Positions 1-64,000 of a stretch of 64,000 nt of DNA are shown in pieces. Origin of the DNA: Minisyncoccia bacterium (GTDB lineage: Bacteria > Patescibacteriota > Minisyncoccia > Phycocordibacterales > GWA1-40-21); assembly GCA_049287185.1 (NCBI GenBank), contig JBAQFI010000012.1, positions 54,659 through 118,658 on the forward strand, read 5' to 3'. The translations under genes and the position numbers were made by a program. The notes below the pieces were generated by a model. That model was not told the DNA's origin and did no database searches. It saw only the letters and a list, made by a program, of their open reading frames with translations. Within the stretch, counting starts at the first letter, position 1. Each line of letters starts with the position of its first letter.

Positions 1-927
1 TCCGTCAATAATTATATTATCTCTATCTTTTTTATTAATACGCGAAAAGAGAAATATAAACAAAAGTTCATCCTCGATGCCTTCTATTACTGTATTTGGT
101 GATAAAGTCATACCATTTTCATCTTTCACAAATGATACAATCTTCTTTTTTATTCCATCAAAGTTTGGAAATACAAAATATGAATCATGAGTGGTAATTA
201 TGACTTGATGATTAGGCAAATTAGAAATTTTCTCTAAAGTGTCATTCAAAGTTCTTTTTAATCTGGGATGCAAATATATCTCAGGCTCTTCAAATAGAAT
301 CAATACTGGTTTATCGATGTAATTCTTTCTATCAACTAAAATATCTAGGTAGGCCTTAATAATTGACGCAATAATTAACCTTTGTGTACCCTGTCCTAAA
401 TTTTCAAGCTTCCTGTTTTCCTTATTATCCTCACTAATATATTCGTCAACAGTAATAGAATTAATTAATTCTTTTATTATCGTCTTTGAATCTAGATTTT
501 CCTGATTCGAATCAATTAAAACTTCGTGTTTTTTATTTCCCGAAAACTCATTTAAGTTTTTGTTTGCCTTACTTTTAATATCATTAATAATATTTAAAAA
601 GCCTTCTTTATCTTTTAACACAAATTCAAACCCTAGATTAGAAAAAAGTTCTGCTAAATTCGTTACCAGATTAGTCGATGTGGCTGAAAATTTTAATTCA
701 TTATCCGATGGTCTTATATTTTCCGCAGCAATATAAACTATCTTTGGTGTTGTTACTTTTAGCCCCTTATCATCAGTAAACTCAGAATTTTTACCTCGAA
801 CAGCATTGATAAAGTTAGTTTTACCTGCGTTATTTTCTCCAGTTATGACTGTCATATTTTCTAATTCAAGTGTAAAACCTTCTGGAACGGTTTTTTCTTT
901 TTTTGGTATTTTTATTATTTTAATCAT
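1..927 (-). CDS. OLD-family-like AAA_15/ABC-type ATPase, N-terminal 309 aa only (gene runs off window start); a TOPRIM-like segment begins at the window edge
   Basis: Own translation from ATG (complement of 925-927): MIKIIKIPKKEKTVPEGFTLELENMTVITGENNAGKTNFINAV... Walker A GENNAGKTN, ABC-signature-like LGQGTQRL, Walker B/D-loop LILFEEPEIYLHP, H-loop ITTHD, then VIEGIEDELLF (TOPRIM-like Glu motif). Absent from ORF track because the frame is open at the window edge. Confidence 0.6.
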   Translation of the reverse strand, partial: MIKIIKIPKKEKTVPEGFTLELENMTVITGENNAGKTNFINAVRGKNSEFTDDKGLKVTTPKIVYIAAENIRPSDNELKFSATSTNLVTNLAELFSNLGFEFVLKDKEGFLNIINDIKSKANKNLNEFSGNKKHEVLIDSNQENLDSKTIIKELINSITVDEYISEDNKENRKLENLGQGTQRLIIASIIKAYLDILVDRKNYIDKPVLILFEEPEIYLHPRLKRTLNDTLEKISNLPNHQVIITTHDSYFVFPNFDGIKKKIVSFVKDENGMTLSPNTVIEGIEDELLFIFLFSRINKKDRDNIIIDG

Positions 928-1058
928 TAGATTTTGTTTGTCTCAGAGAGATGATTTTGTTGGCTGGCCGACTCGGGCTGGGACTCTTGGGTTCGTTACC
1001 CTGTAAGGCTATTCTAGCATATTTTTGGATTAAAAATCGACGCGACTTGAGCGCTACA

Positions 1059-1712
1059 CTAATAAATACAAAAAGATTTAACGGGTTCCGCAGTAAGCCT
1101 AAATGGTTTAACATAGTTTCCCCCTTTTAATGTCCGCCATTTTCCATCCCACGAGATATTCAGTAAAAAACGTGCTGGTCTTAAACCATTATCACTCACA
1201 ACGTGAATAATAAAAATATAATCCCCTGGTAATAATTCATTTTTAATACTACCACTAGGAAAAGCTTGTGCCATTATTCGCAAAATCTGTTCTCCCTCAC
1301 ATATATAACATACATCTAACCTTCTTTTATGTTTAGGTAAAACGTCTACGGGAGCTATTTGGGCTTCATGCGCCCATTTTAATTTCACTGGAGCTCTAAA
1401 TTCATCAATTCTAGAATAGTTCAGCCCTTTTTCGTTTTTGATCCAAATCTCCGTAAGATATGCCTCCGTATTTTTTGATATTTCAAACCCCCTATTCTTA
1501 GCCATTAGGTGTATCCAATAAGATTGTGGCCTAGAGGGGTGATCTAAAAGTTTGACCTCATAGTACGTCTCTTTTGGAGAAAAAAATATTTTGAATTTTG
1601 CCTTATAAAAAATAAGTTTAAACAATGCATATGGAATAGCGATAATCGTTAAAAAAGCAGCAACTTGTGGTATTACAGGAGATTTTATTAAATTTATTAT
1701 AGAATCCATCAT
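1059..1712 (-). CDS. membrane-anchored hypothetical protein (N-terminal TM helix, unknown soluble domain)
   Basis: ORF track 217 aa; hydrophobic stretch VAAFLTIIAIPYALFKLIF; no recognisable motif; co-directional with neighbours. Confidence 0.45.
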   Translation of the reverse strand: MMDSIINLIKSPVIPQVAAFLTIIAIPYALFKLIFYKAKFKIFFSPKETYYEVKLLDHPSRPQSYWIHLMAKNRGFEISKNTEAYLTEIWIKNEKGLNYSRIDEFRAPVKLKWAHEAQIAPVDVLPKHKRRLDVCYICEGEQILRIMAQAFPSGSIKNELLPGDYIFIIHVVSDNGLRPARFLLNISWDGKWRTLKGGNYVKPFRLTAEPVKSFCIY

Positions 1713-1746
1713 ATTTGTAAATTAAAGTCGACTCGACTTGAGTATA

Positions 1747-2364
1747 TTAACTTTGTGACTGATCCCCTTGTGCCGGCGGCCTTGTGGGTAAAGAAAGTGG
1801 TGGATTATTAATCATCATAATATTTATATTCTGCATTGATTCAAGATAAGGTTTATTTGGAATATCAGTTATTAAACCGTATTTTTTTGCTTCCTCAGCA
1901 GACATCACATGCCCCTGTCTCACAGTTTTTTTAACAGCACTTAATTTTTTAGAAGTTACACCAGAAATAACCTTACAGTAATCGTCAGTAATACGTTCGT
2001 TCAGATTGCCAATTTCATGAAGTTTAACTCCGTTAAATGTTCCCTGCATAGTTGTCAGAGCCTCGTGCAAAGTAAATCTGCACCCAGTCATCGCTAATCT
2101 CTGATCACCTGCACAAAAGATCATGACAGCCGCGCTATCAACATTACCCATTCCAATAACTGTCTTCTTTATGCCTAATTGTTTTAAATAATTATATGCA
2201 AGTAATCCATGATCTGAAGAACCACCCGAACTTGAAATTTGAATTATTATTTCATCCAAAGGATTCTCTGGTTTTTGTGTAGCAATTTGTTGAGTAATAA
2301 AATTAATTAAGTTATTAACCGTTATTTCAGAAATACCAGCATAAAAATTTATTAGCGCTTTCAT
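1747..2364 (-). CDS. ClpP-like serine protease (S14/ClpP-crotonase fold), divergent and not housekeeping ClpP
   Basis: ISSSGGSSDHGLLAYNYL...GMGNVDSAAVMIFCAGDQRLAMTGCRFTLHEA aligns to ClpP INSPGGVITAG...GQAASMGAFLL...RVMIHQP, with the Ser (VDSAA) and His (TLHEA) positions conserved; C-terminal SAEEAKKYGLITDI resembles ClpP SAPEAVEYGLVD. No clpX adjacent. Confidence 0.6.
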   Translation of the reverse strand: MKALINFYAGISEITVNNLINFITQQIATQKPENPLDEIIIQISSSGGSSDHGLLAYNYLKQLGIKKTVIGMGNVDSAAVMIFCAGDQRLAMTGCRFTLHEALTTMQGTFNGVKLHEIGNLNERITDDYCKVISGVTSKKLSAVKKTVRQGHVMSAEEAKKYGLITDIPNKPYLESMQNINIMMINNPPLSLPTRPPAQGDQSQS

Positions 2365-2371
2365 TTTAATG

Positions 2372-2746
2372 TTACTTTATTAATTTTTTAAAGGCGTCAG
2401 GGTTAGCTTTTGCTGTATCTAAAATTGATTTAAAATCAAACCTGCCATATCCATAAGTTTGTTCCTCAGCATTTTCGCCTTTTTCTTTGTTTAAATAGTT
2501 AATTAGATCTAGGATAGAGTTTATTATATTACCAGCCAGTTGAATGGGTTTCCCATATTTTTCTATTGAATATTCCTGTCCAAACTTATCCTTTTCATGT
2601 TCTGGTCTAAAGGTTTCAGCTATTAAATCAGCTCGCTGATAAATGTTTTTCCAGAGATACCTAATAATAGTCTCCCAACGAAAAAAATTCTTTTCTGCCC
2701 ATTTGATCACAATTATAAAAATGACTATTAGTACTAGATACCACAT
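2372..2746 (-). CDS. small membrane-anchored hypothetical protein
   Basis: 124 aa; N-terminal TM MWYLVLIVIFIIVIKW then a charged soluble domain; first gene of the minus-strand cluster next to the tRNA. Confidence 0.4.
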   Translation of the reverse strand: MWYLVLIVIFIIVIKWAEKNFFRWETIIRYLWKNIYQRADLIAETFRPEHEKDKFGQEYSIEKYGKPIQLAGNIINSILDLINYLNKEKGENAEEQTYGYGRFDFKSILDTAKANPDAFKKLIK

Positions 2747-2817
2747 ATGATTGTTATATTAAATTATTAATTCCAATGAAATTTAACGCGACCTGAGTAC
2801 TCGAACCTCGCTCAAGT

Positions 2818-2891
2818 TGGCTGCCAGACTTGGAATCGAACCAAGATACCGAGCTTCAAAGGCTCGTGTCCTACCGTTAGACGATCTGGCA
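2818..2891 (-). tRNA. tRNA-Gln (anticodon UUG), CCA encoded
   Basis: Reverse complement folds as a cloverleaf: acceptor UGCCAGA/UCUGGCA with U1-A72 (typical of Gln), D-arm GUCU-AACGGUA-GGAC, anticodon stem CGAGC/GCUCG, loop CUUUGAA giving anticodon UUG, T-arm CUUGG-UUCGAUU-CCAAG, discriminator G, CCA. Confidence 0.85.
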
Positions 2892-2922
2892 ATATAACTA
2901 ACCGCTTTAATTTACTATAAAA

Positions 2923-3564
2923 ATGCCACAAAAACAACCTTTTGAATATAAAATATATTTGTGCTACCATTTAAAAATGGACGAAAAAATAGCAAAAGAT
3001 TTAACGAAAAATACAAATAACGTACCTAAAACATCACTACACCAGTATTTAAAGGATAAAGGAATACTTATTTCCTCAATTGGAGCAATGTTAGGTCTAG
3101 GTAGTTTTTTGGGTATTATTGGCTTAATCTCTGTAAAAACACTTACAATATGGCCGTTAATTTTTGTTTATTCATTTATATTTTTACTTGTACTTGGTGT
3201 GGTAATCATTTGGTCTGAAATAATATATACTTTTCCACCTAATCCGGAAATTAGACTTAGGTTATTCAAATATATTCTTGTTGCTCTATATATTCTAACG
3301 ACAATTATTGCATGCTTAGTTTATAGAAATTTATCTAATATATTAATGCCAGTCATTATGTTTTTTATGGTGGGTTTACCACTCGTGAAATTTTTAGAAG
3401 ATACCATTTTATTTAGATTTATAATATGGATTAAAAAGAAATTTAATAATAAGATTAAGATATTGTTTATAATCATTGCTGTAGTAATATCATCTTTAGT
3501 AACACTTTTATTATATGAATTAACAAATTTCGTTAACCTTTTTATAAATAAGATGGTAATTTAA
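2923..3564 (+). CDS. polytopic membrane protein, hypothetical
   Basis: 213 aa ORF with five or six hydrophobic helices; alternative start at Met 2977 (MDEKIAK) is possible. Confidence 0.4.
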   Translation: MPQKQPFEYKIYLCYHLKMDEKIAKDLTKNTNNVPKTSLHQYLKDKGILISSIGAMLGLGSFLGIIGLISVKTLTIWPLIFVYSFIFLLVLGVVIIWSEIIYTFPPNPEIRLRLFKYILVALYILTTIIACLVYRNLSNILMPVIMFFMVGLPLVKFLEDTILFRFIIWIKKKFNNKIKILFIIIAVVISSLVTLLLYELTNFVNLFINKMVI

Positions 3565-3646
3565 TTTTTTCACAAAGGGAAAAACGTATATAGTCTCTAT
3601 CAAAATTATAAACTCTTCAGCAATCAATTTCCTGTATAATTAACTC

Positions 3647-4897
3647 ATGACCGCCTCACCCAAAACTCGCAAACCCAAAGTAATTTTTCACATGGATGGT
3701 GATGCTTTTTTTGTTGGAGTAGAAGTGGCTAAGAATCCTAAATTGCGAGGATTGCCAGTGGTGACGGGAGAAGAGCGAGGCATTGTTTCCGCTCTGTCTT
3801 ATGAAGCCAAAGCCCTTGGTATTACGCGCGGTATGCCAACCTACAAAGTTAAAAAAGAATATCCTAAGGTAATTATTTTGCCAGGTGATTATAAAGCTTA
3901 CGCTAAATATTCTAGTGCTATGTTTGATATTGTCCGTCGCTATGCCGATGATGTTGAAGAATATAGTATTGATGAATGTTTTGCAGATCTCACTGGTTTG
4001 GATAAGCCACTCAAGATGACGTACAGGCAAATTGCCGAGCGAATTAAAAGTGAAGTGAATAAGGAATTAGATTTATCAATTTCTATTGGTTTAGCACCAA
4101 GCAAAGTTCTGGCCAAGGTTGCCTCCAAATTTGTTAAGCCCAATGGTCTGACAATTATTGAGAAGGAAACCATCCCAAATTTTCTCGGGAAGACGCCAAT
4201 CGAGAAAATTTGGGGTATTGGTCCGCAGACTGCTTATTTGCTGAAAGATAAGAAAGTTTATTCGGCCTTGGATTTTGTGAATAAAGATTTAAATTGGATT
4301 AAACAAAATCTTTCCCAGCCTTATGAAGTACTGTGGCGAGAAATGAAAGGTGAGTATTTAATGGAAATAGATCCGAAACCTAAAACAGTATATTCTTCCG
4401 TGCAGAAAACTCGTTCATTCAATCCTTTTACCAATGATAAAGTTTTTCTCTTGTCACAACTGTCAAAACATATTGAGGAAGCTTGTACCAAAGCGCGACA
4501 TTACAATCTAATGCCAAGAAAGTTTTCCATTTTTCTCAAAACTAAAGATTTTAGATATTTTACGGCTTCGGCCAATCTGCAATCACCAACCAATGCTCCA
4601 GAGATTATTATTTCTCAAATGCACAAAATGTTTAAAGTGATTTATACCAAAGATGTGCTATACCGCACGACCGGTGTAACTTTATTGTCTCTAGTTTCTG
4701 ATTCAGTGACCCAAAGTGATTTGTTTGGAGATAATGCTCAGGCGAACAGGTTTGAGATTATCCACAAGCAAATTGACTCGCTAGAAGAGAAATTGGGCAA
4801 AAGGGTAGTGTATCTGGCTTCTACTCAAAAAGCCCTCAAACGCAAGGTTAAAGGCACTGAGGCTGATGATTTGGATAGAGATTTGTTGTTTTTGTGA
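3647..4897 (+). CDS. dinB: DNA polymerase IV (Y-family, DinB)
   Basis: VIFHMDGDAFFVGVEV (HVDMDAFFASVE-like), SIDECFADLTG, little-finger region; TGTATAAT extended -10 ends 6 nt before the ATG. Confidence 0.85.
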   Translation: MTASPKTRKPKVIFHMDGDAFFVGVEVAKNPKLRGLPVVTGEERGIVSALSYEAKALGITRGMPTYKVKKEYPKVIILPGDYKAYAKYSSAMFDIVRRYADDVEEYSIDECFADLTGLDKPLKMTYRQIAERIKSEVNKELDLSISIGLAPSKVLAKVASKFVKPNGLTIIEKETIPNFLGKTPIEKIWGIGPQTAYLLKDKKVYSALDFVNKDLNWIKQNLSQPYEVLWREMKGEYLMEIDPKPKTVYSSVQKTRSFNPFTNDKVFLLSQLSKHIEEACTKARHYNLMPRKFSIFLKTKDFRYFTASANLQSPTNAPEIIISQMHKMFKVIYTKDVLYRTTGVTLLSLVSDSVTQSDLFGDNAQANRFEIIHKQIDSLEEKLGKRVVYLASTQKALKRKVKGTEADDLDRDLLFL

Positions 4898-4921
4898 GCA
4901 AAGACTTGTCTTACTCACGAT

Positions 4922-5058
4922 TGTCATTCCCGCGCAGGCGGGAATCCAGCCTTTTTGATTTAAGACTATTTAAGATTCCTGGATTCCCGTCTTCACGGGA
5001 ATGACAGAGGGGAAAACTTAATCCTGGATTGCTTCGCTTCGCTCGCAATGACGGAAGG
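4922..5058. repeat. composite MITE-like repeat cluster with palindromic ends
   Basis: tgtcattcccgcgcaggcgggaatccag (4922-4949), spacer ttttgatttaagactatttaagatt, inverted cctggattcccgtcttcacgggaatgacagagg (4978-5010), plus a third degenerate half-site to 5058. Same composite recurs at 49832-49923. Confidence 0.8.
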
Positions 5059-5113
5059 TGAAGGTGGATGGTAGAGAGGGGTGCAAATAGCACATAATCT
5101 AAATTGTGATAAA

Positions 5114-5515
5114 ATGTTGAATATGAAAAATAATATTGAAACTAAAAAGAATTTCTCGATTTTTAAACGGGCCAAGAGTTTTGCCCATGCTGGTAGGGGA
5201 ATTAAAATATTTTTTAAAACTACCCACAATGCCTGGATTGAACTGGCCCTGTTCATTCTCGCCATTTTTCTCGCTTTTTATTTTAATATCACCGTTTATG
5301 AATTATTGATGCTAATTTTGGTCAGTGGTTTAGTTTTTGTGGCTGAGGCCTTTAACACAGCGATTGAAATCGATATGAACCTCACCTCACCAGAATTTCA
5401 TCCTTTTGCTCGCGACACCAAAGATGTCGCCGCTGGTGCCGTCCTCATTTCGGCTATCACTGCCACTGTTGTTGGTGTGGTGATTTTTATTCCTTATATT
5501 TTAATGTTAATATAA
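5114..5515 (+). CDS. dgkA: diacylglycerol kinase family protein (DgkA/undecaprenol kinase-like)
   Basis: AEAFNTAIEIDMNLTSPEFHPFARDTKDVAAGAVLI matches the DgkA core (NTAIE...KD.AAGAV). ORF-track start 5081 lies inside the repeat; ATG 5114 is more plausible. Confidence 0.65.
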   Translation: MLNMKNNIETKKNFSIFKRAKSFAHAGRGIKIFFKTTHNAWIELALFILAIFLAFYFNITVYELLMLILVSGLVFVAEAFNTAIEIDMNLTSPEFHPFARDTKDVAAGAVLISAITATVVGVVIFIPYILMLI

Positions 5516-5519
5516 AAAT

Positions 5520-5837
5520 ATGGAAAAATTTATTCAACCAGAATACATACCCGCAAAGGAAGAAGTTATTGAAATCATTAAACGCCATGCAGAAAATGCG
5601 ATAGTCACTCGCGAACTGTCTGACGAAAATGGAATCTATTTACTTGAACTAAAAGAAGAAGGAGAAAAACCCGGTAAATTTAATGAATACACATACGTTA
5701 GAAAAGGAGATTTTCCCAATAAACAACAATCACTTTCAACTACAATTTACGTTACATATTATGAGGATGATATTCCTTTCAGTGGCACTAATATTGCCGA
5801 GTATTCTACAGCTGAAGGTTGGAAGGAAATAAAATAA
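5520..5837 (+). CDS. hypothetical protein
   Basis: 105 aa ORF directly after dgkA; no motif recognised. Confidence 0.35.
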   Translation: MEKFIQPEYIPAKEEVIEIIKRHAENAIVTRELSDENGIYLLELKEEGEKPGKFNEYTYVRKGDFPNKQQSLSTTIYVTYYEDDIPFSGTNIAEYSTAEGWKEIK

Positions 5838-5844
5838 AATTTAA

Positions 5845-6408
5845 ATGAACTACACAAAACGAGTAAAGGAATTAAATCAAACATTTAAAGAAATACTGGA
5901 TAAATGTCCAGAACTTACTTTCATAGGCAATCCAATTCTTAGACAAAGGACAGATGATGTTATTCTTGAAGAAGGAATAAAAATTGCGTCTAAGTTAAAG
6001 AAGACACTAGAAACATACAGAGATATAACTGGATTTGGACGTGGACTAGCTGCACCTCAGATTGGTGAATCTAAATCAGTCTTTGTTACTTATGTCGGAG
6101 AAAAATTTAATACATATATTAACCCAAGAATTATTGGAAATTCTTCTAAGTTAAATTATTACCGTGAAAATTGCTTAAGCTGCGGATTTGTTTCGGTAGA
6201 TGTTAGACGACCAATTTCGATTATCATTGAATATACTAATGAAGAAGGAAAGTTACAGAAAGAAAATTTAGATAGCTTTTCTGCACGTTTAATTCAACAT
6301 GAATACGATCACTTAATTGGAATTGTTAACGTTGATAAAGCAGAACAAAATTCAATCGATTTCATGATTAACGATCCTCTTAAAGAAATTTTGAGAGATG
6401 ATAAGTAA
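5845..6408 (+). CDS. def: peptide deformylase
   Basis: Three PDF motifs: GRGLAAPQIG, ENCLSCGF (EGCLS), QHEYDHLIG (HExxH). Confidence 0.85.
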   Translation: MNYTKRVKELNQTFKEILDKCPELTFIGNPILRQRTDDVILEEGIKIASKLKKTLETYRDITGFGRGLAAPQIGESKSVFVTYVGEKFNTYINPRIIGNSSKLNYYRENCLSCGFVSVDVRRPISIIIEYTNEEGKLQKENLDSFSARLIQHEYDHLIGIVNVDKAEQNSIDFMINDPLKEILRDDK

Positions 6409-6502
6409 GCGTACAGGAGTATTTTGCTAGAACTATTCCATTTTATTAATTTCTATGTTAATCTACATTATCAGTTTTCAAATTAATAATTAATCAACCC
6501 AC

Positions 6503-6580
6503 AAAAAGAAGATTAACTGACTGGATCCCCGCCTACGCGGGCACGACAATCAGAATTATCGACTTTACCGGGTAAATAAT
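6503..6580 (+). repeat. 75-nt repeat, copy 1 of 2
   Basis: aaaaagaagattaaCtgactggatccccgcctAcgcgggCacgacaatcagaatTAtcgactttaccgggtaaataAt; near-identical copy at 9891-9967. Both end immediately before an ATG. Confidence 0.85.
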
Positions 6581-6724
6581 ATGGCAAAAAGAGCAGCTCA
6601 GGATATTAAAAATAAGACTTCACGTTCACATAAAACTACCAAACGTTTAGCAATCAAAAAAGCTCGTTTAGCAGCTTTGAAAGTAAAACGTGGGGGGAAG
6701 TACGGAAAGAATAAGCAAAAATAA
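6581..6724 (+). CDS. 47-aa highly basic small protein (ribosomal-protein-like composition, unassigned)
   Basis: Own translation MAKRAAQDIKNKTSRSHKTTKRLAIKKARLAALKVKRGGKYGKNKQK; starts at the end of the repeat, followed 10 nt later by a strong terminator; below the ORF-track length cut-off. Confidence 0.45.
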   Translation: MAKRAAQDIKNKTSRSHKTTKRLAIKKARLAALKVKRGGKYGKNKQK

Positions 6725-6733
6725 TCATTTTAA

Positions 6734-6775
6734 GAAAGCTGGGCTAAGCTTATGCTTAGCCCAGCTTTCTTTTGC
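6734..6775 (+). terminator. rho-independent terminator
   Basis: gaaagctgggctaagc-ttat-gcttagcccagctttc followed by tttt. Confidence 0.8.
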
Positions 6776-6791
6776 GGGTAGTATTAAAACC

Positions 6792-8252
6792 ATGGCTAAA
6801 GACGAAACAATATTAAGATTTGATAAAGTATCATTCGGATACGGTGAAAATTACCCTCTGCTCACAGAGGTAGATTTTTCTGTGCGTCGGGGTACCAAAA
6901 TCACTATCATGGGACAAAATGGTTCTGGTAAAAGTACCATGTTCGGCTTAATTACCAAACGTTTATTGCCAGATGATGGAATTGTAAATATTGTAAACGG
7001 TGTGTCTATTGCCATCTCTCGCCAAGTAATTCCCCGAGACGAGCTCGATCTTTCTGTTCGCGATTTTTTTCAAAAATGTTTTCCAGCCAAGGTTTATGAC
7101 ATTGACCCACGAATTGATGATGTTTTGGAAGTAGTCAATCTCAAAGGTCACGTAAAAGTCCACGATCGAATTGTCAGAACTTTTTCCGGTGGTCAGCAAG
7201 CTCGACTTCTTTTGGCTTCCGCGTTGATTCAAGACCCAGATTTACTTTTGCTTGATGAACCGACCAATAATTTGGACAAAGCTGGTATTGAGCACCTCAC
7301 AGACTATTTGATAAATTACAAAAAAACTTTAATGGTGATTTCTCACGATGCCGACTTTTTGAATAGTTTTACTGATGGAGTTTTGTATTTGGATGTTTAT
7401 ACTAAAAAAATCGAGCAATACGTCGGTAACTATTTTGATGTGCGCGAACAGATTATTGTTCGTCAAGAAAAAGAGAATCGTAAGAATGCTCAACTAGCTA
7501 AAGAAATTCAGGAGAATAAAGACAAAGCCAACTTTTTCGCCAACAAAGGTGGACAAATGCGTCTCGTAGCCAAAAGAATGCGTGAAAAAGCCGAGGAACT
7601 CGAAGAGGAAAAAGTAGATACTAGAAAGGAGGATAGAACCATCCGACCGTTTATTATTCCCGTGCAGGAAAACATTATCGGTGATTTGGTGCATATTACT
7701 CAATATAAAACTTTCGTAAACCACAAGGTGAACAAACGCAAAACCGAAGTTAAACTTCGACGCAAAGAGCATTTGCTTCTCCGTGGTCCAAATGGGATTG
7801 GTAAAAGTACACTGCTGGAATCAATTGCTAAAAACACGGCTGAAGGAACTTTTATTACTCCCGGAGTAAAAATTGGTTATTATCGTCAGGATTTTTCCAC
7901 TTTAAATTTTGAAGACACGGTTTATGATTCCTTGATGGAAGTAATGGACAAAAAGATTGAGGAAACCATGCGAGCGACCGCGGCGAGCTTTCTTATTACT
8001 GCGGATTCCATGTTTACTAAAATCGGAGACTTGTCGGAAGGACAGAAGGGACTAGTAGCTTTCGCACGTTTAGTTTTAGAGAAACCAGGATTACTGATTT
8101 TGGATGAACCAACTAACCACATAAACTTTCGTCATATTCCGATTATTGCTGAAGCATTGAATAAATATGAAGGGGCGATGATTATTGTTAGTCACGTGCC
8201 GGACTTTGTGGCGAAGATTCGAATTGACCAGATTTTGGATTTGGAGAAATAA
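6792..8252 (+). CDS. ABC-F family ATPase (two NBDs, no TMD; EttA/Uup-like translation factor)
   Basis: NBD1 GQNGSGKST, FSGGQQARLLLA, LLLLDEPTNNLD; NBD2 GPNGIGKSTLL, LSEGQKGLVAFA, LILDEPTNHI. Start at MAKDETILRF (6792) rather than the ORF-track 6690. Confidence 0.8.
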   Translation: MAKDETILRFDKVSFGYGENYPLLTEVDFSVRRGTKITIMGQNGSGKSTMFGLITKRLLPDDGIVNIVNGVSIAISRQVIPRDELDLSVRDFFQKCFPAKVYDIDPRIDDVLEVVNLKGHVKVHDRIVRTFSGGQQARLLLASALIQDPDLLLLDEPTNNLDKAGIEHLTDYLINYKKTLMVISHDADFLNSFTDGVLYLDVYTKKIEQYVGNYFDVREQIIVRQEKENRKNAQLAKEIQENKDKANFFANKGGQMRLVAKRMREKAEELEEEKVDTRKEDRTIRPFIIPVQENIIGDLVHITQYKTFVNHKVNKRKTEVKLRRKEHLLLRGPNGIGKSTLLESIAKNTAEGTFITPGVKIGYYRQDFSTLNFEDTVYDSLMEVMDKKIEETMRATAASFLITADSMFTKIGDLSEGQKGLVAFARLVLEKPGLLILDEPTNHINFRHIPIIAEALNKYEGAMIIVSHVPDFVAKIRIDQILDLEK

Positions 8253-8269
8253 GTCTAACCATCTACGTT

Positions 8270-8352
8270 TGTCATTCCCGCGCAGGCGGGAATCCAGATT
8301 AATAATTTAAAAAGAAAGACTGGATCCCCGCATTCGCGAGGATGACAGAGGG
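8270..8352. repeat. composite MITE-like repeat
   Basis: tgtcattcccgcgcaggcgggaatccag, spacer attaataatttaaaaagaaag, inverted actggatccccgcattcgcgaggatgacagagg. Confidence 0.8.
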
Positions 8353-8362
8353 GAAAAATTAA

Positions 8363-8399
8363 AACACCTCGAGAGACTCACTCTCGAGGTGTGTTTGTG
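8363..8399. terminator. hairpin terminator between convergent genes
   Basis: acacctcgagag-actcact-ctctcgaggtgt followed by gtttgtg. Confidence 0.55.
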
Positions 8400-8401
8400 A
8401 T

Positions 8402-8839
8402 CTAAACTATATTTAGATCAATGGTCCCTGTGTAGCGGAAACCTTTGGTTGTATCGATGGCTAAAGTGACACCTTTCATATCACTAAGATCCATAATTAG
8501 GCCCAGACCGATACCGTAATTTTCTGGATGATTTAGTTTATCACCCGCGAATTCGGATTTCCTCAGACACTCCTCAAAATCATAGCGGATGGTTCCTTCA
8601 TCAAAAACAACAAAGTCGAAAATGTTTGGTTCATCCTGTCTTTCAGTTAATTTCGCTTCACCATAACCATCAGCATGGTCGTAAATGTTTTTAATTATTT
8701 CCACTAAAAACATCGCTACGTAATTTGCATTATCACAATCTAAACTTCCCATTATTGTGTCTTTTACTTTGCGTAAGAATTCGGAGCGAATATCTTTTTT
8801 CCCCTCAAACTTGAGATGAAAACCTCTCACTTTTTTCAT
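8402..8839 (-). CDS. small GHKL/HATPase_c-like ATP-binding protein (anti-sigma-factor serine kinase-like)
   Basis: N-box-like EIIKNIYDHAD and G-box ENYGIGLGLIMDL; 145 aa. Confidence 0.45.
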   Translation of the reverse strand: MKKVRGFHLKFEGKKDIRSEFLRKVKDTIMGSLDCDNANYVAMFLVEIIKNIYDHADGYGEAKLTERQDEPNIFDFVVFDEGTIRYDFEECLRKSEFAGDKLNHPENYGIGLGLIMDLSDMKGVTLAIDTTKGFRYTGTIDLNIV

Positions 8840-8896
8840 TTTCTATTCTCCTTACTATAATGAACAAATTTTTACTCTTCTGTTATACTAAAACAG

Positions 8897-9250
8897 ATGA
8901 AAGCTAAAATCAAACCTAAATCTAGAAAGTATTATGTCTATGTGCTAGAGTGTGCAGACAAGACACTATACATTGGCTATACCACTGATTTGGGAAACCG
9001 AGTTTTAGCTCACAATAGTTTAAAAACTGGTGCTAAGTATACTAAAGCGAGAAGACCAGTGAAGTTGGTTTATTCAGAAAAGTTTAAGACCTTGAGTCAG
9101 GCACTGAAAAGAGAGTTCGCTCTAAAACAGATGACTAGGCTAGAAAAATTGGAGTTAATCAATAAAAATGCGCGAGAACAGTCCGCGTACAAAAATTCCT
9201 CGTCATTGCGAGCGAAAGCGAAGCAATCTAGACCTAAGTCTAAAATTTAA
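8897..9250 (+). CDS. GIY-YIG nuclease family protein (UPF0213-like)
   Basis: YYVYVLECADKTLYIGYTTDLGNRVLAHN gives the GIY-x10-YIG motif with conserved R and H; Lys-rich tail. Confidence 0.75.
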   Translation: MKAKIKPKSRKYYVYVLECADKTLYIGYTTDLGNRVLAHNSLKTGAKYTKARRPVKLVYSEKFKTLSQALKREFALKQMTRLEKLELINKNAREQSAYKNSSSLRAKAKQSRPKSKI

Positions 9251-9254
9251 TTAA

Positions 9255-9296
9255 ATCCTGGATTGCCACGGATGAAATACATCCTCGCAATGACGG
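9255..9296. repeat. solo palindromic repeat (variant family)
   Basis: cctggattgccacggatgaaatacatcctcgcaatgacgg is the reverse-oriented copy of the family seen at 37576-37614. Confidence 0.7.
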
Positions 9297-9317
9297 AGAA
9301 AATGATAAAAAAGAAAT

Positions 9318-9884
9318 ATGAAAATTACTACAGCAACATTTATGAAGGGAATAATAGGTGACGATGCTATTTTAGCCGATGGAAAACCACAGGTAGCTTT
9401 TATTGGCCGTTCCAATGCTGGTAAGTCTAGTCTCATCAATTCTCTCACTGGTATCAAGGATTTAGCTCGGACTAGTAATACGCCCGGCCGAACTCAGGAA
9501 CTGAATGTTTTTTTGATTAACAAAACAAAATATTTTATTGACCTACCTGGTTATGGTTTTGCTAAAACTGGTGGGGAAATCTGGCAAAATATAAACAAGC
9601 TAGTTTATTGGTATCTATTTGAGTCACAATATAATCCGCTAGTTGTTTTAATTGTTGATGCTGAGATTGGTCCAACCAAGGACGACCTAGGAATGTTAAA
9701 ACTTTTAGAATTGCGAGGGAAGGAAATTGTGATTGTTTTAAACAAAGTTGATAAAATTAAAAATTCTCACTATCAAAATCAGATCAAAAAACTCAGAGAT
9801 ATCTTTAATGGTCACAAAGTTATTCCTTTCTCCTCCAAGTCTAAAGTCGGAACTGGAGAATTATCAGAAGAATTAATGAAATAG
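9318..9884 (+). CDS. engB: ribosome biogenesis GTP-binding protein YsxC/EngB
   Basis: GRSNAGKSSLIN (G1), TPGRTQ (G2), DLPGYGFA (G3), NKVDK (G4). Confidence 0.85.
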   Translation: MKITTATFMKGIIGDDAILADGKPQVAFIGRSNAGKSSLINSLTGIKDLARTSNTPGRTQELNVFLINKTKYFIDLPGYGFAKTGGEIWQNINKLVYWYLFESQYNPLVVLIVDAEIGPTKDDLGMLKLLELRGKEIVIVLNKVDKIKNSHYQNQIKKLRDIFNGHKVIPFSSKSKVGTGELSEELMK

Positions 9885-9890
9885 CCTGCT

Positions 9891-9967
9891 AAAAGAAGAT
9901 TAATTGACTGGATCCCCGCCTCCGCGGGGACGACAATCAGAATCGTCGACTTTACCGGGTAAATATT
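9891..9967 (+). repeat. 75-nt repeat, copy 2 of 2
   Basis: aaaagaagattaaTtgactggatccccgcctCcgcgggGacgacaatcagaatCGtcgactttaccgggtaaataTt, directly followed by ATG at 9968. Confidence 0.85.
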
Positions 9968-10237
9968 ATGAAAAGAATTTGGTTTAGAAGAAAATTGTAT
10001 GGTTGGGGTTGGTACCCGGTTACCTGGGAAGGCTGGTTAGTTATTCTTGTATATATCGCGCTCATTTTGACGCTCGCTTTAACAAGGGAAGAATATATAC
10101 CTGGAAATCCTGATTCAGGAAGCAATTTCCTGGTATTCGCCCTGCCAATTATTGTGCTGACTATTCTTCTAATAACCATCTCTTATAAGAAAGGTGAGAA
10201 ACCACGTTGGCAGTGGGGGAAGAGAATTGAAGATTAA
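9968..10237 (+). CDS. small membrane protein, hypothetical
   Basis: 89 aa; Trp-rich N-terminus and two TM helices; starts at the end of the repeat. Confidence 0.45.
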   Translation: MKRIWFRRKLYGWGWYPVTWEGWLVILVYIALILTLALTREEYIPGNPDSGSNFLVFALPIIVLTILLITISYKKGEKPRWQWGKRIED

Positions 10238-10252
10238 AAATGTTGTCTACCA

Positions 10253-10292
10253 AAAGTCATTCGCCAAAAATGGCGAATGACTTTTATATTTG
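10253..10292 (+). terminator. rho-independent terminator (hairpin related to the repeat stem)
   Basis: aaagtcattcgcc-aaaaat-ggcgaatgacttt followed by tatatttgtgtttt; a similar TCATTCGCC hairpin recurs at 47208. Confidence 0.7.
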
Positions 10293-10327
10293 TGTTTTCT
10301 GTTTTAAAAATAGGCTATAATAGACAA

Positions 10328-11908
10328 ATGTCAGCTCAAACGAATCGAAACAACCTTATTTGTAGTGTTTCAGACCTAAACAAAAATTTTGTTAATTTTG
10401 TGGCGCTCAAAAACGTTAATTTGACCATACTAGAAGGTGAAAAGATTGGACTAGTTGGTGCTAATGGCTCTGGCAAGACGACCTTACTCAAAATATTAGC
10501 CAAACTGATGCCAGCAGACAGTGGGGTGATAAATATTCCAAAGAGCCTGAAAGTTGCTTATATTCCTCAGGAATTTCATGTTCATCATGATTCAACAGTT
10601 AAGGATTTTATATATTCACTTGGTACTGTAGCTGAAGGGGAACTTTTTACTTTGCTCGGACGATTAGAACTTAATCCCAACCTACTAGAGCGACAAATGT
10701 CTAACTTGTCTGGTGGTGAAAAAACTAAAATCGGACTATTACGAATTTTATTATCCGATTTTGATTTCTATCTGCTAGACGAACCAACCAATAATTTAGA
10801 TTTGAAAGCTCTGGCAATTTTAGAAAAATTTGTGAAAGATAGTGCAAAAACTTTTTTGATTATTTCTCATGACCGTGAATTTCTGGATCAAACTGTTGGG
10901 AAAATTGCCGAGATTAATGAGCACAATCACTCACTGAAAGTTTTTGCTGGAAACTTTACAGCCTATCGTGAACAACGAGAAGCCGATATTGAGCGTGAAT
11001 GGAGTAAATATAATGACAAGATGCAACAGGCTGGAAAAATGGAAATAGACATGGATAACAAGTTTTCCTGGATGAAGAAAATTGAAAAAGTTCGTTTCGG
11101 TATTCGTGATTTGCCGAAGAATGAAAAAGAAAAGGGTTGTGCCGCTTATCTTCGTGATAAGGAGGCTAAGGCTGGACGCCGACTTCGAGTAGCAAAAGAC
11201 CGCCTAGAGAAATTTGAAGAAGATACAGAGGATATTGAAAAGCCAAAAGAACTGCTGCCACTACATGTAAATTTTGAAATTGATAAAAGAAGTGGTGACA
11301 AAGTATTTGAAGTTAAAGATGTTACTAAAAAATTCAAAAATCACAGTTTAGGTCCAATAAACCTGGAAGTTACTTATGGCGACAGAATTTTAATCACTGG
11401 CAATAATGGCTCCGGCAAAACCACACTCCTAAAAATAATTCTTGGGCAAGTAAAGCCTGATGCCGGAGAAATAAAAACTGGTCAAAGTATTCAGCTGGGC
11501 TATTTACCACAGACTGAAGATTTTTTGCCAGAAAATACTTTACTTGAGGAATTTATGAAACATACAGAAATCGAGGAGGGAACAGGACGCAAGTTGCTCA
11601 ATCGTTTTCGTTTGACCGTTGATGATGTTCATAAGAAAATTTCACAACTAAGCTCTGGTGAAAGATCACGTTTAACTTTGGCGATTATTATGACGAGAAA
11701 AGCTAATTGTTTGATTTTGGATGAGCCATCAAACCATTTAGATTTGGAGGTTTTAAGCGAATTAGAAAAAGCTCTTAAGGACTATAAAGGCACTTTGATT
11801 GTAGTCAGTCACGACCGCTATTTTGTAAAACGAGTGGGGTTTGATATTATGTTGGAACTACAGGATGGTGAATTAACTCATTTTAGGCACAGACATTTGG
11901 TGGTTTAG
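10328..11908 (+). CDS. ABC-F family ATPase, second paralog
   Basis: GANGSGKTTLL, LSGGEKTKIGLL, YLLDEPTNNLD; second NBD GNNGSGKTTLL, LSSGERSRLTLA, LILDEPSNHLD. Start at MSAQTNR (10328). Confidence 0.8.
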   Translation: MSAQTNRNNLICSVSDLNKNFVNFVALKNVNLTILEGEKIGLVGANGSGKTTLLKILAKLMPADSGVINIPKSLKVAYIPQEFHVHHDSTVKDFIYSLGTVAEGELFTLLGRLELNPNLLERQMSNLSGGEKTKIGLLRILLSDFDFYLLDEPTNNLDLKALAILEKFVKDSAKTFLIISHDREFLDQTVGKIAEINEHNHSLKVFAGNFTAYREQREADIEREWSKYNDKMQQAGKMEIDMDNKFSWMKKIEKVRFGIRDLPKNEKEKGCAAYLRDKEAKAGRRLRVAKDRLEKFEEDTEDIEKPKELLPLHVNFEIDKRSGDKVFEVKDVTKKFKNHSLGPINLEVTYGDRILITGNNGSGKTTLLKIILGQVKPDAGEIKTGQSIQLGYLPQTEDFLPENTLLEEFMKHTEIEEGTGRKLLNRFRLTVDDVHKKISQLSSGERSRLTLAIIMTRKANCLILDEPSNHLDLEVLSELEKALKDYKGTLIVVSHDRYFVKRVGFDIMLELQDGELTHFRHRHLVV

Positions 11909-11931
11909 TTAATAATTATTTAAATGAACAT

Positions 11932-12630
11932 ATGAACTTATTGATTTATGGTGAGCGTGCATCTGAAGTGGGAGACTTGGCTAAAGCCAATGGGTTTAAT
12001 TTGGTAAAATTTAATCCAGAATTTGTTGCCAGTTGTGGAGGTGATGGTACCTTAATGAAAAGTGAATGTGATTTTCCTGGAGTGCCTAAAATAATTCTTC
12101 GTTCCAGTCGTGTCTGTAAAAAATGTCATCAAATGACAAATGAGGAGGTGTTACAAAAGGTTATAAAAGGAGAGTATATGATAGAAAATTATTTTAAGGT
12201 GGCGGCTAAAGTTGATAATAAAGAAATAATTGGTTTGAATGAAATTATTGTTCATAATAAAGATCCGCGTCAGGCTATACGCTACGAAATATTTATTAAT
12301 AATATTAGGGTTGGGGGTGAAATAATTGGTGATGGGGTAGTGATATCAACTCCTTTTGGTTCCACTGGCTACTATCGCTCGATTACTGATAGTTTCTTCG
12401 AAGTTGGAATAGGCGTGGCTTTTAATAATAGCACTGAACAGTCTGATCATATGGTTTTAAGTGAAAATTCTGAAGTTAAAATTAAAATAATGCGTGGGCC
12501 AGCTTTTGTTTATGCAGATAATCAGGATGAGTTTATAGAGGTTAAGACGGGAGAAGAACTTATTGTTAAAAAATCTAAACACATAGCTAAGATAGTTAAA
12601 ATAAAACAAGTGAGCGGTTTTTTAAATTAA
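11932..12630 (+). CDS. nadK: NAD+ kinase
   Basis: CGGDGTLM, NEIIV, GDGVVISTPFGSTGYYRS. Confidence 0.8.
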   Translation: MNLLIYGERASEVGDLAKANGFNLVKFNPEFVASCGGDGTLMKSECDFPGVPKIILRSSRVCKKCHQMTNEEVLQKVIKGEYMIENYFKVAAKVDNKEIIGLNEIIVHNKDPRQAIRYEIFINNIRVGGEIIGDGVVISTPFGSTGYYRSITDSFFEVGIGVAFNNSTEQSDHMVLSENSEVKIKIMRGPAFVYADNQDEFIEVKTGEELIVKKSKHIAKIVKIKQVSGFLN

Positions 12631-12662
12631 AAAAGCGCGGATTTTGTTCCGCGCTTTTCACA
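12631..12662. terminator. bidirectional rho-independent terminator
   Basis: aaaaagcgcgg-attttgtt-ccgcgctttt between convergent nadK and 12686..13417. Confidence 0.8.
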
Positions 12663-12685
12663 AATATTCTCCTTTCGTCTTTTTT

Positions 12686-13417
12686 TTACTGAGTGCAACC
12701 ATAAGTACAATTTCCTTTGCAGGGCATGCTTCGAATGGTACAGGCCCGCCAGTGATGTTCCACATGAGTAACTTTACAAAATTTTCTCAGACCGCATTCA
12801 TCGTAAGTATCGCAGATTGGATCAAGAAATTCCTCCCGGCGTTTTTTGAATTCTTCAGTTCCTCCATTTTTGCTGAAGTGATCCAGTAGCCAGTCGGGAT
12901 TTTCAAAAAGGGCGAAGTCATCACAGAGACGTTCACGACGCGTGCAGTCTCTGTTGACTGGACAGGTGAGAGCAATGATAGCTTCTTCCAAGTTGAACTT
13001 TTCACTGCACAAACCAAAGAGCGAACTCTGTTTCGTGCGTGATTGAATCGTTTGTCTCTTCAAAACCTCAATAGTTTCAGCAGGTGGACATCTGCCCATG
13101 CATTTCAAACGCGGAAGTGGACAGTCCTTCCAGTAGTGAACAACGCGATAAATCATACAGTTATTGGCCTGAGGGCAGGACTTGTAATAACTGCAAATTT
13201 TCTCAACGTAATCACCATGTTTCTTCATGAAGGCCTCGACACCACCATTTGACTTCAGATGATTCACCAAAAATTCTGGATGTTCAAACAACATCAAATC
13301 GTTACAGCGATGTTCCTCCCTCGTACCATTGCGGTTTAAGGGACAAGTAAGAGAAAAGGCAATAAAATCCCAATTCTCTCTACCAGCCTGTAACTTTTTT
13401 ACCATCTGAGTGATCAT
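12686..13417 (-). CDS. Cys/His-rich protein with an internal tandem duplication (putative metal-binding, unassigned family)
   Basis: Two ~95-aa repeats: TCPLNRNGTREEHRCNDLMLFEHPEFLVNHLKSNGGVEAFMKK... and TCPVNRDCTRRERLCDDFALFENPDWLLDHFSKNGGTEEFKK..., each with 8-10 Cys. Confidence 0.5.
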   Translation of the reverse strand: MITQMVKKLQAGRENWDFIAFSLTCPLNRNGTREEHRCNDLMLFEHPEFLVNHLKSNGGVEAFMKKHGDYVEKICSYYKSCPQANNCMIYRVVHYWKDCPLPRLKCMGRCPPAETIEVLKRQTIQSRTKQSSLFGLCSEKFNLEEAIIALTCPVNRDCTRRERLCDDFALFENPDWLLDHFSKNGGTEEFKKRREEFLDPICDTYDECGLRKFCKVTHVEHHWRACTIRSMPCKGNCTYGCTQ

Positions 13418-13650
13418 AACCCCTCCTTGACCAATCTGGTCCTTGTTAAAGAATTAATTTGTGATTTAAAAAAACATCTCCTTCCTAAAATAGGAACAGG
13501 AGAAATCTTCATTAATAATATTCCTTTTGTGGCGACTTAGTACTTTTCATATTGCAAAACTTGTGTTTTAGTAATATTAGTGTTATGATTAGAATATTAG
13601 TAAGTAATAGTAGTAGAGTCTAATTCGCTTTAAGCGTAAAAAATATAAAT

Positions 13651-14190
13651 ATGGGAAATTTTAGAGGCGGTGGTGACAGAGGAGGTTTCGGAGGAAAACC
13701 CCGATTCGGAGGTGGTAGAAGTTTTGGTGGAGGACGCCCAGATTTCCGTGGTGGAGACAGAGGAGGCGATAGAGAAAATATGATGCACTCTACTACTTGC
13801 TCAGAATGTAAAAAAATCTGTGAAGTACCTTTCCGTCCAACAAGTGGTAAGCCAGTTTATTGTAAAGATTGTTTTGGTCGTCGTGAACCAGCTAGAGAAG
13901 ATCGTGGTGGTTCTTACGCTCCAAGACGTGATTTCAATGATCGTCCACGTCCAAGTTTTGATCAACCTCGTAGATTTGAAAGTGCACCACATGGCGCACC
14001 AGTAAATGCTAACGCTGATATCAAGAAACAATTGGATGTTCTTACTTCCAAAATTGAAAAATTAGCAAGTATTGTTGAAGCCTTGGCCAAGAAAGAATTG
14101 CCAGCTACACCAGTTAAAGCTAAGGTAGAAGCTCCAGTAAAAGTTACTGAAGAGAAACCAAAGAAAGCTAAGAAAGCTGCGAAGAAATAG
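13651..14190 (+). CDS. RGG/RG-rich zinc-ribbon protein (zf-trcl-like CxxC...CxxC) with Lys/Ala-rich histone-H1-like tail
   Basis: N-terminal GNFRGGGDRGGFGGKPRFGGGRSFGGGRPDFRGGDRGGDR; CSECKKICEVPFRPTSGKPVYCKDCF; C-terminal EEKPKKAKKAAKK. Confidence 0.6.
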   Translation: MGNFRGGGDRGGFGGKPRFGGGRSFGGGRPDFRGGDRGGDRENMMHSTTCSECKKICEVPFRPTSGKPVYCKDCFGRREPAREDRGGSYAPRRDFNDRPRPSFDQPRRFESAPHGAPVNANADIKKQLDVLTSKIEKLASIVEALAKKELPATPVKAKVEAPVKVTEEKPKKAKKAAKK

Positions 14191-14194
14191 AGAT

Positions 14195-14262
14195 AACTCA
14201 AATCTGACCTAATTTTCTTGAGCGAAGCGATTAGAAAATGGAAATACCCTTGTGGTACAAAA
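14195..14262. repeat. ~50-nt RS-like repeat (inverted copy)
   Basis: gacctaattttcttgagcgaagcgattagaaaatggaaatacccttgtggt is the reverse complement of the caccacaagggtatttccattttctaatcgcttcgctcaagaaaattaggtc family (copies at 18567, 37633, 42425, 49715). Confidence 0.75.
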
Positions 14263-14290
14263 TTCAAAGCTCAAAAGTTAGAGAAATAAG

Positions 14291-14330
14291 AAGCCGCGCA
14301 AGGGAATACCTTGCGCGGCTTTTTTGTTTG
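14291..14330 (+). terminator. rho-independent terminator
   Basis: aagccgcgcaagg-gaatacc-ttgcgcggctttttt. Confidence 0.8.
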
Positions 14331-14465
14331 ACACAGTTCACAATTAGATATAGTTTAAGAACATCATACCGTTATGGTCTGATAGTCATTTGTACTGGTA
14401 GTACAGGTGATTAAGTGCCAAGTGCTTGCACCTAAAAGCACAGTTCTTTAAAAAAGGAGGGCGTT

Positions 14466-14858
14466 ATGTCCAGAGAAATGAAGATTAAAAACGGTCCATG
14501 TTTTAGACATTTGGCGTTTGAAACAAATGTTCTAAAGTCAAACGGATTAGATTCACTGTTCACAATGTCGGAAAAAAGACCAGCCGATATGACATCATGT
14601 TTTGGTTTTGATCAATTTATATTTCAAATCAAACTTTTTGGTATCAATAGAATAATTGGTTCCAAAGACGAGGAAGATGATTTTATTCTCCTTGGATTTG
14701 ATGGTAATTGGGCTGGACCCGGGATTAGAATGAAAAATTCCAAAACTTGGTATTATATTCTCCACTATAATACTAAAACGAGAAAAGGCTCATGTAGAGA
14801 ATACAATGAAGAAGAATTTTTTTCTTCAAATATTATCCAGGAAATGTTCGAAACATAA
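14466..14858 (+). CDS. hypothetical protein
   Basis: 130 aa with strong RBS aaaaaggaggg 6 nt upstream; structured ~100-nt leader (14350-14460). Confidence 0.4.
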   Translation: MSREMKIKNGPCFRHLAFETNVLKSNGLDSLFTMSEKRPADMTSCFGFDQFIFQIKLFGINRIIGSKDEEDDFILLGFDGNWAGPGIRMKNSKTWYYILHYNTKTRKGSCREYNEEEFFSSNIIQEMFET

Positions 14859-14932
14859 CCCACAATTTTATAACCACCAACTTGGATAGTTGGTGGTTTT
14901 TCTATTGCAACATGTTAATATAGATACCAATT

Positions 14933-15430
14933 ATGCAAATAAAATCAAAATTAACTAATCATTCGGGACAAGTCTTTGATTACGTATATTATGAGAATGA
15001 AAATCCAATGGAAAATTTAGAGGGAAAAATTTTGAAGGGTGTTCATGGTTTTTGTTTTTGTGGTGGAAAATTGGTGGTGGTATATTCGGATAAAAAAGGT
15101 TACTGGACCCCACCAGGCGGTGGAATAGAGTCTGGTGAAAGTTATGAAGAAGCCTTAATTCGGGAAATAAAAGAAGAGTCAAATATGAGGGTTATAAGTC
15201 ATCAACTTATTGGACACATTGATATTACAGAACCAAATAGAATAGTTAGACAAACTAGATCATTTTGTCTTGTTGAACCATATGGGGACTTTGTTACTGA
15301 TCCAGATGGAGATATTAATAAGATTGAACTTATTGATCCCAAGGATTATAAGAAATATTTTGATTGGGGTGAAATCGGGGATAGGCTTATGGAACAAGCA
15401 GTAGACATGTTTAATAAAAATAAGAACTGA
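14933..15430 (+). CDS. NUDIX hydrolase
   Basis: Nudix box GGGIESGESYEEALIREIKEESNM (GX5EX7REUXEEXGU). Confidence 0.8.
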   Translation: MQIKSKLTNHSGQVFDYVYYENENPMENLEGKILKGVHGFCFCGGKLVVVYSDKKGYWTPPGGGIESGESYEEALIREIKEESNMRVISHQLIGHIDITEPNRIVRQTRSFCLVEPYGDFVTDPDGDINKIELIDPKDYKKYFDWGEIGDRLMEQAVDMFNKNKN

Positions 15431-15491
15431 TGTGAAGGGGAACCCTCCACAAATGCCTTAAAATAAGGGTTTGTGGAGGGTTCCCCTTCAC
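15431..15491. repeat. perfect 23-bp inverted repeat with 16-nt spacer (spacer itself a 5-bp IR)
   Basis: tgtgaaggggaaccctccacaaa-tgccttaaaataaggg-tttgtggagggttccccttcaca directly after the NUDIX stop; GC-rich; no U-tract. Confidence 0.8.
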
Positions 15492-15505
15492 AGAGTAAAC
15501 TAGAT

Positions 15506-15535
15506 ATAAAGCTTGACAAAATTAGCATAGTATGC
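15506..15535 (+). promoter_or_regulatory. sigma70-like promoter
   Basis: TTGACA-17nt-TATCAT (cttgacaaaattagcatagtatgctatcat) upstream of RBS aaaaaggagg and ORF 15589. Confidence 0.55.
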
Positions 15536-15588
15536 TATCATTAACTTAGATAGTAATTAAACAATAAATATTAAAAAGGAGGCATTCA

Positions 15589-15798
15589 ATGCCAAAAGCC
15601 ACAAAAAAAGACAAATTCTTTTTTTACGCGAAAAACAAAACTGGTTATCTCAAGGATAAAATCCTTTTTGGAGAAAACAGTAAGTACACCGGAGGACCAC
15701 TGACTTTGCAGGATGTTATCGATTTCTTGAAGGAAAAAGGAATTGATCCTTCAAGAGTTGAACTCCCAAGAGGTTACAGTGCATTTGCCAAAAAATGA
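15589..15798 (+). CDS. small hypothetical protein (69 aa)
   Basis: Own promoter, strong RBS, own terminator. Confidence 0.5.
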   Translation: MPKATKKDKFFFYAKNKTGYLKDKILFGENSKYTGGPLTLQDVIDFLKEKGIDPSRVELPRGYSAFAKK

Positions 15799-15825
15799 AT
15801 TTGTACGTTAAACAATAACCGCCTC

Positions 15826-15862
15826 AATAAGAGAAACCAAATCTTATTGAGGCGGTTTTTCT
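15826..15862 (+). terminator. rho-independent terminator
   Basis: aaccgcctcaataaga-gaaaccaaa-tcttattgaggcggttttt. Confidence 0.8.
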
Positions 15863-15865
15863 ATT

Positions 15866-15895
15866 GGGAGCTTGACAAACTATAATCACTTATGC
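15866..15895 (+). promoter_or_regulatory. sigma70-like promoter for the DEAD-box helicase
   Basis: TTGACA-18nt-TATATT (cttgacaaactataatcacttatgctatatt); shares gcttgacaaa...tgctat with the promoter at 15506. Confidence 0.5.
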
Positions 15896-16006
15896 TATAT
15901 TAGTGAAGTAAATTATCTCACTGAGCAGCGTTAAAAGTCGCAATATCCTCCGTGCGGCTTTTTACTTAATCGACCACGACACAACTGTTGGTCAAAAATA
16001 AAATAT

Positions 16007-17446
16007 ATGTATCAAAAACATAACAACTTCTCTGGAAGCGGTTCTTCTCGCGGAAGTTTTTCAGGAAAACCAGCTGGTGCCAAGCACTCAAGCTACGTTC
16101 ATCCTAAGACTACACACGGAAAGTTTCCAGGTGCAGTAAAACCAAAACAAGCTGAACAAAACAAACCGTCTTTTCAGCGTCCCGCTAGTGCTTATAGCTC
16201 AGGCGGACACAGTGGTGGATATCGAAGTGGACCTCGTCGCTCTGGTGGTTTTAGTGGAGGTGGTTCTCGTCGCCCAGGTTTTAGTGGTGGCGGTCAAAAC
16301 CGTTTTCGTGGAAATTCTCGCCCTCGTTTTGAAGGTGAAAAAATGCACTACTCTCGTTTTATTAATAAAGCTGTTGTTACTGAACAAACAGAAGTGTTTG
16401 TCCCAGTTAACAAGTTTGCCGACTTTGCTATTGATGAAAAATTAAAAGCCAATATTATCGCTCACGGTTATGTAACACCGACTCCTATTCAGGATAAAAT
16501 TATTCCGCATATTTTAGGCGGAGCTGATGTGGTTGGTATTGCTAATACGGGAACTGGTAAGACAGCCGCTTTTCTTATTCCTTTGATGCAAAAGGTTATT
16601 CTAAATCCTCGTGAAAAAATCATGATTATTGTTCCAACCAGAGAGTTGGCGATTCAGATTGATCAAGAGTTTAGAAGCTTCCGCGGTTCAATGGAAATAT
16701 ATTCAGTTTGTTGTGTTGGTGGTGCACCTATCGGTCGCCAAATGTCGGAACTCCGATATCACAATAGCTTTGTTATTGGTACTCCAGGACGTCTGAAAGA
16801 TTTGATGCAACGTGGAATGATTAAAACTCCACAGTTTAGCACCATTGTTTTAGATGAAGCTGATCGTATGCTCGACATGGGTTTTATTCATGATATGAAA
16901 TTTATTATGGAGAAGATGCCAACCAATCGCCATACTTTATTCTTCTCTGCTACCATGGACAAACAAATCGAAGTTCTAATTAAAGATTTTCTACGAAATC
17001 CAGTCACAGTTTCTGTAAAGACGGGTAACACCGCACAGTCAGTTGAACAGGATATTGTAAAAGTTTTAGCTGGGACAAATAAGATTGATGTTCTACATGA
17101 TTTACTAGTCGACAAGGCTTTTTCTAAAGTTTTGATTTTCGGACGAACTAAACATGGTGTAGAAAAACTATCTAATGAATTAGAAAAACGTGGTTTCAAA
17201 TCCCAGTCAATTCACGGTGACAAAAATCATAATGGACGACAACGTGCTCTTGGATTGTTTAAAGACAATCTAGCCCAAGTTCTTGTTGCAACTGACGTTG
17301 CCGCTCGAGGTCTAGATATTCCGAATGTTAGTCACGTTATCAACTATGATTTACCTGCCACCTATGAAGATTATGTACACCGAATTGGTCGTACTGGTCG
17401 CGCTGGTAAGAAAGGCATGGCTCTAACTTTTGTCGATCACAGATAA
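16007..17446 (+). CDS. DEAD-box ATP-dependent RNA helicase with N-terminal Gly/Ser/Arg-rich low-complexity extension
   Basis: Q-motif GYVTPTPIQ, motif I ANTGTGKT, Ia PTRELA, II VLDEAD, III SAT, V ATDVAARGLDIP, VI HRIGRTGRAG; first ~110 aa are RGG/SGG-rich. Confidence 0.85.
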   Translation: MYQKHNNFSGSGSSRGSFSGKPAGAKHSSYVHPKTTHGKFPGAVKPKQAEQNKPSFQRPASAYSSGGHSGGYRSGPRRSGGFSGGGSRRPGFSGGGQNRFRGNSRPRFEGEKMHYSRFINKAVVTEQTEVFVPVNKFADFAIDEKLKANIIAHGYVTPTPIQDKIIPHILGGADVVGIANTGTGKTAAFLIPLMQKVILNPREKIMIIVPTRELAIQIDQEFRSFRGSMEIYSVCCVGGAPIGRQMSELRYHNSFVIGTPGRLKDLMQRGMIKTPQFSTIVLDEADRMLDMGFIHDMKFIMEKMPTNRHTLFFSATMDKQIEVLIKDFLRNPVTVSVKTGNTAQSVEQDIVKVLAGTNKIDVLHDLLVDKAFSKVLIFGRTKHGVEKLSNELEKRGFKSQSIHGDKNHNGRQRALGLFKDNLAQVLVATDVAARGLDIPNVSHVINYDLPATYEDYVHRIGRTGRAGKKGMALTFVDHR

Positions 17447-17486
17447 TTTAACTCTGTATAGGCTAAGCCTATACGGAAAAGAAAAA

Positions 17487-17515
17487 CACCTACCAAGATG
17501 GGTGTTTTTTTGTTG
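17487..17515 (+). terminator. rho-independent terminator
   Basis: aacaccta-ccaag-atgggtgttttttt. Confidence 0.65.
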
Positions 17516-17558
17516 TATCATAGACAATTTACGCATCGAATAGTCATTTATAACTATT

Positions 17559-17849
17559 TTAAATAGATAGTTGAATCATTTCATAGGAAAATAATACAAA
17601 TAACAAACAAATTAATATACAAAAAATAATATATAGATACTTTATAAACATTTTTTGTGTAGAGAAACTCTTAAATATTATTACCAAACAAATAATGTAA
17701 ATACTAATTGTTAAAATATATGATGATAGGTTGTCAGTGTAACTGGCATATGCTATATCAGCGAAAGATGCGGCGGAACCAAAAATAAATAATAAAAAAA
17801 CAGTAATTGTTAATAATATTCCGTGAGATTTATTTAAATCATTTTCCAT
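17559..17849 (-). CDS. possible small membrane protein
   Basis: 96-aa ORF in a very AT-rich stretch; hydrophobic; weak support. Confidence 0.2.
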   Translation of the reverse strand: MENDLNKSHGILLTITVFLLFIFGSAASFADIAYASYTDNLSSYILTISIYIICLVIIFKSFSTQKMFIKYLYIIFCILICLLFVLFSYEMIQLSI

Positions 17850-17895
17850 TACAAAATTATATCATAAAATTATATTTGTTTTGAAATCTATTATG

Positions 17896-17932
17896 ATTCC
17901 TGGATTCCCGCCTGCGCGGGAATGACAAGAGG
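17896..17932. repeat. solo palindromic repeat
   Basis: attcctggattcccgcctgcgcgggaatgacaagagg, near-identical to 18654-18690. Confidence 0.8.
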
Positions 17933-18023
17933 GTTGTAAAACCTCTAGAAAGGAGTAGTATTCAAAAAGAGCAAAACTAGTAATTTAAACAACAAAAAAG
18001 ACTAAAAAGTCAGGGAGGTTCAA

Positions 18024-18500
18024 ATGACTGAGCATCTTTACTATTTAGATGAAAAATTGTGTTTACATTTAGGAATAGATGCAAATACAATGCGATTCTT
18101 CGCTTTTCTTTTGATTCTTGTATTTGCTTCGATTTGCTTCTTGATTTACAATTTTGCAAAAAATCGTAAATTTAAGATCAATCAAATCAGATACTTTGGT
18201 CGACTACTGACCAAAAAATCAGAGGAAGATGACCTGGTCATCAAGAAACTAATAGCAGAAAGGCTAATCTGTATCAGTTGCGAAAGATGTGAAATAGAAA
18301 AGATTTTGAGGCGGAGGAGAAGAGAGTATGAGGAATTGGCCATAAAGAAACATCCGGAAATACCCTCAGATAGATTTAAAATGATTAGTCTGACGATCAA
18401 AATATTTGATTGTGAGACTGAACTCAAGAGAGTAACAAATAATTATGAGGAAGCTCTGAACTTGGTCTATGAAGCTGGCTTTGATCCAGAAAAATTTTAG
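18024..18500 (+). CDS. membrane-anchored hypothetical protein with CxxCxxC
   Basis: RBS agggagg; TM FFAFLLILVFASICFLIY; CISCERCEIE; Arg-rich RRRRREYEE. Confidence 0.4.
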   Translation: MTEHLYYLDEKLCLHLGIDANTMRFFAFLLILVFASICFLIYNFAKNRKFKINQIRYFGRLLTKKSEEDDLVIKKLIAERLICISCERCEIEKILRRRRREYEELAIKKHPEIPSDRFKMISLTIKIFDCETELKRVTNNYEEALNLVYEAGFDPEKF

Positions 18501-18523
18501 TATGTATAAACACAACAGGGGCG

Positions 18524-18550
18524 AGTATTACTTGCCCCTGTTTTTTCTTT
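18524..18550 (+). terminator. rho-independent terminator
   Basis: acaggggc-gagtattactt-gcccctgttttttc. Confidence 0.8.
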
Positions 18551-18551
18551 T

Positions 18552-18690
18552 TCTGTCATCCTCGCGCACCACAAGGGCATTTCCATTTTCTAATCGCTAT
18601 GCTCAAGAAGATTAGGTCATTGCGGGGATCTAGAGATTATATTTATATGCGAATAATCCTGGATTCCCGCCTGCGCGGGAATGACAAAAT
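18552..18690. repeat. repeat cluster: half-palindrome, RS-like 52-nt element, half-palindrome, solo palindrome
   Basis: tgtcatcctcgcg, caccacaagggcatttccattttctaatcgctatgctcaagaagattaggtc, attgcggggatc, then aatcctggattcccgcctgcgcgggaatgacaaaat. Confidence 0.8.
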
Positions 18691-18707
18691 ATGTTAGAAT
18701 TACTCGC

Positions 18708-20354
18708 ATGACTCAATCTGAAGCGCTAGAAATATTGAAAAGCGGGCACAATGCTTACGTGACTGGACCGGCTGGATCTGGTAAAACTTATTTGTTAAAT
18801 AAGTATATTAAATTTTTGCGTGATAATAATGTTGAGGTGGGGATTACTGCTTCAACCGGTCTTGCTGCCACGCACATGGGTGGAGTGACTATCCATGCCT
18901 GGTCTGGACTAGGCATTCGAAATGAACTAACTGAATATGATTTAGATAAGCTAGAAGAACGACAATATCTTTGGCGTCGGTTTGAAAAGGTAAAAGTTTT
19001 GATTATTGATGAAGTTTCGATGCTTCACCACTATCGCTTGGATTTGGTGGATAGAGTTTTGCGACATTTTAAACGTAATGAAAAACCTTTTGGCGGAATC
19101 CAAGTAGTTTTGTGTGGAGATTTCTTTCAATTACCACCAGTGGTCCGGGCAGGTGAGCCGAAGGCCCAGTTTGCCTATAATTCTGAGGCTTGGAAAAGTC
19201 TAGATTTGCGAATTTGTTATCTAGAAGAACAACATCGTCAAACTGATAAAGATTTTATTGGAGTTTTGAATGCTATTCGCGAAGCCCGAGTAAATGAAGA
19301 AACATTAAATTTGCTACGCAATTGCTATGGCAAAAAATCTAAGTGCGATATTGAACCGACTAGGCTTCACACTCATAATGAAAATGTCGATACTATAAAT
19401 GCTGCCGAACTAAAAAAAATTACCGGGGATACTTATACTTATAAAATGTCTGACAAGGGAGCGGAAAGATTGGTAGAACTTTTAGAAAAAAGTTGTTTGG
19501 CTCCGAGAGAACTGCATCTTAAAGTTGGGGCCAAAGTGATGTTTGTCAAAAATAATAATGAACAGGGTTTTGTAAATGGAACTCTAGGTGTAGTCGAAAG
19601 TTGTGACCACTTTGGACCAATCGTTAGAACTACTACTGGTCAGATAATTAAGGTGGAACCGGCTACCTGGATGATTGAGGAAAATGGCAAGCTAAAAGCT
19701 GAAATCAAACAGTATCCACTCCGCCTGGCGTGGGCTATAACAGTCCACAAGAGCCAAGGGATGAGTTTGGACTCGGTAGAGGTAGATTTGTCTAAATCCT
19801 TTGAAAAGGGTATGGGTTACGTGGCCTTGTCTCGTGTGCGTACTTTAGCCGGTTTGAAGCTCCTGGGACTCAATAAGAACGCCCTGGAAGTTAGTGAGGA
19901 GATTTTGAAATATGACGGGGAGATGAGGAGAATCTCCATGGAACAAACTGCTGAGCAAAATCAACTGGCTGTTGAAATTAAAAACAGGGAACAAGCGGAA
20001 TTTTTAACTAAAATAAAATCTAGCAAGAAAGATAAAGTGAAGAAAAAGACGGCGGCGGAAGAGATCAAAGAACTGCTGCGCGAAAAGAAAAGTCTAAAAG
20101 AAATGGCCAAGATTCGCGGGGTTAAAGTAGAATCAATACTTGATAATCTTGAGAAAATTGCCGATGTCGAAGGTCATGCCAGTATGAGCCATCTTAAGAA
20201 GGAAATTTCGTCTGTAAAGTTTAAAAAAATTTATTCTGCTTTCAAAGATATGTTTAGTGAGAATCGGGATTATCGCTTATCTCCTATAAAAAACAAGTTA
20301 GGGTCAGGCGTAACTTTCGAAGAAATACGTTTGGTGAGGTTATTTGTTAAATAA
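18708..20354 (+). CDS. Pif1/RecD-like SF1B DNA helicase with ~150-aa Lys-rich C-terminal extension
   Basis: GPAGSGKTYLL, LIIDEVSM, GDFFQLPPV, TVHKSQGMSLD, YVALSRVR. ORF-track start 18681 is inside the repeat; 18708 (MTQSEALEIL) preferred. Confidence 0.75.
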   Translation: MTQSEALEILKSGHNAYVTGPAGSGKTYLLNKYIKFLRDNNVEVGITASTGLAATHMGGVTIHAWSGLGIRNELTEYDLDKLEERQYLWRRFEKVKVLIIDEVSMLHHYRLDLVDRVLRHFKRNEKPFGGIQVVLCGDFFQLPPVVRAGEPKAQFAYNSEAWKSLDLRICYLEEQHRQTDKDFIGVLNAIREARVNEETLNLLRNCYGKKSKCDIEPTRLHTHNENVDTINAAELKKITGDTYTYKMSDKGAERLVELLEKSCLAPRELHLKVGAKVMFVKNNNEQGFVNGTLGVVESCDHFGPIVRTTTGQIIKVEPATWMIEENGKLKAEIKQYPLRLAWAITVHKSQGMSLDSVEVDLSKSFEKGMGYVALSRVRTLAGLKLLGLNKNALEVSEEILKYDGEMRRISMEQTAEQNQLAVEIKNREQAEFLTKIKSSKKDKVKKKTAAEEIKELLREKKSLKEMAKIRGVKVESILDNLEKIADVEGHASMSHLKKEISSVKFKKIYSAFKDMFSENRDYRLSPIKNKLGSGVTFEEIRLVRLFVK

Positions 20355-20360
20355 TTTTTT

Positions 20361-20492
20361 TGTCATTCCCGACTCGATCGGGAATCCAGGAATCAATATG
20401 TAGTCTTAATACAAAAAGACTGGATCCCCGTCTTCACGGGGATGACAAAGAGTGGGGAATAAAAAATTGATATATACGGGAATGACAGAAAT
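20361..20492. repeat. composite MITE-like repeat plus extra half-site
   Basis: tgtcattcccgactcgatcgggaatccagg, spacer, gactggatccccgtcttcacggggatgacaaagag, then acgggaatgacagaaatg. Confidence 0.8.
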
Positions 20493-20518
20493 GAGTAAAA
20501 TACGCTATAATATTTACT

Positions 20519-22396
20519 ATGAAGACTGTTTTTCGCTATGTAAATCTGTTTGACGTTATTCTGGTCCCGCTACTTTTGGCTACTTTAATTTTAAATATTT
20601 TTTTCTTAGATAAAAATAATTTAAATTATGAATATTTCTATAATTATTTTGTTCTGTTCGTGGCTATTATTGGTACTATCCCAGTCGTTTACAGCGCTTA
20701 TAAGGCTTTAATTAATCGACGTTTATCTGTTGATTTATTGGCTAGTGTGGCCTTGATTTTTTCTCTTTTAGCTAATGAATGGACCTCAGCTATTTTTATT
20801 AACTTGATGCTCACCTCCGCCCGTATATTTATGTCTTACAATGAAGGTAAGGCTAGAAGAAATATTGATAGTTTACTGAAACTGAGACCAATACAAATTA
20901 AAGTTAAGCGCGGGTCAGACATTATTGAACTACTACCAAAAGAAGTTTTAATTGGTGATATTGTCATCGTTGATTTAGGTGAACGGCTACCGATTGATGG
21001 AGTGGTGATTTCAGGTGAAGCTGACGTTGATGAGTCATCACTGACAGGTGAATCTATGCCAGTTTTGAAAAAGAAGGACAGTCGAGTTTTTGCTTCAACA
21101 CTTATTAAAACAGGTCAGCTCGAAATTCGCGCAGAAAAAGTTGGAGGTGAGACTACTCTAGAAAAAATAATTAAAATGGTAGAAGCCGCTCAACTGGAAA
21201 AGCCGGATATTCACACCACCGCGGAAAAGTTCGCCAATTGGTATTTAGTTACAGTTTTCATTGGGGCGGTTTTGGCTTACGTTTTCACTGGTAACCTTTT
21301 ATTTGTTCTAGCTATCATGCTGGTAGTTTGTGCCGATGATGTGGCGGTGGCCGTACCTTTAACCTTTTTGACCGCCATAAGCTATGCTGCTAAACGCGGA
21401 ATAATTATTAAAGGAGCCAGTTACTTGGAGGTGCTTCATAAAGTTAACACTATTTATTTTGATAAAACTGGAACCCTAACTGAAGGGAAATTGAATATTG
21501 AAAGATTTGAATGTAGTGACGGAGTTAAATGTGATGATTTTATGCGTTATGCTGGAACACTGACTGCGTTGTCAGACCATCCAGTATCAAAGGCAGTCTT
21601 TATTTTTGTTAAAACTAAATTTGGCATTTATTCACAGATTCCCAATAAAATACAGGAGATACCAGGCAGGGGCTTAATTGGAGACATGGACAATATTAAA
21701 ATTCTACTTGGCCGTCTGAGTTTTGCCGAGAATAACAATTTTTCTATTAAGGAAAGTATAAGAGAAAAAATTATTAAGGAAGAGGAACAGGGTTTTAATG
21801 TAACGGTGGTTGGTATTAATGGAGTAGTTGAAGGATATTTTGTTATTGCTGATAAGATTAAAGATAATATTGCTGAGGCTATCGCCAAAATGAAGGAGGC
21901 GGGCATAAAAGAATTAGTAATGCTAACTGGGGACAATGAAAGAATAGCTAAAAGAATAACTGCTACTTTAGGTCTGACAGGATACCACGCTAATTTATTG
22001 CCAGAACAAAAATTGGAATTCATAAGAGCAAAAATCAAATTGGGACAAAAAGTGGTGATGATTGGCGATGGGGTTAATGATGCGGCGTCTCTAGCTTTGG
22101 CCGATGTTGGCATTGCTATGGGAGCGATTGGAATGGACACCGCCATAGAATCGGCCGATATTGTTTTAATGAAAGACGATCTATCAAAAGTGCCTGAACT
22201 TATGGATATTGCCAAGTATTCTCTGCGGATTGCTAATCAAGATTTTCTTATCTGGGGTTTTACAAATGTTGTTGGTCTATGGCTGGTACTCATATCCGTT
22301 TTTGGACCGACAGGCGCTTCTATGTATAATTTCTTGACCGACTTCTTACCACTGCTTAACTCCACTAGAATTTTTGGTTTATATTTGAGAAAATGA
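20519..22396 (+). CDS. P-type cation-transporting ATPase, P1B-like topology, no N-terminal metal-binding domain, TM motif CAD instead of CPC
   Basis: TGES actuator, DKTGTLT, TGDN, GDGVNDAASLALADVGIAMG; four TM before A-domain; MLVVCADDVAVAVPLT where CPCAL is expected; TATAAT 7 nt before ATG. Confidence 0.75.
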   Translation: MKTVFRYVNLFDVILVPLLLATLILNIFFLDKNNLNYEYFYNYFVLFVAIIGTIPVVYSAYKALINRRLSVDLLASVALIFSLLANEWTSAIFINLMLTSARIFMSYNEGKARRNIDSLLKLRPIQIKVKRGSDIIELLPKEVLIGDIVIVDLGERLPIDGVVISGEADVDESSLTGESMPVLKKKDSRVFASTLIKTGQLEIRAEKVGGETTLEKIIKMVEAAQLEKPDIHTTAEKFANWYLVTVFIGAVLAYVFTGNLLFVLAIMLVVCADDVAVAVPLTFLTAISYAAKRGIIIKGASYLEVLHKVNTIYFDKTGTLTEGKLNIERFECSDGVKCDDFMRYAGTLTALSDHPVSKAVFIFVKTKFGIYSQIPNKIQEIPGRGLIGDMDNIKILLGRLSFAENNNFSIKESIREKIIKEEEQGFNVTVVGINGVVEGYFVIADKIKDNIAEAIAKMKEAGIKELVMLTGDNERIAKRITATLGLTGYHANLLPEQKLEFIRAKIKLGQKVVMIGDGVNDAASLALADVGIAMGAIGMDTAIESADIVLMKDDLSKVPELMDIAKYSLRIANQDFLIWGFTNVVGLWLVLISVFGPTGASMYNFLTDFLPLLNSTRIFGLYLRK

Positions 22397-22422
22397 TTAG
22401 ATCAGTTAAAATTTAAATAAAT

Positions 22423-23454
22423 ATGGAAGATAGTCACAAAATACACAGAAGAGCAGATTTACTAAAAAAGTTTGAAAAGGGAGCTTATTATTTTATGCTG
22501 ACCTTCGTAATTGTATTTGTTGTTTACAGTGTGACAACAGAAACAGTTTGGTGGCAAAAGGTACAAAATCGTTTTTCTCCGGTAAGTTGTGTAGCTCCGA
22601 TTATGTACAGAATCGATAAGATAGATGAAAGATTTAATTTGGAAAGGGAAGAATTGGAGTCTTTAGTTACCGAGGCCTCAGAATATTGGAATGATGGTTT
22701 TTCAAAATACATACTCTTTGCTTCTTCAACTGAATCTAATGCTATAACCATTAATATGGTTTATGACTTGCGTCAGGAGGCCACTCACACTCTTCAGGTC
22801 CTCGATACAAATATTTCAGAAAATAAAGTCGTTTATGATGCGCTAAAAAATCAGTATTCAACAAAAAAAGATGTCTATGATTCATTGATGGTTGAGTACA
22901 ATAATTTAGTTGCCAACTACGAGAAGAAATTAAATGAATATACTACCGGAGTGGAATATTGGAATGCTAGAGGTGGGGCGCCTGAAGCAGAATTTAAAAA
23001 ATACGAGAATTTGAAGAGTGAAATATCTGATATGTCTAAGATTGTGAGTAGTAAACTAAGGGTTTTGAACTCACTGGTTGATGAATTAAATCTTCTCGGT
23101 GAAAAAATTCAAAAAGAGGCGGTAGCGGTGAATAAGGATATCGAAAATTATAATAATTCTGGTCTGGTCGGAAAAGAGTTTGAACAGGGTTTATATTCTT
23201 CACGTGGTTTTACTAAAGAAATAAATATTTATCAATTTGATAGTAAGGAAAAATTACTTAATATTATTAAACATGAACTTGGTCATGCTCTAGGAATAGA
23301 ACATAATCTGGATGTAAATTCGATAATGCATAAGATTAATCTAGATACCGCTAAAAACATTTTGCCAGATGATTTGAAACAAATTGTGGTAAATTGTCGA
23401 CAACAAGATAGAATTGATATAGTTTTAGATTGGGTTCAAGCTATTTTGAAGTAG
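22423..23454 (+). CDS. membrane-anchored metzincin-type zinc metalloprotease with coiled-coil region
   Basis: HELGHALGIEHNLDVNSIMH = HExxHxxGxxH plus Met-turn; N-terminal TM FMLTFVIVFVVYSV. Confidence 0.6.
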   Translation: MEDSHKIHRRADLLKKFEKGAYYFMLTFVIVFVVYSVTTETVWWQKVQNRFSPVSCVAPIMYRIDKIDERFNLEREELESLVTEASEYWNDGFSKYILFASSTESNAITINMVYDLRQEATHTLQVLDTNISENKVVYDALKNQYSTKKDVYDSLMVEYNNLVANYEKKLNEYTTGVEYWNARGGAPEAEFKKYENLKSEISDMSKIVSSKLRVLNSLVDELNLLGEKIQKEAVAVNKDIENYNNSGLVGKEFEQGLYSSRGFTKEINIYQFDSKEKLLNIIKHELGHALGIEHNLDVNSIMHKINLDTAKNILPDDLKQIVVNCRQQDRIDIVLDWVQAILK

Positions 23455-23608
23455 ATTTACTTAATCAATTTATGTATATTGAACGGGGAGTTTACCCTTG
23501 ATTTTTTACCATAAATATGGTAGTATAGTGTGAGAAAAGTAAATTAACAAATAACAATAAGGGTAAATACGTAACTTTATACGTATTTGCTGAAAAAGGG
23601 AGGTTTTC

Positions 23609-24442
23609 ATGGCTGCAATATTTGATAAAGCAAAGGAACTAGCTGAGAAGCTGGTTAGTAAAGCAAAAAAAATTAAAGAGCAAGCTAGTAAGAAACGACG
23701 TGAACTTTCGGAACGACATAAGGCTACTTTAGATTTTCCTGAACCGGGTTTCGGTTTGAATACCTGGGATGAACTCTATAAAATCTGCGATATTAAAACA
23801 GATTTTGTTGGAGCAAAAATTCCATATATTCCTAAACCATACAACTCAAAAAAGGAATTAAAAAAACCTTGGCGACGTCATTTTCTTGCGGTTCCGGGTC
23901 AGATTGATTTAAAGTTTGCCTTGGAATTAACGAAAGTAATAGCCGAAAAAGTCCTGGATGCAGATTTCGAAATTGATGAAAGAATTTTGGAATATGCTGA
24001 AGAGTATCACGGTCGACGTTTTGGTGGATCATACTACGTTCGGTATTTGGATGAAGCAGCACGAAACAATTCCTTTACTGATTATGGTGTCAAAGCTATA
24101 TTAGAAAAAGGAAATCCGAAAGTAATGAGCTTACTGGAGACCCTGATACTTTTCTGTTATTACATTCTTTGTCACGACAGAATGACCTGGAATAGATTAA
24201 AGGATGTTGTTTGTCCGGAGACAAATATCAGGAGTGGCTCTGATGATGTGTCTGAAGTTGCCGTTTTTGCGGTCAACAATATTGCCTTTAATGGACCAAA
24301 CATAAAGCCGGAAGTATGTTCACTTAAGGATTTTAAAGGAATCAAAGTACATACTTATGCCAAAATCAAAATTTCCATTAAGTTCATCCCTGTCAGTGAA
24401 CTTAAGTGGAATCAATGGCCGAGACAAGTCCTGGTCAAATAA
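23609..24442 (+). CDS. hypothetical protein
   Basis: 277 aa; RBS aaaagggagg; followed by terminator. Confidence 0.4.
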   Translation: MAAIFDKAKELAEKLVSKAKKIKEQASKKRRELSERHKATLDFPEPGFGLNTWDELYKICDIKTDFVGAKIPYIPKPYNSKKELKKPWRRHFLAVPGQIDLKFALELTKVIAEKVLDADFEIDERILEYAEEYHGRRFGGSYYVRYLDEAARNNSFTDYGVKAILEKGNPKVMSLLETLILFCYYILCHDRMTWNRLKDVVCPETNIRSGSDDVSEVAVFAVNNIAFNGPNIKPEVCSLKDFKGIKVHTYAKIKISIKFIPVSELKWNQWPRQVLVK

Positions 24443-24451
24443 ATGAAATCA

Positions 24452-24486
24452 TAAGCCGCGATTGGAAATCGCGGCTTTTTTTTATT
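24452..24486 (+). terminator. rho-independent terminator
   Basis: aagccgcgatt-ggaa-atcgcggcttttttttt. Confidence 0.85.
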
Positions 24487-24514
24487 TATACTAAGTGTTA
24501 AGATTACTCGCAAT

Positions 24515-25012
24515 ATGATGTTGTTTACTCACACGATTATTGGAACGGCGGCTGCGGGGCTAGTAGCGGGCAATCCTGTTTTAGGCTTTGGGCTAGCACT
24601 CGGTAGCCATTATTTATCTGACGTGGTGCCACATTGGGAATATAAATTGATAACCAAATCTCTCGATCCTGACTTTGAGGAAAAAATATTGTGGACCGAC
24701 AAAAATCTTTGGATGGATATTTTAAAACTCGGTGTTGATTTTGGTTTGGGTATCGTCGTTTCAATATTGTTATTTAAGTTTTATTTTAATGTTGATTGGC
24801 TAACTATCATTGTTGGTATTATTGGAGGTGTTTTGCCTGATATTTTACAATTTGCTTATGCAAAAATTAAAAAAGAACCTTTTCTGTTATTTCAAAAGAT
24901 TCACAATTTTTTCCATAGTGATATTAAATGGTCAAAACAACCAATTAAAGGAATATCAATACAAATAATATCTATCGCATTATTTATCAGCCTTTTTTAC
25001 TGGAGCTTTTAG
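24515..25012 (+). CDS. membrane-bound metal-dependent hydrolase-like protein (YdjM/DUF457-like)
   Basis: MMLFTHTIIGTAAAGLVAG...SHYLSDVVPHWEY pattern of His/Asp in TM segments; four TM. Confidence 0.35.
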   Translation: MMLFTHTIIGTAAAGLVAGNPVLGFGLALGSHYLSDVVPHWEYKLITKSLDPDFEEKILWTDKNLWMDILKLGVDFGLGIVVSILLFKFYFNVDWLTIIVGIIGGVLPDILQFAYAKIKKEPFLLFQKIHNFFHSDIKWSKQPIKGISIQIISIALFISLFYWSF

Positions 25013-25726
25013 ACCGATAAGATTAAGAAAAATATCCTTTTCCTCATTTTTTATAGGTTTGAAATCACCAGGTTGCAATCCCCGCAAGGTTATATTTGCC
25101 AGTCGTTCTCGTTTGATTTGGTCAGCCTCACTTTTATAGGAACTCAACATCTTTTTTATCTGATGGCTTTTTTCCTCGTATAAGGTCAAGGATAGTGTTT
25201 TTTCGTCTATCTCCTTAACTTTTGCTGGTATGGTTTTTTCGTCGTCAAGAAAAATACCCTCCTTGAACTTTTTGATCATTAGAGGTTTAAAGGGTTCTCT
25301 AGTTTTAATCAAATATTCTCGTTCATAGTTGTAGTGTAAGAGTTGAGTGGTCAGACGGCCATCATTGGTAACTATAATTAGTCCAGAAATATCTCTTTCT
25401 AGTGAGTTGGCTACAAACGTTTTAGTTTTCTTGAGAAAATCCATCAAAACAGTGTCGTCATCGTTGACGGTTTCACCCTCGGGTTTGTAATAGGCAAAAT
25501 AGTCATGTTGAACCATTTTATTCTGATCAAGTAATTCCACCTTATCATCACGCATTACTTTGTCTCCAAGTTCAGCCACTTTACCGTTTATCAAAACTTT
25601 TTTACGTAAAATATATTCATCAGCTTGGCGACGAGTAGTCCAACCTTGATGGGCAATATACTTGTTGATTCGCATCGGAAAAGTATTATTGTTAGGTATT
25701 GCTTCACGTTTCTTAAAATGTAACAT
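24980..25726 (-). CDS. rRNA pseudouridine synthase, RsuA/RluB family (S4 domain + PseudoU_synth_2)
   Basis: S4 RINKYIAHQGWTTRRQADEYILRKKVLINGK; catalytic RDISGLIIVTNDGRLTTQL. Confidence 0.8.
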   Translation of the reverse strand: MLHFKKREAIPNNNTFPMRINKYIAHQGWTTRRQADEYILRKKVLINGKVAELGDKVMRDDKVELLDQNKMVQHDYFAYYKPEGETVNDDDTVLMDFLKKTKTFVANSLERDISGLIIVTNDGRLTTQLLHYNYEREYLIKTREPFKPLMIKKFKEGIFLDDEKTIPAKVKEIDEKTLSLTLYEEKSHQIKKMLSSYKSEADQIKRERLANITLRGLQPGDFKPIKNEEKDIFLNLIGLKAPVKKADK

Positions 25727-25838
25727 GGCCTAAGTCTAACCTTTTTTCGTTAAAAACAAAAGGATTTAGTTTGGAATCGTAATATGCTATAATAATTTAA
25801 ACCGTTATAAGCGGTTTTTCTGTTGAACGGACAAATAT

Positions 25839-26471
25839 ATGGAATATTTACAGTTAATTTTCGGATATTTGGATAGTTTTTCATACTTAGCCCTTTTTGT
25901 GTTGGCTTTCTTTAGCGGTATTGTTGTTCCAGTGCCTGAGGAAATAATAATCATTGCCGCCGGGTGGTTTGTTAGTAGAGGTTTTATGAATTTACCAATC
26001 TCCTGGTTTATAATTATTCTAGCTATTTTTATCAGCGATAATTTGATTTTTAGACTCTGTCGTACCGACAATCACCTAATAAATAAATTTCGTAATCGAG
26101 TTCTGGCAATGAAAATAATGAAGCACCGGGATTATATGGAGAAGCACATTGATAAAACAATTTTTTTATCGCGTTTCATTCCCTTTATGCGTTTTGTGGG
26201 ACCAATTTTAGCGGCTACCATCAAAACTCCTAAGAAGGATTTCTTTATTTTTAACACCTTAGCTATAGTAGTGTATACCACACTCATACTTTCTGTCGGC
26301 TATTTCTTCAGTGACCAGATGAATTATATTGCTCATAGTATAAAAGAATTTGACGATGCTATGTTTTGGTTACTAGTCTTTATTTTTGGTTTTTTAATTA
26401 TTAATCACATTAATAACAAATTAGACGTTTCGGCAAAATCCTGTCAGACGGATAATAATCTAATAAAATAA
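25839..26471 (+). CDS. DedA/SNARE-associated family membrane protein
   Basis: VPVPEEIIIIAAGW and FIPFMRFVGPILAATIK DedA core. Confidence 0.6.
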   Translation: MEYLQLIFGYLDSFSYLALFVLAFFSGIVVPVPEEIIIIAAGWFVSRGFMNLPISWFIIILAIFISDNLIFRLCRTDNHLINKFRNRVLAMKIMKHRDYMEKHIDKTIFLSRFIPFMRFVGPILAATIKTPKKDFFIFNTLAIVVYTTLILSVGYFFSDQMNYIAHSIKEFDDAMFWLLVFIFGFLIINHINNKLDVSAKSCQTDNNLIK

Positions 26472-26472
26472 A

Positions 26473-26979
26473 ATGACAACAATTTTCTTAATTTGGTTTC
26501 TATATGCCGTGATTTCGTTTTTAATGTTGCCAGGTGTGGCCTTAGTTTTTTTTCCAATTTTTCCGGCTATGTTTTATCTGTGGGTTCTGGCACTAACTTA
26601 TGGTTTTGTTGATGGTTGGCAACATTTGAGCTTAACCATTTTTGCTGTATTGTCAGCAATCTTTATAATTTCATTTGCTATCGATTTCTTTAGTGGTTTA
26701 CTCGGAGCCAAGCTTTTTGGGGCCTCAAAGAAGGCAATTCTTGGTGCAATCTTTGGAGGTCTCGTCGGAATAATAATCCTTCCGCCCTTTGGTGCCTTGC
26801 CGGGAATTTTTTTGGGAGTATTAATAGTTGAATTATTACAAGCTAAAGATCACGCAAACTCCTTGAAGGCCGCTAGTGGGGCGATGCTTGGTGCCATGAC
26901 CGGTATGATAATCAATTTCTGCCTAGCTCTGAGTTTTCTCCTGCTATTTACCATTTCGGTTCTACTTGAAATTTTATAA
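26473..26979 (+). CDS. small polytopic membrane protein (DUF456-like)
   Basis: 168 aa, four TM, Gly-rich loops ILPPFGALPGIFLG. Confidence 0.35.
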   Translation: MTTIFLIWFLYAVISFLMLPGVALVFFPIFPAMFYLWVLALTYGFVDGWQHLSLTIFAVLSAIFIISFAIDFFSGLLGAKLFGASKKAILGAIFGGLVGIIILPPFGALPGIFLGVLIVELLQAKDHANSLKAASGAMLGAMTGMIINFCLALSFLLLFTISVLLEIL

Positions 26980-26987
26980 CACAAAAT

Positions 26988-27022
26988 TAAAAACCTCTTT
27001 AGAAAATTCTAAAGAGGTTTTA
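26988..27022. terminator. bidirectional terminator
   Basis: aaacctctttag-aaaattc-taaagaggtttt. Confidence 0.75.
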
Positions 27023-27035
27023 ATATGGTTAAAAT

Positions 27036-27518
27036 TTAGAAAGGTAATCTTTGAGTTAGACTATTTTGAATGACGAAGTCAATCACACCAGGCTTCGTGG
27101 CAGTATAAGTTAAAACTCTATCCATAACCACAACAGAGAGAATGACCAGTAAACTTAATAAGGTAATGGCGATGGCTTTCTTGTCGAACTTCCATTTTTT
27201 GAGAGAAATTTCGTAGGGAACAGCTAGGGCATAAAGACTAACAGAAAATGGAACTACAAGACTTAAAGTAAAAATTAAACCCCAGAAAACTTCGTTTAGA
27301 CCAACTAATTGTTTAGAAATAGTGATGGTGTACCAGATAAACTTGAGAGCAATAATAATGTAATAAAAATGTGAGACAACTAAATAACCATAAATTAATA
27401 AAAAGATGGTTGTAAATAATGAGGTCCAGCTAGGTGATAAATAAAAATTAATAATTTTCTTGAGATAAGATTCGTTTTCCATAAGCCCCATTCTATCATT
27501 ATTTGCTAAGTTTGACAA
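27036..27518 (-). CDS. polytopic membrane protein, hypothetical
   Basis: 160 aa, four or five hydrophobic helices. Confidence 0.4.
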   Translation of the reverse strand: MSNLANNDRMGLMENESYLKKIINFYLSPSWTSLFTTIFLLIYGYLVVSHFYYIIIALKFIWYTITISKQLVGLNEVFWGLIFTLSLVVPFSVSLYALAVPYEISLKKWKFDKKAIAITLLSLLVILSVVVMDRVLTYTATKPGVIDFVIQNSLTQRLPF

Positions 27519-27658
27519 TGTTTATATAATAGGTTGCATATTGGTACGGTTTGTGACATACTTTAAGGGTCGGAGATGTTTCTCGCAGGGGTTAGGTTTT
27601 CTTAGCCAAGGTGCGAAGGTCGCTTCTTACGATATTTAGAAGATTATGTTTCGCAAAA

Positions 27659-27976
27659 ATGGCAAAGAAATTATACGTTGGTAACCTATCTTATGGTACT
27701 ACTGACGAAGCCTTAAATGCAGCTTTTGCTCAAATTGGTGCTGTTGAATCAGCTTCTGTCCTTAAAGACAAGATGACTGGTCGCTCACGTGGTTTTGGTT
27801 TTGTTACCATGACTAACGATGATGAAGCTACCAAAGCAATTGACTCATTGAATGGTACTGAGCTTGATGGTCGTAAATTGACTGTCAATGAAGCTAAGCC
27901 TATGACCGAACGTCCTCCACGTCGTGACTTCAACAGTCGCGGTGGAAATGACTACGGTTCTAGAATGAGCTACTAG
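27659..27976 (+). CDS. RRM-type RNA-binding protein with C-terminal RGG-like tail
   Basis: RNP-2 LYVGNL, RNP-1 RGFGFVTM; tail RRDFNSRGGNDYGSR; GC-rich 80-nt leader upstream. Confidence 0.85.
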   Translation: MAKKLYVGNLSYGTTDEALNAAFAQIGAVESASVLKDKMTGRSRGFGFVTMTNDDEATKAIDSLNGTELDGRKLTVNEAKPMTERPPRRDFNSRGGNDYGSRMSY

Positions 27977-27984
27977 TTGTTCAG

Positions 27985-28017
27985 AAAAAAATCGCACCAC
28001 TCGGTGCGATTTTTTTG
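27985..28017. terminator. bidirectional rho-independent terminator
   Basis: aaaaaaatcgcacc-actc-ggtgcgatttttttg. Confidence 0.85.
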
Positions 28018-28028
28018 TTGTTATTTTT

Positions 28029-29825
28029 TTATATATTTCCCTGAACTTTTCTTTCTGAACGAACGCGATCATTTTTGGTCAAATACTTTGAACGCAATCT
28101 GACACATTCAGGAGTAATTTCTAGATATTCAGTATTGGCCATAATTTCCATACCACGTTCAATACTAAGTTTGAACGGTGGAGTCAGGTAAATTGCTTCA
28201 TCAGAACAAGTCTGACGCACATTACTTTGAACTTTTCCTTTAGTCGGATTTACCTCCATTTCTTCGCCTTTACTGGTGTTACCAACAATCATACCTTCAT
28301 AAACCTCGGTACCTGGTTCAATATAAACAACTCCACGGTCTTGTAGTCCCCAGAGAGCAAAGGCGAGAGCCTTGCCGTCGGCCATAGAAATCATTGAGCC
28401 AGTTTCTTTTTTCTTTATTTCACCAACGTAAGGTTTGAAACCAATCACTCGAGAACAAATAATACCTTCACCTTTGGTATCAATAATAAATTGACCGCGG
28501 TAACCCAGGAGACCTCTGGTAGGAATTTCAAAAACAACACGAGCTTGTCTGTCATGGATTTTCATATTAGTCATAATGCCACGACGTTTATTTATTTGTT
28601 CAATCACAGCACCAGAATAAACTTCCGGAACATCAATAGTGAGTTCTTCAAAAGGTTCGTGATCAACACCATCAACATTTTTAATAATAACGTGCGGTTG
28701 AGAAATCTGTAGTTCAAAACCTTCACGACGCATATTCTCAATTAAAATAGCGATATGTAGTTCACCACGTCCAAAGACTTTAAAACCATCAACATCATCA
28801 AAATCAACTCGTAAACCGACGTTAATTTCTAGTTCCTTTTCTAGACGTTCTCTGATTTGACGACTGGTAACAAATTTACCTTCGCGACCGGCAAAAGGGG
28901 AATCATTGATAAGAAAATTTAAAGAAATAGTTGGTTCGTCAATGTTAATAGATGGTAAAGCTGGTTCATCGGCATTATCAGTTATCGTTTCTCCAATATA
29001 AGCATCATTGATACCGGCGATCATTACGATGTCTCCAGCAACAGCTTCATCAACTTCCTTTTTGGTCATACCGTAAAAAGTAAAAAGTTTAGTAATCTTT
29101 TTTTGACGAATAGCTCCGCTTTCATCTTTAATAAAAATTTGAGACAAATTATTTATTTTTCCAGAATAAATACGGGCAATAGCTAAACGTCCCATGAAAT
29201 TATCATAACCAAGGTTAAAAATTTGAGCACTTAAAGACTTGGTGGTGTCACTGCTAGCCGGTGGAACTTTTTCCAGGATTAAATCTAAAAGGGGATTTAA
29301 ATCTTTCTTTTCATCCGTTAGATTTTTCATGGCGACACCTTCGCGACCGATAGCATAAATAGTTGAGAAATCTAATTGTTCGTTGTTAGCCCCAAGTTCC
29401 ATAAATAATTCTAAAACTTCTTCGTGAGCTTTTTCTGGGTTAGCCGCTGGTTTATCAATTTTATTGATAACGACAATTGGCTTGAGACCAAGTTCAAGAG
29501 ATTTCTTTAAAACGAAACGAGTTTGGGGCATTGGACCCTCCTGAGCATCAACCACGAGGAGTACAGTATCGATGGAACGAAGTACGCGCTCAACTTCTGA
29601 GCCGAAGTCAGCGTGGCCAGGTGTATCAACAATATTGATCTTTGTATCTTTGTAAAAAATAGAAGTATTTTTGGCATATATAGTAATACCACGCTCTTGT
29701 TCGAGTTTGTTGGTGTCCATGGTAAAACCAAGCTCAGCCATTCCAGACTGTTGCATCAAAGCATCAGTAAGAGTGGTTTTACCATGGTCAACGTGAGCGA
29801 TTATTGCAATATTTCGTATTTCCAT
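28029..29825 (-). CDS. typA: translational GTPase TypA/BipA
   Basis: [41 protein letters not shown]. Confidence 0.9.
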
Positions 29826-30113
29826 ATAATTTGTTACTTAACTTAGTTTTGAAAAACAGTTGCTATACTTGCCCGGCGAAAATTTATTCTGATAAATTTT
29901 GACGGGTTTCTAATTTCCATATGTTTATTTTTCACTAGGTCTCCAAGGTAGAAACGAAAAAGGGATAAAACCCTTTTGATTTCGCACTCTATTGTATAGA
30001 CTGTAAAACGTTGAGAATTATACATTTTTTTGAATTCGAAGTCAACTTATCTTTTAAATAAAACAATTAAAAAACCCTCTTTTCAGGAGGGTTTAGTAGT
30101 TTTTTGTTAAAAT

Positions 30114-30458
30114 TTAAAGATCAGAACTGCCCAGGTGGTAGCGTTCCAAAACATTTTTATCCACCGACCACCTGTTCTCAAGTAGGTGATTGATAAATTC
30201 GTCATGGATCAGGGGTGCATTACCTTTGGCCACCGTAACAGTTTTTTCGCGTTTGTAGCAATCATCTTCCTCGAACAAGCTGGCCGTGATGCCAAACTTC
30301 TCAAAAGAAAGATCATAGCTAATTTCCTTCTTAAGAATAGTCTTGTCTTGTTTGACAAGATTACCTTTCGGGATAAGAGCTTTGGCAAATTCCTCTTGAC
30401 CATGAATTGTCGGGACGCAAAGCGAAACCCACACCTTTCCACTAAAATCAGTGAGCAT
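30114..30458 (-). CDS. hypothetical protein
   Basis: 114 aa; no motif recognised. Confidence 0.35.
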   Translation of the reverse strand: MLTDFSGKVWVSLCVPTIHGQEEFAKALIPKGNLVKQDKTILKKEISYDLSFEKFGITASLFEEDDCYKREKTVTVAKGNAPLIHDEFINHLLENRWSVDKNVLERYHLGSSDL

Positions 30459-30621
30459 AGAAAATCTCCGTTTTTACCCGTTAAGGTTTTAGCTAGTAGA
30501 AAATCAAAGTTTTGATTTTCCGCATTATACTTCCCAGTATAATGTACTAGCTAAAATTTTCTCGGGTGAATTGTTATTGTTCGTTCTATTTTTATCCTAA
30601 CAGACTTTTTGAGTATGTCAA

Positions 30622-31341
30622 TTACAATTCGTAGACCACATCTTTTCTCTCTACCACTACCTTCCATTTGTTGATTTTGGCATAGCGAAAAAGTTTTTGA
30701 TTAGGATTAAAACAAATTGGTTTATCAACTAGTTCTAGCATCGGTATATCTCCTTCTGTATCACCAACAGCCACTGAACCTTTTAGAGTCAGGTTTTCTT
30801 TCTCTACCGCCCGGCGAACGATATTGCCTTTATTCGAAATAATATGCTCATCCATAGTCTTCCCGGTTAATTGATCCTCTGGGCCTAGCTCATAAATGCG
30901 ACCGTAAACTTTGTCAAAACCAAAATGTTTACAGAATTTGTCCAGAATACCTTTTGGTGATTGGGAAATAGCAATAATAAAATAATCCTTGTCTTTCAAT
31001 TTTTTAACTAAATCTTTGGTATATATATAAGTTTTCTTGTAATTTTTTTCCACCATTTCCTCAGCAATATCCATGAAAGTTTTATAAGGCACTCCCTTGA
31101 TATGTTTCTCAAAGGAATGAACAACCGCCATAATATAATCTTCATACTGACCACGGCGATTAATCCAGTCTTCCTTTGTTTTTAAAAATTCAGCAGCACT
31201 TTCCTTAGAAAAAACATTTCTTTTAATAAGTTCCTCGACAATCTCGATGAGAAGGGAAGAACGAAAGATAGTACCGTCAACATCAAAAAATGCCACTTTT
31301 CTTTTGGTCAATTTATTCCTGCTTGGTTCGGATTTAAACAT
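30622..31341 (-). CDS. HAD-superfamily hydrolase (HAD-IB/phosphoserine-phosphatase-like)
   Basis: Motif I FFDVDGTIF, motif IV AVGDTEGDIPM. Confidence 0.75.
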   Translation of the reverse strand: MFKSEPSRNKLTKRKVAFFDVDGTIFRSSLLIEIVEELIKRNVFSKESAAEFLKTKEDWINRRGQYEDYIMAVVHSFEKHIKGVPYKTFMDIAEEMVEKNYKKTYIYTKDLVKKLKDKDYFIIAISQSPKGILDKFCKHFGFDKVYGRIYELGPEDQLTGKTMDEHIISNKGNIVRRAVEKENLTLKGSVAVGDTEGDIPMLELVDKPICFNPNQKLFRYAKINKWKVVVERKDVVYEL

Positions 31342-31415
31342 AGTAATATTTTATCATAAAGAATGAAAAAAGCGGACCAGGTAGTTTGGGTCCGCTTTGT
31401 GAGTTAATTACTAAC

Positions 31416-31823
31416 TCATTTTGTTACTGAGACTAGCTTGCCGGAACAGATATAATCACCAATCCTAGATTTGATGACCATTTCGTCACAGCCGGCAGTC
31501 ATTAGCACCTCATTAGTTTCATTGCTACCTGAAATAGCAATAATCTTTCCATTAAACACTCCCTTTTTGCGCTGCTCCATAATTAGAGCAATGATGGGTA
31601 ATGTTTCCACCTGACTGTGACCTAAACTACCATCAACCATAATGGCGTTCAGGTTAGAAGATTTTTGGAGAATAATTCTCTTGGCATCATCAACGGTTTT
31701 AGCCACCATCAAATCCACTTTTTTAGGATTGTACATGGCCATGATAATTTCGGTAACTCCAGCAATTATGCCCGGATAGTCCTCAACTAAAAGAAAAGAA
31801 TAATTTGCATTATCTTTTTTCAT
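31416..31823 (-). CDS. single-domain response-regulator receiver (atypical)
   Basis: FLLVEDYPG, AIMVDGSLG (Asp present but DxxMP replaced), IIAISGSNE, AGCDEMVIKS. Confidence 0.55.
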   Translation of the reverse strand: MKKDNANYSFLLVEDYPGIIAGVTEIIMAMYNPKKVDLMVAKTVDDAKRIILQKSSNLNAIMVDGSLGHSQVETLPIIALIMEQRKKGVFNGKIIAISGSNETNEVLMTAGCDEMVIKSRIGDYICSGKLVSVTK

Positions 31824-31963
31824 AAGAACTCCTTTGTTAGACGAACATGATTAGTGTTTTAGTCTTGTTTTATTTTCTTTCAATACATTAATACAAAAAA
31901 TAGTATTTGTCAAATAAAATAGCGGCATCAAATAAATTTGATGCCGCATATAGCATTGAAATG

Positions 31964-32398
31964 TTAGTCCTTTCTTTTGAGAGTAAAAAGTTTTTCCTCT
32001 GTAATCATTGATGATAGACCACAGGGCTTTTTGAAAGCAAAGTCACAACCGGCATGGAGAAGATCTCTGTTCGAATAATCATCTCCAGAAATTGCAATGG
32101 CAACACCTTTGAAAGTATTGTTTTTTCGTTTTTCGACGATCTTCTCCATTATTGGCAATGTCTCGAGAATAACTTCACCGCCTTTTCCTCTTTTCCCGAG
32201 ATTACCGTCGACGAGAACGATATCAATTTTCGAGTGGTGTTCAGAAAATTTTTTTTCTGCTACCTCAAGGTTGTTGGCTTCAATTATCTCCACCATGATG
32301 TTTTTGTAGAAGCACTTAATCGAACAACGAATTAGTCTAACGATACTCTCATCATCCTCAATTATCATCATTACGTAGTGTTTCTTCTCACTCTTCAT
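31964..32398 (-). CDS. single-domain response-regulator receiver (atypical), paralog of 31416..31823
   Basis: MMIIEDDESI, IVLVDGNLGKRGKGG, AIAISGDD, AGCDFAFKKP. Confidence 0.55.
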   Translation of the reverse strand: MKSEKKHYVMMIIEDDESIVRLIRCSIKCFYKNIMVEIIEANNLEVAEKKFSEHHSKIDIVLVDGNLGKRGKGGEVILETLPIMEKIVEKRKNNTFKGVAIAISGDDYSNRDLLHAGCDFAFKKPCGLSSMITEEKLFTLKRKD

Positions 32399-32553
32399 GA
32401 TATGTCCCTTTCGTAATTTTTGCTATTTTAAAGATCAAATATTTATATAAAATACTACATAATTATGTATAACCTGTCAAGTTAATATGAATTGTGCAGT
32501 ATATTGTCTAACTAGGATTGTAAATAAGTTACAAAATCTGGTATAATTTCTGA

Positions 32554-34920
32554 ATGAAGTTGGAAATTGAAAAGTTAAAAAAGTACGTTCGAGCGACAAA
32601 CTATTTGTCTGTCTCACAGATCTATTTAAAAAATAATTACTTACTTAATGAGCCACTAAGTTTTGGAGACATTAAACCCAGACTTTTGGGTCACTGGGGA
32701 ACTTGTCCAGGCATTAACTTTGTTTATGCAAATCTCAATAATTTAGCCATAAAAAAACAAGCCAAGATTATTTTTCTTCTTGGACCTGGCCATGGTTTTC
32801 CGGCTCTTCAAGCCAACTTATTTTTAGAGGGTACTTTAGAAAAGTATTATGACAAAGCGGTTCGAGATCAATTTGGCATTGCCTATATTTCTAAAAACTT
32901 TTCTTGGCCATATGGTTTTCCAAGTCATAGCTCACCGGTCACTCCAGGAGTTATATTAGAAGGTGGAGAACTTGGTTATTCTTTGTCCACGGCTTTTGGG
33001 GCTGTACTTGATAATCCAGATCTCATTGCCGCGACTCTAGTCGGTGATGGTGAAGCTGAAACTGGCCCGACCGCCACAGCTTGGCACTTGAGTAAACTCT
33101 TAAACCCAGCTGGTGATGGAGCCGTCTTACCGATTTTACATTTAAATGGTTATAAAATTTCTGGACCAACTATTTTTGGTCGGATGGATGACAAGGACTT
33201 GTTAAAACTTTTCTATGGTTATGGTTATTTACCGATGATTGTTAGTGGCCATGATGACAAAGTTTATAAGCAAATGATTAAAGCTCTGGAAACATGTTAT
33301 GAAGAAATTCGAGCCATTCAAAAACAAGCTCGCGCTGGAAAGAAAAATCCGAACAAATTTCCACGTTATCCGATGATAATAATGCGGACACCAAAGGGTT
33401 GGACTGGTATTAAAACCCTCAAGCATGAAAAAATGGAGGGCAACAATTTGTCCCACCAAGTGGTTGGCAAGGAAGCCAAGACTGATAAAGAAGAAATGTA
33501 CGCTCTAGAAGCCTGGCTGAAGAGTTATAGGTTCCATGAATTATTTTCTCCACGTAAGGGCTGGCACAAAGATATTGTCTCCCTTATTCCAGATGAGGAA
33601 CTGTTAATGGGTAATAATCCTGTAACCTTTGGTTTAAAAAATAATCACCGGGATTTAATCTTGCCAGATATTTCAGAAATACAGATTGATGAAGTTGAGC
33701 CAGGTTCTCAAGAAAACCTAGTTAGCGCCATGCGCAAAATTGGCAGTTACTTTAATCAAATTTTTAAACTTAACTCTGCGAGTAAAAATTTCCGCATTAT
33801 GTCACCAGATGAAACTTACTCCAATAGATTGGATGAGGTTTTTCAAACAGTCGGACGAGTGTGGTCAGGAAAACTTGAAAAATGGGATAAAGATTTTTCT
33901 ACCGATGGCCGAGTGATGGAGATGTTATCAGAACACTCACTCCAAGGTTTACTCCAGGGTTATGTTTTAACTGGACGTTTTGGAGTGTTTGTTTCTTACG
34001 AATCTTTTGTTCAGATTGTTTCCAGTATGGCTGATCAATATGCCAAGTTTCTAAAAATTTCTCGGGATGTTTTTTGGCGAGGGGATTTACCATCATTTAA
34101 TTACATTTTAACCAGTACTGGTTGGCGCCAAGAACATAATGGTTTTTCTCACCAGAATCCAGGCTTTATGGATTCATTACTACAAAAACATAATAATTTT
34201 GTCAGTGTCTTTTTCCCTCCAGATGCCAACTCGGCCGTTGCTGTAATGGAAAGATGTTTAAAAGGTAGGAATGAAATGAATATTATTGTGGCCGAAAAAA
34301 CCCCTGAGGTTATGTGGCTCACACCAGAGGAGGCTCAGAAAGAGTTGCAAGAAGGTTTGATGATCTGGTCCTTCGCGAGTGATGAGAATCCGGACATTGT
34401 TTTATCTGCGGCTGGACAATATTTAACCATCGAGACATTGGCTGCCGTTGATTTGATTAAAAAGGAAGTGCCAAAGGCTAAGATTCGTTTTGTAAACATA
34501 TTAGAACTATCAGCCAACACTTTAGGTAGTTCAACGACTAAAATGTCTCAAGCTGAATTTGAGAGTTATTTTACCTCAGATAAACCGGTCATTATTAATT
34601 TTCATGGTTATCCAGAGACGCTAAAGCAAAGTCTTTTTGACTACCAAAACCAGCTAGGCAGGATTATCATTCATGGTTATAATGAACGTGGCTCGACTAC
34701 GACACCTTTTGATTTACATTTACGTAATAGCAATAGTCGCTATAATTTGGCTATAGAAGCATTTGATAAGTTGTCCGCGTCCGATGTTATAACAAAAGAT
34801 GAGGCAGAAAAACTAAAACATAAATATTATACCAAAATTTTTGAAGCCATCGCTTATGCTAAAGAAAATGGTGTTGATAAGCCAGAGATAGTGGAATGGA
34901 AGTGGAAAGGTAAAAAATAA
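32554..34920 (+). CDS. xfp: xylulose-5-phosphate/fructose-6-phosphate phosphoketolase
   Basis: GHWGTCPG, GPGHG, EGGELGYSL, 788 aa; extended -10 TGGTATAAT 6 nt before the ATG. Confidence 0.9.
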   Translation: MKLEIEKLKKYVRATNYLSVSQIYLKNNYLLNEPLSFGDIKPRLLGHWGTCPGINFVYANLNNLAIKKQAKIIFLLGPGHGFPALQANLFLEGTLEKYYDKAVRDQFGIAYISKNFSWPYGFPSHSSPVTPGVILEGGELGYSLSTAFGAVLDNPDLIAATLVGDGEAETGPTATAWHLSKLLNPAGDGAVLPILHLNGYKISGPTIFGRMDDKDLLKLFYGYGYLPMIVSGHDDKVYKQMIKALETCYEEIRAIQKQARAGKKNPNKFPRYPMIIMRTPKGWTGIKTLKHEKMEGNNLSHQVVGKEAKTDKEEMYALEAWLKSYRFHELFSPRKGWHKDIVSLIPDEELLMGNNPVTFGLKNNHRDLILPDISEIQIDEVEPGSQENLVSAMRKIGSYFNQIFKLNSASKNFRIMSPDETYSNRLDEVFQTVGRVWSGKLEKWDKDFSTDGRVMEMLSEHSLQGLLQGYVLTGRFGVFVSYESFVQIVSSMADQYAKFLKISRDVFWRGDLPSFNYILTSTGWRQEHNGFSHQNPGFMDSLLQKHNNFVSVFFPPDANSAVAVMERCLKGRNEMNIIVAEKTPEVMWLTPEEAQKELQEGLMIWSFASDENPDIVLSAAGQYLTIETLAAVDLIKKEVPKAKIRFVNILELSANTLGSSTTKMSQAEFESYFTSDKPVIINFHGYPETLKQSLFDYQNQLGRIIIHGYNERGSTTTPFDLHLRNSNSRYNLAIEAFDKLSASDVITKDEAEKLKHKYYTKIFEAIAYAKENGVDKPEIVEWKWKGKK

Positions 34921-34925
34921 TAAAA

Positions 34926-36104
34926 ATGAAAAAATATTTAATCGTCAATACTGGTAGTGCCTCAAAAAAATACGCTTTATATGAAGGGGACAAGAGACTT
35001 TTCTTTTCGCATTTTGAGACTGAGAACGGCGGGTATATTCTAACCAATTTTTACGGAGATTCGATTGAGAAAAAAAATATTACTCAAGATAGTTTTAATG
35101 ATTCTCTAAATTTTGTTTTAGGCGAACTCGTTAATCATAAAAGAATATCTGACTATAGTGACGTTATGGCTATCGGAGTCAGAGTGGTTGCTCCCGGAAA
35201 TTATTTTCTTGAACATAGATTGCTTGATGAAAAATATTTATCAGAACTTCAAATCGCCAAGGAAAAAGCGCCACTTCATTTGACCTCAATTTTAATTGAA
35301 ATTGAAAAGATTAAAAAGATGTTTCCAAGTACTGTGCTTTACGGTATCTCGGATAGTGCTTTTTATAAGGATTTACCAACTGTGGCAAAAACATACGGTA
35401 TTTCTACCGATATAGCGGAGAAGTATGGCATTTATCGTTTTGGTTATCATGGTCTCTCACTGCAATCACTAGTATCAAAGATACCAAAAGTTTTTGGACG
35501 TTTACCTTCAAAAACAGTGGTTTGCCACATTGGTGGTGGTGTTAGTTTGGTGGCGATTAAAGATGGTCAAGTGGTTGATACTTCAATGGGTTTTACACCT
35601 CTCGAGGGACTACTAATGGCTACACGAGTTGGAGATATTGATTCCGGAGCTATTCTTTATTTGCAAGAAAAAACTGGTATGAGTATTTTGGAAGTTCGTA
35701 AATATTTAAATTCGGAGTGCGGTCTGCTTGGAGTGAGTGAGAAGAGCGCAGATGTTCGTGATCTTATTGATCTGGAAAAGCAGGGAGACAAATTGGCTAC
35801 TTTAGCTTTAAATTTATATAGTTATAAAATTAAAAAATACATTGGTGCTTATACTGCAGCTATGAATGGTCTAAATGGGATTGTTTTCTCCGGCACGATT
35901 GGAGAAAGATCCTTTATTATGCGTGAGAGAATTCTCAGAGATTTGGAATGTTTTGGTGTTAAATTAAATCTAGATAAGAATGACCTCGCTATTGCGGAGG
36001 ACAAAGTGATTAGTAGTTGGCTTAGCAAAGTAAAGGTGATGGTTGTCCCAACAGATGAGATGAAACAACTAGCAGTAGAAACGTTAAATCTTGCAAAAGA
36101 TTAG
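34926..36104 (+). CDS. ackA: acetate kinase
   Basis: LIVNTGSASKKYALY, acetate/propionate kinase length; 5 nt after xfp stop. Confidence 0.85.
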   Translation: MKKYLIVNTGSASKKYALYEGDKRLFFSHFETENGGYILTNFYGDSIEKKNITQDSFNDSLNFVLGELVNHKRISDYSDVMAIGVRVVAPGNYFLEHRLLDEKYLSELQIAKEKAPLHLTSILIEIEKIKKMFPSTVLYGISDSAFYKDLPTVAKTYGISTDIAEKYGIYRFGYHGLSLQSLVSKIPKVFGRLPSKTVVCHIGGGVSLVAIKDGQVVDTSMGFTPLEGLLMATRVGDIDSGAILYLQEKTGMSILEVRKYLNSECGLLGVSEKSADVRDLIDLEKQGDKLATLALNLYSYKIKKYIGAYTAAMNGLNGIVFSGTIGERSFIMRERILRDLECFGVKLNLDKNDLAIAEDKVISSWLSKVKVMVVPTDEMKQLAVETLNLAKD

Positions 36105-36111
36105 TTAAATT

Positions 36112-36145
36112 AAAACCGACACTCAAATGAGTGTCGGTTTTTTTA
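36112..36145. terminator. bidirectional rho-independent terminator
   Basis: aaaaccgacactc-aaat-gagtgtcggttttttt. Confidence 0.85.
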
Positions 36146-36154
36146 GTTCTGTTA

Positions 36155-36847
36155 TTACTCTTTTCTGAATGGAGCTTTTTTGATAATCTGCACAATTTTA
36201 TCCATGTCATCGGTTGTAACGAAAAAATCCATGTCTTCCTGACTGATAGCACCTTCCTTAATAAAATAATCAAAAAGAGGGGTCAGAGATTCATCCCAAT
36301 ATTTTTTACAGAAGAGAATTATTGGTACACGGGGTATTTTTTTAGTTTGAATTAATGTCAATATTCCAAAAAATTCATCCATTGTACCAAAGCCACCCGG
36401 ACAAATAATATAGGCCTCCGCTGAATAATTCATCAAAACTTTTCGAACAAAGAAATAATTAAAATTACGAAAATCAGAAACATATTTATTAAAGGTTTGT
36501 TCATGGGGAAGTTTGATACCATATCCGATGGTAGTACCGCCAGCTTCTATAGCCCCTCTATTAACTGCCTCCATTATGCCCGGCCCTCCACCAGAAACAA
36601 TCGTATAACCGGTTTCTTTGGAGATTTTATTTGATAAGGATCGACATTTTTCATACCATTCGCTACCCTCACCAAATCTGGCAGATCCAAAAAAAGTAAC
36701 TGATTTCGGATGTTTGGCAGTAAGTTCAAAACCCTTGAGAAATTCCTCATTAATTACTCTATATTTTCTCACAAAATGAGAAATCATTTCATCTCTCGAG
36801 AGAGGACCACTCTGATGTGGTTCTTTCGTCTTTTTAAAATTAAACAT
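36155..36847 (-). CDS. LOG family protein (cytokinin riboside 5'-monophosphate phosphoribohydrolase-like, TIGR00730)
   Basis: SGGGPGIMEAV and PGGFGTMDE. Confidence 0.8.
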   Translation of the reverse strand: MFNFKKTKEPHQSGPLSRDEMISHFVRKYRVINEEFLKGFELTAKHPKSVTFFGSARFGEGSEWYEKCRSLSNKISKETGYTIVSGGGPGIMEAVNRGAIEAGGTTIGYGIKLPHEQTFNKYVSDFRNFNYFFVRKVLMNYSAEAYIICPGGFGTMDEFFGILTLIQTKKIPRVPIILFCKKYWDESLTPLFDYFIKEGAISQEDMDFFVTTDDMDKIVQIIKKAPFRKE

Positions 36848-36926
36848 ATATTTATTTTAGCACGATGATAAAAATCATGCGAGTATGCTATAATATAGTC
36901 ATTATAAATTTAATTATTTTGAGGCG

Positions 36927-37427
36927 ATGTCAAAAGAATATAAAACACAAATAGCTGTCGCAGTTGCTGTTGTTGTGGCAGTCTTATTTTTTTCTGGCGC
37001 GGTTACCTGGCTAAATATAGGAGGCGATATTTCAGCTTCATCAGTCAATGAACAGTCTATTAATAATGCAAACAATATTTCACAAGAAAATACAATGGAA
37101 AATAGCAATGAATTAAAAATTGAGGATGTGGTGGTAGGTACTGGGGCAGAAGCAACTGCGGGTAAAAGTGTAACAGTAAATTACACTGGTAAATTTACTA
37201 ATGGTACAGTTTTTGATTCCTCAATTCCTAGAGGAACTCCGTTTACCTTTACTCTGGGCGCTGGCATGGTTATTCCGGGCTGGGATATGGGTGTAGCTGG
37301 AATGAAAGTTGGAGGTAAAAGAATTCTAACTATTCCATCAGATTTAGCCTATGGACCAAACGATTATCAATCTATTCCTGGCGGTTCAACTTTGATTTTT
37401 GAGGTTGATTTGTTGGAGGTCAAATAG
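36927..37427 (+). CDS. FKBP-type peptidyl-prolyl cis-trans isomerase with N-terminal signal/anchor
   Basis: VTVNYTGKFTNGTVFDSS...FTLGAGMVIPGWDMGVAGMKVGGKRILTIP. Confidence 0.85.
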   Translation: MSKEYKTQIAVAVAVVVAVLFFSGAVTWLNIGGDISASSVNEQSINNANNISQENTMENSNELKIEDVVVGTGAEATAGKSVTVNYTGKFTNGTVFDSSIPRGTPFTFTLGAGMVIPGWDMGVAGMKVGGKRILTIPSDLAYGPNDYQSIPGGSTLIFEVDLLEVK

Positions 37428-37490
37428 AAATAATTCAAAAGTTAGAACTCAAATCTCAAAATTGAATCTAAAAAGTGAAAAGTTTGGGAG

Positions 37491-37520
37491 AAGCCGGCAC
37501 CCTACGGGTGCCGGCTTTTG
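37491..37520 (+). terminator. rho-independent terminator
   Basis: aagccggcaccc-tac-gggtgccggcttttg. Confidence 0.8.
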
Positions 37521-37575
37521 ACTACAATTTTTCAAAATGCTATTGTTTAGCTGTTTTATATCAATAATCTTTTTT

Positions 37576-37716
37576 CGTCATTGCGAGGATGTATTCATCC
37601 GTGGCAATCCAGGATTTTTTTAGGATTAGGTCTTACCACAAGGGTATTTCCAATTTCTAATCGCTTCGCTCAAGAAATTTAGGTCTGGATTGCTTCGCAA
37701 GGCTCGCAATGACGAA
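37576..37716. repeat. repeat cluster: variant palindrome, RS-like element, half-site
   Basis: tcgtcattgcgaggatgtattcatccgtggcaatccagg; accacaagggtatttccaatttctaatcgcttcgctcaagaaatttaggtc; ctggattgcttcgcaaggctcgcaatgacg. Confidence 0.8.
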
Positions 37717-37743
37717 AAGGGTGAGTATAACTTTATACATAGT

Positions 37744-38967
37744 ATGGATTCCTCAATTAAATTTAAAATAGAAAAAAAGTTGGGCGGAAAAATGGGACGA
37801 GCTGGAATAATTTCTACCCCACATGGCGTCATTGAAACGCCAGCTTTTGTGGTAGTGGGCACCAAAGCTACAGTTAAGTCCGTAAATCCTGATCAAGTGA
37901 AAGCCGCTGGTGCTCAAGTGGTATTATCAAACACCTATCATTTATATCTTCAACCAGGGGATGAAACCGTAAAAAAACTTGGCGGTCTAAACAAAATGAT
38001 GAATTGGGCGGGACCATCTATGACCGACTCTGGAGGTTTCCAAGTATTTTCTCTCGGTGCTGCTTACGGCAAGGGAATTTCTAAAGTCTTAAAGATTACC
38101 GATCCATCACTACTTATTCCTGAAAGATTTGATGACTCTGATGCACCAAGACTCGCTAACATCGGCGCTGATGGAGTTTCTTTTAAATCTCATCTTGATG
38201 GTTCGATGCATTACATTACTCCAGAAAAATCTATTCAGATTCAACATAATATTGGAGCGGATATAATTTTTGCTTTTGATGAGTGTACCTCACCAAATGA
38301 AGATTTACGTTATCAAGAAGAAGCTCTAGAGCGAACCCATCGCTGGGCCAAAAGAAGTTTGGAGGAACATATAAAATTAAACACTGAAAACAAGGTGGCG
38401 CTTTTCGGGATTGTTCAAGGTGGTAGGGAAGAAAGACTAAGAAAAGATTCGGCTAAAATTATTTCTGAAATGAAAGTAAACGGACAAGGTTTTGACGGAT
38501 ACGGCATTGGTGGTTCCTTTGCCAAAGAAGACATGTCTACCGCAGTAAAATGGGTCAATGAAATTTTACCAGAAGAAAAACCTCGGCATCTCCTGGGAAT
38601 TGGAGAGCCAGAAGATTTATTTATGGGTATTGAAAATGGTATTGATCTTTTTGATTGTGTCTTACCAACTAGACTTGGTAGAAATGGAACAATTTATACT
38701 AAAACAGGGAAGATACATATCACCAATACAACATACAGAGACGACACTTCACCAATAGAAGGTGATTGTGAATGCTACACTTGTAAAAATTATAGTAAAG
38801 GCTATTTGGCCCATCTTTTTCACGGTAAAGAAATGCTTGGTGGCACCCTAGCTTCAATTCATAACATTTATTTTATTGTTAATTTAGTGAAGAAAATCAG
38901 ACAAAGTATTATTGATGATACTTTTGTTGAATTCAAAGAGAGCTTCCTTAATAATTACGTTAAATAG
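37744..38967 (+). CDS. tgt: queuine tRNA-ribosyltransferase
   Basis: ETPAFVVVGTKATVK, DSGGFQVFSL, LFDCVLPTR, zinc site CECYTCKNYSKGYLAHL. ORF-track start 37690 is inside the repeat; start at MDSSIKF (37744). Confidence 0.85.
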   Translation: MDSSIKFKIEKKLGGKMGRAGIISTPHGVIETPAFVVVGTKATVKSVNPDQVKAAGAQVVLSNTYHLYLQPGDETVKKLGGLNKMMNWAGPSMTDSGGFQVFSLGAAYGKGISKVLKITDPSLLIPERFDDSDAPRLANIGADGVSFKSHLDGSMHYITPEKSIQIQHNIGADIIFAFDECTSPNEDLRYQEEALERTHRWAKRSLEEHIKLNTENKVALFGIVQGGREERLRKDSAKIISEMKVNGQGFDGYGIGGSFAKEDMSTAVKWVNEILPEEKPRHLLGIGEPEDLFMGIENGIDLFDCVLPTRLGRNGTIYTKTGKIHITNTTYRDDTSPIEGDCECYTCKNYSKGYLAHLFHGKEMLGGTLASIHNIYFIVNLVKKIRQSIIDDTFVEFKESFLNNYVK

Positions 38968-39036
38968 TATACTTGCTAACTCCTTGTTTTTGTAGTATAA
39001 TAGTTTTAGAAATAGAAACTTAAAAAGGAGTTTGTT

Positions 39037-39414
39037 ATGGCAAAATTGTCTGTAAGTAGTAACAAGGAATACATTTGTAACAATGTATTAATCATCATAA
39101 AAGAAGGTAACGAGCAAATTATTGATGAATCGATGAAGGATTTCATGGAAAAGTTTTTTGATGATAAAGCAGTTAATATTTACACAAAGAGAGCCTTTAT
39201 CTTCAGAGAAAAGTTCCAACTATCATTCAAGGATTTATCAAAGGCCTATTATGAACTTGGTGAAGAAATTAACTTCATCATTGCTGATGATGAAATTCCT
39301 GTCATGATTATGGAACAGGTTCAACGACATTTGATCAGAATTGGCTTTCGAAAAAAAATCTTAGTGAATTCACTTTCGGGAACCAACACCTGGAGTTACT
39401 TAGCTCTAGAATAG
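39037..39414 (+). CDS. hypothetical protein
   Basis: 125 aa, RBS aaaaggag; followed by two hairpins. Confidence 0.4.
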   Translation: MAKLSVSSNKEYICNNVLIIIKEGNEQIIDESMKDFMEKFFDDKAVNIYTKRAFIFREKFQLSFKDLSKAYYELGEEINFIIADDEIPVMIMEQVQRHLIRIGFRKKILVNSLSGTNTWSYLALE

Positions 39415-39512
39415 AAGCAGTTCAAAATAATAACAACCGGTATACATTAATTTGTGTACCGGTTTTAAAGTTAGAAAAATACCCCGATTGCTCGGGGTAG
39501 TTAAGGTTAAAT

Positions 39513-40103
39513 TCATTTTAAACTCTTGTAAAAAATACTTGGAAGGGTTGACTGACCGACATATTTTTCAATAATCGCGGTATTCTTGTAAATATAATTG
39601 AAGATGTTCTCGCGACTGGAAAAACCAACAATCTGAAGCTCTGAAGACAAATTTATGTGCATCGGTCCGATCAGTCTAGCCTTATTACCGAAAAAGAAGT
39701 TTCTGACCTCGTTTTCCATAATTCCAGCCTTTGACTTTGGTTGAAAATGCCAGCCAGCTTTGGTAATGTCATTAATTGAAATTTTTCTTGAAAGATTAAA
39801 TTTCTTAATCACAATTCCGTCGGCATACTTTGCATCTTCAATGACGCAACTAATAAAAAGATATGATATCTTACGCTTCATATTTCCCAGCAATATGCAG
39901 TAGTTGCCGGCTGGGAAAATGATGTTGTTAGATGTAACTGATGCTCTCTGTTTTTTGTCAGTCGCACTTGCGTTAACATAAATCACATTTGCACCCCCTG
40001 GCTTTTCTCCAGTAAATTTTGCTGCTGGGATTTCGCATACACTACTTTTTGAAAACAACTCATTTGTTGTAATTCTATAAAGTTTTTCTTTTTTCATAGT
40101 CAA
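39513..40103 (-). CDS. hypothetical protein
   Basis: 196 aa; no motif recognised. Confidence 0.35.
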   Translation of the reverse strand: MTMKKEKLYRITTNELFSKSSVCEIPAAKFTGEKPGGANVIYVNASATDKKQRASVTSNNIIFPAGNYCILLGNMKRKISYLFISCVIEDAKYADGIVIKKFNLSRKISINDITKAGWHFQPKSKAGIMENEVRNFFFGNKARLIGPMHINLSSELQIVGFSSRENIFNYIYKNTAIIEKYVGQSTLPSIFYKSLK

Positions 40104-40176
40104 AATCTCCTTTTTTCTTTAATTTTGTATATAGTACTTGCTTTTCTCTCCAGACTCTAACATAATCTTTAAAACG

Positions 40177-42384
40177 ATGTCAAAGAATACCTTTAAATTA
40201 GTTGATGGCTATAAACCAGCTGGCGATCAGCCGCAAGCGATTGCGTCTCTTTTGCGTGGAATAGAAAAAGGTGAAAGATATCAAACCTTGCTCGGTGTTA
40301 CAGGTTCTGGTAAGACATTTACTGCAGCCAATATTATTGCTCAGGTGCAAAAGCCAACCTTGGTTATTGCCCACAACAAAACCCTAGCCGCTCAGTTAGC
40401 TCAGGAATACAAGGAATTCTTTCCCAACAATGCCGTGCATTATTTTGTTTCCTATTATGACTACTATCAACCTGAGGCCTATATTGCCGTTACAGACACT
40501 TATATTGAAAAGGAGGCCATGATTAACGAGGAGATAGATCGCTTGCGCCACGCGTCCACCCAGGCCCTTCTGACACGTCAAGACGTTATAATTGTGGCTT
40601 CCGTGTCCTGTATTTATGGTTTAGGCTCTCCAACTGAATATAAAAAGGTTAACTTAAACATTAGTCGGGGCGATAGTTATACTCGAGCAGAAATGATTCG
40701 AAAACTCATTGAAATTCATTTTGAAAGAACTTCGGCAGACTTGGTGCCAGGAGCTTTCCGAGCCCTGGGTAATTCAGTGGAAATTATGCCAGTCAATGAC
40801 AGAATAATTTATCGTCTAGAATTTTCTGGTGATAAAATAGAAAAAATTACTAAACTTGATGCTATTACCAGAGGAATTATTGCCGAGGAGGAAGTGATGT
40901 TCTTGTTTCCAGCTAAACATTTTATCACTGACAAAGATAGTCAAGCCAAAGCTATTAAAAGTATTCAGAAAGAATTAGAAGAGCGTTTAGAAGAACTGAA
41001 AAAGGCTGGGAAAAATCTTGAAGCTGAAAGATTGAAACGCCGGACAAATTATGATTTAGCCTTGATTCGGGAGGTTGGCTATTGTAATGGTATTGAAAAC
41101 TACTCTAGACTTTTTTCTGACAGAAAAGCTGGCGAAGCCCCAGATACCTTATTGTCATATTTTCCACATAAAGCTGATGGTAGCGCTGATTTTCTAACTA
41201 TTATTGACGAGTCACATGTTACTGTGCCACAAATTAATGGTATGTATGCTGGGGACGCCTCTCGAAAAAATAATCTGATTGATTATGGTTTTCGTTTGCC
41301 AAGTGCTCGAGACAATCGGCCATTAAAATTTGCAGAGTTTGAAAAAAGTATTGGTCAGGTGATTTATACTTCGGCGACTCCAGGACCTTATGAACTAGAA
41401 GTTTCTAAAAATATTGTTGAACAAGTTATCCGTCCAACCGGTCTCATTGACCCACTTTTAGAAATTCGCGGTGTGGTGGAAAAGAAAGGAGAATATCCAG
41501 GGCAAGTCAAAGATTTCATTGCTGAAGCAGAAAAAGTTATTAAGGGTGGTGGCCGAGTTTTGGCAACAACTTTAACAAAAAAAATGGCCGAGGATTTGAG
41601 TGAATATTTAATTAAGAAAAATATTAAGACCAATTACCTACATAGCGATGTTAAAACGATGGACCGCATCCAAATTTTAACAGAATTTAGAAAAGGAAAG
41701 TTTGATTGTTTAGTCGGTGTAAACCTCTTGCGTGAAGGACTCGATCTACCGGAAGTAGAATTTATTGGCATTCTTGATGCCGACAAGGAAGGTTTTTTAC
41801 GTTCCCAAACCGCTCTAATTCAAACTATCGGTCGCGCTGCGCGCAACGTTAAAGGTAGAGTAATTTTATATGCAGACCAAATTACTGGTTCTATCGACCG
41901 GGCAGTTAAAGAAACTAACCGTCGCCGAGAAAAACAAGTAGCCTATAATACTGAACATAATATTACCCCAAAGACTATCATTAAAAATATTAAGGATATT
42001 ACCGAACACATGCAAAGTGACCACTCTAAAGCGGTCAGTGAGCTGCTGCGTTTAGATGCTAATATGTTGAATAAGAAGCCAAGAGTACTAATTAGACAAA
42101 AAGAAATTCAAATGGAAGCTGCCGTCAAGATGCTAGATTTTGAAACAGCAGCTATTTTGCGCGATGAAGTTTATGCTATTAGGCGAAAATTGGGTGAAGA
42201 CCCAGAATTTGGTCAGGTTAAGCGCTTAAAAGCTAAAAAGAAAAGGGAAGAAAGGCCAATGCCATACAAGCAGGAAGATCCAAAAGACAAAAACCTTAAG
42301 AAGTATTGGGGAAATAAGCTCAAAAATCAAAAATCAAAGCTACCCGTCCTGCCCATAAGCAGGGAAAAATTAAACTCAAAATAA
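40177..42384 (+). CDS. uvrB: excinuclease ABC subunit B with Lys-rich C-terminal tail
   Basis: KLVDGYKPAGDQPQAI, GVTGSGKTFT, helicase motifs, C-terminal UVR domain AAILRDEVYAIRRKL. Confidence 0.9.
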   Translation: MSKNTFKLVDGYKPAGDQPQAIASLLRGIEKGERYQTLLGVTGSGKTFTAANIIAQVQKPTLVIAHNKTLAAQLAQEYKEFFPNNAVHYFVSYYDYYQPEAYIAVTDTYIEKEAMINEEIDRLRHASTQALLTRQDVIIVASVSCIYGLGSPTEYKKVNLNISRGDSYTRAEMIRKLIEIHFERTSADLVPGAFRALGNSVEIMPVNDRIIYRLEFSGDKIEKITKLDAITRGIIAEEEVMFLFPAKHFITDKDSQAKAIKSIQKELEERLEELKKAGKNLEAERLKRRTNYDLALIREVGYCNGIENYSRLFSDRKAGEAPDTLLSYFPHKADGSADFLTIIDESHVTVPQINGMYAGDASRKNNLIDYGFRLPSARDNRPLKFAEFEKSIGQVIYTSATPGPYELEVSKNIVEQVIRPTGLIDPLLEIRGVVEKKGEYPGQVKDFIAEAEKVIKGGGRVLATTLTKKMAEDLSEYLIKKNIKTNYLHSDVKTMDRIQILTEFRKGKFDCLVGVNLLREGLDLPEVEFIGILDADKEGFLRSQTALIQTIGRAARNVKGRVILYADQITGSIDRAVKETNRRREKQVAYNTEHNITPKTIIKNIKDITEHMQSDHSKAVSELLRLDANMLNKKPRVLIRQKEIQMEAAVKMLDFETAAILRDEVYAIRRKLGEDPEFGQVKRLKAKKKREERPMPYKQEDPKDKNLKKYWGNKLKNQKSKLPVLPISREKLNSK

Positions 42385-42424
42385 TAAGGCAACAATTCTA
42401 TATTTAGTCCTAAATTTTGCTTTA

Positions 42425-42490
42425 CCTTTTGTACCACCAGGGCATTTCCATTTTTTACCACGGAGTACCGTGAAGAAAATTAGGTCAACT
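42425..42490. repeat. RS-like repeat variant
   Basis: accaccagggcatttccattttttaccacggagtaccgtgaagaaaattaggtc. Confidence 0.6.
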
Positions 42491-42529
42491 TTGAATTTTG
42501 AGTTAGTTATATGTTATAATATTTGTAAC

Positions 42530-43303
42530 ATGTTTGATTTTCTTTTTGGCAAAAATAGTAAAAATACTTCATCCGCTGACTGCCAAGGTAAAATGTCCGA
42601 AAAGGAACTATTTGATTTTATTTCTGTTTCCGCTCATCAATTAAAAACTCCACTCTCATCAATAAAATGGTCTTTGGAAACTCTGCAAAACGGTTCAATA
42701 AAGAATGATGAAGAAAAAAATGATTTATACAAAAAAATGTATGAAATTTCCGTTCATGCTATTCACCTTGTGGATGAAATGCTAAGTGCGTATAAATTGG
42801 AAACAAAAAGTATCGCCTTCGATTTTGAACCAGGTGATAATATTGCTGATATTTTGAATCAAGAAATTGAGGAAGTTCGCCCATCAGCTGAAAAGAAAAA
42901 TATTACTCTTGATGTAAAATTATACGGCGGTGTACCAACGGGTTTATATATTGATCATTCTAAAATCCAGGACGTTTTTCAGAATCTTTTGGAAAATGCT
43001 ATTCGCTATACCAAGGATAGTGGAAAGATATACATATCATACATTTTTGATAATAAAACTGCGGAATTTATGATATCGGACACAGGTATCGGTATTCCAG
43101 CCGAAAGTCAATCCAAAATTTTTACCAAGTTCTTCCGAGCACCAGGTAGTGAAAAAATGGAGAACAGAGGTAATGGCTTGGGACTATTTATTTCCAAAAG
43201 TATTGTTGAGGCACATGGTGGCAAAATTTGGTTTGAAAGTGAAGCCGGAAAGGGAACTACTTTTTTTGTAAGTTTGCCAATGGGTGAAAAGAAAAATAAA
43301 TAA
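42530..43303 (+). CDS. cytoplasmic sensor histidine kinase (HisKA + HATPase_c)
   Basis: H-box ISVSAHQLKTPLSSI; NLLENAIRYT, DTGIGIP, GNGLGLFISKSIVEAHGG. Start uncertain (42530 or 42593); TATAAT 9 nt before 42530. Confidence 0.75.
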   Translation: MFDFLFGKNSKNTSSADCQGKMSEKELFDFISVSAHQLKTPLSSIKWSLETLQNGSIKNDEEKNDLYKKMYEISVHAIHLVDEMLSAYKLETKSIAFDFEPGDNIADILNQEIEEVRPSAEKKNITLDVKLYGGVPTGLYIDHSKIQDVFQNLLENAIRYTKDSGKIYISYIFDNKTAEFMISDTGIGIPAESQSKIFTKFFRAPGSEKMENRGNGLGLFISKSIVEAHGGKIWFESEAGKGTTFFVSLPMGEKKNK

Positions 43304-43309
43304 TTATTT

Positions 43310-44278
43310 ATGCAAAAACTAAGAGTGGGAATAGTTAGAGGAGGGCCGAGTAGTGAATACGATGTCTCACTAAAGACTGGACAAACTGTTCTGCGTCATT
43401 TACCTGAAAAATATATTGCTTCTGATATTCTAATTGATAAGGCTGGAGATTGGTATAAAGATGGCTGGAAAACACCACCAGGTGAAATATTTCGCAATGT
43501 TGATGTAGTTTTTAACGCTCTACACGGAGAATATGGCGAGGATGGTAAAATACAGCAGTTAATGGATAGTTTTGGTGTCCCTTATACCGGTTCAAATGCT
43601 CTGGCTTCTGCTATTGGTATGAATAAGTCACAATCTAAAAATATTTTTAAACAAAACAAAATCAAGACACCCGCTCATCTTTTATTTAGAAAACATGAAG
43701 GCACAGCTCAAGAATTAGCCAAGTCAATATTTCGTCTACTGCCAATTCCTCTAATTGTTAAACCTGTTGACCGGGGTTCATCTGTTGGAGTATCTAAGGT
43801 AATGAGTTTCGCTGATTTAGCCCCAGCTCTAGAAAATGCCTTTTCTTTTTCTGATACTATTTTAGTTGAAGAATATATTAAAGGTAGGGAAGCCACCTGC
43901 GGAGTGATTGATAATTATCGCGATCAGAGTGTCTATCCATTATTACCAATTGAAATTATTCCGTCCAAAAATTCTTTTTTTGATTATAAAGCAAAATATG
44001 GTGGTGAAACTCAAGAAGTTTGTCCTGGTAACTTTTCTAAGGAAGAAAAGAAGGTTTTACAGGATTTAGCGGTGGATGTTCATAAAGCTCTTGGTTTACG
44101 ACACTATTCCAGAACTGATTTTATTATTTCTCCAAAACGGGGAATCTATGTTTTAGAAGTAAATACTTTACCGGGTCTCACCGAACATTCCTTAATGCCA
44201 AAATCCTTGACCGCGATTGGTTCAAATTTGTCTCATTTTATTGACCATATTATTCAATTAGCAGTTAATAAAAGGTAA
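43310..44278 (+). CDS. ddl: D-alanine--D-alanine ligase
   Basis: VGIVRGGPSSEYDVSLKTG, HGEYGEDGKIQQLMD, EVNTLPGLTEHSLMPK. Confidence 0.85.
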   Translation: MQKLRVGIVRGGPSSEYDVSLKTGQTVLRHLPEKYIASDILIDKAGDWYKDGWKTPPGEIFRNVDVVFNALHGEYGEDGKIQQLMDSFGVPYTGSNALASAIGMNKSQSKNIFKQNKIKTPAHLLFRKHEGTAQELAKSIFRLLPIPLIVKPVDRGSSVGVSKVMSFADLAPALENAFSFSDTILVEEYIKGREATCGVIDNYRDQSVYPLLPIEIIPSKNSFFDYKAKYGGETQEVCPGNFSKEEKKVLQDLAVDVHKALGLRHYSRTDFIISPKRGIYVLEVNTLPGLTEHSLMPKSLTAIGSNLSHFIDHIIQLAVNKR

Positions 44279-44441
44279 TTTCTTAAGTCAAGAAAATATA
44301 AATTTTTCTATATAACTAATATTTCTCTGATATAAACTTGCTTACCCCATTTGTTAAGAGTATAATGGTAGCAAGGATGCCATTCGAGGCACTATCTATC
44401 TTTTGTTTATTAGCACTTTTTATTAACTATTTTTATTATAA

Positions 44442-47201
44442 ATGAAAAAAATCTTTTCGTATGTTTGCTTATTGGCGATAGCGTTTTTGTTTGTGGGAGT
44501 TTCTATTAATACTGCTCAAGCCGTAGCTCCTGGTGATGTTTTAATTAATGAGTTTAGACTTGATGGAACTCAATGGATTGAGCTTTTTAATACTACTGAT
44601 AGTGACATTAATTTAGCTTCTTCAACCTGGGAGCTCGTATCAACTGTATCTGGACCAGGATCAGCTACTTCAACATTGTCAGCTGGTTTAATCCCTGCCA
44701 ACGGATTATTAACTGTTGCTGCTAGTGGTCTTCCAACTACGGCACCGACTATGCTAGCCCTAAATGAAGGTGCGGTGAATATTTATACCATGTCCTATGG
44801 TACTCCAGCCTTCGGTGCCGAACCTCATTTTACTGGAAATTTACCTTCTGGTCAGTCTGCCGTTTTAACTGGTGGAACAACTTGGAGTGCCACTTCTACC
44901 GCTAATATAACTCGCGGCTGGTATAATGAATCACCCGCACCAACTATCACTAGTATTGTTTCTGATATAAATACTTCTAATGTGGCTACCAACATGAGTA
45001 CCTCCAGTGATAACACTGCGGTTACTGGTTTGTATTTTGAAAAAAGAACCACACTTGGTAACCCAGCTACAGCACTGGGTAGATTAACTTTTGCAGGACC
45101 CTTAAATCTTACAAACGCTTCAACCACTGCGCTTCTTCAAGACCTTGGTACAAAGATGGAGGCTGCTGCCGGTAGTTTGTCATTTGATGCTCGTACCGCC
45201 ACTGATCTAAGAAACGCTGGTGCTTCAATATCCATGTACAATGTAGAAAACATTGGATACGATATTGATGATTTAGACATTTCTGACCTAACCGTTGTGG
45301 ATGATTTAGGTGTAGAAATCGCAACTTCTTCAATTGATTACCCAAGTTTTTCTAGTATATCAACTAGTACTGATAACAGTGGAACATTTACATTTACCAC
45401 CAGTCACTTTACTGGGTTTGAATTTGATCCAATTGTAACTGAAGTAACTCCAGTTACAACACCAACTGCTTCAACTAGTCCATATTATACTTTTAGTTCA
45501 AATGTGGTCGGTACAGTTATCTATGGTGGAGATTGTGCTACTACCTCTGCTTCAACTACAGTCGGAAATAATATTGTTCAATTTGGACCATTGGCAACAT
45601 TTACCACTTATTCAAATTGTACCGTTAAAGTGATTGATGGAGCTGGAGCATCTACTACTTTAGCTGTTACACCATTTACAATTTCTACTCTTTCAGCAAA
45701 TCCAGCTGCCGTTGATTTGGGCACTGCTGGCAATTATGTTGTTTTAGCAAAATCAGGAATTACTACTACTGCCGGTAGCTCAATTACAGGAGATATAGGA
45801 GCTAGTCCGATTAGTGCGACTGCTATAACAGGATTTGATTTATCAATGCATTCTTCAAATACATATTCAACCTCAGCTCTCATAACTGGAAAAGTTTACG
45901 CTTCCAATTACACTTCTCCGACTCCGGATATTTTAACAACTGCCATAGGTGATATGGAAACTGCCTATACCGATGGAGCCGGAAGATCAGCTGATGTCAC
46001 AGAATTGGGGGCTGGAAACATCGGTGGAATGACTCTCACTCGTGGTGTTTATAACTGGACTACTGGAGTAACAATCCCTACCGACCTCACTCTTTCTGGT
46101 AGTGCTACAGATGTCTGGATTTTTCAAATCGCTGGAGATCTTGATATCAGTAGTGCCACCGATATTATTTTGAGTGGAGGAGCATTAGCAAAAAATATTT
46201 ATTGGGTAGTTGCTGGTCAGACATTCATCAATACCACAGCTGTATTCAATGGTAATATTATTTGTACTAATAGTTTAGGCCTTCATCTTTACACTGGTGC
46301 TACTTTAAACGGTAGAGCTTTATCAACATTCAATGTTACATTACAATCTAACATCGTTACTTTTCCGGCTGAAAGTTCTGCCAAAGATATCACCGCCTTT
46401 ACTGTTCCTGGTCAAGATGGTTCAACTACAATTAGTATAGCTAGTAGTACTGTGAATTTAACTGTTCCATTTGGAACAAATGTAACTGCTCTTGTACCAA
46501 CAATTACGATTACCGGTGCATCAGTTAGCCCGGCTTCTGGTATTGCCCACAACTTTACAGCTTCTAGTACCTATACCGTCACAGCTGATGATGCTTCAAC
46601 CCACGATTATACTGTTAAAGTTACAATTACTTCAGGTTTGACTGATGCTACAATCACTTCCGCAACTTACACAATAAACAATACTGATTCAACAATCACT
46701 AGTATTGCCAGAAACACATCGATGGCGTCCTTTTTAGCAGCTATAGCTACTTCAACTGGACAGAATTGGAATACCTCTGGTCTTTCAAGTACAATAAACA
46801 CAGGAGATACCTTAGTAGTTACTGCTCAAGACGGAGTAACAACAAAGACATATACCTTAACTGTTCGTACTTACAGTGGTAGTTCATCACATACTAGTAC
46901 TGAAACCCCTGCAACAACCACTACTACAACAACTACACCTTCCACCACAACTACAACTACCACTACATCTACTACCCACAGATTTAATACTGATCTAACT
47001 TTGGGTTCAACTGGAAACGATGTAGTAGAATTACAAAAAGCTTTGGTTGCAAAAGGACTACTTGTTATGCCAGCCGGAGTGTCAATGGGTTATTTTGGAA
47101 ATTTGACTAGATTAGCTCTAATTAATTATCAATTAGAAAATGGTATTACTCCAGCTGTCGGTTACTTTGGTCCATTAACTAGAACTAGTCTAAATAAATA
47201 A
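44442..47201 (+). CDS. secreted surface protein: signal peptide, lamin-tail domain, Thr/Ser-rich regions, ice-binding-like DUF3494 domain, poly-Thr linker, C-terminal peptidoglycan-binding domain
   Basis: SP MKKIFSYVCLLAIAFLFVGVSINTAQA; LTD PGDVLINEFRLDGTQWIELFNTTDSDINL; DUF3494 AVDLGTAGNYVVLAKSGITTTAGSSITGDIGASPISATAITGF...VWIFQIAGDL...NIYWVVAGQT; PGBD GNDVVELQKALVAKGLL...GYFGNLTRLAL. Confidence 0.7.
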   Translation: MKKIFSYVCLLAIAFLFVGVSINTAQAVAPGDVLINEFRLDGTQWIELFNTTDSDINLASSTWELVSTVSGPGSATSTLSAGLIPANGLLTVAASGLPTTAPTMLALNEGAVNIYTMSYGTPAFGAEPHFTGNLPSGQSAVLTGGTTWSATSTANITRGWYNESPAPTITSIVSDINTSNVATNMSTSSDNTAVTGLYFEKRTTLGNPATALGRLTFAGPLNLTNASTTALLQDLGTKMEAAAGSLSFDARTATDLRNAGASISMYNVENIGYDIDDLDISDLTVVDDLGVEIATSSIDYPSFSSISTSTDNSGTFTFTTSHFTGFEFDPIVTEVTPVTTPTASTSPYYTFSSNVVGTVIYGGDCATTSASTTVGNNIVQFGPLATFTTYSNCTVKVIDGAGASTTLAVTPFTISTLSANPAAVDLGTAGNYVVLAKSGITTTAGSSITGDIGASPISATAITGFDLSMHSSNTYSTSALITGKVYASNYTSPTPDILTTAIGDMETAYTDGAGRSADVTELGAGNIGGMTLTRGVYNWTTGVTIPTDLTLSGSATDVWIFQIAGDLDISSATDIILSGGALAKNIYWVVAGQTFINTTAVFNGNIICTNSLGLHLYTGATLNGRALSTFNVTLQSNIVTFPAESSAKDITAFTVPGQDGSTTISIASSTVNLTVPFGTNVTALVPTITITGASVSPASGIAHNFTASSTYTVTADDASTHDYTVKVTITSGLTDATITSATYTINNTDSTITSIARNTSMASFLAAIATSTGQNWNTSGLSSTINTGDTLVVTAQDGVTTKTYTLTVRTYSGSSSHTSTETPATTTTTTTTPSTTTTTTTTSTTHRFNTDLTLGSTGNDVVELQKALVAKGLLVMPAGVSMGYFGNLTRLALINYQLENGITPAVGYFGPLTRTSLNK

Positions 47202-47207
47202 TTAAAA

Positions 47208-47275
47208 AGTCATTCGCCAAAAAAGGCGAATGAAGTTAAAACAAAAACCATCTCAGTAAGGTGGTTTTTGTTTGC
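47208..47275 (+). terminator. tandem hairpins, second with U-tract
   Basis: gtcattcgcc-aaaaaa-ggcgaatga then aaaaacca-tctcagtaagg-tggtttttgtttg; a further hairpin aagaagagg-ggattgg-cctcttctt (47297-47321) serves the minus-strand gene. Confidence 0.6.
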
Positions 47276-47334
47276 TTAAAATTTGCATTAAAAAAGAAGA
47301 GGGGATTGGCCTCTTCTTAAAATCAAGTTTTCCT

Positions 47335-48450
47335 TTAGTTTGTTAACACCGGAAGGGGATCATATGGCACGTGCCCAAATGTGATTTCCTTCCGTGGCAA
47401 GCAGATGACCGCAAAACAGCGATCAGTATTTGCGTCTCCAGGGTTAATAGTTGTGACCAGCTGTCCTTCCACCAGTAGTGCTTCGCGAGTAAACCCGCAA
47501 AGTACAAACTGGGTTTCTGGATGCTTTCGGCGAATTTGCATGGCCATAGTGTCCATACCAACTTCACTGACAGTCATGAACTTCAGACCCAGATCAAGTT
47601 GAACGAAGAACCTATAGTTGTTTATGACAACCGTTGCTCCCTCATCCAAATCCTTTTCGGCAATAACCTTCCAGTTGCCTGGAATTGCCGATGACTTCGA
47701 AAGTTTATCATGATCCGCTTTCTGGTCTGCTCGAATAGCATAATAAACTGTGGAAAAATGGCTGAGTTCCTTTCGACCTATGTCTTCCAATGACAGATTA
47801 CCACAGTGAATTATATGCTGGACACCACGCTTATCAAATTCCTGGGCTAATTTCAGCCAAAAATTCTTGTCTTGATGGCTAACATCTAGACTGTCGGAAA
47901 TTACTCCAACACTAAATGTTGGTCTGTCATCTGGCATGGGTAGAACTCGGCTGAAAACCACTTGCTCGATGGCTGTATCAATTACAGCAAACTCATAACC
48001 CCAACCCAGTGCATCTTGCACAGCTCCAGGATTAATGAAACTGACTAAGTGACCTTGTTTGTAAGTTTGAAAATGCAGATGACCACCGAAGACCATCCGC
48101 AAACCATCAAACTTATGACGCAGGTCAGTTAGTATCTCATTAAATTTTTCTTCAGTCGCCTTGAGAAATTCAAGGTGTTTTTTATGTCCGATGTAAACTA
48201 CCGTTCCATCTGAAAGAGTATGAACTCTTTTTTCTGGAAAGGTAAATTTCCATTTGACAGGACAGCCATCATTAAATGCTGGATCACTGAGATTTTGACC
48301 ATCCACTAGGGCGCAAACCACAGGCAAGTCGCCAAATAGTTCGCTGGAGACATGTTTTGATTCAATGTCCCCACAGTGGACAATCATTTCTACCTCACGT
48401 TTTTTAAACTCCTTAATAATGTGAGGAATGGCATTTTTTTTTATCACCAT
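47335..48450 (-). CDS. tandem-domain metallophosphoesterase (YfcE/MJ0936-type)
   Basis: Two MPP motif sets: MIVHCGDIES and HIIHCGNLSLEDI, plus GHLH/GHKH His motifs. Confidence 0.65.
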   Translation of the reverse strand: MVIKKNAIPHIIKEFKKREVEMIVHCGDIESKHVSSELFGDLPVVCALVDGQNLSDPAFNDGCPVKWKFTFPEKRVHTLSDGTVVYIGHKKHLEFLKATEEKFNEILTDLRHKFDGLRMVFGGHLHFQTYKQGHLVSFINPGAVQDALGWGYEFAVIDTAIEQVVFSRVLPMPDDRPTFSVGVISDSLDVSHQDKNFWLKLAQEFDKRGVQHIIHCGNLSLEDIGRKELSHFSTVYYAIRADQKADHDKLSKSSAIPGNWKVIAEKDLDEGATVVINNYRFFVQLDLGLKFMTVSEVGMDTMAMQIRRKHPETQFVLCGFTREALLVEGQLVTTINPGDANTDRCFAVICLPRKEITFGHVPYDPLPVLTN

Positions 48451-48686
48451 GTGTGTCTGACATTACTCCAATAATCATAACTACCTCCCTTAGCCATATT
48501 TCAGGCCATTTTGTTAACTAATTTGTGACAAATAGCTTGGTACTCAAAAGAGTACGTTTCTAATAAAATACTATACCTCTACTTAACAAAAGTAAAGTAG
48601 AGTTTTGTCAAGTACTAATAGGAGTATCATACGCAATCATTTCTTTACCATTAGCTTATAGTATAAAAAATAATTATGTTTTTGAT

Positions 48687-49637
48687 CTAGTCAAAAATAT
48701 TTACCAAATATTTGTCTATCTCACGTTGTTCCATGTCAGAAAAATTAATTCCCAAGTCGTGTAGTTCTGTAGCCAACTCAACACCAACAAATCTCCAGTG
48801 CCACGGTTCATATTGGTAATAAATATTGCCCTTAGGATAGGAAAGAACGAAACCATATCTATAGGCATTTTCTGTTAGCCATTTAAAGGCCGGAGTCGTT
48901 TCAAACTTAATTACTAATTTAGTATCTACACTATCAGTGGCAATATCAACAGTGGTACCAAGTTGATGTTCGGAATAGCCCTGGTCTGCCGAAAATCTGT
49001 TTGCTCCAGTACCATAAGAAACAAGGTAAGCATCTTTTAGAGATGACTGTTCACCAAAAGAGCGATAGGCTGAAGCTATTTTTAACGTTATGTCATCATT
49101 GCTAGCTCGCCTAACCATTCTTTCTAAAAATGATAGAGCTGAAGCGTGAAATTTTAATTCTTTATTTGGATCTGATAAATATCTTTCATCAATTGTGTCC
49201 AGACTCATTGGAACATAGTTGTCACTCAAAAAATATACTTTAGAATATTTTTGTAACAATTCTTTGTCTGTTTTGGAGAGTTTTTCTAGAGTACCGACGG
49301 TACCGGAAATGTCCTCAAGGTTTGACTGAATATCTTCATTTTGTGATTGTTGCTCTTGTAAGCGTTGGGCCAGTTCTGCACCTGTGAGAGTTGTAGTGGC
49401 AAGGGCAGCCTCTAAGATTTCTAGTTTTTGAGACAATTTTTCAGTGGTGGCGGTCACATTATTATCAAGAGCCTCAATATCATTTGAGGTTTTTTGAGCC
49501 AGAAAATAGACTATGAAACCAAGAATGAAGATATTAATAATGGCAATAACTGCTAGAGTATGTGGTAGTCTCGCTTCGTCAAAATGTTTATTGATGAATT
49601 CTCTCATATTCGTGAAGTATAGCAAAAAACTATCCAA
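48687..49637 (-). CDS. membrane-anchored D-alanyl-D-alanine carboxypeptidase (VanY/peptidase M15B) with coiled-coil stalk
   Basis: ASAYRSFGEQ, SEHQLGTTVDI, EPWHWRFVG; N-terminal TM IAIINIFILGFIVYFLA. Confidence 0.8.
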   Translation of the reverse strand: MDSFLLYFTNMREFINKHFDEARLPHTLAVIAIINIFILGFIVYFLAQKTSNDIEALDNNVTATTEKLSQKLEILEAALATTTLTGAELAQRLQEQQSQNEDIQSNLEDISGTVGTLEKLSKTDKELLQKYSKVYFLSDNYVPMSLDTIDERYLSDPNKELKFHASALSFLERMVRRASNDDITLKIASAYRSFGEQSSLKDAYLVSYGTGANRFSADQGYSEHQLGTTVDIATDSVDTKLVIKFETTPAFKWLTENAYRYGFVLSYPKGNIYYQYEPWHWRFVGVELATELHDLGINFSDMEQREIDKYLVNIFD

Positions 49638-49705
49638 AATTCAAAGCAAATCAAATAATATGCATATAGACTTTGAATTACGAAATATCAATTTTATCTC
49701 TACTA

Positions 49706-49923
49706 TCATTCTCGCGCACCACCAGGATATTTCCATTTTCTCCACTCGCTCTCCCTTCTGTCATTCTCTCTTATTTTCCGTCATTGCGAGAAAGTATTCT
49801 GACGAAGCAATCCAGGATTAATTTTTTCCCTCTGTCATTCCCGCATAGGCGGGAATCCAGTTTTTTGGTTTTAAGACTGATTAAGATTCCTGGGTTCCCG
49901 TTGTCACGGGAATGACAGAAAGA
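49706..49923. repeat. large repeat cluster: RS-like fragment, variant palindrome, composite MITE-like element
   Basis: caccaccaggatatttccattttc; ccgtcattgcgagaaagtattctgacgaagcaatccagg; ctgtcattcccgcataggcgggaatccag, spacer ttttttggttttaagactgattaagatt, inverted cctgggttcccgttgtcacgggaatgacagaaag. Confidence 0.8.
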
Positions 49924-49951
49924 AGGTATTTCGTAATTTACAGATATAGAC

Positions 49952-50836
49952 CTATTTATTAGCAAAATAACTAAATAAAGCTTTAATACCAGCCAGATTC
50001 TTCTCCCACTCTATCGTTTCGTGGGTCTTGAGTTCCACAGTTATAGCCGGAATGTTTATTGAAGCCAACCAACCCTCAGCGTCACCAGTGACCGGGTAAC
50101 TATTAAAGGTATCAATGGCTGGATAACCCGCGGCCTTGGCGAAGATATTCATAATATTTGAAGTTTCAAAGAGAATACCGGATTCACATTCTGAAGCGTA
50201 AACGGCATTTGATTGACTGTGCCAAAAAATTACAGCTTTAGGTTTGCTTTGTAAAACAAAATCTCTGATCGCCTTGGCTTCTGGTTCAGAAAAGGCTTCT
50301 GTTCCAGCACTGACAATTTTTGCTCTCCAGGTACTGGTTGCTTGCCATTTACAATTAAAGTTTCGATTTAAATCAACATTATTAGCATTAAAGCGACCAA
50401 TAGATTCATCTGTACCAGTAGGAATGTCAGTTAATTCAAAGCGACCCTCTTTACCGATTACTTTATAAACTCCATCTGGATTAGCAGAAGGAATTATTGT
50501 AACAGTTAATTTCTCCGGAATAACGCTTGGATTTGCTTTTAAATAGTCCAAAAATTTATAAGCTAAAAGTACACTGTTCCATTCGTAACCACCGTGAATA
50601 CCGCCAACGAAAGCAATATGAGTTGGACCATTTCCAAAAGTATAAGCCTCGATTGATCTATTTTCGACAGATTTTCCAATAGTTGTTTGACTAAAAACTG
50701 GGCTGTTTGTCTCCGTGACAATCGGTTCTATTTGTTTTGACTTATAATTTAGAAAAATAACAAAGGCAACTACAACAATAATCACAGTTACGATTGTAAC
50801 TGTGATTATTGTTTGTTTAGTAAAAAACAATTTCAT
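49952..50836 (-). CDS. membrane-anchored M14-family zinc carboxypeptidase
   Basis: FVGGIHGGYEWNS, NANNVDLNRNF (M14 NRN motif); N-terminal TM. Confidence 0.65.
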   Translation of the reverse strand: MKLFFTKQTIITVTIVTVIIVVVAFVIFLNYKSKQIEPIVTETNSPVFSQTTIGKSVENRSIEAYTFGNGPTHIAFVGGIHGGYEWNSVLLAYKFLDYLKANPSVIPEKLTVTIIPSANPDGVYKVIGKEGRFELTDIPTGTDESIGRFNANNVDLNRNFNCKWQATSTWRAKIVSAGTEAFSEPEAKAIRDFVLQSKPKAVIFWHSQSNAVYASECESGILFETSNIMNIFAKAAGYPAIDTFNSYPVTGDAEGWLASINIPAITVELKTHETIEWEKNLAGIKALFSYFANK

Positions 50837-51759
50837 TATTTTGCGTAATTGTTAAGGACAGCCTTAATACCTGCCAAGTTCTTTGTCCATTCAGTATCTT
50901 TATGATTGGTGAGTAGAACGCTAATAGCTGGAACATTTTGTTTAGCTAACCAGTTAACCATGTCTCCAGTGATAGCGTAGTAGTCAAATTCTTCATAGGC
51001 AGGGTAACCAGAGGCTTTAGCAAAGAGGTTAGTTAATTTTGCGGTTTCTGTTGACACTCCATTGTGACAACTGGAAGAATAAACACCACCAGCGGCACTG
51101 TACCAAGCCACCACTGCTTTTGGTCCTTTCATATCAACATAAGTTTTTATGGCTAGACTTTCTGGCTCAGAAAAGGCGGCTGATCCACCACTGACTGTTC
51201 GGCTTTGCCATTTACCGGTTGTTTGCCAGTCACAATCAAAGTTACGATTTAGGTCAACAGTATTAGCATTAAAGCGTCCAGGAATAGTTGCAGTTTCGGA
51301 AGTTGGGATGTCAGACATACTAAAACGAGAAGAAGTGCCGACTACTTTGTTTAAACCATCAGGATTCAAAACTGGAATCACAGTAACCTTAACATTTGAC
51401 GGGATTACATTTGGATTAGCTTTTAAATAATCCATTGCTTCGAAAGCAACGAGTGATGTATTCCATTCATAACCACCGTGAATACCGCCAACGAATAAAA
51501 TCTCATCTGCACCAGTACCATAGTGATATGCGGTGATTGGCAGACCATTAACTGAGGTACCTATAATAGTTTCGTCTTTATTGATAGGTTTTGAACTGGT
51601 AGCAATATAGGGATTGTTGATATTTTTTTGGATATCAGTCGCTGTATTTGTATTTTCAGGAATAGCAGAATTTTTTGGAGATGAGCTAGTAAAATAATAA
51701 ACACCAACACCTAAAAGAACGATAACTACGACTAAGATAATTATATTATTTCTTTTCAT
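50836..51759 (-). CDS. membrane-anchored M14-family zinc carboxypeptidase, paralog
   Basis: FVGGIHGGYEWNT, NANTVDLNRNF; abuts the previous gene. Confidence 0.65.
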   Translation of the reverse strand: MKRNNIIILVVVIVLLGVGVYYFTSSSPKNSAIPENTNTATDIQKNINNPYIATSSKPINKDETIIGTSVNGLPITAYHYGTGADEILFVGGIHGGYEWNTSLVAFEAMDYLKANPNVIPSNVKVTVIPVLNPDGLNKVVGTSSRFSMSDIPTSETATIPGRFNANTVDLNRNFDCDWQTTGKWQSRTVSGGSAAFSEPESLAIKTYVDMKGPKAVVAWYSAAGGVYSSSCHNGVSTETAKLTNLFAKASGYPAYEEFDYYAITGDMVNWLAKQNVPAISVLLTNHKDTEWTKNLAGIKAVLNNYAK

Positions 51760-52050
51760 AATGCATCTATTATACCATAGATAATATTTTGTTTACATTA
51801 TTCTGTTCCAGGTGTAAAATGGTAAGTAATAGATTCCCGAGAGGAATAGACGCGCCTGTTCGATATTTCTAATAATACAATTAAAAATATAAATTGAGTC
51901 TGGTAAAATCAGAATTTTTGTTTTTACGTGCTCAAAAAAATGACGAGTGTTCTGCCTGAGATCATTTTGCAGATTTAATCAATGTTTTAGATTATTAGAA
52001 AACCTTAATAAAGGTCTGAACATTAATAATTTTAATAATAATTTATATAT

Positions 52051-54354
52051 ATGATGAAAAATAAGTTGATGGTCGTTATCGTTCTAGTAGCTTTTTTTAT
52101 TAGTATTGCTGGTTCAGTCTTTGCCGCAACCTTCATCGATCTTAATACGGCTGATGACTTTGCTGTTTTAGCTGGCTCCACAATAACCAACTCTGGTTCC
52201 TCCGTGATTACTGGTGATTTAGGATTAAGTCCAGGTCTTTCTGTTACTGGTTTTCCACCTGGTACTGTCAGTGGAACACAACATATAGCTGATGCAGCCG
52301 CTGTACAGGCAAAGGTGGATCTCACCTCAGCCTATAATGACGCAGCAGGACAGACACCGGTTTCTACTGTACCGACTGAACTTGGTGGAACTACAAAAAA
52401 TGCCGGTATTTATGATTCTGCAGATGGTACATTTGAAATTACTGGAACATTAACACTTGATGCTCAAGGAGATCCAAATGCTGTTTTTATCTTTAAGACA
52501 GCCACCACTCTTAATACAGCTGGCGCAAGTAGTATTGTACTTGCTAATGATGCTCAGGCCTGTAATGTTTTTTGGCAGGTAGGTAGTTCTGCCACTCTCG
52601 GTGCCAATTCAACCTTTAAAGGAAATATTTTAGCTTTAACTTCAGTTACATTAACAACTGGTGCTGATGTGGAAGGTAGAGTCTTAGCTAGAAATGGTGC
52701 TGTGACATTGGATACTAATGATATAGCCATTGCTACTTGTGCAGCCTCACCTCAACTTACTGTCACTAAAACAGTTGATAATACTGGTGGTGGAACCAAA
52801 CTAATTTCCGACTTTCCACTCTTCATCGATGGTAGCAGTGTGACTTCAGCAGTAGCTAGTACAACCACCATTGGTTTACACACAGTTACTGAAACTACCG
52901 ATCCAAATTACACCTCAACTATTGGTGGTGATTGTGCTGCCAACGGTACTATTACATTGGCAATGGGTGAGGAAAAGACTTGTTCCATTACTAATACTTA
53001 TGTTCCTGCTTCACCAGGTACACTTCATATAATTAAACAAGTTACAAATAATAACGGTGGAACAGCTATTGCCAGTGACTTCACCTTAAATGTTACAGGA
53101 ACCAATGTTTCCTCCAGTTCATTTTCTGGTTCTGCAGCCGGAGTGGATATCACTTTGGACGCTGGTTCATATACTGTCACTGAACCAATCATTCCAACAG
53201 GTTATTTACAATCAGGTTCTGGTACTTGTTCTGGAACAATAGCTTCCGGTGAAACTATTACCTGTACTATTACTAATGACGATGTCGCCCCACAACTGAT
53301 AGTGAACAAAATTGTTATTAATGACAACGGCCGAACCAAACTAATTTCCGACTTTCCACTATTTATCGACGGCAGCAGTGTTGTTTCTGGAGTCGCTAGT
53401 ACTACAACTATCGGAAGTCATACTGTCACTGAAACTACTGATTCAAATTATACTTCAGCCTTCGGTGGCGATTGTGCAGCTGATGGTACGGTTAGTTTAG
53501 CCTTAGGTGAAGTGAAGACATGTACTGTTACTAATGATGATGTGACCCCACCTTCTTCTGGTGGTGGTTCCCGTCATTATGCACCACCATTAATAGATAT
53601 AATAAAAATACCAAGTCCCTTAGCTCTACCTAAAGGTCCTGGCTCTGTAACATATACCTATACACTCAGTAATATTGGAACAGTTCCTGTGTCAGATATC
53701 ACTATGGTTGATGATTCCTGTAGTCCGGTATCCTTAATTTCTGGGGATACAAATGCGGATAATATGTTAGATCTTGATGAAGCCTGGATTTATCGCTGTT
53801 CAAAAATTATATCAAAAACCAGCACAAACATTGTCACAGCAACTGGTTGGTCCCATGGTGTAAGTGCGACAGATATAGCCAATGCCACAGTCGTAGTGGG
53901 AGTTTCGGTAGTGCCACCATTAATTCACGTCACAAAAATTCCGAACCCTCTTACTTTACCAGCTGAGGGAGGAATAGTTACCTATACAAATAAGGTTACT
54001 AATCCTGGAACAGTATCATTAAGCAACGTTCGTCTCACCGATGATAAATGTAGTCCAGTAAAATATATTTCAGGTGATTTAAACAATAATTCAAAGCTAG
54101 AAACTACAGAAACCTGGATTTATACTTGCCAGTCTAAACTCACTAAAACCACTGTAAATACTGTTACCGCGAGTGGTGATGCAAATAGTTTAACAGCAAA
54201 GGATTTTGCTATTGCCACAGTTATTGTAGCGGCACCAAAATTACCAAATACGGGAATTGGTTCTGACGAGGGAAGTCTTCTCTGGTATATTATTGCATTA
54301 GCTGGAATATTTTTGGTTCTACTATATTTTTATTTTATTCGAAGAAAAAAATAG
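52051..54354 (+). CDS. LPXTG-anchored surface protein: signal peptide, ice-binding-like DUF3494 domain, repeated DUF11/Ig-like domains, sortase signal
   Basis: SP ...SVFA-ATF; FAVLAGSTITNSGSSVITGDLGLSPG...AVFIFKTATTL...NVFWQVGSSATLGANSTFKGNILALTSVTL; repeated TVDNTGGGTKLISDFPLFIDGSSV modules; C-terminal LPNTG + TM + RRKK. Confidence 0.8.
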   Translation: MMKNKLMVVIVLVAFFISIAGSVFAATFIDLNTADDFAVLAGSTITNSGSSVITGDLGLSPGLSVTGFPPGTVSGTQHIADAAAVQAKVDLTSAYNDAAGQTPVSTVPTELGGTTKNAGIYDSADGTFEITGTLTLDAQGDPNAVFIFKTATTLNTAGASSIVLANDAQACNVFWQVGSSATLGANSTFKGNILALTSVTLTTGADVEGRVLARNGAVTLDTNDIAIATCAASPQLTVTKTVDNTGGGTKLISDFPLFIDGSSVTSAVASTTTIGLHTVTETTDPNYTSTIGGDCAANGTITLAMGEEKTCSITNTYVPASPGTLHIIKQVTNNNGGTAIASDFTLNVTGTNVSSSSFSGSAAGVDITLDAGSYTVTEPIIPTGYLQSGSGTCSGTIASGETITCTITNDDVAPQLIVNKIVINDNGRTKLISDFPLFIDGSSVVSGVASTTTIGSHTVTETTDSNYTSAFGGDCAADGTVSLALGEVKTCTVTNDDVTPPSSGGGSRHYAPPLIDIIKIPSPLALPKGPGSVTYTYTLSNIGTVPVSDITMVDDSCSPVSLISGDTNADNMLDLDEAWIYRCSKIISKTSTNIVTATGWSHGVSATDIANATVVVGVSVVPPLIHVTKIPNPLTLPAEGGIVTYTNKVTNPGTVSLSNVRLTDDKCSPVKYISGDLNNNSKLETTETWIYTCQSKLTKTTVNTVTASGDANSLTAKDFAIATVIVAAPKLPNTGIGSDEGSLLWYIIALAGIFLVLLYFYFIRRKK

Positions 54355-54415
54355 TTTAGTCTAAATATTTACCTAATTGGCTTATAAGTACCAGTCGTAA
54401 ACTTATCTGGTACTT

Positions 54416-55051
54416 ATGTCTTTTAGTCTAGAAAATATGCATCAAAAAATATTATCAAAAAAATTATTGCAGCCATTTGTTATTCTTTTTGGGATGATCA
54501 TTTTCGTAATTCTACTTCTTTATATTATTCCACAAATATCAATTGAAAATGGTGACAGGAATGTCCTTAATGGTAATAATATAGTTGAAGAAATTGATAA
54601 TAGTTTGGCATTACCTATTCGACTCAAAATTCCAAGTTTAGGTATCGACGCTCCCGTGGAGTCACTTGGCCTCACAACAGATGGATCAATGGACGTCCCA
54701 AAGAGTCCAGACAATGTTGGTTGGTTTGAACTCGGACCATATCCAGGAGAAATTGGAAGTGCTGTCATTGCCGGGCACTATGGTTGGAAGGATAATCTAC
54801 CTGCGGTGTTTGATAATTTATCTAAACTAAAGAAGACAGACAAAATATATGTTGAGGATAAAGAGGGAATAATCACTACTTTTGTCGTCCGCGAGATTCG
54901 TTCATTTGGTGAGAACGATGAGACATTAGATGTATTTAATTCTACAGATGGAAAAGCACACCTTAATCTAATCACTTGTGAAGGTATTTGGAATGCGTCA
55001 AATAAAAGTTATTCCAAAAGACTTATAGTGTTTACTGATAGGGAATTATAG
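54416..55051 (+). CDS. sortase (transpeptidase)
   Basis: N-terminal TM; LKIPSLGIDAPVE; catalytic His in AGHYGW, Cys in LITCEG, Arg downstream; immediately after its LPNTG substrate. Confidence 0.8.
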   Translation: MSFSLENMHQKILSKKLLQPFVILFGMIIFVILLLYIIPQISIENGDRNVLNGNNIVEEIDNSLALPIRLKIPSLGIDAPVESLGLTTDGSMDVPKSPDNVGWFELGPYPGEIGSAVIAGHYGWKDNLPAVFDNLSKLKKTDKIYVEDKEGIITTFVVREIRSFGENDETLDVFNSTDGKAHLNLITCEGIWNASNKSYSKRLIVFTDREL

Positions 55052-55062
55052 ATAAAACTTAA

Positions 55063-55092
55063 AAAATCTCTCCTAAGGAGAGATTTTTTAAT
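55063..55092 (+). terminator. rho-independent terminator
   Basis: aaaatctctcctaagg-agagattttttaat. Confidence 0.8.
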
Positions 55093-55110
55093 ACCCATTG
55101 CTTTATTATT

Positions 55111-55301
55111 GTGGACCGCACCGGACACGCTTTGCATTCTCCCTCGACTAAAACCTCGTCGCCACTCGGTTTTGTCTGGTCACGCCCTCACATAATTTTC
55201 TACTAAAAATCATTGGCTCCGGGCTTCGAGTCCGGACACGAGTGATGCCTATCACTCGCTTGCAGTCCATACAAAAAAATCGCTAATCGCGATTTTGTTT
55301 G
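55111..55301 (-). other. conserved ~190-nt tRNA-Ala(GGC) 3' trailer element ending in a direct repeat of the tRNA 3' end (att-like); possible ncRNA or integration remnant
   Basis: Minus-strand reading: terminator-like hairpin aaatcgcgattagcgattttttt, hairpin gagtgat-aggc-atcactc, conserved blocks ggactcgaa, cggagccaat, agtaga, atgtgag, ccagac, gacga, agtcgagggaga, then aagcgtgtccggtgcggtccac repeating tRNA positions 59-73. Confidence 0.5.
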
Positions 55302-55374
55302 TGGACCGCACCGGACTCGAACCGGTCACCTCTTCCATGCCATGGAAACGCTCTACCAGATGAGCTAGCGGCCC
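55302..55374 (-). tRNA. tRNA-Ala (anticodon GGC), no encoded CCA
   Basis: Reverse complement GGGCCGC-UA-GCUC-AUCUGGUA-GAGC-G-UUUCC-AUGGCAU-GGAAG-AGGUG-ACCGG-UUCGAGU-CCGGU-GCGGUCC-A; G3-U70 Ala identity pair. Confidence 0.85.
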
Positions 55375-55719
55375 TTAATTTGGAACTTCGACATTATATT
55401 ATTTTTTCATAAAAAAAGCCACCAGATGACTTTTTCTGCTTCACAGGTATACTCTCAACCGTGTGTGTAGGATTTTTCACCTACAAGTAAGCATTTTTTT
55501 CATCGTGTGCATTTCTGCAATCACGAGGAAGCTTTTCGCTCGCCACTACTAAGCTCCGGAAAATTTGTCTGGTGACTACACTATCTCTTGTGTTCGAAAC
55601 ACTAGACGACCCTTGTTAATCTAATCATCGAGATAAAAATATCTTAACAAGATTTTAGTGAAAATTCAATATTAATCTATTTACTTATATCTATTTTATG
55701 CTAATCTTATGTAGTTATT

Positions 55720-55792
55720 GGGCCCTTAGCTCATCTGGTAGAGCACCTGCTTTGCAAGCAGGGGGTGGCAGGTTCGAGTCCTGTAGGGTCCA
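55720..55792 (+). tRNA. tRNA-Ala (anticodon UGC), no encoded CCA
   Basis: GGGCCCU-UA-GCUC-AUCUGGUA-GAGC-A-CCUGC-UUUGCAA-GCAGG-GGGUG-GCAGG-UUCGAGU-CCUGU-AGGGUCC-A; G3-U70. Confidence 0.85.
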
Positions 55793-55976
55793 CAAATTTA
55801 AAACACCGAAAGGTGTTTTTAATTTGTGGACCCTAAGTAAGTGCTGGGCAGCACTTACGTCAGGACTCGAACAGCGGAGCCAATTTTTGTCAGTAGACAA
55901 AAATGTGAGCTGGTGCCCAGACTAAATTTTGTGACGACAAAATTTAAGTCGAGGGAGAGACTCCTGTAGGGTCCAC
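55793..55976 (+). other. conserved ~185-nt tRNA-Ala(UGC) 3' trailer element, homologous to 55111-55301
   Basis: Terminator hairpin aaaacacc-gaaa-ggtgttttt nested in a 23-bp stem pairing the tRNA 3' end (agggtccacaaattt...aatttgtggaccct); hairpin aagtgct-gggc-agcactt; same conserved blocks; ends cctgtagggtccac copying the tRNA 3' end. Confidence 0.5.
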
Positions 55977-56068
55977 TACGTTTTTAACTAATATTTTTCA
56001 AAGGATATTCTGGGTATCTAAAATATGATATACTATTTTTTATTGTTTTATTAATTTAATTAAATATA

Positions 56069-56374
56069 ATGTTTGAGTTTTTAAAATTTGGAAAAAGAGA
56101 AGAGAAAGAAGCAATAATTGTTGAAGATGGATTATTAAAACCAGAAATGAGCTTGGAAGAAATGAAGAGTATCGCTGACCAGCTTGAAAAGCTACAGTCT
56201 TCCGAAAATGAGGGACGAGGAGTTTCTTGTGTCAGAACAGCAATCTTTTATTTAAGAGGGGGTGATTTAGATGGAGCAAAAGCTGTCTGTAAAAATGACC
56301 ATGATAAAATTCAAAACTATCCAGATATTGAAAAATTTCTTGAAAAATACGGTTTAGCTTTTAAATTTGATTAG
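56069..56374 (+). CDS. hypothetical protein
   Basis: 101 aa acidic ORF; no motif. Confidence 0.35.
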   Translation: MFEFLKFGKREEKEAIIVEDGLLKPEMSLEEMKSIADQLEKLQSSENEGRGVSCVRTAIFYLRGGDLDGAKAVCKNDHDKIQNYPDIEKFLEKYGLAFKFD

Positions 56375-56621
56375 GTTATTGTATTTAATATCTGATACCT
56401 AGACTGATTAAATTCCAAGTTTAGTTACACCCTCTCAACCTGCACATCTCCCCCAAGCTCTCTTTTACTAAATGGCATGACCAGCCTAAAATTTCTGACG
56501 AGAAATTTTAAGGTGAGGGTGAGATTGGGATAAGGGACCCAATCGCAAGATCTTTTGAGATAGAGTCGAATGATTATAAGATTATATCCAAAAGGTGTAT
56601 TGTTCCTGTAAGGAAAATTCG

Positions 56622-56643
56622 AAGCGTGTCGGTGCGGTCCACA
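56622..56643 (+). repeat. third copy of the tRNA-Ala(GGC) 3'-end repeat, inverted relative to 55111-55132
   Basis: aagcgtgtcggtgcggtccac versus aagcgtgtccggtgcggtccac; lies in a 580-bp non-coding stretch. Confidence 0.65.
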
Positions 56644-56957
56644 AAAACATAGTGAGATGTAATTGTGCGCTAGCCTTTATTTGCTAAATATATTAAACTA
56701 GAATTACTATACCCTTAGGCAAGGAAAAATATAGTGTCGGTGCCTAACCACCCGTGTTCTAGATAGGAAAAGAGATTGCCAAGTAGTGGTGAACGAAAAG
56801 CAGTACGTGGGCATCTGCTACGGCCCACCGAAGCAAGAATCTCAAATTCTATAAAGGACTATACCTCAAAGGTAATCGGGTGGTTCTTTATTTATACATT
56901 TAATAACATAAGTTATTTAATTAGTCTTTTCTCCTCAAAAATGATACTTTATATTGA

Positions 56958-58193
56958 ATGAAGAAATACGACGTTATTGTTATCGGTGGTGGTCCAGCTG
57001 GCCTAATGGCAGCCAATACAGCAGCTAAAAATGGCGCTAAAGTTTTGGTATTGGAAAAAAACTCTGAACTAGGTAAAAAACTTCTCTTAACTGGCGGTGG
57101 AAGATGTAACCTTACTAATGCGGAAATGGATGTCAGAAAGTTTGTCAGTAAATTTGATAAAAAAGGACAAGTTTTGTTTTCTCCATTCTCAGTATTTGGA
57201 GTGAAGGAAACAATCGAATATTTCAATGTGCGAGGATTGGAGACCAAAATTGAGCCAGGTAATAGGGTTTTTCCGGTGACTGACAAAGCCATAGACGTAC
57301 TAAACATATTAATAGCTGAGGCTAAAAAGTATAAAGTTGAGTTTATTTTTGGTGTTGAAGTAACCGGCTTTGAATATAAAAAGGGAAGTATTACTGGTAT
57401 AAAAAGTAATCGAGAAATTTATCACGCAAATAATTATATTTTAGCCACTGGAGGCATGTCACATCAAGAAACCGGTTCCACTGGAGATGGTTTTAACTGG
57501 CTCAAAGAAATTGGTCATAATGTGATCACTCCACAGCCATCACTGGTACCGGTTAAAGTTTTAGAAAAATGGGTTAAGAATTTATCTGGTGTCGGATTAG
57601 ATATGGTTGGAATAAATTTGTATCAAAATAAAAAAGTAGTAGCAAAAAAAACAGGGAAAATATTATTTACACATTTTGGATTAAGCGGACCAGCTATTTT
57701 AAATTTTAGTAAAACTATTCGTGATTATCTGGCAGGCGGCAATGTTTTACTCAAACTTGATTTGTTTCCTGGAGTTGGACTAGACAAACTTGAGGATGAC
57801 TTCCAAAATTTAATTAAGGATAATTTAAATAAATTAATTAAAAATTTAACTTGGGAAAAGCTTCCAACTAATCTTTTACAAACTGTATTTGAACTGGCAA
57901 AAATTGATACTGATAAACAATTAAACTCCTTAACTCGCGAGGAGAGATTGACTATTCTAACCTTATTTAAAGCCATGCCACTCACTGTTATTGATTTACT
58001 AGGTTTTGAACACGCCATTATCTCTAGTGGTGGAGTTGATATAAACGAGGTTGAATTTAAAACTATGCAATCAAAAATTTATAAAAATTTATTTTTAGTT
58101 GGTGATGTACTAGACTTTGATAGACCATCAGGTGGATTTAGTTTACAACTTTGTTGGACGACAGGGTATGTCGCTGGAAATTCTATAAAATAA
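56958..58193 (+). CDS. HI0933-like FAD-binding flavoprotein (aminoacetone oxidase family)
   Basis: YDVIVIGGGPAGLMAA, GKKLLLTGGGRCNLTN, C-terminal GDVLDFDRPSGGFSLQ. Confidence 0.75.
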   Translation: MKKYDVIVIGGGPAGLMAANTAAKNGAKVLVLEKNSELGKKLLLTGGGRCNLTNAEMDVRKFVSKFDKKGQVLFSPFSVFGVKETIEYFNVRGLETKIEPGNRVFPVTDKAIDVLNILIAEAKKYKVEFIFGVEVTGFEYKKGSITGIKSNREIYHANNYILATGGMSHQETGSTGDGFNWLKEIGHNVITPQPSLVPVKVLEKWVKNLSGVGLDMVGINLYQNKKVVAKKTGKILFTHFGLSGPAILNFSKTIRDYLAGGNVLLKLDLFPGVGLDKLEDDFQNLIKDNLNKLIKNLTWEKLPTNLLQTVFELAKIDTDKQLNSLTREERLTILTLFKAMPLTVIDLLGFEHAIISSGGVDINEVEFKTMQSKIYKNLFLVGDVLDFDRPSGGFSLQLCWTTGYVAGNSIK

Positions 58194-58317
58194 TTTTTTT
58201 AAATTTGTATTTTTTTACAAAATAGGAAAAAATTGACAAAAATCATTGCATTCTGGAATGCAGGGTGTACAATTAATGTAAGGTCGATTTAATAATCGCT
58301 AAAAGATCTTTAAGAAA

Positions 58318-58401
58318 ATGGCAAAAGCAAAGAAGTCAAAAAAAGTGTCAAAGAAGAAAGTTGCTAAGAAAGGCAAAAAGAAAGCTGGAAAAAAGCGTTA
58401 A
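58318..58401 (+). CDS. 27-aa Lys-rich micro-ORF (possible small basic protein or leader peptide)
   Basis: Own translation MAKAKKSKKVSKKKVAKKGKKKAGKKR; inverted repeat tgcattc-tg-gaatgca upstream; strong terminator downstream. Confidence 0.3.
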   Translation: MAKAKKSKKVSKKKVAKKGKKKAGKKR

Positions 58402-58419
58402 TCTTTTTTCAGTTCGACA

Positions 58420-58455
58420 CTTGAAAACCGCCGCTCGGCGGTTTTCGTTTTTTCA
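58420..58455 (+). terminator. rho-independent terminator
   Basis: aaaaccgccg-ctcg-gcggttttcgtttttt. Confidence 0.8.
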
Positions 58456-58477
58456 TAATTTAGTTTATAATATTATT

Positions 58478-58957
58478 ATGAAAATCAAAAATATTGTTTT
58501 AATGATTAAATTCGTGGTCATGTCAGAATTTGCAGGTCTAATCGGCTCAATTTTTACAGCACCGGCCATAGATGGTTGGTACGCTTCTTTAGAAAAACCT
58601 TTATTTAACCCACCAAATTGGGTTTTTGGTCCAGTGTGGACAACCTTGTTTCTACTCATTGGTGTAGCAGTATATTGGATATATATAAATACCGATGCTA
58701 CTTCAATTAAAAAGAGAATTGCCTTCATTGTTTTTGGTATCCAATTTATTTTGAACATTATTTGGTCATTATTATTCTTTAAGTTACAAAGTCCTTTTCT
58801 GGCCTTTGTTGAAGTAATTATTCTTTGGATTTTTATTTTATTAACAATTATTTTGTTTTATAAAATATCCAAAAAAGCTGGTATTATTTTACTACCATAC
58901 ATTTTGTGGGTGAGTCTGGCGGCATATTTAAACTGGCAGCTTTGGTTGTTAAATTAA
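58478..58957 (+). CDS. tspO: TspO/MBR family (tryptophan-rich sensory protein)
   Basis: LFNPPNWVFGPVWTTLFLLIG, five TM, Trp-rich. ORF-track start 58361 spans the terminator; start at MKIKNIV (58478). Confidence 0.75.
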   Translation: MKIKNIVLMIKFVVMSEFAGLIGSIFTAPAIDGWYASLEKPLFNPPNWVFGPVWTTLFLLIGVAVYWIYINTDATSIKKRIAFIVFGIQFILNIIWSLLFFKLQSPFLAFVEVIILWIFILLTIILFYKISKKAGIILLPYILWVSLAAYLNWQLWLLN

Positions 58958-59004
58958 ATATATTTTTGTATAGTTTGCAGATTATAAATAATAAATAAAC
59001 ATAA

Positions 59005-59232
59005 ATGGGATTTTTTAAAAATATGGCTATGAGGGCGGTACTTAAGAATCAAATGAAAGGAGTCCCCACTGACCAACAGGATAAAATATTGAATGCTTTT
59101 GAGGCAAACCCAAAACTTTTTGAGGATATAGCTAAAGAAGTACAAGAGAAAATGAAAAATGGTAAAAGCCAGATGGACGCCACAATGGAAGTAATGACCA
59201 AACACCAAGATGAACTGAGAAAGATTATGTAA
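59005..59232 (+). CDS. small hypothetical protein (75 aa)
   Basis: Charged helical; followed by terminator aaaaagcccc-actg-gggcttttt (59241-59266). Confidence 0.4.
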   Translation: MGFFKNMAMRAVLKNQMKGVPTDQQDKILNAFEANPKLFEDIAKEVQEKMKNGKSQMDATMEVMTKHQDELRKIM

Positions 59233-59265
59233 ACAAACTAAAAAAGCCCCACTGGGGCTTTTTGA

Positions 59266-59688
59266 CTAATTCTTTGGTGACTCACCTTTAGCAAAAAGGT
59301 AGTATTGCTTATCAACATTTCCGATATGATTGATCCACCACTCACCAATGTATTTCTCAGCCTCTGCCAGTAAAAGATTCTTGTCCACACCAGCTGCCAC
59401 CTTTTCTCTATATCCAGTAAAATATTTTATAAAATCGTGGTGCTTTTCTTTGTGCTCTGTAATATATGGATACTGGATACTTTCCATGTATTTTTCCTCA
59501 TAAGCAAGGTGATCGTTGATGTAGTCGTTAAAGAAACTCAAAATTTCAAGGAGAATAGAATTGTCAATTTTTTGATTAACTAAGGCATCTATAACTTTAT
59601 TTAATTGTGCTAGCAAATGTTGATGTTGGGAATCAATATGTTCTTCACCGACAGACATCTCTTTTGTCCATTCAAATTTGTATTGCAT
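59266..59688 (-). CDS. bacteriohemerythrin
   Basis: FEWTKEMSVGEEHIDSQHQHLLAQLN, HLAYEEKYM, EHKEKHHDF iron-ligand His/Glu pattern. Confidence 0.8.
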   Translation of the reverse strand: MQYKFEWTKEMSVGEEHIDSQHQHLLAQLNKVIDALVNQKIDNSILLEILSFFNDYINDHLAYEEKYMESIQYPYITEHKEKHHDFIKYFTGYREKVAAGVDKNLLLAEAEKYIGEWWINHIGNVDKQYYLFAKGESPKN

Positions 59689-59832
59689 AAATCTAATTTA
59701 ATCTAATAATATATTTAAATATTAGCACATATTTAGATATTTTGTCTGTTATAGCATGCCCACTATACATATATAATATATATGTTATTGTTATGGTAGA
59801 AGTGGCTCCTGAAGCTCGTTTGTTTTATTATA

Positions 59833-60678
59833 ATGACCAAATTATTTTTAAATGAGCACCGTTGTCAGTGTAATAAACTCTTATTTAAGGGTGTCATTTT
59901 GGATGGATCACTGGAAATTAAGTGTAAAAGATGTGGACGGATGAATGAAATAGGCTCTATTAAATCTTGCGATGATACTAATAATTATCTACTAATTATT
60001 AATGACAGTGGACAGATTTCAAATGCCAGTGATTCAGCCTGTAAAATTTTGAATTACAGTCGGGAAGAACTGATTGGAAAGAGTTTTACAATCATTAACC
60101 CTACTTTGCCAAAAGAAATTGGTGAGAAATTTTTTGGTCCAAGGTCAATTCTAAATGAAAAAAATTATTTAAAATTAGATACTTTTCATCAGACAAAAGA
60201 CGGAATTATGTTGCCAATTACTGTTTTGTTAAAATTACACAAAACAGGTGGTAATAGATTTGTTTTGTTGACTGCCGAGCTCAAAAATCCGGTATTAGAA
60301 ACCGAATCAAATAAACAGAATCTTGTAAAATCGGAATTTTCAAAAAATGCATGTGATTTTTATTTTGACCTGGATAAAAGTGGTACAGCCGAGTTCATTT
60401 GCCCGGCGATGAGAAATTTCTTTGGATTTTCCCTAAATGAAAACATCGGTACTAATTATATGAACTATATTCCCATCATGATGATAGAAGAGGTTGAAAA
60501 AACATTTAGATATTTTTCATCTAAAAAACTACCTTACAAAATCAATGACATGATCATTTTTAATTCAAAGAAGGAAAAAATCCATTGCGAGCTATATTTT
60601 ACGCCGAATTTTAACGGCTATAGTGAATTTATTGGCTATAGGGTAATAGGTTGGGTTAAAAAAGATGTGGATAAATAA
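59833..60678 (+). CDS. Com-type (Mu Com-like) zinc-ribbon fused to tandem PAS-like domains
   Basis: N-terminal EHRCQCNKLLFKG...LEIKCKRCGRMNEI (CxC...CxxC); then SNASDSACKILNYSREELIGKSFTIINP and a second PAS-like region. Confidence 0.55.
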   Translation: MTKLFLNEHRCQCNKLLFKGVILDGSLEIKCKRCGRMNEIGSIKSCDDTNNYLLIINDSGQISNASDSACKILNYSREELIGKSFTIINPTLPKEIGEKFFGPRSILNEKNYLKLDTFHQTKDGIMLPITVLLKLHKTGGNRFVLLTAELKNPVLETESNKQNLVKSEFSKNACDFYFDLDKSGTAEFICPAMRNFFGFSLNENIGTNYMNYIPIMMIEEVEKTFRYFSSKKLPYKINDMIIFNSKKEKIHCELYFTPNFNGYSEFIGYRVIGWVKKDVDK

Positions 60679-60778
60679 TAGCTTTTCTTGACAATAATAC
60701 TCTGATATAATTAACCTATAAATTTTGAGACTCCTGAAGTCCGTAACCTTTTTGGTTCGGATTTTTTAATATAATTTA

Positions 60779-63700
60779 ATGTATCAATATTTTTATAGCA
60801 AAAATTTACTTATTGTTTTTTTCCCACTCGCATTATTTTTCCTTGTACCGCACCTAGCTCAAGCAGCAACTTGTACTGCCAGTAACGGAAACTGGAGTGC
60901 AATTGGTACTTGGTCTTGTGGGCATGTACCTTTGGCAGTAGATGATGTCGTTATTCCAAATACCAACGGTCTAAATGTCATCGTTGATACTACCGCGGTG
61001 GCATCTTCAACAACTTTTACGGGTGGAAACCGAGCTAATGCTATAAATATTAGTGGAACAAATTCCTTAACTGTAACAAATGCTGTTAGAATAAACGCTC
61101 CAACTGGAAATGTTACAAAAGGAATAACGGTTGGAACAGGGACTTTAACGGCTGGTAGTATATATATTACCTCTGGAAGCGCTGGTGGAAGAATTTCACA
61201 AATTTCAGTCTCAACTGGAACAATAAATTGTTCAGGAAATATTACATTTGCTGGTACTGCCTCTGCAGCGAGAATTACTTTTACTGGCGCAGGTATACTC
61301 AATATTGACGGTGCTAATGGTATTGGTCCGGGCGGAACTTTTACTGCTGGAAATAGTACAGTTAACTTTAATTCTGCTAGTGCTCAGATAATCGGTCCTT
61401 ATAATTATTATAAATTAACTACATCTGGAGGTAATACTAAAACTACTTCAGCGGCTATGACAGTTAGTAATAATCTAAATATAGGCTCAGGTACTAACTT
61501 TGTCACGGGAGTAACAAATACCTGGACCTTATCAGTTACTGGCACAACGACTATAGCTGGAACACTTACACTAGCAAACACAGGTAATAAAACTTTTTCA
61601 AATGACGTTATATTAAATTCTGGTAGTGTTTGGAATGAGACAGGTAATGCGTCCATTACTATCAATGGCAACATTGTAAATAATGCCACTACTTTTACTG
61701 CCAATGCCGGTAGTCATACATTTAGTGGGTCAAATAAAACTTTTAGTGGATCAACTCCTATTTCAATCCCCGGCACTGTTATTTTTGCTGGAGGAGCTTA
61801 CACAAATAATGGAACATTTTCAGCAATCACCTTGACCACAATGACTGCTGGAGCAGTTTTTACAAATAACGGTACTACCACTGTTTCTACAGCTTTGTCA
61901 GGTAATGGTGGATTTACTCAAGGTTCAACAGGTGTTTTAAATTTTGCTAGTACAACGATTGCTATCACAACTTTTTCAGCAAATGTTCCTAGTAACACGG
62001 TGAACTACAATGCCAATGCACCACAAACAGTTAGAGCAACAACTTATAATAATCTTACGTTGAGTGGAGGTGGTGTCAAAACTCTTACAGGCGTCACAAC
62101 TATTGGAGGTAACTTTACTTTAACAGGATCATCTACAGCCACAGCTTCTTCCGGTTTAACAATTGGAGGAAATGTTTCTATTGGTACAGGAACAACTTTT
62201 AATGGTGGAACAGCACTCGACCATAATGTGGCAGGAAATTGGTCCAATAGCGGAACTTTTACGCCATCAACATGTACGGTTAATTTTAATGGGGCAAATC
62301 AATCAATAAATAATGCAAATACCTGGTACAATCTTTCAATAACTGGAACTTCTTCCCGAACCGTTACTTTACAAAGTGGCGCACTTCAGACAGTTTTAAA
62401 TGGTTTAACTTTGTCAGGAGCTTCTGAACAACTTTTAACTCTTGTTCCGTCAATCTCACTGACAAAATGGCAACTTAGTGCACCTATTATCCAAAGTGTA
62501 ACTTATACTTCTCCGTCATATTCTGATGCTAGTAGTGGAACCGCTGTTAATGCCACTAGTACAACTAACTCTGATGGCGGAAATAATGTTAATTGGAATT
62601 TCGCTTCGAACCCAGTTCCAACAATAGTCTCTATTTCTCCAACTTCTAAGTATGTTGGTGATGCTGAATTTACCCTAACTGTTTATGGAAGTAATTTTTT
62701 AGCTAGTTCGACGGTAAAAATAAATGGAAATGATAGAACAACAACTTATTATTCCTCATCTACAATTTTGACTGCTATCATTCCATCCTCGGATTTATTG
62801 TCTTCTACCACTCTTATAGTCACGGTTTACAACCCAACTCCAGGCGGTGGTGAAAGTAATTCACAAAATTTATATGTCAGTCCAGTTCCTTTGATTCCGA
62901 CCAAGATAGTTATTGCTAGTGCCACTGACGGAACTATTGATTCGCCAAGCTTGGTAACAATTGAGGTTAGAAACGTTGACGATCTATTAGTTAGTAGCTT
63001 TCAGGAAGATGTGACTCTGCAAGCGTCTGGTTTAGCCACTGGTGATGGACTTATAAATATTATTAGTGGTATTGGCACCACAACGATTTCTGATGAAAAT
63101 ATTGAAACAGTAAGTTTGTCATTGGAAGATACTGAAGGCACAGGATTAAATGTTTCATCAACTGATAGCATTGATTTTGGACCAGGAAATTCCGCAACAT
63201 TAAATATTGTAAGCTCCAGTACAGAGATGGTGGCTGGAACACTCCTACCCGTGACCGTGTCTCGTGAGGACCGTTTGGGGAATATGGTAACTACTGGCAG
63301 TGAGACATTTTATTTATATAGTAACTCATTAAGTCCAGCACATAAATTTTATAATGCTGCCAGTGGAGGAGATATTGTTACAACAATAATTATTCCTGAT
63401 GGAACTTCGACAGCCACAACTTGGTACTATGACGATAAAGTGGGCACACCAGGCATTGAAATTTCCGATAGTGATATAGCGCCAGATGGTAATACAGGTA
63501 TTGATGATGCAATTCAAGAAGTAACAGTAACCAGTGCTCCGGCTTCAACCTTATTTATAAGTAATCCAGGTGATCTGATAGCTGGAGAAAGACTTGGTTA
63601 TGAAATTAGTCGTCAGGATCAGTTTGGTAATGAATCTGATAACGGAACACTACCTGTTTACCTTTATCATTCCGGAATAGCAACATCAACAATTTTTTAT

Positions 63701-64000
63701 AATGCGAGTACCAGTGGAGATCAAATTACTTCTTTGACTATGACTCCTGGTGTGTCATCATCAAGTTTTTGGCTTTATGGTGAAAAAGCTGAAAGCATAA
63801 GTGTGACTGTTTCAGATAACGATGATTCACCTGATGGCTCAAATGGAGTGAATGATGCCACAGACAATTTGTCTATTAGTCCAGGATCAGTCGCTATTCT
63901 TGCCTTAAATAATCCTGGGGATATGGAAGTTAACACGCGCATTGGATATACAGCTACTAGGCTAGATATTTACAATAATTTAGTTACAACCGGTGATTTA
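60779..64000 (+). CDS. giant secreted surface protein (partial; more than 1070 aa continue past the window), beta-helix/G8-like Gly/Thr/Asn repeats then Ig/TIG-like repeats
   Basis: Own translation from ATG 60779: MYQYFYSKNLLIVFFPLALFFLVPHLAQA-ATCTASNGNWSAIGTWSCGHVP... one open frame to window end. The minus-strand ORFs 60859, 61408, 62044 are its antisense shadows. Confidence 0.7.
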   Translation, partial: MYQYFYSKNLLIVFFPLALFFLVPHLAQAATCTASNGNWSAIGTWSCGHVPLAVDDVVIPNTNGLNVIVDTTAVASSTTFTGGNRANAINISGTNSLTVTNAVRINAPTGNVTKGITVGTGTLTAGSIYITSGSAGGRISQISVSTGTINCSGNITFAGTASAARITFTGAGILNIDGANGIGPGGTFTAGNSTVNFNSASAQIIGPYNYYKLTTSGGNTKTTSAAMTVSNNLNIGSGTNFVTGVTNTWTLSVTGTTTIAGTLTLANTGNKTFSNDVILNSGSVWNETGNASITINGNIVNNATTFTANAGSHTFSGSNKTFSGSTPISIPGTVIFAGGAYTNNGTFSAITLTTMTAGAVFTNNGTTTVSTALSGNGGFTQGSTGVLNFASTTIAITTFSANVPSNTVNYNANAPQTVRATTYNNLTLSGGGVKTLTGVTTIGGNFTLTGSSTATASSGLTIGGNVSIGTGTTFNGGTALDHNVAGNWSNSGTFTPSTCTVNFNGANQSINNANTWYNLSITGTSSRTVTLQSGALQTVLNGLTLSGASEQLLTLVPSISLTKWQLSAPIIQSVTYTSPSYSDASSGTAVNATSTTNSDGGNNVNWNFASNPVPTIVSISPTSKYVGDAEFTLTVYGSNFLASSTVKINGNDRTTTYYSSSTILTAIIPSSDLLSSTTLIVTVYNPTPGGGESNSQNLYVSPVPLIPTKIVIASATDGTIDSPSLVTIEVRNVDDLLVSSFQEDVTLQASGLATGDGLINIISGIGTTTISDENIETVSLSLEDTEGTGLNVSSTDSIDFGPGNSATLNIVSSSTEMVAGTLLPVTVSREDRLGNMVTTGSETFYLYSNSLSPAHKFYNAASGGDIVTTIIIPDGTSTATTWYYDDKVGTPGIEISDSDIAPDGNTGIDDAIQEVTVTSAPASTLFISNPGDLIAGERLGYEISRQDQFGNESDNGTLPVYLYHSGIATSTIFYNASTSGDQITSLTMTPGVSSSSFWLYGEKAESISVTVSDNDDSPDGSNGVNDATDNLSISPGSVAILALNNPGDMEVNTRIGYTATRLDIYNNLVTTGDL

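Follow-up and report, generated by a model that had tools for sequence, protein, structure and literature searches.

Gene organisation of the locus

The 64-kb stretch of DNA analysed here (the window) comes from a metagenome-assembled genome that by its NCBI name belongs to the Minisyncoccia (Patescibacteria), in agreement with the small-genome bacterium expected in the initial annotation. All seven ORFs which that annotation had listed between 44442 and 55051 were recovered in place, and nearly every one of its domain calls was borne out by Pfam searches and structure comparison (Table 1). These genes occupy both strands; they are divided into at least four transcription units, between which terminator-like hairpins are found. 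Seven of the nine consecutive genes at 43310-55051 are envelope-related, and the ORFs screened elsewhere in the window are housekeeping genes; the local clustering of envelope genes is real.

Hydropathy alone, and not SignalP, was used to call signal peptides and anchors. Signal-peptide-like hydrophobic N-termini were found in protein 1, protein 6 and a giant ORF, and hydrophobic N-terminal anchors in VanY, both M14 proteins and the sortase. All products save the phosphoesterase appear to be extracytoplasmic. The giant ORF, previously described as a beta-helix surface protein, does start at 60779, run to the window end and have a signal-peptide-like N-terminus, but its beta-helix is unconfirmed, with no Pfam family and no PDB sequence match at E<=1.

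Table 1. Coordinates of genes, protein regions and hairpins in the window.
Feature	Position	Strand	Remarks
D-Ala-D-Ala ligase (Ddl)	43310-44278	+	housekeeping, directly upstream of protein 1
Protein 1	44442-47201	+	919 aa
Protein 1, signal peptide	44442-44522	+	hydropathy
Protein 1, LTD Ig-like domain	44526-44894	+	fold match
Protein 1, uncharacterised alpha/beta region and two beta-sandwiches	44895-45686	+	
Protein 1, DUF3494	45741-46361	+	Pfam
Protein 1, DUF5018-like Ig region	46374-46751	+	Pfam
Protein 1, Thr-rich linker	46881-46979	+	
Protein 1, PG_binding_1	47010-47192	+	Pfam
Terminator-like hairpin past protein 1	47210-47233		
Terminator-like hairpin of phosphoesterase	47294-47318		
Tandem metallophosphoesterase	47335-48450	-	371 aa, YfcE-type, two Metallophos_2 domains
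VanY/M15B-type carboxypeptidase (VanY)	48687-49637	-	316 aa
M14b	49952-50836	-	294 aa
M14a	50836-51759	-	307 aa
Protein 6	52051-54354	+	767 aa
Protein 6, signal peptide	52051-52125	+	hydropathy
Protein 6, DUF3494 beta-solenoid head	52165-52725	+	Pfam
Protein 6, three SpaA_2 CnaB-type domains	52738-53550	+	Pfam
Protein 6, two CLIPPER_2/DUF7507 CnaA-type domains	53587-54228	+	Pfam
Protein 6, LPNTG sorting signal, hydrophobic stretch and RRKK tail	54241-54351	+	
Sortase	54416-55051	+	211 aa
Hairpin terminator 3' of sortase	55059-55091		

Membrane-anchored peptidases

The presence of two paralogous membrane-anchored M14 carboxypeptidases, as proposed earlier, is supported by Pfam M14 matches in both (86.6 bits for M14b, 62.6 bits for M14a). 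M14b contains His81, Glu85, His206 (50219-50221) and Glu268 (50033-50035), a set kept in 74 of 74 b-type sequences, and is predicted to be a membrane-anchored carboxypeptidase with full catalytic equipment. In M14a the third zinc ligand His is replaced by Tyr220 (51100-51102) and the catalytic Glu by Leu282 (50914-50916), the equivalents of His69, Asn144 and Arg145 being retained; this paralogue is predicted to be catalytically dead. Across 80 a-type sequences the zinc-ligand position holds Tyr in 78, Phe in one and Asn in one, and the Glu position holds Leu in all; at the same positions, 120 independent cluster representatives have 117 Tyr and 3 Phe, and 116 Leu and 4 Ile. The two types are reciprocally monophyletic. 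Homologues of M14a number more than 7119 protein clusters, and 563 relatives of the pair, with high sequence conservation, occur among species-representative genomes. Both paralogues read HGGYE where the canonical M14 motif is HxxE, and the zinc site of M14b is thus atypical too.

The start codon of M14b overlaps the stop codon of M14a by 1 nt (UAAUG). Among 80 genomes inspected 10 kb to either side of the M14 gene, M14a is followed by M14b in 77, the remaining three loci being cut by a contig end (77 of 77 evaluable). Of these 77 loci, 43 share the 1-nt overlap and 63 have a gap of at most 10 nt, as counted from the ATG nearest the M14a stop, which favours short distances. M14b adopts the M14 fold in its AF2 model (pLDDT 81), whose best Foldseek matches are CPA4, CPB and CPT (TM ~0.62), generic digestive-type M14A enzymes rather than murein-specific ones, and both paralogues show weak, sub-threshold similarity to the NCBIfam model of the murein tripeptide amidase MpaA.

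In VanY an N-terminal membrane anchor is followed by a coiled-coil-like spacer and then by the catalytic domain. Its translation contains the motifs SEHQLGTTVD, starting at residue 222, and EPWH, starting at residue 277. A Pfam VanY score of 117.5 bits upholds its assignment to VanY/M15B, and it is predicted to be a D,D- or L,D-carboxypeptidase of this type; against the NCBIfam VanY, LdcB and VanXY models it scored far under all cutoffs. In 21 of the 80 genomes a VanY gene is found no more than 10 kb from the M14 pair, mostly as the direct neighbour on either side. Ddl, also identified by Pfam, passes two NCBIfam cutoffs for D-Ala-D-Ala ligase subfamilies (286.9 against 243; 278.8 against 245.65) and falls far under every NCBIfam Van ligase cutoff; it supplies the D-Ala-D-Ala ends that would be the substrate of a VanY-type enzyme.

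The M14 genes (49952-51759), with VanY loosely attached, would constitute a translationally coupled pair of membrane-anchored proteins in which M14b is the putative active carboxypeptidase. M14a, a conserved pseudoenzyme with carboxylate-binding residues, is most likely its non-catalytic partner, perhaps in a heterodimer, and would help to recognise the substrate or to regulate activity. The pair and the M15B carboxypeptidase of VanY/LdcB type may jointly trim the stem peptides of the cell's own wall, as suggested by topology, linkage to VanY and the sub-threshold MpaA match.

Alternatively, the pair and VanY could cut the peptidoglycan of a host and harvest D-Ala or other amino acids for an auxotrophic epibiont. 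All three proteins appear extracytoplasmic, Patescibacteria are described in the literature as broadly auxotrophic and host-dependent, and extracellular enzymes of Paceibacteria are highly expressed during parasitism (PMC10936435). We nevertheless consider this unlikely, as the proteins carry N-terminal anchors by hydropathy rather than cleavable signals, which would keep them at their own membrane, under their own wall, and as the pair is a near-universal core feature, conserved in a manner unlike that of host-range factors. Archaea, moreover, lack murein. It is archaea that the cultured members of this class parasitise (PMC10936435), which would count against harvest from a host wall if their genomes carry the pair.

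Proteins with DUF3494 domains

The DUF3494 (Ice_binding, PF11999) domains reported in both large secreted proteins were confirmed by Pfam, at residues 39-225 of protein 6 (E 6.7e-62) and residues 434-640 of protein 1 (E 1.2e-64, 218 bits against a cutoff of 28.7); the two are only 33% identical. The LPNTG signal of protein 6 also stands, and is the sole LPXTG-type sorting signal of the window. Its repeated modules, previously called DUF11-like, are present as repeats but belong to other families, namely three SpaA_2 and two DUF7507/CLIPPER_2 stretches (the latter 35 bits against a cutoff of 27), with DUF11 itself remaining below its Pfam cutoff (19.3 against 24.6 bits). In 38 homologues the Lys/Glu/Asn and Lys/Asp/Asn isopeptide triads and the Cys pairs are invariant or nearly so, in agreement with the residues listed for SpaA_2, DUF11 and DUF7507 in PMC12617251. 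More than 5694 homologues of protein 6 were found, mostly Patescibacteria by name, and 96 of 120 end in LPxT[GASN], 58 of them with LPNTG.

Among the folded parts of protein 6, conservation is lowest in the head, with a mean pairwise identity of 0.43 compared with 0.71-0.74 in the CLIPPER_2 domains, as would be expected if it formed the tip of an adhesin. The combination of PF11999 with a stalk domain agrees with the definition of fibrillar-adhesin-like proteins given in PMC8286594, and protein 6 is predicted to be such a protein, anchored by sortase.

In protein 1 the C-terminal PG_binding_1 domain (residues 857-917) exceeds its Pfam cutoff (29.1 against 23 bits), in accordance with the initial annotation. 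The N-terminal lamin-tail domain is sub-threshold in Pfam (residues 29-96, 28.8 against 34.3 bits) and is supported by fold, as the AF2 model of residues 25-432 (pLDDT 80.6) matches the lamin Ig-like structures 3jt0 and 1ifr with probability 1.0 and a target TM of 0.5-0.66. Protein 1 is predicted to be a wall-associated secreted protein. Its PG_binding_1 domain, which follows the Thr-rich spacer, would hold it (44442-47201) non-covalently on the wall, where it would display the LTD Ig domain together with a DUF3494 domain only distantly related to that of protein 6.

Both proteins might instead bind ice and protect a bacterium of cold habitats, protein 6 as an ice adhesin anchored in the wall and protein 1 as an inhibitor of ice recrystallisation bound to it. 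The head of protein 6 matches 6EIO, named 'Antifreeze protein' (E 1e-54, ~49% identity), as well as the ice-binding proteins 5UYT and 7BWX; the DUF3494 domain of protein 1 matches solved DUF3494/ice-binding proteins with E values down to 3e-79 (9LI0/9LHN), and NCBI names both 'ice-binding family protein'. There is precedent for ice adhesins in which DUF3494 is joined to beta-sandwiches in tandem (Vance 2018, cited in PMC11645318). This possibility is quite unlikely, however. The scores against the NCBIfam ice-binding-protein equivalog, 210 and 95 bits, are far under its cutoff of 400. Thousands of members are from Patescibacteria with record names indicating aquifer or groundwater origin (RIFOXY/RIFCSP; Hainich), sites that are unfrozen, and the Hainich contigs L132 and L155 both have a DUF3494 head upstream of a sortase. 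Across environments, DUF3494 domains are already viewed as binding substrates as well as ice (PMC12337378). The variability of the head, too, fits diverse ligands better than ice alone.

Gene neighbourhoods in related genomes

The units at the locus are inherited independently. In the 80 M14-centred loci described above, the LPXTG protein was never found, and the sortase was present in three, protein 1 in two, and the phosphoesterase and Ddl in one each. Conversely, no M14, VanY, phosphoesterase or Ddl gene was detected within 6 kb on either side of the sortase in 80 sortase-centred loci. The 10.6-kb stretch is thus best regarded, with a probability of about 0.65, as a lineage-specific juxtaposition of three independently inherited envelope units and an unrelated cytoplasmic gene.

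The latter is the tandem metallophosphoesterase. Its two Metallophos_2 stretches were confirmed by Pfam, and the NCBIfam yfcE match is sub-threshold. The envelope role ascribed to it was not supported, since it has no hydrophobic N-terminus by hydropathy that could act as an export signal and co-occurs so rarely with the M14 pair (1/80) and the sortase (0/80). It was treated as a cytoplasmic bystander outside any surface unit.

The initial annotation had viewed the region as a coherent envelope-remodelling and adhesion locus. On such a reading it would be one co-selected module (44.4-55.1 kb) whose peptidases open or reshape the wall to install the two DUF3494 proteins. The envelope-rich run from Ddl to the sortase amid housekeeping genes speaks for it, as do a Magasanikbacteria locus joining several Ice_binding genes, a sortase and a PG_binding-bearing S11 carboxypeptidase, and the two DUF3494 domains found in 8 of 35 long sortase loci. 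Such a module is nonetheless improbable and is largely refuted by the synteny given above. The closest full-length homologue of protein 1 (P0003) is surrounded by ribosomal genes and genes for polysaccharide synthesis, a context unrelated to the present one; the genes of the locus stand on opposite strands, separated by several terminator-like hairpins, and the phosphoesterase is cytoplasmic. Within the favoured juxtaposition, the proportion of envelope genes in the run could stem from a weak lineage-specific selection for keeping them together, which the sample, whose relatives are no closer than ~75% identity, would miss.

The sortase and its pairing with protein 6

The sortase (Pfam Sortase, 86 bits) is anchored by an N-terminal segment only (approximately residues 17-40) and contains the catalytic residues His121, Cys188 and Arg202, a triad invariant in 81 of 81 sequences. 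Its best NCBIfam class is F, which scores 123.9 bits and does not reach its cutoff of 166, while class C scores 31.7 bits; the enzyme is considered class-F-like.

The gene starts 61 nt past the stop codon of protein 6, and the two would form a cassette (52051-55051). After export of protein 6, the SpaA_2 and CLIPPER_2 domains of its stalk would probably lock themselves via intramolecular Lys-Asn isopeptide bonds and disulfides. The membrane-anchored sortase would cut LPNT|G and attach protein 6 by a covalent bond to the peptidoglycan of its own cell, holding the variable beta-solenoid head outward as a fibrillar adhesin tip, whose ligand may be an ordered surface, on a partner cell or a substrate, rather than ice.

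A pilin role for protein 6, with the sortase linking its subunits head-to-tail in a covalent SpaA-type pilus rather than attaching single molecules to the wall, is highly improbable: the pilin-type SpaA_2 (CnaB) domains with isopeptide triads, the resemblance of a substrate gene with its own sortase to Gram-positive pilus clusters, and the class C enzyme 8t28 as best PDB sequence match (E 7e-6) are outweighed by the NCBIfam class scores, the solely N-terminal anchor, the lack on reading the sequences of a DP[WFY] lid motif in the sortase and a YPK(N) pilin motif in protein 6, the single substrate gene with no minor pilins or second (housekeeping) sortase nearby in the loci examined, and a large beta-solenoid head per subunit that is atypical of a shaft pilin.

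The sortase had been proposed as cognate to the LPNTG protein, and its gene context agrees with this. A sortase lies downstream of a protein 6 homologue in four of five named or long-contig contexts examined. Of the 80 sortase-centred metagenome loci, 50 were evaluable (at least 2.5 kb upstream); 45 of them encode a DUF3494 head, and 48 some protein 6 domain, on the same strand no more than 3.5 kb upstream. The enzyme is predicted to be dedicated to protein 6. Both this sortase-cargo pairing and the M14 pair with its pseudoenzyme appear to be undescribed in the literature searchable here, the families themselves being known. In two homologues of protein 6 the sortase domain is fused to the protein.

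Gene content and domain composition of the 44-55 kb region

Envelope genes are genuinely dense here: of the nine consecutive genes running from Ddl to the sortase, seven are envelope-related, while those screened elsewhere in the window are housekeeping genes. The seven open reading frames of the initial annotation were recovered with exactly matching coordinates, and every part of the region belongs to a known family, already so named in public databases. The lineage itself, guessed to be small-genome and host-associated, is correct at the level of the taxon (Minisyncoccia).

Positions of the genes and other features in the window
Feature	Position	Strand	Remarks
Matrixin-like protein	22423-23454		weak M10 match
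Phosphoketolase (XFP) and acetate kinase	32554-36104	+	two genes
Histidine kinase core and Ddl	42470-44278	+	two genes
Ddl	43310-44278	+	
Protein 1	44442-47201	+	putative LTD, DUF3494, PG_binding_1
N-terminal module of protein 1	44514-45737	+	residues 25-432
Terminator-like hairpin	47210-47233		
Terminator-like hairpin	47294-47318		
Phosphoesterase	47335-48450	-	tandem YfcE-type
VanY	48687-49637	-	
M14b	49952-50836	-	complete catalytic set
Inverted repeat	50774-50813		within M14b
M14a	50836-51759	-	predicted dead
Protein 6	52051-54354	+	DUF3494, stalk, LPNTG
Sortase	54416-55051	+	
Terminator-like hairpin	55059-55091		
tRNA-Ala	55301-55374	-	
tRNA-Ala	55720-55793	+	
Giant open reading frame	60779-64000	+	runs off window end

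The ice-binding-like DUF3494 domains proposed for two large secreted proteins are present as Pfam Ice_binding (PF11999, gathering threshold 28.7 bits) at residues 434-640 of protein 1 (E 1.2e-64, 218.3 bits) and residues 39-225 of protein 6 (E 6.7e-62, 209.3 bits). Likewise borne out by Pfam are the PG_binding_1 domain of protein 1 (PF01471, residues 857-917, 29.1 bits against 23), the sortase domain (PF04203, 86.1 bits against 26.6), the VanY domain (117.5 bits against 25), and the domains of the two M14 proteins and the two-domain Metallophos_2 protein. Two assignments held in part. The putative lamin-tail domain (LTD, PF00932) of protein 1 falls below the curated sequence threshold (residues 29-96, 28.8 bits against a gathering threshold of 34.3), but it is supported by its predicted fold: in an AF2 model of residues 25-432 (pLDDT 80.6) the N-terminal beta-sandwich resembles the lamin Ig-like domains 3jt0, 1ifr and 7yvd in Foldseek (probability 1.0, target TM 0.5-0.66), with E values of only 4.5e-4 to 4e-3. 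In the "DUF11-like" modules of protein 6, DUF11 proper is sub-threshold, and Pfam assigns them to three SpaA_2 domains and DUF7507 (now CLIPPER_2).

The extracytoplasmic location assumed for the products is apparent by hydropathy for all except the phosphoesterase, with cleavable-looking signal peptides in proteins 1 and 6 and N-terminal membrane anchors in VanY, M14a, M14b and the sortase.

Conservation of the gene arrangement among relatives

The region had been regarded as one coherent envelope-remodelling and adhesion locus, a view that synteny across relatives contradicts by splitting the 44-55 kb stretch into separately inherited parts. M14a was searched against one genome per species, giving 563 relatives, and every protein from the 37-64 kb region was compared by tblastn with the best 80 loci, taken with flanks of up to 10 kb. 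M14a and M14b were matched in 80/80 of these loci and VanY in 21/80, where it is usually immediately adjacent to the M14 pair, on either side. Matches to the other proteins were rare: sortase 3/80, protein 1 2/80, phosphoesterase 1/80, Ddl 1/80 and protein 6 0/80.

Seen from the sortase, M14, VanY, phosphoesterase and Ddl are absent from all 80 metagenome loci collected, which have flanks of up to 6 kb. The proposal that the sortase is cognate to protein 6 holds: among the 50 sortase-centred loci with at least 2.5 kb of upstream sequence, a DUF3494 head is encoded upstream, no more than 3.5 kb away and on the same strand, in 45, and some protein 6 domain in 48. Conversely, the sortase lies directly downstream in four of five contexts of protein 6 homologues (including an Uhrbacteria genome, a 440-kb contig and a Magasanikbacteria-type contig), while the one from Gracilibacteria is without it; the peptidase set occurs in none of the five. 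Among the full-architecture homologues of protein 1, the closest (55% identity, 88% coverage) is located between polysaccharide-synthesis genes and rplJ/rplL. In the window itself the genes are on both strands, with terminator-like hairpins between them.

Taken together, the counts from the M14a side, the sortase side and the other contexts show that the arrangement is not a conserved unit. It consists of three independently inherited units, namely protein 6 with the sortase, the M14 pair loosely associated with VanY, and protein 1, together with a bystander. The phosphoesterase, which has no export signal by hydropathy and no conserved linkage in the M14a- or sortase-centred loci, is treated as unrelated to the surface units. 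A striking local cluster of envelope genes thus need not be a functional module.

Protein 6, a predicted isopeptide-stalked sortase substrate

The N-terminus of protein 6 is hydrophobic and followed by VFA/AT, which reads as an export signal by hydropathy and sequence. The C-terminus bears the LPNTG motif noted earlier, with a hydrophobic stretch and an RRKK tail (LPNTG-IGSDEGSLLWYIIALAGIFLVLLYFYFI-RRKK); no other sorting signal of the LPXTG, hydrophobic and basic type occurs in the 64-kb window. More than 5694 homologues were found at E<=1e-5, and those with names are nearly all Patescibacteria (Uhr-, Magasanik-, Buchanan-, Staskawicz- and Gracilibacteria, Paceibacterota, Minisyncoccales). 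Among the best 120 of them, 96 end in LPxT[GASN], 58 with LPNTG, and most others in variants of the LPDAG, FPNTG or LPNSG type. A PG_binding_1-like tail replaces LPXTG in four of the best 120 (homologues P0139, P0149, P0165 and P0168), and in two (P0123 and P0150) a sortase domain is fused in the same open reading frame, as called. The C-termini of proteins with DUF3494 and stalk are in this sense interchangeable.

SpaA_2, CLIPPER/DUF11 and CLIPPER_2/DUF7507 are domains with shown or predicted intramolecular isopeptide bonds that form the stalks of fibrillar adhesins (PMC12617251). The Lys-Glu-Asn triads in the SpaA_2 domains of protein 6 (K240/E281/N315, K329/E378/N409, K420/E461/N495) and Lys-Asp-Asn triads in CLIPPER_2 (K519/D555/N593, K629/D664/N703) agree with the patterns in Table 1 of that work. 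The triads are kept in 36-38 of 38 homologues where the domain is present, and all five stalk domains contain a Cys pair that is invariant or nearly so. The stalk of protein 6 is predicted to contain isopeptide bonds; families, triads and disulfide pairs are the same as in the surveyed proteins (PMC12617251; structure 9IFR), while Patescibacteria have no occurrence in that survey and the bonds of protein 6 are predicted from sequence alone. Mean pairwise column identity in the 38 homologues climbs from 0.43 in the head to 0.47-0.64 in SpaA_2 and 0.71-0.74 in CLIPPER_2 towards the wall, as would be expected with a diversifying distal tip.

Protein 6 carries both PF11999, which is on the adhesive-domain list of Monzon et al. 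2021, and PF19403 (SpaA_2), built there as a stalk domain, with PF24346 besides, which places it among fibrillar-adhesin-like proteins, defined by one or more adhesive domains and one or more stalk domains (PMC8286594). With MSCRAMM/Cna-type adhesins and this class it shares a signal peptide, a distal head, a tandem CnaB/CnaA-type stalk, Lys-Asp/Glu-Asn triads and an LPXTG, hydrophobic and basic sorting signal, and it weakly matches the collagen adhesion protein 6fwv in a PDB sequence search. Unlike these adhesins, its head is a DUF3494 beta-solenoid rather than a collagen- or fibrinogen-binding fold, its sortase is class-F-like and encoded directly downstream as a dedicated partner, and the organism is a Patescibacterium. 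A SpaA-type pilin is improbable by sequence reading, which found neither a YPK motif in protein 6 nor a DP[WFY] lid in the sortase; nor does the latter score as a class C pilus sortase (31.7 bits against an NCBIfam cutoff of 160).

Protein 6 would be exported through Sec, and its stalk would fold oxidatively and lock itself by self-catalysed isopeptide bonds. The adjacent sortase would then cut LPNT/G and join the protein to the peptidoglycan of the cell itself, so that the beta-solenoid head stays exposed. The conserved Cys pairs of the stalk imply a need for extracytoplasmic disulfide formation; an MdbA-like oxidoreductase is reported as enriched in the candidate phyla radiation by Meheust et al. 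2019 (PMC6744442). In one relative (locus L003) a DsbA/thioredoxin-type gene is found near the adhesin-sortase cassette. T4SS_pilin-like genes lie a few kb from the cassette in two relatives, at 16052-18598 of L003 and 7559-7975 of a second locus, L165.

The sortase

The catalytic residues H121, C188 and R202 are invariant in 81/81 sequences. Class F (NF033748) is the best class by a wide margin, yet the score of 123.9 bits is below the curated cutoff of 166, and the enzyme is therefore named class-F-like. It shares an N-terminal membrane anchor, the His/Cys/Arg triad and an LPXTG-type substrate with class F sortases, of which it is a divergent relative rather than a certified member, and its link to a single cargo gene sets it apart from general housekeeping sortases.

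The candidate phyla radiation is enriched in the sortase family according to Meheust et al. 2019 (PMC6744442), the accessible part of which names no cargo. The searchable literature contained nothing joining 'DUF3494' and 'sortase', and that combining 'LPXTG' with 'Patescibacteria' concerns, by title and abstract, other proteins. Relative to this literature the near-obligate pairing of this sortase clade with a putative DUF3494-headed, isopeptide-stalk cargo appears to be new. Type IV pili have been the main candidates studied so far for host attachment of ultra-small Patescibacteria, and a sortase clade almost always found beside one specific cargo of this kind provides a concrete, testable attachment candidate.

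Two DUF3494 domains occur in 8/35 long sortase-centred loci. At 445-9306 of L165, a Magasanikbacteria-type locus (ENA ERZ27254852, contig k141_732591), three Ice_binding genes (311, 693 and 436 aa) surround the sortase; a MarR-like regulator, the T4SS_pilin-like gene and an S11 carboxypeptidase with PG_binding_1 are also encoded there. DUF3494 genes thus tend to cluster in some genomes.

Protein 1

From N- to C-terminus, protein 1 comprises a signal peptide, a putative LTD, an alpha/beta region, two beta-sandwiches, DUF3494, a DUF5018-like Ig region (sub-threshold in Pfam), a threonine run and PG_binding_1. Residues 101-432 gave nothing usable in Pfam at E<=1, and the alpha/beta region (~169-290) matched nothing. 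The N-terminal ~400 residues (25-432) are well conserved in six homologues (P0006-P0009, P0015 and P0019) that are devoid of DUF3494 and have Beta_helix or aBig_2 instead, always with a C-terminal PG_binding_1, which makes DUF3494 one of several interchangeable inserts in a putative wall-bound scaffold. PG_binding_1 may hold protein 1 either on the wall of its own cell or on that of a host. In the cultured relatives Minisyncoccaceae/Yanofskyibacteriaceae, extracellular proteins that combine PG-binding with Ig-like domains are highly expressed, and a role in host attachment was proposed for them (PMC10936435). These belong to the same class of bacteria and, like protein 1, are secreted and combine a PG-binding domain with Ig-like folds; DUF3494 and sortase have no occurrence in that paper, and the likeness is one of domain types.

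The M14a/M14b pair

M14a and M14b, both named 'M14 family metallopeptidase' in databases, are 52% identical. They follow each other in the order a-b on one strand in 77/80 genomes, the remaining three being cut by a contig end. In the window the stop codon of M14a overlaps the start codon of M14b by one base (UAAUG); taking the ATG nearest the M14a stop at each locus, the 1-nt overlap recurs in 43/77 loci and the gap is at most 10 nt in 63/77. Catalytic positions were set by alignment to carboxypeptidase B. The active zinc carboxypeptidase set (His69/Glu72/His196/Glu270) is complete in M14b, while M14a retains the M14 domain with an incomplete active site.

Residues at catalytic positions of the two M14 types (bovine CPA numbering, in which His69, Glu72 and His196 are the zinc ligands and Glu270 is the catalytic residue)
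Position	b-type (n=74)	a-type (n=80)
His69	His, all	His, all
Glu72	Glu, all	lost in 18
His196	His, all	Tyr 78, Phe 1, Asn 1
Glu270	Glu, all	Leu, all
Asn144/Arg145	retained	Arg145 all, Asn144 75/80

The same substitutions were seen in 120 independent protein-cluster representatives of the a-type, with Tyr in 117 and Phe in 3 at the His196 equivalent, and Leu in 116 and Ile in 4 at that of Glu270. Each type is monophyletic with respect to the other, and the nearest neighbour of every sequence is of its own type, which indicates that duplication and inactivation are older than the divergence of all sampled genomes. Since its inactivation M14a has been kept under strong constraint, the mean identity among the a-type sequences being 63%. 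We infer that it is a pseudoenzyme that persists because it serves M14b as a partner without catalytic activity. All relatives examined, as well as M14a and M14b, contain IHGGYEWN, and the zinc motif is thus H-x-x-x-E, which exceeds by one residue the HxxE of the carboxypeptidase B to which they align.

A murein-peptide substrate of M14b is hinted at by the sub-threshold NCBIfam match of both paralogues to MpaA, the membrane anchoring and the VanY linkage. The murein-peptide M14 enzymes, to which Csd4/Pgp1 also belong, resemble the pair in the M14 fold and apparent extracytoplasmic site, with MpaA similarity sub-threshold and M15B linkage partial. Assignment to a murein-specific subfamily by structure failed: the AF2 model of M14b (pLDDT 81) has the M14 fold, its nearest Foldseek matches were generic (CPA, CPB, TAFI and CPT, TM ~0.62), and no murein-specific enzyme stood out.

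Catalytically dead paralogues of cell-wall hydrolases that regulate live ones are known in the EnvC/NlpD-type LytM factors, where degenerate LytM proteins control amidases. The M14 pairing of dead with live protein is similar in logic; in contrast to the LytM factors, the dead M14a is a paralogue of the enzyme itself, is encoded directly upstream with a 1-nt overlap, and both proteins are membrane-anchored. The M14 pair and the sortase-cargo pairing are thus variations on known themes. A universally conserved dead/live M14 pair with putative translational coupling appears to be new relative to the searchable literature, and so strictly conserved a pair is a candidate for a core element of how the wall matures in this class.

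Within the M14b coding region, 23-62 nt past the start codon, an inverted repeat of 18 bp (TIITVTIVTVIIV), perfect and with a loop of 4 nt, lies in the stretch encoding the membrane anchor (RNA fold -31.1 kcal/mol, z = -5.97, 0/200 shuffles as good). A stem of at least 10 bp was found in only 3/79 related loci (16 bp in locus L072); as most relatives lack it, it is not regarded as a conserved regulatory element.

Possible ligands of the DUF3494 heads

The head of protein 6 is ~49% identical (E 1e-54) to PDB 6EIO, which we take to be EfcIBP and which was deposited as an antifreeze protein. The head of protein 1 matches the solved 'DUF3494 domain-containing proteins' 9LI0 and 9LHN at E ~1e-79 (down to 3e-79) and the FfIBP/LeIBP/TisAFP group. 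No paper on these solved entries, or on 9LHS and 9LHR, turned up in the searchable literature. A recent duplication of one DUF3494 gene into the other is ruled out by the 33% identity between the two heads and their affinity to different subgroups of solved structures. Fold family and strong sequence matches are thus common to both heads and the ice-binding proteins, among them 5UYT, presumably the Shewanella frigidimarina ice adhesin SfIBP_1. The Shewanella ice adhesin is cited in PMC11645318 as combining DUF3494 with tandem beta-sandwich domains.

Given the ~49% identity to 6EIO and the solved relatives of the protein 1 head, the two proteins could be genuine ice-binding proteins, although several observations make this improbable and argue against ice as a general ligand. 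They score 210 and 95 bits, far below the 400 bits set as cutoff in the NCBIfam equivalog model for ice-binding proteins. No domain of protein 6 varies more than its head. The family is very large in Patescibacteria, and the names of some genomes or contigs point to aquifer and groundwater sites, which are unfrozen. Of the ice-binding proteins characterised, most are secreted, have a single domain and come from cold habitats, whereas those of the window are predicted to be wall-anchored, by sortase or PG_binding_1. Moreover, recent work already regards DUF3494 as a domain that, across environments, binds ice and also substrates (PMC12337378). Annotations as 'ice-binding family protein' in these genomes should be taken with caution as signs of cold adaptation.

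A more far-reaching reading, less likely than not at a probability of roughly 0.3, would make the DUF3494 heads host-surface adhesins of Patescibacteria and, separately, M14a/M14b an obligate dead/live heterodimer. The beta-solenoid would then be not an antifreeze device but the tip of the principal sortase cargo of the phylum, an adhesin covalently anchored to the wall and locked by isopeptide bonds, with a rapidly diverging head that would recognise host-cell surfaces. The same head would be re-used with interchangeable anchors (LPXTG, PG_binding_1, sortase fusion), and the M14 heterodimer would be universal in Paceibacteria-type genomes. If so, the heterodimer would represent an undescribed control of peptidoglycan stem-peptide trimming with minimal wall machinery.

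VanY and Ddl

The metal motifs of VanY read SEHQLGTTVD and EPWH, where M15B enzymes have SxHxxGxAxD and ExxH. Domain, metal-binding motifs and N-terminal membrane anchor are as in VanY/LdcB (M15B) carboxypeptidases; in contrast to their curated members, the protein is far below every NCBIfam VanY, LdcB and VanXY cutoff and is encoded outside any van resistance cluster. Directly upstream of Ddl, a 277-aa histidine kinase core (HisKA and HATPase_c) is encoded, with no evident membrane or sensor domain; its best NCBIfam similarities, PnpS, WalK and PhoR, are all far below cutoffs. A van-like resistance cluster of histidine kinase, Ddl and VanY was ruled out, as the ligase is a housekeeping Ddl that passes the respective cutoffs and scores 142-219 bits against Van ligase cutoffs of 495-775, and the VanY models score far below theirs. 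VanH, VanX and a response regulator (VanR) were not found among the window neighbours screened.

Other features of the window

A consensus promoter scan returned 52 sites, barely more than shuffled sequence (38.5 +/- 6.9), and no promoters were defined from it. Just past the sortase terminator, two divergent tRNA-Ala genes (anticodons GGC and TGC) divide the envelope genes from an unrelated set encoding an HI0933-like flavoprotein, TspO, a hemerythrin and a PAS/zinc-ribbon protein. The giant open reading frame, initially proposed to be a beta-helix surface protein, encodes more than 1073 aa rich in Thr, Gly, Asn and Ser, with a signal-peptide-like start (…LAQA/A); it matched nothing in Pfam or in PDB sequences at E<=1 and may be a genuinely uncharacterised surface protein. 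Both unrelated to the envelope genes are a protein with a weak matrixin match and a compact energy module in which phosphoketolase is directly followed by acetate kinase.

Follow-up and report, generated by a model that had tools for sequence, protein, structure and literature searches.

Organisation of the tRNA-Ala locus

The window, that is, the whole 64,000-nucleotide stretch of contig JBAQFI010000012.1 (Minisyncoccia bacterium) that was analysed, contains a divergent pair of tRNA-Ala genes, which a sequence-only reading of this DNA had proposed and which ARAGORN and Rfam confirmed (Rfam scores of 54 bits for tRNA-Ala(GGC) and 65 bits for tRNA-Ala(UGC)). Both genes are tailed by a unit of ~185 bp that holds no ORF and is arranged in the same order on the strand of its tRNA, namely, a bidirectional terminator hairpin, a segment termed X', a three-way-junction core and a segment termed X (Table 1). 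X' is the complement of tRNA positions 54-74 and as a rule is interrupted by a hairpin that falls precisely on the acceptor/T-stem boundary, and X is a copy of tRNA positions 60-74+.

Table 1 Coordinates of the features at the tRNA-Ala locus, in window positions
Feature	Position	Strand	Description
GGC unit, distal X	55110-55125	(-)	tRNA positions 60-76 copied (TCCGGTGCGGTCCACA); closes the structure with X' to form P1
GGC unit, three-way-junction core	55143-55224	(-)	P2 with GGA/GAG internal loop; Pb hairpin; P3/P4; Pa hairpin with GRCGA-type loop
GGC unit, X'	55225-55271	(-)	Acceptor-strand complement 55261-55271; Pc hairpin 55239-55258; T-stem/T-loop complement CCGGACTCGAA 55225-55236
GGC unit, part 1: terminator-like hairpin	55276-55296	(-)	A-tract, stem, U-tract; bidirectional; directly 3' of tRNA-Ala(GGC)
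tRNA-Ala(GGC)	55301-55374	(-)	ARAGORN and Rfam; A73 at 55302; CCA not encoded
tRNA-Ala(UGC)	55720-55793	(+)	ARAGORN and Rfam; proximal X formed by the final 15 nt (55779-55793)
UGC unit, terminator-like hairpin	55794-55825	(+)	Stem-loop 55800-55819; with X and X' forms a palindrome with 24-nt arms, 55784-55835
UGC unit, X'	55826-55871	(+)	GTGGACCCTA 55826-55835; Pc hairpin 55838-55857; CAGGACTCGAA 55861-55871
UGC unit, three-way-junction core	55872-55961	(+)	P2, Pb, P3, P4, Pa; 3' end ...GTCGAGGGAGAGAC
UGC unit, distal X	55962-55976	(+)	TCCTGTAGGGTCCAC; repeat D3
ORF 56069	56069-56374	(+)	101 aa, orphan; flanked by the UGC unit and the third copy
Third, decayed family member	56441-56645	(+)	P3/P4/Pa domain 56441-56544; insert of ~85 nt; GGC-lineage 3' end with X (TC-GGTGCGGTCCACAAA) 56629-56645

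The two units align over ~185 nt, and every conserved block listed in the sequence-only reading was recovered, in agreement with its view of homologous trailers of identical layout. Terminator-like hairpins were present directly after both tRNA genes, as had been described. The long stem held to sequester the 3' end of tRNA-Ala(UGC) corresponds to the inverted repeat I3, with 24-nt arms, 96% complementarity and a 4-nt loop. The direct repeats of the tRNA ends were also retrieved, that is, D2 for the GGC gene (55109-55129 vs 55299-55319, 21 nt, 95%) and D3 for the UGC gene (55776-55793 vs 55959-55976, 18 nt, 94%). The 21-nt motif ATTGGCTCCGNNNTTCGAGTCC occurred exactly twice in 64 kb, compared with an expectation of 0.02. 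Covariance-model matches were obtained at 55112-55275(-) for the GGC unit (152 bits) and at 55821-55980(+) for the UGC unit (176 bits), and the single-sequence fold of the latter had an MFE of -68 kcal/mol (z=-7.5).

A recent local inverted duplication was refuted, as the two units were only ~70% identical outside their tRNA-derived parts and each was nearer to copies from other genomes: the GGC-type unit to those of L048 and L046, and the UGC-type unit to those of L046, L042 and L020. The unit was also rejected as a degenerate tandem tRNA duplicate, since the segment corresponding to the T loop runs antisense (ACTCGAA) and the base at position 3 is not G but A, which complements U70.

The third copy was matched by the covariance model at 56441-56544(+) (34 bits, E=4e-10) and has no recognisable X', T-loop complement or P2/Pb. 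The inverted GGC-type repeat noted in the sequence-only reading is real (I7, identical to the tRNA end at 16/16 positions, and I4/I8), but it is the 3' end of this decayed copy and not an isolated att-like site. The 101-aa ORF had no Pfam match, and three homologues of it were detected. The ORF is a possible cargo, and its membership of the feature is uncertain; that it travels with the element was not supported, given that the sole homologue examinable in its context did not lie beside an element.

Conserved fold and strand of the units

Pairing of X' with the distal X forms the helix P1, which is a double-stranded copy of the tRNA acceptor/T-stem 'top half', with Pc inserted exactly at its 65/66 boundary. 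P1 presents an acceptor/T-stem stack that retains the natural 3' strand and the discriminator, as in a tRNA-like minihelix substrate of tRNA-processing enzymes. In an alignment of 14 sequences, 96.3% of cells paired, compared with 69.5% in shuffles and ~40% in slid controls. Changes on both sides of the pair were found in 39/42 pairs, a level reached by 0/500 shuffles, and RNAalifold gave 42 pairs, 30 of them compensatory. The covariation anticipated by the sequence-only reading thus exceeds chance, and its covarying second hairpin was confirmed and extended to 14 homologues. A distal copy in L024 has TCCAG in X and CTGGA in X', while its tRNA has TCCTA, which is compensation inside P1 itself.

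The strand test favoured the tRNA-sense strand, with 20 G-U against 4 A-C pairs overall and 16 against 2 in the core helices alone across nine sequences; this bias was clear for class 1 units only and not for class 2. The alifold energy was -43 for the tRNA-sense strand and -33 for the opposite strand, and in single-sequence folding both strands were equally good (opposite strand z=-8.1). The covariation, the strand counts and the alifold energies strongly support a conserved single-stranded fold of tRNA polarity.

Distribution of the family among tRNA genes

Homologues were collected from Patescibacteria MAGs and metagenomes using exact-motif scans and the covariance model R1. With R1, copies were matched immediately 3' of a tRNA gene and in its orientation for tRNA-Ala(GGC), Ala(UGC), Leu, His, Val, Gln(UUG), Gln(CUG), Asp, Thr and Lys. 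At least 10 different tRNA species thus carry units in related bacteria; the trailer occurs behind tRNA-Ala in relatives, a point that the sequence-only reading had proposed to check, and behind other tRNAs as well. X and X' matched the neighbouring tRNA in every case across the tRNA species. In the His copy, for example, the T-loop complement GGGAATCGAA fits the TTCGATTCCC of that tRNA, in place of the usual TTCGAGTCC. Module size ranged from ~125 to 190 bp across the family, and the class 1 junction was always at T-loop position 59|60. Each unit lineage keeps to its own tRNA, a pattern also consistent with vertical residence over a long time.

The family has apparently not been described before, and no description of such tRNA-tailing elements was found in literature searches. 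In the Rfam search proposed by the sequence-only reading, Rfam 15 returned only tRNA at the gathering threshold in the window and nothing relevant at E<=10 over 54900-57000, nor at E<=1 in eight element-holding loci. Self-cleaving ribozymes (hammerhead, twister, pistol, hatchet and HDV-like) had no Rfam model match in the searched loci. A hammerhead in an L058 unit, suggested by a CUGACGA string resembling CUGANGA, was rejected by eye as the remaining hammerhead core is missing. Repeats in Acidimicrobiia with the same 21-nt motif do not adjoin tRNAs and were regarded as unrelated. Motif scans of viral contigs gave chance matches alone, with neither a structural match nor a tRNA, and BLASTN against GenBank phages and PLSDB plasmids gave no match.

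Insertion polymorphism, arrays and neighbouring proteins

At locus L052, tRNA-Ala(UGC) is joined directly to a flank homologous to that which follows the distal X of the UGC unit in the window (match score 41, compared with 19.5 +/- 3 and a maximum of 36 in shuffles). Judged from this junction, L052 is a putative empty site and the module a probable insertion bounded by two X copies. L052 was the sole clean empty site found, and it could also come from deletion between two X repeats. L058 is the closest relative, with an identity to the window of 80% over the tRNA pair and its spacer and of 82% over the flavoprotein gene. The L058 array region is unrelated to the window save for the last 37 nt and contains two other units, and both tRNA-Ala sites have unrelated occupants. 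Presence or absence at the same tRNA thus varies among relatives, with L052 empty and L058 otherwise occupied.

Tandem or nested copies were found at L004, L020, L021, L048 and L058, and the most intact copy of an array adjoins the tRNA. The tRNA gene remains intact with its own terminator after insertion. Solo copies also lie far from any tRNA 3' end, namely, L052 1127-1287 and the third copy in the window. An assignment of the L052 solo element as positional orthologue of the third copy was withdrawn because the flank similarity was not significant.

All-against-all clustering of ORFs around the elements at 18 loci revealed no recurrent family. Pfam analysis of the 20 largest window ORFs identified housekeeping genes alone, with no recombinase or RT, in line with the integrase absence stated by the sequence-only reading. 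No TnpB, TnpA or IS110 recombinase ORF adjoins any of ~30 copies. Large-serine-recombinase elements do integrate at tRNA 3' ends in these bacteria (L058, L039). The units were rejected as mimics of the attP of such elements, whose ends (ATTAGAGACATCC..., L058/L039) share no sequence with the units.

Proposed explanation

Our preferred reading, in which we place an even degree of confidence, is that the units are a family of small, protein-less and non-autonomous insertion modules at tRNA-gene 3' ends in Patescibacteria that carry a structured RNA. The sequence-only reading had offered tiny tRNA-targeting integrative element remnants as one option; insertions bounded by tRNA 3'-end repeats agree with it, but the units are not decaying remnants, because compensatory changes keep the helices across many lineages and tRNA species.

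Insertion would occur by recombination through X, either Campbell-type or homology-facilitated, and the target would therefore be set by the X/X' of the module and not by a cis-encoded protein. The recombination enzyme would be provided in trans. The structured molecule is most likely RNA, produced by read-through from the tRNA promoter and then trimmed by tRNA-processing enzymes, because P1 and Pc mimic the minihelix of a tRNA; alternatively, it may be a DNA intermediate folded as a single strand. Our best guess is that the RNA would be the working part of the module, acting as a payload or else guiding or scaffolding the insertion of the module itself. Against production of a sense-strand RNA, an intrinsic-terminator-like hairpin sits between the tRNA and the module, and the promoter search at the units gave none that was convincing.

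A bolder version, which we consider rather unlikely, is a new class of mobile element whose sole 'gene' is a structured RNA or folded single strand bearing a double-stranded target image (X':X). Such an element would be retargetable to any tRNA gene via two short segments, would use the tRNA promoter for its production and tRNA enzymes for its maturation, and would be re-inserted by RNA- or homology-templated recombination, or as integron-like cassettes with tRNA genes as the attachment site.

Alternative explanations

The units are unlikely to be a resident cis-acting trailer RNA, i.e. an element that benefits the host as part of the transcription unit of the tRNA, in which X' would form the 24-bp stem with the tRNA 3' end of read-through precursors and the distal X would be a competitor for X', controlling 3' maturation, CCA addition or decay. 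The shared strand, the complementarity between X' and its cognate tRNA, which starts in the T loop and extends beyond the discriminator, the lack of an encoded CCA in the tRNA genes and the conserved structure would all suit such a role. However, units are present or absent among close relatives with the same tRNA, one site can hold different structural classes, the distal copies of tandem arrays decay, and solo copies lie distant from tRNA 3' ends (L052 1127-1287; window 56441-56645). The terminator should also block most co-transcription, and P1 in L024 covaries away from the tRNA sequence. The conserved trailer ncRNA of the sequence-only reading stands as to conserved single-strand structure and tRNA polarity, and a housekeeping role is disfavoured by the presence/absence pattern.

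Integron-like cassettes were judged distinctly unlikely. X'-core-X would then be a folded single-stranded DNA recombination site like attC (R''...R'), with the tRNA 3' end as attI, and the units, with or without a small ORF, would be inserted by a recombinase encoded elsewhere. The architecture X -> cargo -> X'-structure-X, the bias in folding strand, the arrays with the most intact unit proximal and the small unrelated orphan ORFs between the tRNA or X and a distal unit (window, L052, L024, L045) are consistent with this scheme. It is opposed by the absence of an integron integrase or other recombinase in cis (18 loci; 20 window ORFs) and of GTTRRRY/RYYYAAC core sites from the alignments, and by the position of the only ORF101 homologue examinable in context, which does not adjoin an element. 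The G-U-rich helices and the tRNA-minihelix mimic suit RNA at least equally.

It is quite improbable that the unit is a small RNA gene in its own right, encoded on the opposite strand so that it converges on the tRNA and uses the same bidirectional terminator, with the tRNA-end match derived from an inverted duplication. So oriented, each unit ends at an A-tract/hairpin/U-tract terminator, the single-sequence fold is equally good (z=-8.1), and the upstream sequence 56054-56025(-) weakly resembles a promoter; the gene layout by itself would fit a convergent opposite-strand RNA ending at the shared terminator. On that strand, however, 20 G-U pairs turn into A-C mismatches and the alifold energy is poorer with more mismatches, and insertion polymorphism and arrays are left unaccounted for.

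Very little probability was assigned to scars, i.e. att arms of larger prophages or islands that integrated at the tRNA T-loop to 3'-end region and were left by internal deletion. The direct repeats do span the T loop to just beyond the tRNA end, like attL/attR of tRNA-integrating elements, and large-serine-recombinase elements use tRNA 3' ends in these bacteria (L058, L039). Nevertheless, size and architecture are constant across units at a minimum of 10 different tRNAs and in many genomes, and the compensatory change in 39/42 pairs argues for selection on structure and not decay. Integrase pseudogene fragments are absent inside the units, and the ends of the serine-recombinase elements (ATTAGAGACATCC...) have no sequence in common with them.

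An invertible 1.5-kb segment between inverted att-like repeats (55101-55142 vs 56612-56652), another option of the sequence-only reading, has a negligible probability: the inverted repeats I4, I7 and I8 do exist, but they are the 3' termini of two oppositely oriented family members and only 84-87% identical, no recombinase is found among the 20 largest window ORFs, and L058, a close relative with the same divergent tRNA pair, lacks such brackets.

Implications

If the preferred reading of small insertion modules is true, Patescibacteria would have widespread unannotated structured RNA modules and tRNA 3' flanks that are hypervariable without a recombinase gene of their own. A new conserved RNA fold, in which a mimic of the tRNA 'top half' closes a three-way junction, would be added to a phylum with a poorly known ncRNA repertoire. 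The specificity of the insertion target would be encoded in nucleic acid and not in a linked protein, which is relevant to the evolution of mobile elements and to possible programmable insertion. For annotation, the distal tRNA-end copies resemble att sites of prophages and islands and will mislead island predictors. Even a conservative reading as tRNA-specific non-autonomous modules raises a testable question, i.e. how such small genomes tolerate and use insertion at essential tRNA genes.

Comparison with known systems

Integration into tRNA genes reportedly falls into sublocation classes, including one from the T loop to the 3' end. The units resemble the integrative elements of this T-loop sublocation (tyrosine-integrase islands and prophages and their integrase-less, cis-mobilizable derivatives) in the direct repeat from the T loop to a few bases beyond the tRNA end, in the tRNA gene that stays intact after insertion, in the tandem arrays that result from repeated insertion, and in presence/absence at the same tRNA in relatives. 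They differ in having no integrase in or near the copies and a length of only 125-190 bp, in an interior that is a conserved covarying structured module with an extra antisense copy of the target, and in that at least 10 tRNAs are occupied by a single family of units whose ends match them.

The units may share with integron cassettes and attC a strand-specific folded site in which inverse and direct copies of the crossover sequence pair, and growth by entry of each new unit beside a fixed site, with older ones displaced outward; some units are ORF-less. In contrast, the units have neither integron core sequences nor IntI, their anchor is a tRNA gene, their paired arms are tRNA-specific 15-25-mers, and cargo linkage is not established.

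The omega/reRNA of IS200/IS605, the ORF-less PATE and the IS110 bridge RNA are similar to the units in length (~150-190 nt) and in combining a structured scaffold with a 3' target-identical segment of 15-20 nt, the change of which could 'reprogramme' the target. However, no TnpB, TnpA or IS110 recombinase lies beside ~30 copies and no Rfam match was obtained. Moreover, the target copy of IS200/IS605 and IS110 is unduplicated flanking DNA, whereas the units duplicate the target and carry an antisense copy of it. MITEs have shared terminal inverted repeats and a short fixed target-site duplication; in the units, X'/X differ by copy and equal the local tRNA, and the duplication is 15-21 nt and tRNA-specific.

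The tRNA-like minihelix and the 3' tRNA-like structures of RNA replicons and retroplasmids belong to the 'genomic tag' idea. P1 and Pc reproduce the acceptor/T-stem stack of such structures with the natural 3' strand and discriminator, and it is therefore predicted that RNase Z, RNase P or the CCA-adding enzyme could handle it. Unlike a tRNA minihelix, the units have a 5' strand that is the exact complement (A3-U70, not G3.U70, in Ala copies), a helix that extends beyond the discriminator and a ~100-nt junction in place of the T loop. Functional tRNA 3' external transcribed spacers, e.g. the E. coli 3'ETS-leuZ sRNA sponge, are short, unstructured, lineage-restricted and upstream of the terminator. 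The units share with 3'ETS-leuZ a possible non-coding function housed in the trailer of a tRNA gene but, unlike these spacers, are insertions with target duplications.

Organization of the tRNA-Ala locus

The window comes from a Patescibacteria MAG. Its two tRNA-Ala genes are divergent, and both lack an encoded CCA (Table). About 185 nt on the 3' side of each gene proved mutually alignable, and a 21-nt trailer motif was present in exactly two copies across the window (0.02 expected). The trailer anatomy described in the sequence-only reading was right: the conserved blocks were all recovered when the two trailers were aligned, a terminator-like hairpin lies directly 3' of both tRNAs, and the direct repeats of the tRNA 3' ends (D2 and D3) are real. 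The third repeat is an inverted GGC-type copy as proposed; it is not an isolated att-like site, being the end of a decayed distal family member, in which the model match is followed by an insert of ~85 nt and then by a GGC-lineage 3' end. ORF101, an orphan located between the UGC unit and this decayed copy, has no Pfam domain and only three homologues among 5.8 billion proteins.

Table. Features of the window, of related loci (L numbers) and of the predicted fold
Feature	Position	Strand	Description
tRNA-Ala(GGC)	55301-55374	-	ARAGORN and Rfam agree
tRNA-Ala(UGC)	55720-55793	+	ARAGORN and Rfam agree
D2			21-nt direct repeat of tRNA 3' end, 95% identity
D3			18-nt direct repeat of tRNA 3' end, 94% identity
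I3			palindrome over UGC tRNA 3' end, 24-nt arms, 96% complementary
I15			perfect 12-nt inverted copy of T loop and T stem
I4, I7, I8	near 56612-56652		third GGC-type copy, inverted
Third copy, model match	56441-56544	+	E = 4e-10
ORF101	56069-56374	+	101 aa
Spacer motifs	55480-55550	-	AGTAGTGGCGAGCGAAA then AAATGCACACG
I5	56782-56801	+	20-mer related to spacer motif, inverted
GC-richer stretch	56740-56900	+	non-coding, upstream of flavoprotein gene
L052 unit	1127-1287	+	intact, UGC-type
L058 serine-recombinase region	534-2297		large recombinase, 506 aa; Resolvase + Recombinase + Zn_ribbon_recom
L058 inverted repeat	534-645		last ~110 bp of recombinase gene, just upstream
L039 insert with serine recombinase	1-130 and 9667-11088		homologous recombinase, 41% identity
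tRNA-Ala spacer, L058	2298-2597
tRNA-Ala spacer, L046	~1100-1400
P1			closing helix, X' paired with X
Pc			hairpin helix (RNAalifold)
P2			long-range 4-bp helix, 'NNN' positions beside conserved GGACTCGAA and GAG blocks
GGA/GAG			internal loop
Pb			hairpin
P3			CCC/GGG; variants CCU/AGG
P4			GAC/GUC; one GGC/GCC variant
Pa			hairpin, conserved GACGA-type loop

Members and layout of the family

Homologues were sought by exact-motif scans of species-representative genomes and of metagenomes, and their sources included Candidatus Paceibacterota, Taylorbacteria, Collierbacteria, 'Patescibacteria group' and unclassified MAGs and several metagenomes. The family appears to be undescribed and widespread in Patescibacteria; no published description of such elements was found by literature search, and no Rfam family matched the units in the window or in eight element-bearing loci. 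At least two main structural classes were distinguished, with further variants in L021, L020 and L058. Class 1 is the type of the window copies, and class 2 is shorter, without the Pc hairpin and the acceptor portion of X' (the complement of the tRNA 3' part). A covariance model built on nine class-1 copies gave the two copies of the window scores of 176 and 152 bits and detected more copies in the fetched loci.

At every locus with a tRNA present, the element lay 3' of it and co-stranded, behind Ala(GGC) (three times), Ala(UGC), Leu(GAG), His, Val, Gln(UUG), Gln(CUG), Asp, Thr or Lys. The order was constant: the tRNA with X, its own 3' end from T60 onward; a terminator of A-tract, hairpin and U-tract; X'; a core of ~100 nt; and a second X. 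X' is perfectly complementary to tRNA positions 54 to ~74 and is interrupted in class 1 by Pc exactly at the acceptor/T-stem boundary. Homology breakpoints were sharp, at 53|54 for the end of X' and at 59|60 (class 1) or 56|57 (class 2) for the start of the distal X. Both X and X' were cognate to the neighbouring tRNA in all cases, most clearly in the His copy of L004, where the T-loop complement is GGGAATCGAA against TTCGATTCCC in the tRNA; all other copies have GGACTCGAA, matching TTCGAGTCC.

Three loci titled 'uncultured Pseudomonadales' (L012, L014 and L018) carry class-2 units behind tRNA-Thr, tRNA-Lys and tRNA-Asp; either the family reaches past Patescibacteria or these short contigs were mis-binned. 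The 21-nt string TTGGCTCCGGTGTTCGAGTCC was also met in a multi-copy GC-rich repeat followed by a hairpin-rich segment, with no adjoining tRNA genes, in an Acidimicrobiia MAG (SCS3bin.8; L007, L013, L015, L017, L025-L028) and in metagenomes (L038, L043, L049, L051). This repeat is probably an unrelated family with a T-loop-like box by chance.

Insertion and arrays of units

The units are protein-less modules inserted at tRNA 3' ends; the target tRNA specifies their ends and stays intact. In L052, the 3' end of a tRNA-Ala(UGC) (92% similar) abuts the homologue of the window flank beyond the distal X (local score 41; shuffles 19.5 ± 3, maximum 36), and thus the 183-bp unit is present or absent between genomes and bounded at the X repeat. 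An intact unit with its own terminator and an upstream X remnant is found ~620 nt 3' of this empty site, past an unrelated 141-aa orphan ORF.

The closest relative found, L058, is 80% identical to the window in nucleotides over the tRNA pair and spacer and 82% over the flavoprotein gene (90% amino-acid identity). Behind its tRNA-Ala(UGC) there are two different units and no ORF101, and the match to the window picks up again no earlier than 37 nt ahead of the flavoprotein promoter region; behind its tRNA-Ala(GGC) there is no unit and another mobile element instead. In the tandem or nested copies of L004, L020, L021, L048 and L058, the tRNA-proximal copy was intact and the distal ones truncated.

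The copies sort by tRNA into lineages: L048 and L046 join the window GGC copy, and L046, L042, L020 and L052 the UGC copy. Since each window copy groups with its own lineage in other genomes, a recent local inverted duplication is not supported; nor is an invertible segment, because the third repeat is the end of a decayed family copy.

Conserved structure and folding strand

The family structure is real and selected as a single strand. RNAalifold predicted 42 pairs from the nine-sequence alignment, 30 with compensatory changes. When 14 copies were fitted to the model, 39 of the 42 pairs showed changes on both sides. Pairing cells reached 96.3%, against 69.5% in column shuffles and ~40% with slid partners, and the observed values were attained by none of 500 shuffles; an independent MAFFT alignment returned the same helices. 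Covariation in P2 was clean (CAGC/GCTG, GCCC/GGGC, GACC/GGTC, CGCC/GGCG and others), and class 2 shares its three-way architecture with class 1. P1 itself is under selection: in a distal copy of L024, X (TCCAG) and X' (CTGGA) have changed together away from the sequence of the tRNA and proximal copy (TCCTA, TAGGA).

Pair asymmetry indicates that the tRNA-sense strand is the one that folds: G-U pairs outnumbered A-C pairs by 20 to 4 (binomial p = 0.0015), and by 16 to 2 in the core helices alone over nine sequences, and the consensus energy was -43 against -33 kcal/mol for the opposite strand. Class 2 taken alone gave no strand discrimination, and single-sequence folding was equal on both strands (z = -7.5 and -8.1).

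Other features at tRNA ends and in flanks

The serine recombinase gene of L058 ends exactly at the tRNA-Ala(GGC) 3' end, the site of the small unit in the window, and its reading frame continues into the antisense of the tRNA. In L039, a class-2 unit and its tRNA-Gln are kept apart by an ~11-kb insert with a homologous gene at its far end; the last tRNA bases, ...CAACA, form the junction, and the insert's left end looks like the recombinase C-terminal coding region, inverted. From these junctions, tRNA 3' ends here also serve serine-recombinase elements as attachment sites.

Relatives keep the spacer that parts the two tRNA-Ala genes. Its motifs, which we take to resemble two adjacent motifs of the 23S rRNA 5' domain, gave no Rfam LSU match; they could be left over from an rRNA operon beside tRNA-Ala(UGC), or belong to a small RNA. 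The GC-richer stretch at 56740-56900, missing in L058, shows long-range complementarity (CTAACCACCCG ... CGGGTGGTT) and may represent another structured insertion, of a different kind.

Discussion

Recombination through X, either site-specific or homology-facilitated, would be the simplest route of insertion, since each module brings an X with it; in the homology-facilitated form, the whole conserved tRNA gene would serve as one anchor and X as the other. With the enzyme supplied in trans, this route would explain why the target is duplicated, why lineages follow the tRNA, why no recombinase lies in cis, and how insertion next to the tRNA pushes older copies outward. The 20 largest window ORFs, all housekeeping genes, showed no recombinase, transposase or reverse transcriptase domain, and no protein family recurred among the ORFs near the elements of 18 loci. 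Viral contigs, GenBank phages and PLSDB plasmids yielded no similar sequence.

The structured molecule is probably RNA. In the predicted fold, P1 and Pc form an acceptor/T-stem 'top half' of tRNA with the natural 3' strand and discriminator, so that a putative read-through transcript could be trimmed and finished by tRNA-processing enzymes; the terminator upstream of the module speaks against read-through. By the established AlaRS identity rule, the alanine identity pair is G3.U70. Exact complementarity puts A3-U70 at this place in the Ala copies, and we infer that their RNA would not be charged. A serious alternative is a site of folded single-stranded DNA like the attC of integrons, favoured by small orphan ORFs between the tRNA and the distal unit in four loci but unsupported by the one cargo homologue examined.

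Of the options raised initially, a trailer ncRNA was partly right, as to the selected tRNA-sense structure, and tiny integrative elements were partly right, as to an insertion bounded by X repeats at the L052 empty site. That the family represents a new insertion principle specified by nucleic acid is a minority possibility, though a real one. We file it with the tRNA-targeting integrative elements, as a non-autonomous variant built around a putative structured RNA.

Follow-up and report, generated by a model that had tools for sequence, protein, structure and literature searches.

What does a protein do that joins a zinc ribbon resembling phage Mu Com to a pair of PAS domains? A preliminary description of the 64-kb stretch of DNA that we analyzed (the window) had drawn attention to such a protein, of 281 amino acids, and had proposed that it is a ligand-controlled post-transcriptional regulator. 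We found that Com-type hairpins flank the gene and that one of them overlaps a terminator, so the gene is probably part of a signal-controlled switch for the adjacent gene, which encodes a giant surface protein. More precisely, we argue that the protein is a signal-responsive RNA-binding regulator, and that its binding to the downstream hairpin (P1) blocks the terminator and allows read-through into the giant secreted-protein gene. We would put the probability of this reading at roughly 60%.

A Com-type zinc ribbon fused to two PAS domains

The gene and its domains are as follows.

59833..60678, + strand: gene for the Com ribbon + PAS + PAS protein (ATG start, 281 aa; from the ORF list and the sequence)
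59851..59952, + strand: Com-type zinc ribbon, residues 7-40, with Cys11/13/31/34; proposed RNA-binding module (Pfam PF10122)
59971..60282, + strand: PAS domain 1, residues ~47-150 (Pfam PAS/PAS_9, TIGR00229; pLDDT 75-95)
60346..60663, + strand: PAS-like domain 2, residues ~172-277 (from structure only: AF2 topology, Foldseek)

The open reading frame, with the sequence that had been quoted for it, was confirmed exactly at this position, strand, and start codon, and its product is 100% identical to the database entry [quoted passage not shown]. Residues 7-40 match Zn_ribbon_Com (PF10122), the family that had been suggested for them, with 24.1 bits and E = 2.5e-5, which is over the gathering score of 22.9 by a small margin. 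This is the sole zinc-ribbon family in Pfam that the protein matches. A direct BLASTP comparison of residues 10-36 with Mu Com showed 57% identity across 28 amino acids. A search of the PDB with the ribbon sequence alone gave zero matches. In the AF2 model, the ribbon consists of four short strands of moderate confidence (pLDDT 50-72).

The CxC and CxxC knuckles are as originally described, but the loop between them is x17 instead of x16 (C11-x-C13-x17-C31-xx-C34). Mu Com has CxxC-x16-CxxC, so here the first knuckle lacks one residue and the loop between the knuckles has one extra. The CxC variant is common in the stand-alone Com-like proteins of Patescibacteria and Alphaproteobacteria. All four cysteines are at least 90% conserved among 39 homologues and invariant among 18 diverse ribbons. 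The basic residues next to the cysteines are conserved as well, and R10, N14/K15, and R33 align with basic residues of Com that were proposed to be its RNA-binding surface (PMC6483171).

The first PAS domain is recognized by sequence profiles from Pfam (PF00989, 39.2 bits with a cut-off of 22.6, and PF13426, 38.4 bits with a cut-off of 27; E ~1e-9) and by TIGR00229 (38.8 bits, cut-off 22.9, E = 8.5e-10). Residues ~172-277 had no sequence-profile match in the Pfam scan, and the second PAS fold is identified only from its topology in the AF2 model (beta-beta-alpha-alpha-alpha-beta-beta-beta) and from Foldseek. The model has a mean pLDDT of 79, and residues ~172-277 are mostly at 80-97. Foldseek aligned ~230 columns to tandem PAS-A/PAS-B proteins, namely BMAL1 (4f3l_B, E = 2e-13), ARNT, DosP, PpsR, and MmoS. 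Matches to MmoS and FixL at the level of sequence are weak and cover part of a PAS domain. These domains could have a role in sensing a signal, in dimerization, or in docking to co-encoded kinase/receiver proteins. Overall, Pfam, the BLASTP comparison to Mu Com, AF2, and Foldseek agree on a Com-like ribbon fused to tandem PAS domains, and it was the Com family and PAS that were matched, not a generic rubredoxin-like ribbon in a protein with no PAS fold.

The same architecture had also been thought to be undescribed. We did not find any paper that describes it, but it is not unique: a search of the protein database yielded 40 clusters of full-length homologues at 41-75% identity, so ribbon-PAS-PAS proteins are a conserved family of the Patescibacteria. 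The databases label them as "PAS domain S-box protein" and nothing more. Sister architectures exist as well (a ribbon with one PAS domain, or REC with a ribbon, as in locus L036), and NCBI names the stand-alone ribbons "Com family DNA-binding transcriptional regulator".

Hairpins like the Com target flank the gene

SELEX and footprinting experiments have shown that Com recognizes CC(N)2-3GAG when it is in the loop of a hairpin of 3-4 bp, which adjoins an inhibitory hairpin (PMC6483171). Hairpins of this type lie on both sides of the 281-aa gene, with the consensus GA-[4 bp]-C-NN-GA-[4 bp]-C.

59802..59817, + strand: upstream Com-type hairpin, GU-GGCU-CCUGA-AGCU-C (regex and CM matches)
60703..60711, + strand: possible extended -10 promoter element, TGATATAAT (weak evidence; read from the sequence, between the stop codon and P1)
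60727..60742, + strand: downstream Com-type hairpin (P1), GA-GACU-CCUGA-AGUC-C; proposed antiterminator and protein-binding site

These are the only two credible copies of the element within the 64-kb window. The downstream copy, which begins 49 nt 3' of the gene, scored 26.4 bits with CM R1 (E = 3.4e-6), but it was included in the training set. The upstream copy, which was outside the training set, is the second-best match in the whole window (14.1 bits, E = 0.05); its end is 16 nt from the ATG, and it is not followed by a terminator. Thirteen further loci also have upstream copies, at 19-66 nt from the start codon. By itself, P1 folds at -2.2 kcal/mol; the native hairpin of Mu Com folds at -2.4. 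The element had no match in Rfam at gathering or permissive thresholds, so it is not a described RNA family. A consensus promoter scan of the intergenic region 3' of the gene found no canonical promoter, and it missed TGATATAAT for lack of a -35 element at a spacing of 16-18 nt.

The hairpin is conserved as RNA and travels with the ribbon

Across ~35 related loci, the element is strand-specific and its stem covaries. Over 654 kb of these loci, we counted 70 copies on the gene strand and 13 on the opposite strand, and they cluster immediately before and after ribbon genes. We also used a relaxed motif in which the stem positions were left free and pairing was then counted. Full pairing was found for 47 of 111 sense hits, versus 1 of 72 antisense hits and 0.6 per shuffle. 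The paired sense hits include 11 types of stem, and 9 of them have G.U pairs, which would be A.C on the other strand; A.C was never seen. Proximity to the ribbon matters: in the 80 nt before a ribbon gene and the 200 nt after it, 36/36 hits were fully paired, versus 8/40 elsewhere (Fisher p = 3e-14).

In a formal count of pairs, 100% of cells were paired, with compensatory changes in 18 cells and at three of the four pairs. Covariation was 0.434 versus 0.258, and none of 500 shuffles was as high, although these counts ignore kinship. If the register of the element is slid, pairing falls to 14-64% and there is zero compensation. The loop (C-NN-GA) and the flanks (GA and C) are conserved on the sense strand only, and the length of the loop varies from 5 to 7 nt. 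We rejected the idea that the element is a direct repeat of the heptamer GARGCUC because GAGACUC/GAAGUCC and GAGGUUC/GAAGCCC are poor repeats yet perfect hairpins.

The linkage also holds in reverse. A metagenome scan with the element alone led to 80 loci, of which 41 contain a ribbon ORF, on the same strand as the element in 40 of the 41. The 137 kb of DNA that is within 1 kb of an element contains 44 ribbon ORFs, and the remaining 282 kb contains none. The other 39 loci have no ribbon within the fetched DNA; some of these are short contigs, some are probably chance hits in high-GC DNA, and some are phage loci, for which the regulator may be elsewhere. The element accompanies the ribbon in its PAS-PAS, one-PAS, and stand-alone forms and into phage genomes too, where stand-alone ribbons and the element precede late genes (portal, terminase, endolysin). 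Given this two-way genomic linkage and the homology to Com, we infer that the ribbon physically binds the hairpin. The suggestion of a post-transcriptional regulator is strongly and independently supported by conserved, strand-specific, covarying hairpins, with the loop and flank layout of the Com target, that flank this gene and its homologues.

The downstream hairpin overlaps a terminator

Just beyond P1 is a second hairpin.

60740..60767, + strand: intrinsic-terminator-like hairpin, UCCG(U)AACC-UUUUU-GGUUCGGA, followed by a U-tract (MFE fold)

Some nucleotides belong both to its 5' arm and to the 3' arm of P1. In the window, the terminator region has an MFE of -13.7 kcal/mol (z = -3.2), or -9.1 if P1 is enforced. 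A simple consensus terminator scanner did not call the hairpin at 60740..60767 because its stem is bulged. The arrangement is nevertheless widespread: of 55 non-redundant copies of the element, 45 are followed by a hairpin and a T-run, with the 5' arm mostly starting 3-6 nt inside P1. In 42 of the 55, the 3' arm of P1 is paired into the terminator hairpin in the MFE fold, and the mean cost of enforcing P1 is 6.2 kcal/mol.

Because the 3' arm of P1 is the base of the terminator's 5' arm, the two structures are mutually exclusive. The shared arm and the cost of ~6 kcal/mol suggest antitermination by a protein that stabilizes P1, and because the hairpin overlaps an intrinsic terminator, this is a likelier output than translational activation in the style of Mu. 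On the other hand, the hairpin in the window could be merely the 281-aa gene's own terminator, since the scanners called neither the terminator in the window nor a canonical promoter in the intergenic region.

The downstream genes encode giant secreted proteins

The gene beyond the terminator is the probable target of regulation.

60779..64000 (runs off the end of the window), + strand: secreted protein gene, >1073 aa (open frame)

The encoded protein is rich in Thr/Ser/Gly/Asn, has a signal peptide that ends in ...HLAQA, and had no match to a Pfam family. It is homologous to the proteins that follow the element in two other loci, L013 (62% identity over 466 aa) and L015 (65% over 155 aa). In 17 of 24 loci with PAS-fused ribbons, the first downstream gene encodes a large protein, mostly with a signal peptide. 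The downstream proteins are giant, secreted, and rich in Thr/Ser/Gly. They are not a single homologous family, an idea that we rejected; rather, they share composition and architecture, and only some are true homologues.

Genes for a PAS kinase and receivers sometimes intervene. A PAS histidine kinase and REC-only regulators directly follow in 3 of 10 neighborhoods, and kinase and receiver genes are missing from most loci, including the window. In three loci where they do intervene (L001, L005, and L015), extra copies of the element are found directly before the giant-protein genes. We also considered a functional link to the divergent hemerythrin gene (59266-59688, - strand) and rejected it because the upstream neighbors are conserved in 0 of 10 neighborhoods.

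A proposed mechanism and its alternatives

Under our preferred reading, the N-terminal ribbon would recognize P1 in the nascent RNA by its GA flank, 4-bp stem, C-NN-GA loop, and C flank. Unaided, the terminator would outcompete P1 and transcription would halt before the giant secreted-protein gene. If the protein binds and stabilizes P1, then the terminator would be blocked and RNA polymerase would read through. That the effect is in the direction of antitermination is suggested by the way the two hairpins overlap. The tandem PAS domains may set the competence of the ribbon to bind, whether by sensing a ligand or redox state, by dimerizing, or, in some genomes, by docking to the operon's PAS kinase and receivers. 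The second copy of P1, in the gene's own 5' leader, would provide autoregulation.

Could the protein act on DNA instead? A dimer formed by the PAS domains might place two ribbons on a double-stranded operator, RRYT-N5-ARYY, near the promoters of its own gene and of the downstream gene. The element is, after all, a short inverted repeat, and there are AT-rich, -10-like boxes upstream of many copies. PAS-containing DNA-binding regulators are common, our structural matches were to bHLH-PAS factors and PpsR, and NCBI's name for the stand-alone relatives specifies DNA binding. But the G.U pairs in 9 of 47 stems would be mismatches in DNA, while A.C never occurs, and it is hard to see why an operator would have a 47:1 strand bias among fully paired sites or an asymmetric loop and flanks that are conserved on one strand. 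A loop of 5-7 nt is ill suited to a rigid dimer on B-DNA, the spacing from the -10-like boxes is variable, and the element is fused to a terminator. Finally, the prototype, Com, has been shown experimentally to bind an RNA hairpin with the same motif (PMC6483171). Given the G.U pairs, the strand bias, the variable loop, and the fusion to the terminator, we do not favor a DNA palindrome or operator and consider it improbable.

If the ribbon does bind P1 as RNA, the outcome might still be control of translation or of mRNA stability, or termination or repression, instead of antitermination. Mu Com is a translational activator of mom (PMC6483171), and the upstream copy of the element, 16 nt from the ATG, has no terminator. 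In ~8 of 14 loci, GCUC from the element is paired in the fold with GAGC in codons 7-9, which encloses the start codon. However, GAGC is present because Glu-His codons force it, and the upstream folds that enclose the start codon are not significant relative to shuffles (z = -1.2 in the window), so we regard a Mu-like fold that masks the start codon there as recurrent but without statistical support. At some upstream copies (L016 and L025), a U-run follows directly, and P1, once stabilized by protein, could itself terminate transcription. Downstream, the ATG at 60779 is 12 nt past the U-tract, the corresponding gaps in other loci are 30-150 nt, and the conserved partner of the element is a GC-rich hairpin with a U-tract, which is to say a terminator, and not a mask for a ribosome-binding site. 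So we think that another outcome is unlikely, if less so than an operator. It is also conceivable that the hairpin has nothing to do with the protein: the element might be a repeat or this lineage's flavor of terminator, the ribbon a structural or protein-interaction module, and the protein a PAS partner in a two-component system. The kinase and receiver genes that follow in 3 of 10 neighborhoods would fit, as would the repeat-like look of tandem copies in L005 and L011 and the absence of a detectable ribbon from about half of the loci that were selected by the element. Yet those kinase and receiver genes are missing from most loci, and chance would have to explain why 44 ribbon ORFs have an element less than 1 kb away while 282 kb elsewhere is devoid of them, why 40 of 41 are on the same strand, and why the sole credible copies in the window flank this gene. 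The element also stays with the ribbon in four architectures and in phages, and it matches the known target of Com. We view an unrelated hairpin as very improbable, and the least probable of these alternatives.

Significance

For forty years, Com has been viewed as a curiosity of one phage operon. Our evidence points to a cellular branch of the family that is coupled to sensors and has an identifiable RNA target. We see about an even chance of something broader, that Com-type ribbons are a large and unrecognized class of antiterminators that bind RNA hairpins. The stand-alone ribbons (~45-80 aa) would gate late operons of phages (portal, terminase, lysis), and CPR/Patescibacteria would have domesticated those fused to PAS, PAS-PAS, or REC, turning them into signal-responsive switches for giant proteins of the cell surface. 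That the element is also found before portal, terminase, and endolysin genes suggests that phages control their late genes in a way that has yet to be described.

CPR bacteria have very few regulators that can be recognized, and it is believed that they attach to host cells by means of their giant surface proteins. Under the broader reading, these giant proteins are the likely host-attachment machinery of episymbionts, and the ribbons would be among the few identifiable regulators in reduced genomes. A predicted switch directly before the giant-protein genes gives a concrete, testable handle on the control of attachment. A sensor-coupled branch of the Com family would also bring a new protein fold to the signal-responsive antiterminators, of which the list is short. 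And a compact pair, of a protein of ~35 aa and an RNA of 16 nt, with clear rules for specificity, would be attractive for synthetic biology.

Comparison with known systems

The closest system is com-mom of phage Mu, where the native site (PMC6483171), GA|AUGC|CUGCGA|GCAU|CCC, is laid out in the same way as GA|GACU|CCUGA|AGUC|C here. As in Mu, the regulator's gene is upstream of its target, and the hairpin is directly 5' of a second hairpin just upstream of the regulated gene. Two features of P1 count against our reading: its stem has only 4 bp, and its closing pair is U-A, unlike the "invariable" C-G of the Com SELEX products. Mu Com is a stand-alone phage protein of 62 aa with a disordered tail, while ours is a chromosomal protein of 281 aa with two PAS domains. 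The inhibitory hairpin masks the start codon of mom in Mu and is an intrinsic terminator here, so we predict that control is at the level of transcription elongation and not translation initiation. The competing hairpin downstream of P1 excludes the next start codon, and because the start-codon melting (TIS) of Mu Com is therefore not seen here, the 281-aa protein is a member of the Com family that probably does not function as Mu Com does.

The predicted mechanism brings to mind the sensor-coupled RNA-binding antiterminators BglG/LicT/SacY (CAT-PRD, with RAT hairpins) and ANTAR (AmiR, NasR, and EutV; REC-, NIT-, PAS-, or GAF-ANTAR). In both groups, a protein coupled to a sensor or receiver stabilizes a weak hairpin that overlaps the 5' arm of a terminator, which leads to read-through. 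The likenesses are the overlap of hairpin and terminator (42 of 55 copies) and the presence of leader and intercistronic copies in one operon, and the REC-ribbon fusion of L036 parallels REC-ANTAR. However, the RNA-binding fold here is a zinc ribbon of ~35 aa, not a CAT beta-sandwich dimer or an ANTAR three-helix bundle, and in place of a RAT element or the dual hexaloop target of ANTAR there is one 4-bp stem with a C-NN-GA loop. Pfam and NCBIfam found no CAT, PRD, or ANTAR domains in the 281-aa protein. So it would resemble these families in how it is predicted to work without being a member of either.

There is also an analogy to HIV. As the authors of PMC6483171 note, the loop that Com binds, CC(N)2-3GAG, is almost the same as the hexaloop of TAR, and Tat, like Com, is a cysteine-rich zinc-binding protein that relieves a block to expression. 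Tat-TAR is without homology to these proteins and has a eukaryotic mechanism (recruitment of P-TEFb), so this is an analogy only. Still, if the 281-aa protein's system does act on elongation, then it would be functionally closer to Tat than Mu Com is.

A Com-type zinc ribbon joined to two PAS domains

The Com-PAS-PAS protein was first read as a Com-like zinc ribbon followed by two PAS folds, and we consider this domain composition to be close to certain. Its gene is a real open reading frame with an ATG start, and the sequence is as quoted in the preliminary description:

59833-60678, plus strand, Com-PAS-PAS gene, 281 aa

Residues 7-40 match Zn_ribbon_Com (PF10122) at 24.1 bits, slightly over the curated cut-off of 22.9 bits, and no other zinc-ribbon family in Pfam competes for the N-terminus. 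In a BLASTP comparison with Com of phage Mu (the Com sequence used was 100% identical to the phage Mu record), the ribbon is 57% identical across the entire metal-binding core and has a one-residue deletion in the first knuckle. So the spacing is CxC-x17-CxxC: the CxC and CxxC pairs are as originally proposed, but the loop is x17 and not x16. The CxC knuckle also occurs in stand-alone Com-like proteins of 59-77 aa from Alphaproteobacteria (RCRCGALLFRA...EIKCRRCG; Ancylobacter, Pleomorphomonas, Chelatococcus, and relatives, at loci L050, L051, L056, L061-L063, and L068), so it is an old variant of the Com family rather than a peculiarity of the CPR.

The first PAS domain is matched by PAS/PAS_9 at residues ~47-150 (Pfam, E ~1e-9), and TIGR00229 is concordant. 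Residues 160-281 have no profile match; in an AlphaFold2 model that draws on 39 homologues (mean pLDDT 79), they form a confident beta-beta-alpha-alpha-alpha-beta-beta-beta PAS topology, and Foldseek aligns ~230 columns of the model with the tandem PAS-A/PAS-B proteins BMAL1, ARNT, DosP, PpsR, and MmoS (E ~1e-13). The ribbon region is modeled with moderate confidence.

A Minisyncoccia (Patescibacteria/CPR) MAG encodes an identical protein, annotated "PAS domain-containing protein." The homologues of the window protein form ~40 clusters (272-297 aa, 41-75% full-length identity), all from Patescibacteria-type MAGs or metagenomes, and their most conserved part is the ribbon motif (HRCxCGKLLLKG...EIKCKRCG), with its four cysteines conserved. 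A ribbon-only profile matched 617 protein clusters. The top 120 consist solely of stand-alone proteins (41-84 aa), mostly patescibacterial, that carry the label "phage FluMu protein Com" or "Com family DNA-binding transcriptional regulator." A Saccharibacteria-labelled MAG contig (CAZRJD010000004.1) encodes a 182-aa protein in which a receiver (Pfam, E 4.9e-19) is N-terminal and the Com ribbon C-terminal (L036:4587-5135); as an output domain of a two-component system, the ribbon would be of a previously undescribed kind. Given the fusions to two PAS domains, one PAS domain, or a receiver, together with the stand-alone forms, we view the ribbon as a portable output module on varied inputs; the window protein is its chromosomal, sensor-coupled form.

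A paired RNA element beside the ribbon genes

The sequence CTCCTGAAG lies both 29 nt 5' of the ATG and 53 nt 3' of the stop codon, at two copies of a shared element:

59802-59817, upstream copy
60727-60742, downstream copy

Across related loci, the shared form is AGA-RRYU-C-NN-GA-ARYY-C, whose stem (P1) has only four pairs, and no Rfam family matches it. A pattern scan of 69 sources (654 kb) gave 70 sense and 13 antisense matches, clustered just upstream or downstream of ribbon genes. Because this pattern partly imposed pairing, we repeated the scan with the stem left unconstrained: 47 of 111 sense matches were fully paired, versus 1 of 72 antisense matches and 0.6 per shuffle, and the partly paired background was the same on both strands. 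There were 11 stem types, compensatory GACU/AGUC, GGUU/AACC, GUCU/AGAC, and GGAU/AUCC among them, and nine carry G.U pairs, which on the opposite strand would read A.C.

When position was the sole criterion (up to 80 nt before or 200 nt after a ribbon gene, a zone covering 2.6% of the sequence), all 36 matches were fully paired, as compared to 8 of 40 elsewhere (Fisher p = 3e-14). These 36 copies have double-sided changes at three of the four pairs (18 cells), and their covariation is 0.434 versus 0.258, with 0 of 500 shuffles as high (kinship ignored). With the register slid, pairing falls to 14-64% and compensation disappears. In an unfiltered covariance-model scan of the entire window, the top match is 60724-60747 (26.4 bits; a training-set copy) and the second is 59799-59822, from outside the training set (14.1 bits, E 0.05); the remaining matches are noise.

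There are two sub-classes of sites, as in the window's upstream versus downstream copies and their equivalents in L001 and L014-L017. Copies that precede the ribbon gene almost always belong to the AGCU-C-A type (GAAGCUCA) and have no strong terminator; those that closely follow it are mostly GGCU/AGCC-C-G, with a terminator. Some loci have tandem arrays of 2-4 copies at 33-76 nt spacing, some copies with their own terminator each:

L005:8505-8600
L011:932-1660
L012:5903-6000
L017:5902-6010
L033:5531-5680

Such arrays could serve cooperative control, control through several gates, or the binding of a dimer formed through the PAS domains.

Co-occurrence of element and ribbon

Starting from the proteins, the element accompanies ribbons with two PAS domains, with one (L031, L035, L037), or standing alone (L039, L066); at the receiver-ribbon locus, the sole copy is ~4.5 kb from the gene on the opposite strand. 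In the reverse test, we scanned metagenomes for AGAGGCTCNNGAAGCCC plus a T-run, using no protein information. An iterated ribbon HMM identified a ribbon ORF in 41 of the 80 loci returned (40 on the element strand), usually with the element beginning 2-900 nt past the ORF end; in about half of the 80, no ribbon was found within the DNA retrieved. Within 1 kb of the element (137 kb) there were 44 ribbon ORFs, versus 0 in the remaining 282 kb.

In these element-selected loci, phage late genes (PHROGs) often follow a stand-alone ribbon and the element: portal protein (four loci), terminase large subunit, head scaffolding protein, and late transcription regulator. In one locus, an endolysin gene follows the element and no ribbon was seen. 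The loci are L081, L096, L112, L124, L143, L142, L126, and L073, where the hairpin and terminator are usually just 3' of a stand-alone ribbon gene of 45-80 aa. Phage late operons may thus be under Com-type control.

Genomic setting and downstream genes

The window itself is ordinary chromosome rather than a prophage, with sortase, tRNA-Ala, TspO, flavoprotein, and hemerythrin genes. Two divergent tRNA-Ala genes (anticodons GGC and UGC), ~350 bp apart, adjoin the sortase gene:

54416-55051, sortase gene
55301-55374, minus strand, tRNA-Ala gene
55720-55793, plus strand, tRNA-Ala gene
59266-59688, minus strand, bacteriohemerythrin gene (TIGR02481, E 1.7e-30), divergent from the Com-PAS-PAS gene
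60779-64000, plus strand, giant gene, >1073 aa, leaving the window after 1073 codons

The hemerythrin might have pointed to an O2 or redox link, which we rejected because the pairing is conserved in no other genome examined; upstream genes are conserved in 0 of 10 neighborhoods of Com-PAS-PAS homologues. Immediately downstream on the same strand, these 10 encode a giant protein, in most cases without a Pfam family, or else a PAS histidine kinase with 1-2 REC-only regulators, after which a large protein comes in 2 of 3 cases. Of 24 PAS-fused loci, 17 have a large ORF as the next gene downstream (roughly 300 to >1900 aa, often cut by the locus end), nearly always with a signal peptide or membrane anchor and a similar composition. 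The window's giant protein has a signal peptide (...HLAQA/ATCTASNGNWSAIGTW, the slash marking cleavage), is 16% Thr, 12% Ser, and 11% Gly as well as Asn-rich, and has no Pfam family. True homologues in L013 and L015 likewise follow the element. The giant protein probably serves as a surface protein or adhesin in the CPR.

Overlap with a terminator and the proposed mechanism

Of 55 non-redundant copies, 45 run into a GC-rich hairpin and T-run, and the 5' arm of this hairpin mostly starts 3-6 nt within the element's 3' arm. The P1 3' arm is paired into it in 42 of 55 MFE folds, and P1 is in the MFE fold only twice; the mean penalty for forcing P1 is 6.2 kcal/mol. In the window, the downstream copy has a terminator fold at -13.7 kcal/mol (z -3.2), versus -2.2 kcal/mol for P1 alone. 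The P1 5' arm (GGCU) resembles the terminator 3' arm (GGGCUU), and both contest the same AGCC, which is a classical antiterminator arrangement. In the window, a consensus scanner picked up neither this terminator, whose stem is bulged, nor a promoter in the intergenic region; a possible extended -10 (TGATATAAT) is readable at 60703-60711.

In the mechanism that we consider most likely, the ribbon would bind and stabilize P1 in the nascent RNA, the overlapping terminator could then not form, and transcription would proceed into the giant gene, with the PAS domains modulating binding. We put the probability that the ribbon binds the RNA hairpin at about 0.75. That antitermination is the outcome seems fairly likely, and for genuine ligand control by the PAS domains we see even odds. 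Where a kinase and receiver intervene, extra copies directly 5' of the giant gene (L001; L005, with three in tandem; L015) suggest several gates per operon.

The upstream copy implies autoregulation. A fold enclosing the start codon there recurs in about 8 of 14 loci; the fold is not statistically significant and is partly forced by Glu-His codons. Some upstream copies have a U-run directly after the element, so other modes of action are possible.

Comparison with Mu Com and known antiterminators

Each part is already known: Com ribbons with their hairpin, PAS domains, and antitermination that depends on a protein. What seems not to have been described before is how they are combined, the level at which control is predicted to act, and where the system occurs, in cells and in phages. 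In line with the preliminary description's view of the architecture as new, we found nothing in the literature on Com-PAS proteins, Com-type antitermination, or such regulation of CPR giant proteins, in a corpus that lacks most subscription journals.

Using SELEX, EMSA, and SHAPE footprinting, Nowacka et al. 2019 (PMC6483171) showed that Com, which activates translation of mom, recognizes 5'-CC(N)2-3GAG-3' when a short hairpin of 3-4 bp displays it in the loop, and that Com prefers the hairpin over a duplex. In their data, binding protects the loop's first C and its GA dinucleotide; a GAG(N)2CC half further upstream completes the bipartite motif, and the hairpin adjoins the translation-inhibition hairpin of mom. 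Our motif came from comparative genomics before we compared it to that study. The native Mu 19-mer, GA/AUGC/CUGCGA/GCAU/CCC, lies 13 nt before the mom GTG, and our element, GA/GACU/CCUGA/AGUC/C, shares its flanks, stem length, and loop signature. Stability is equally low (-2.2 kcal/mol for the window's P1 versus -2.4 kcal/mol for Mu), and only the closing pair differs (U-A versus C-G). The basic residues of Mu Com that were proposed as its RNA-binding surface (PMC6483171) align with R10, N14/K15, and R33 of the window protein. As for the predicted outcome, LicT/RAT and ANTAR are known cases of protein-dependent antitermination.
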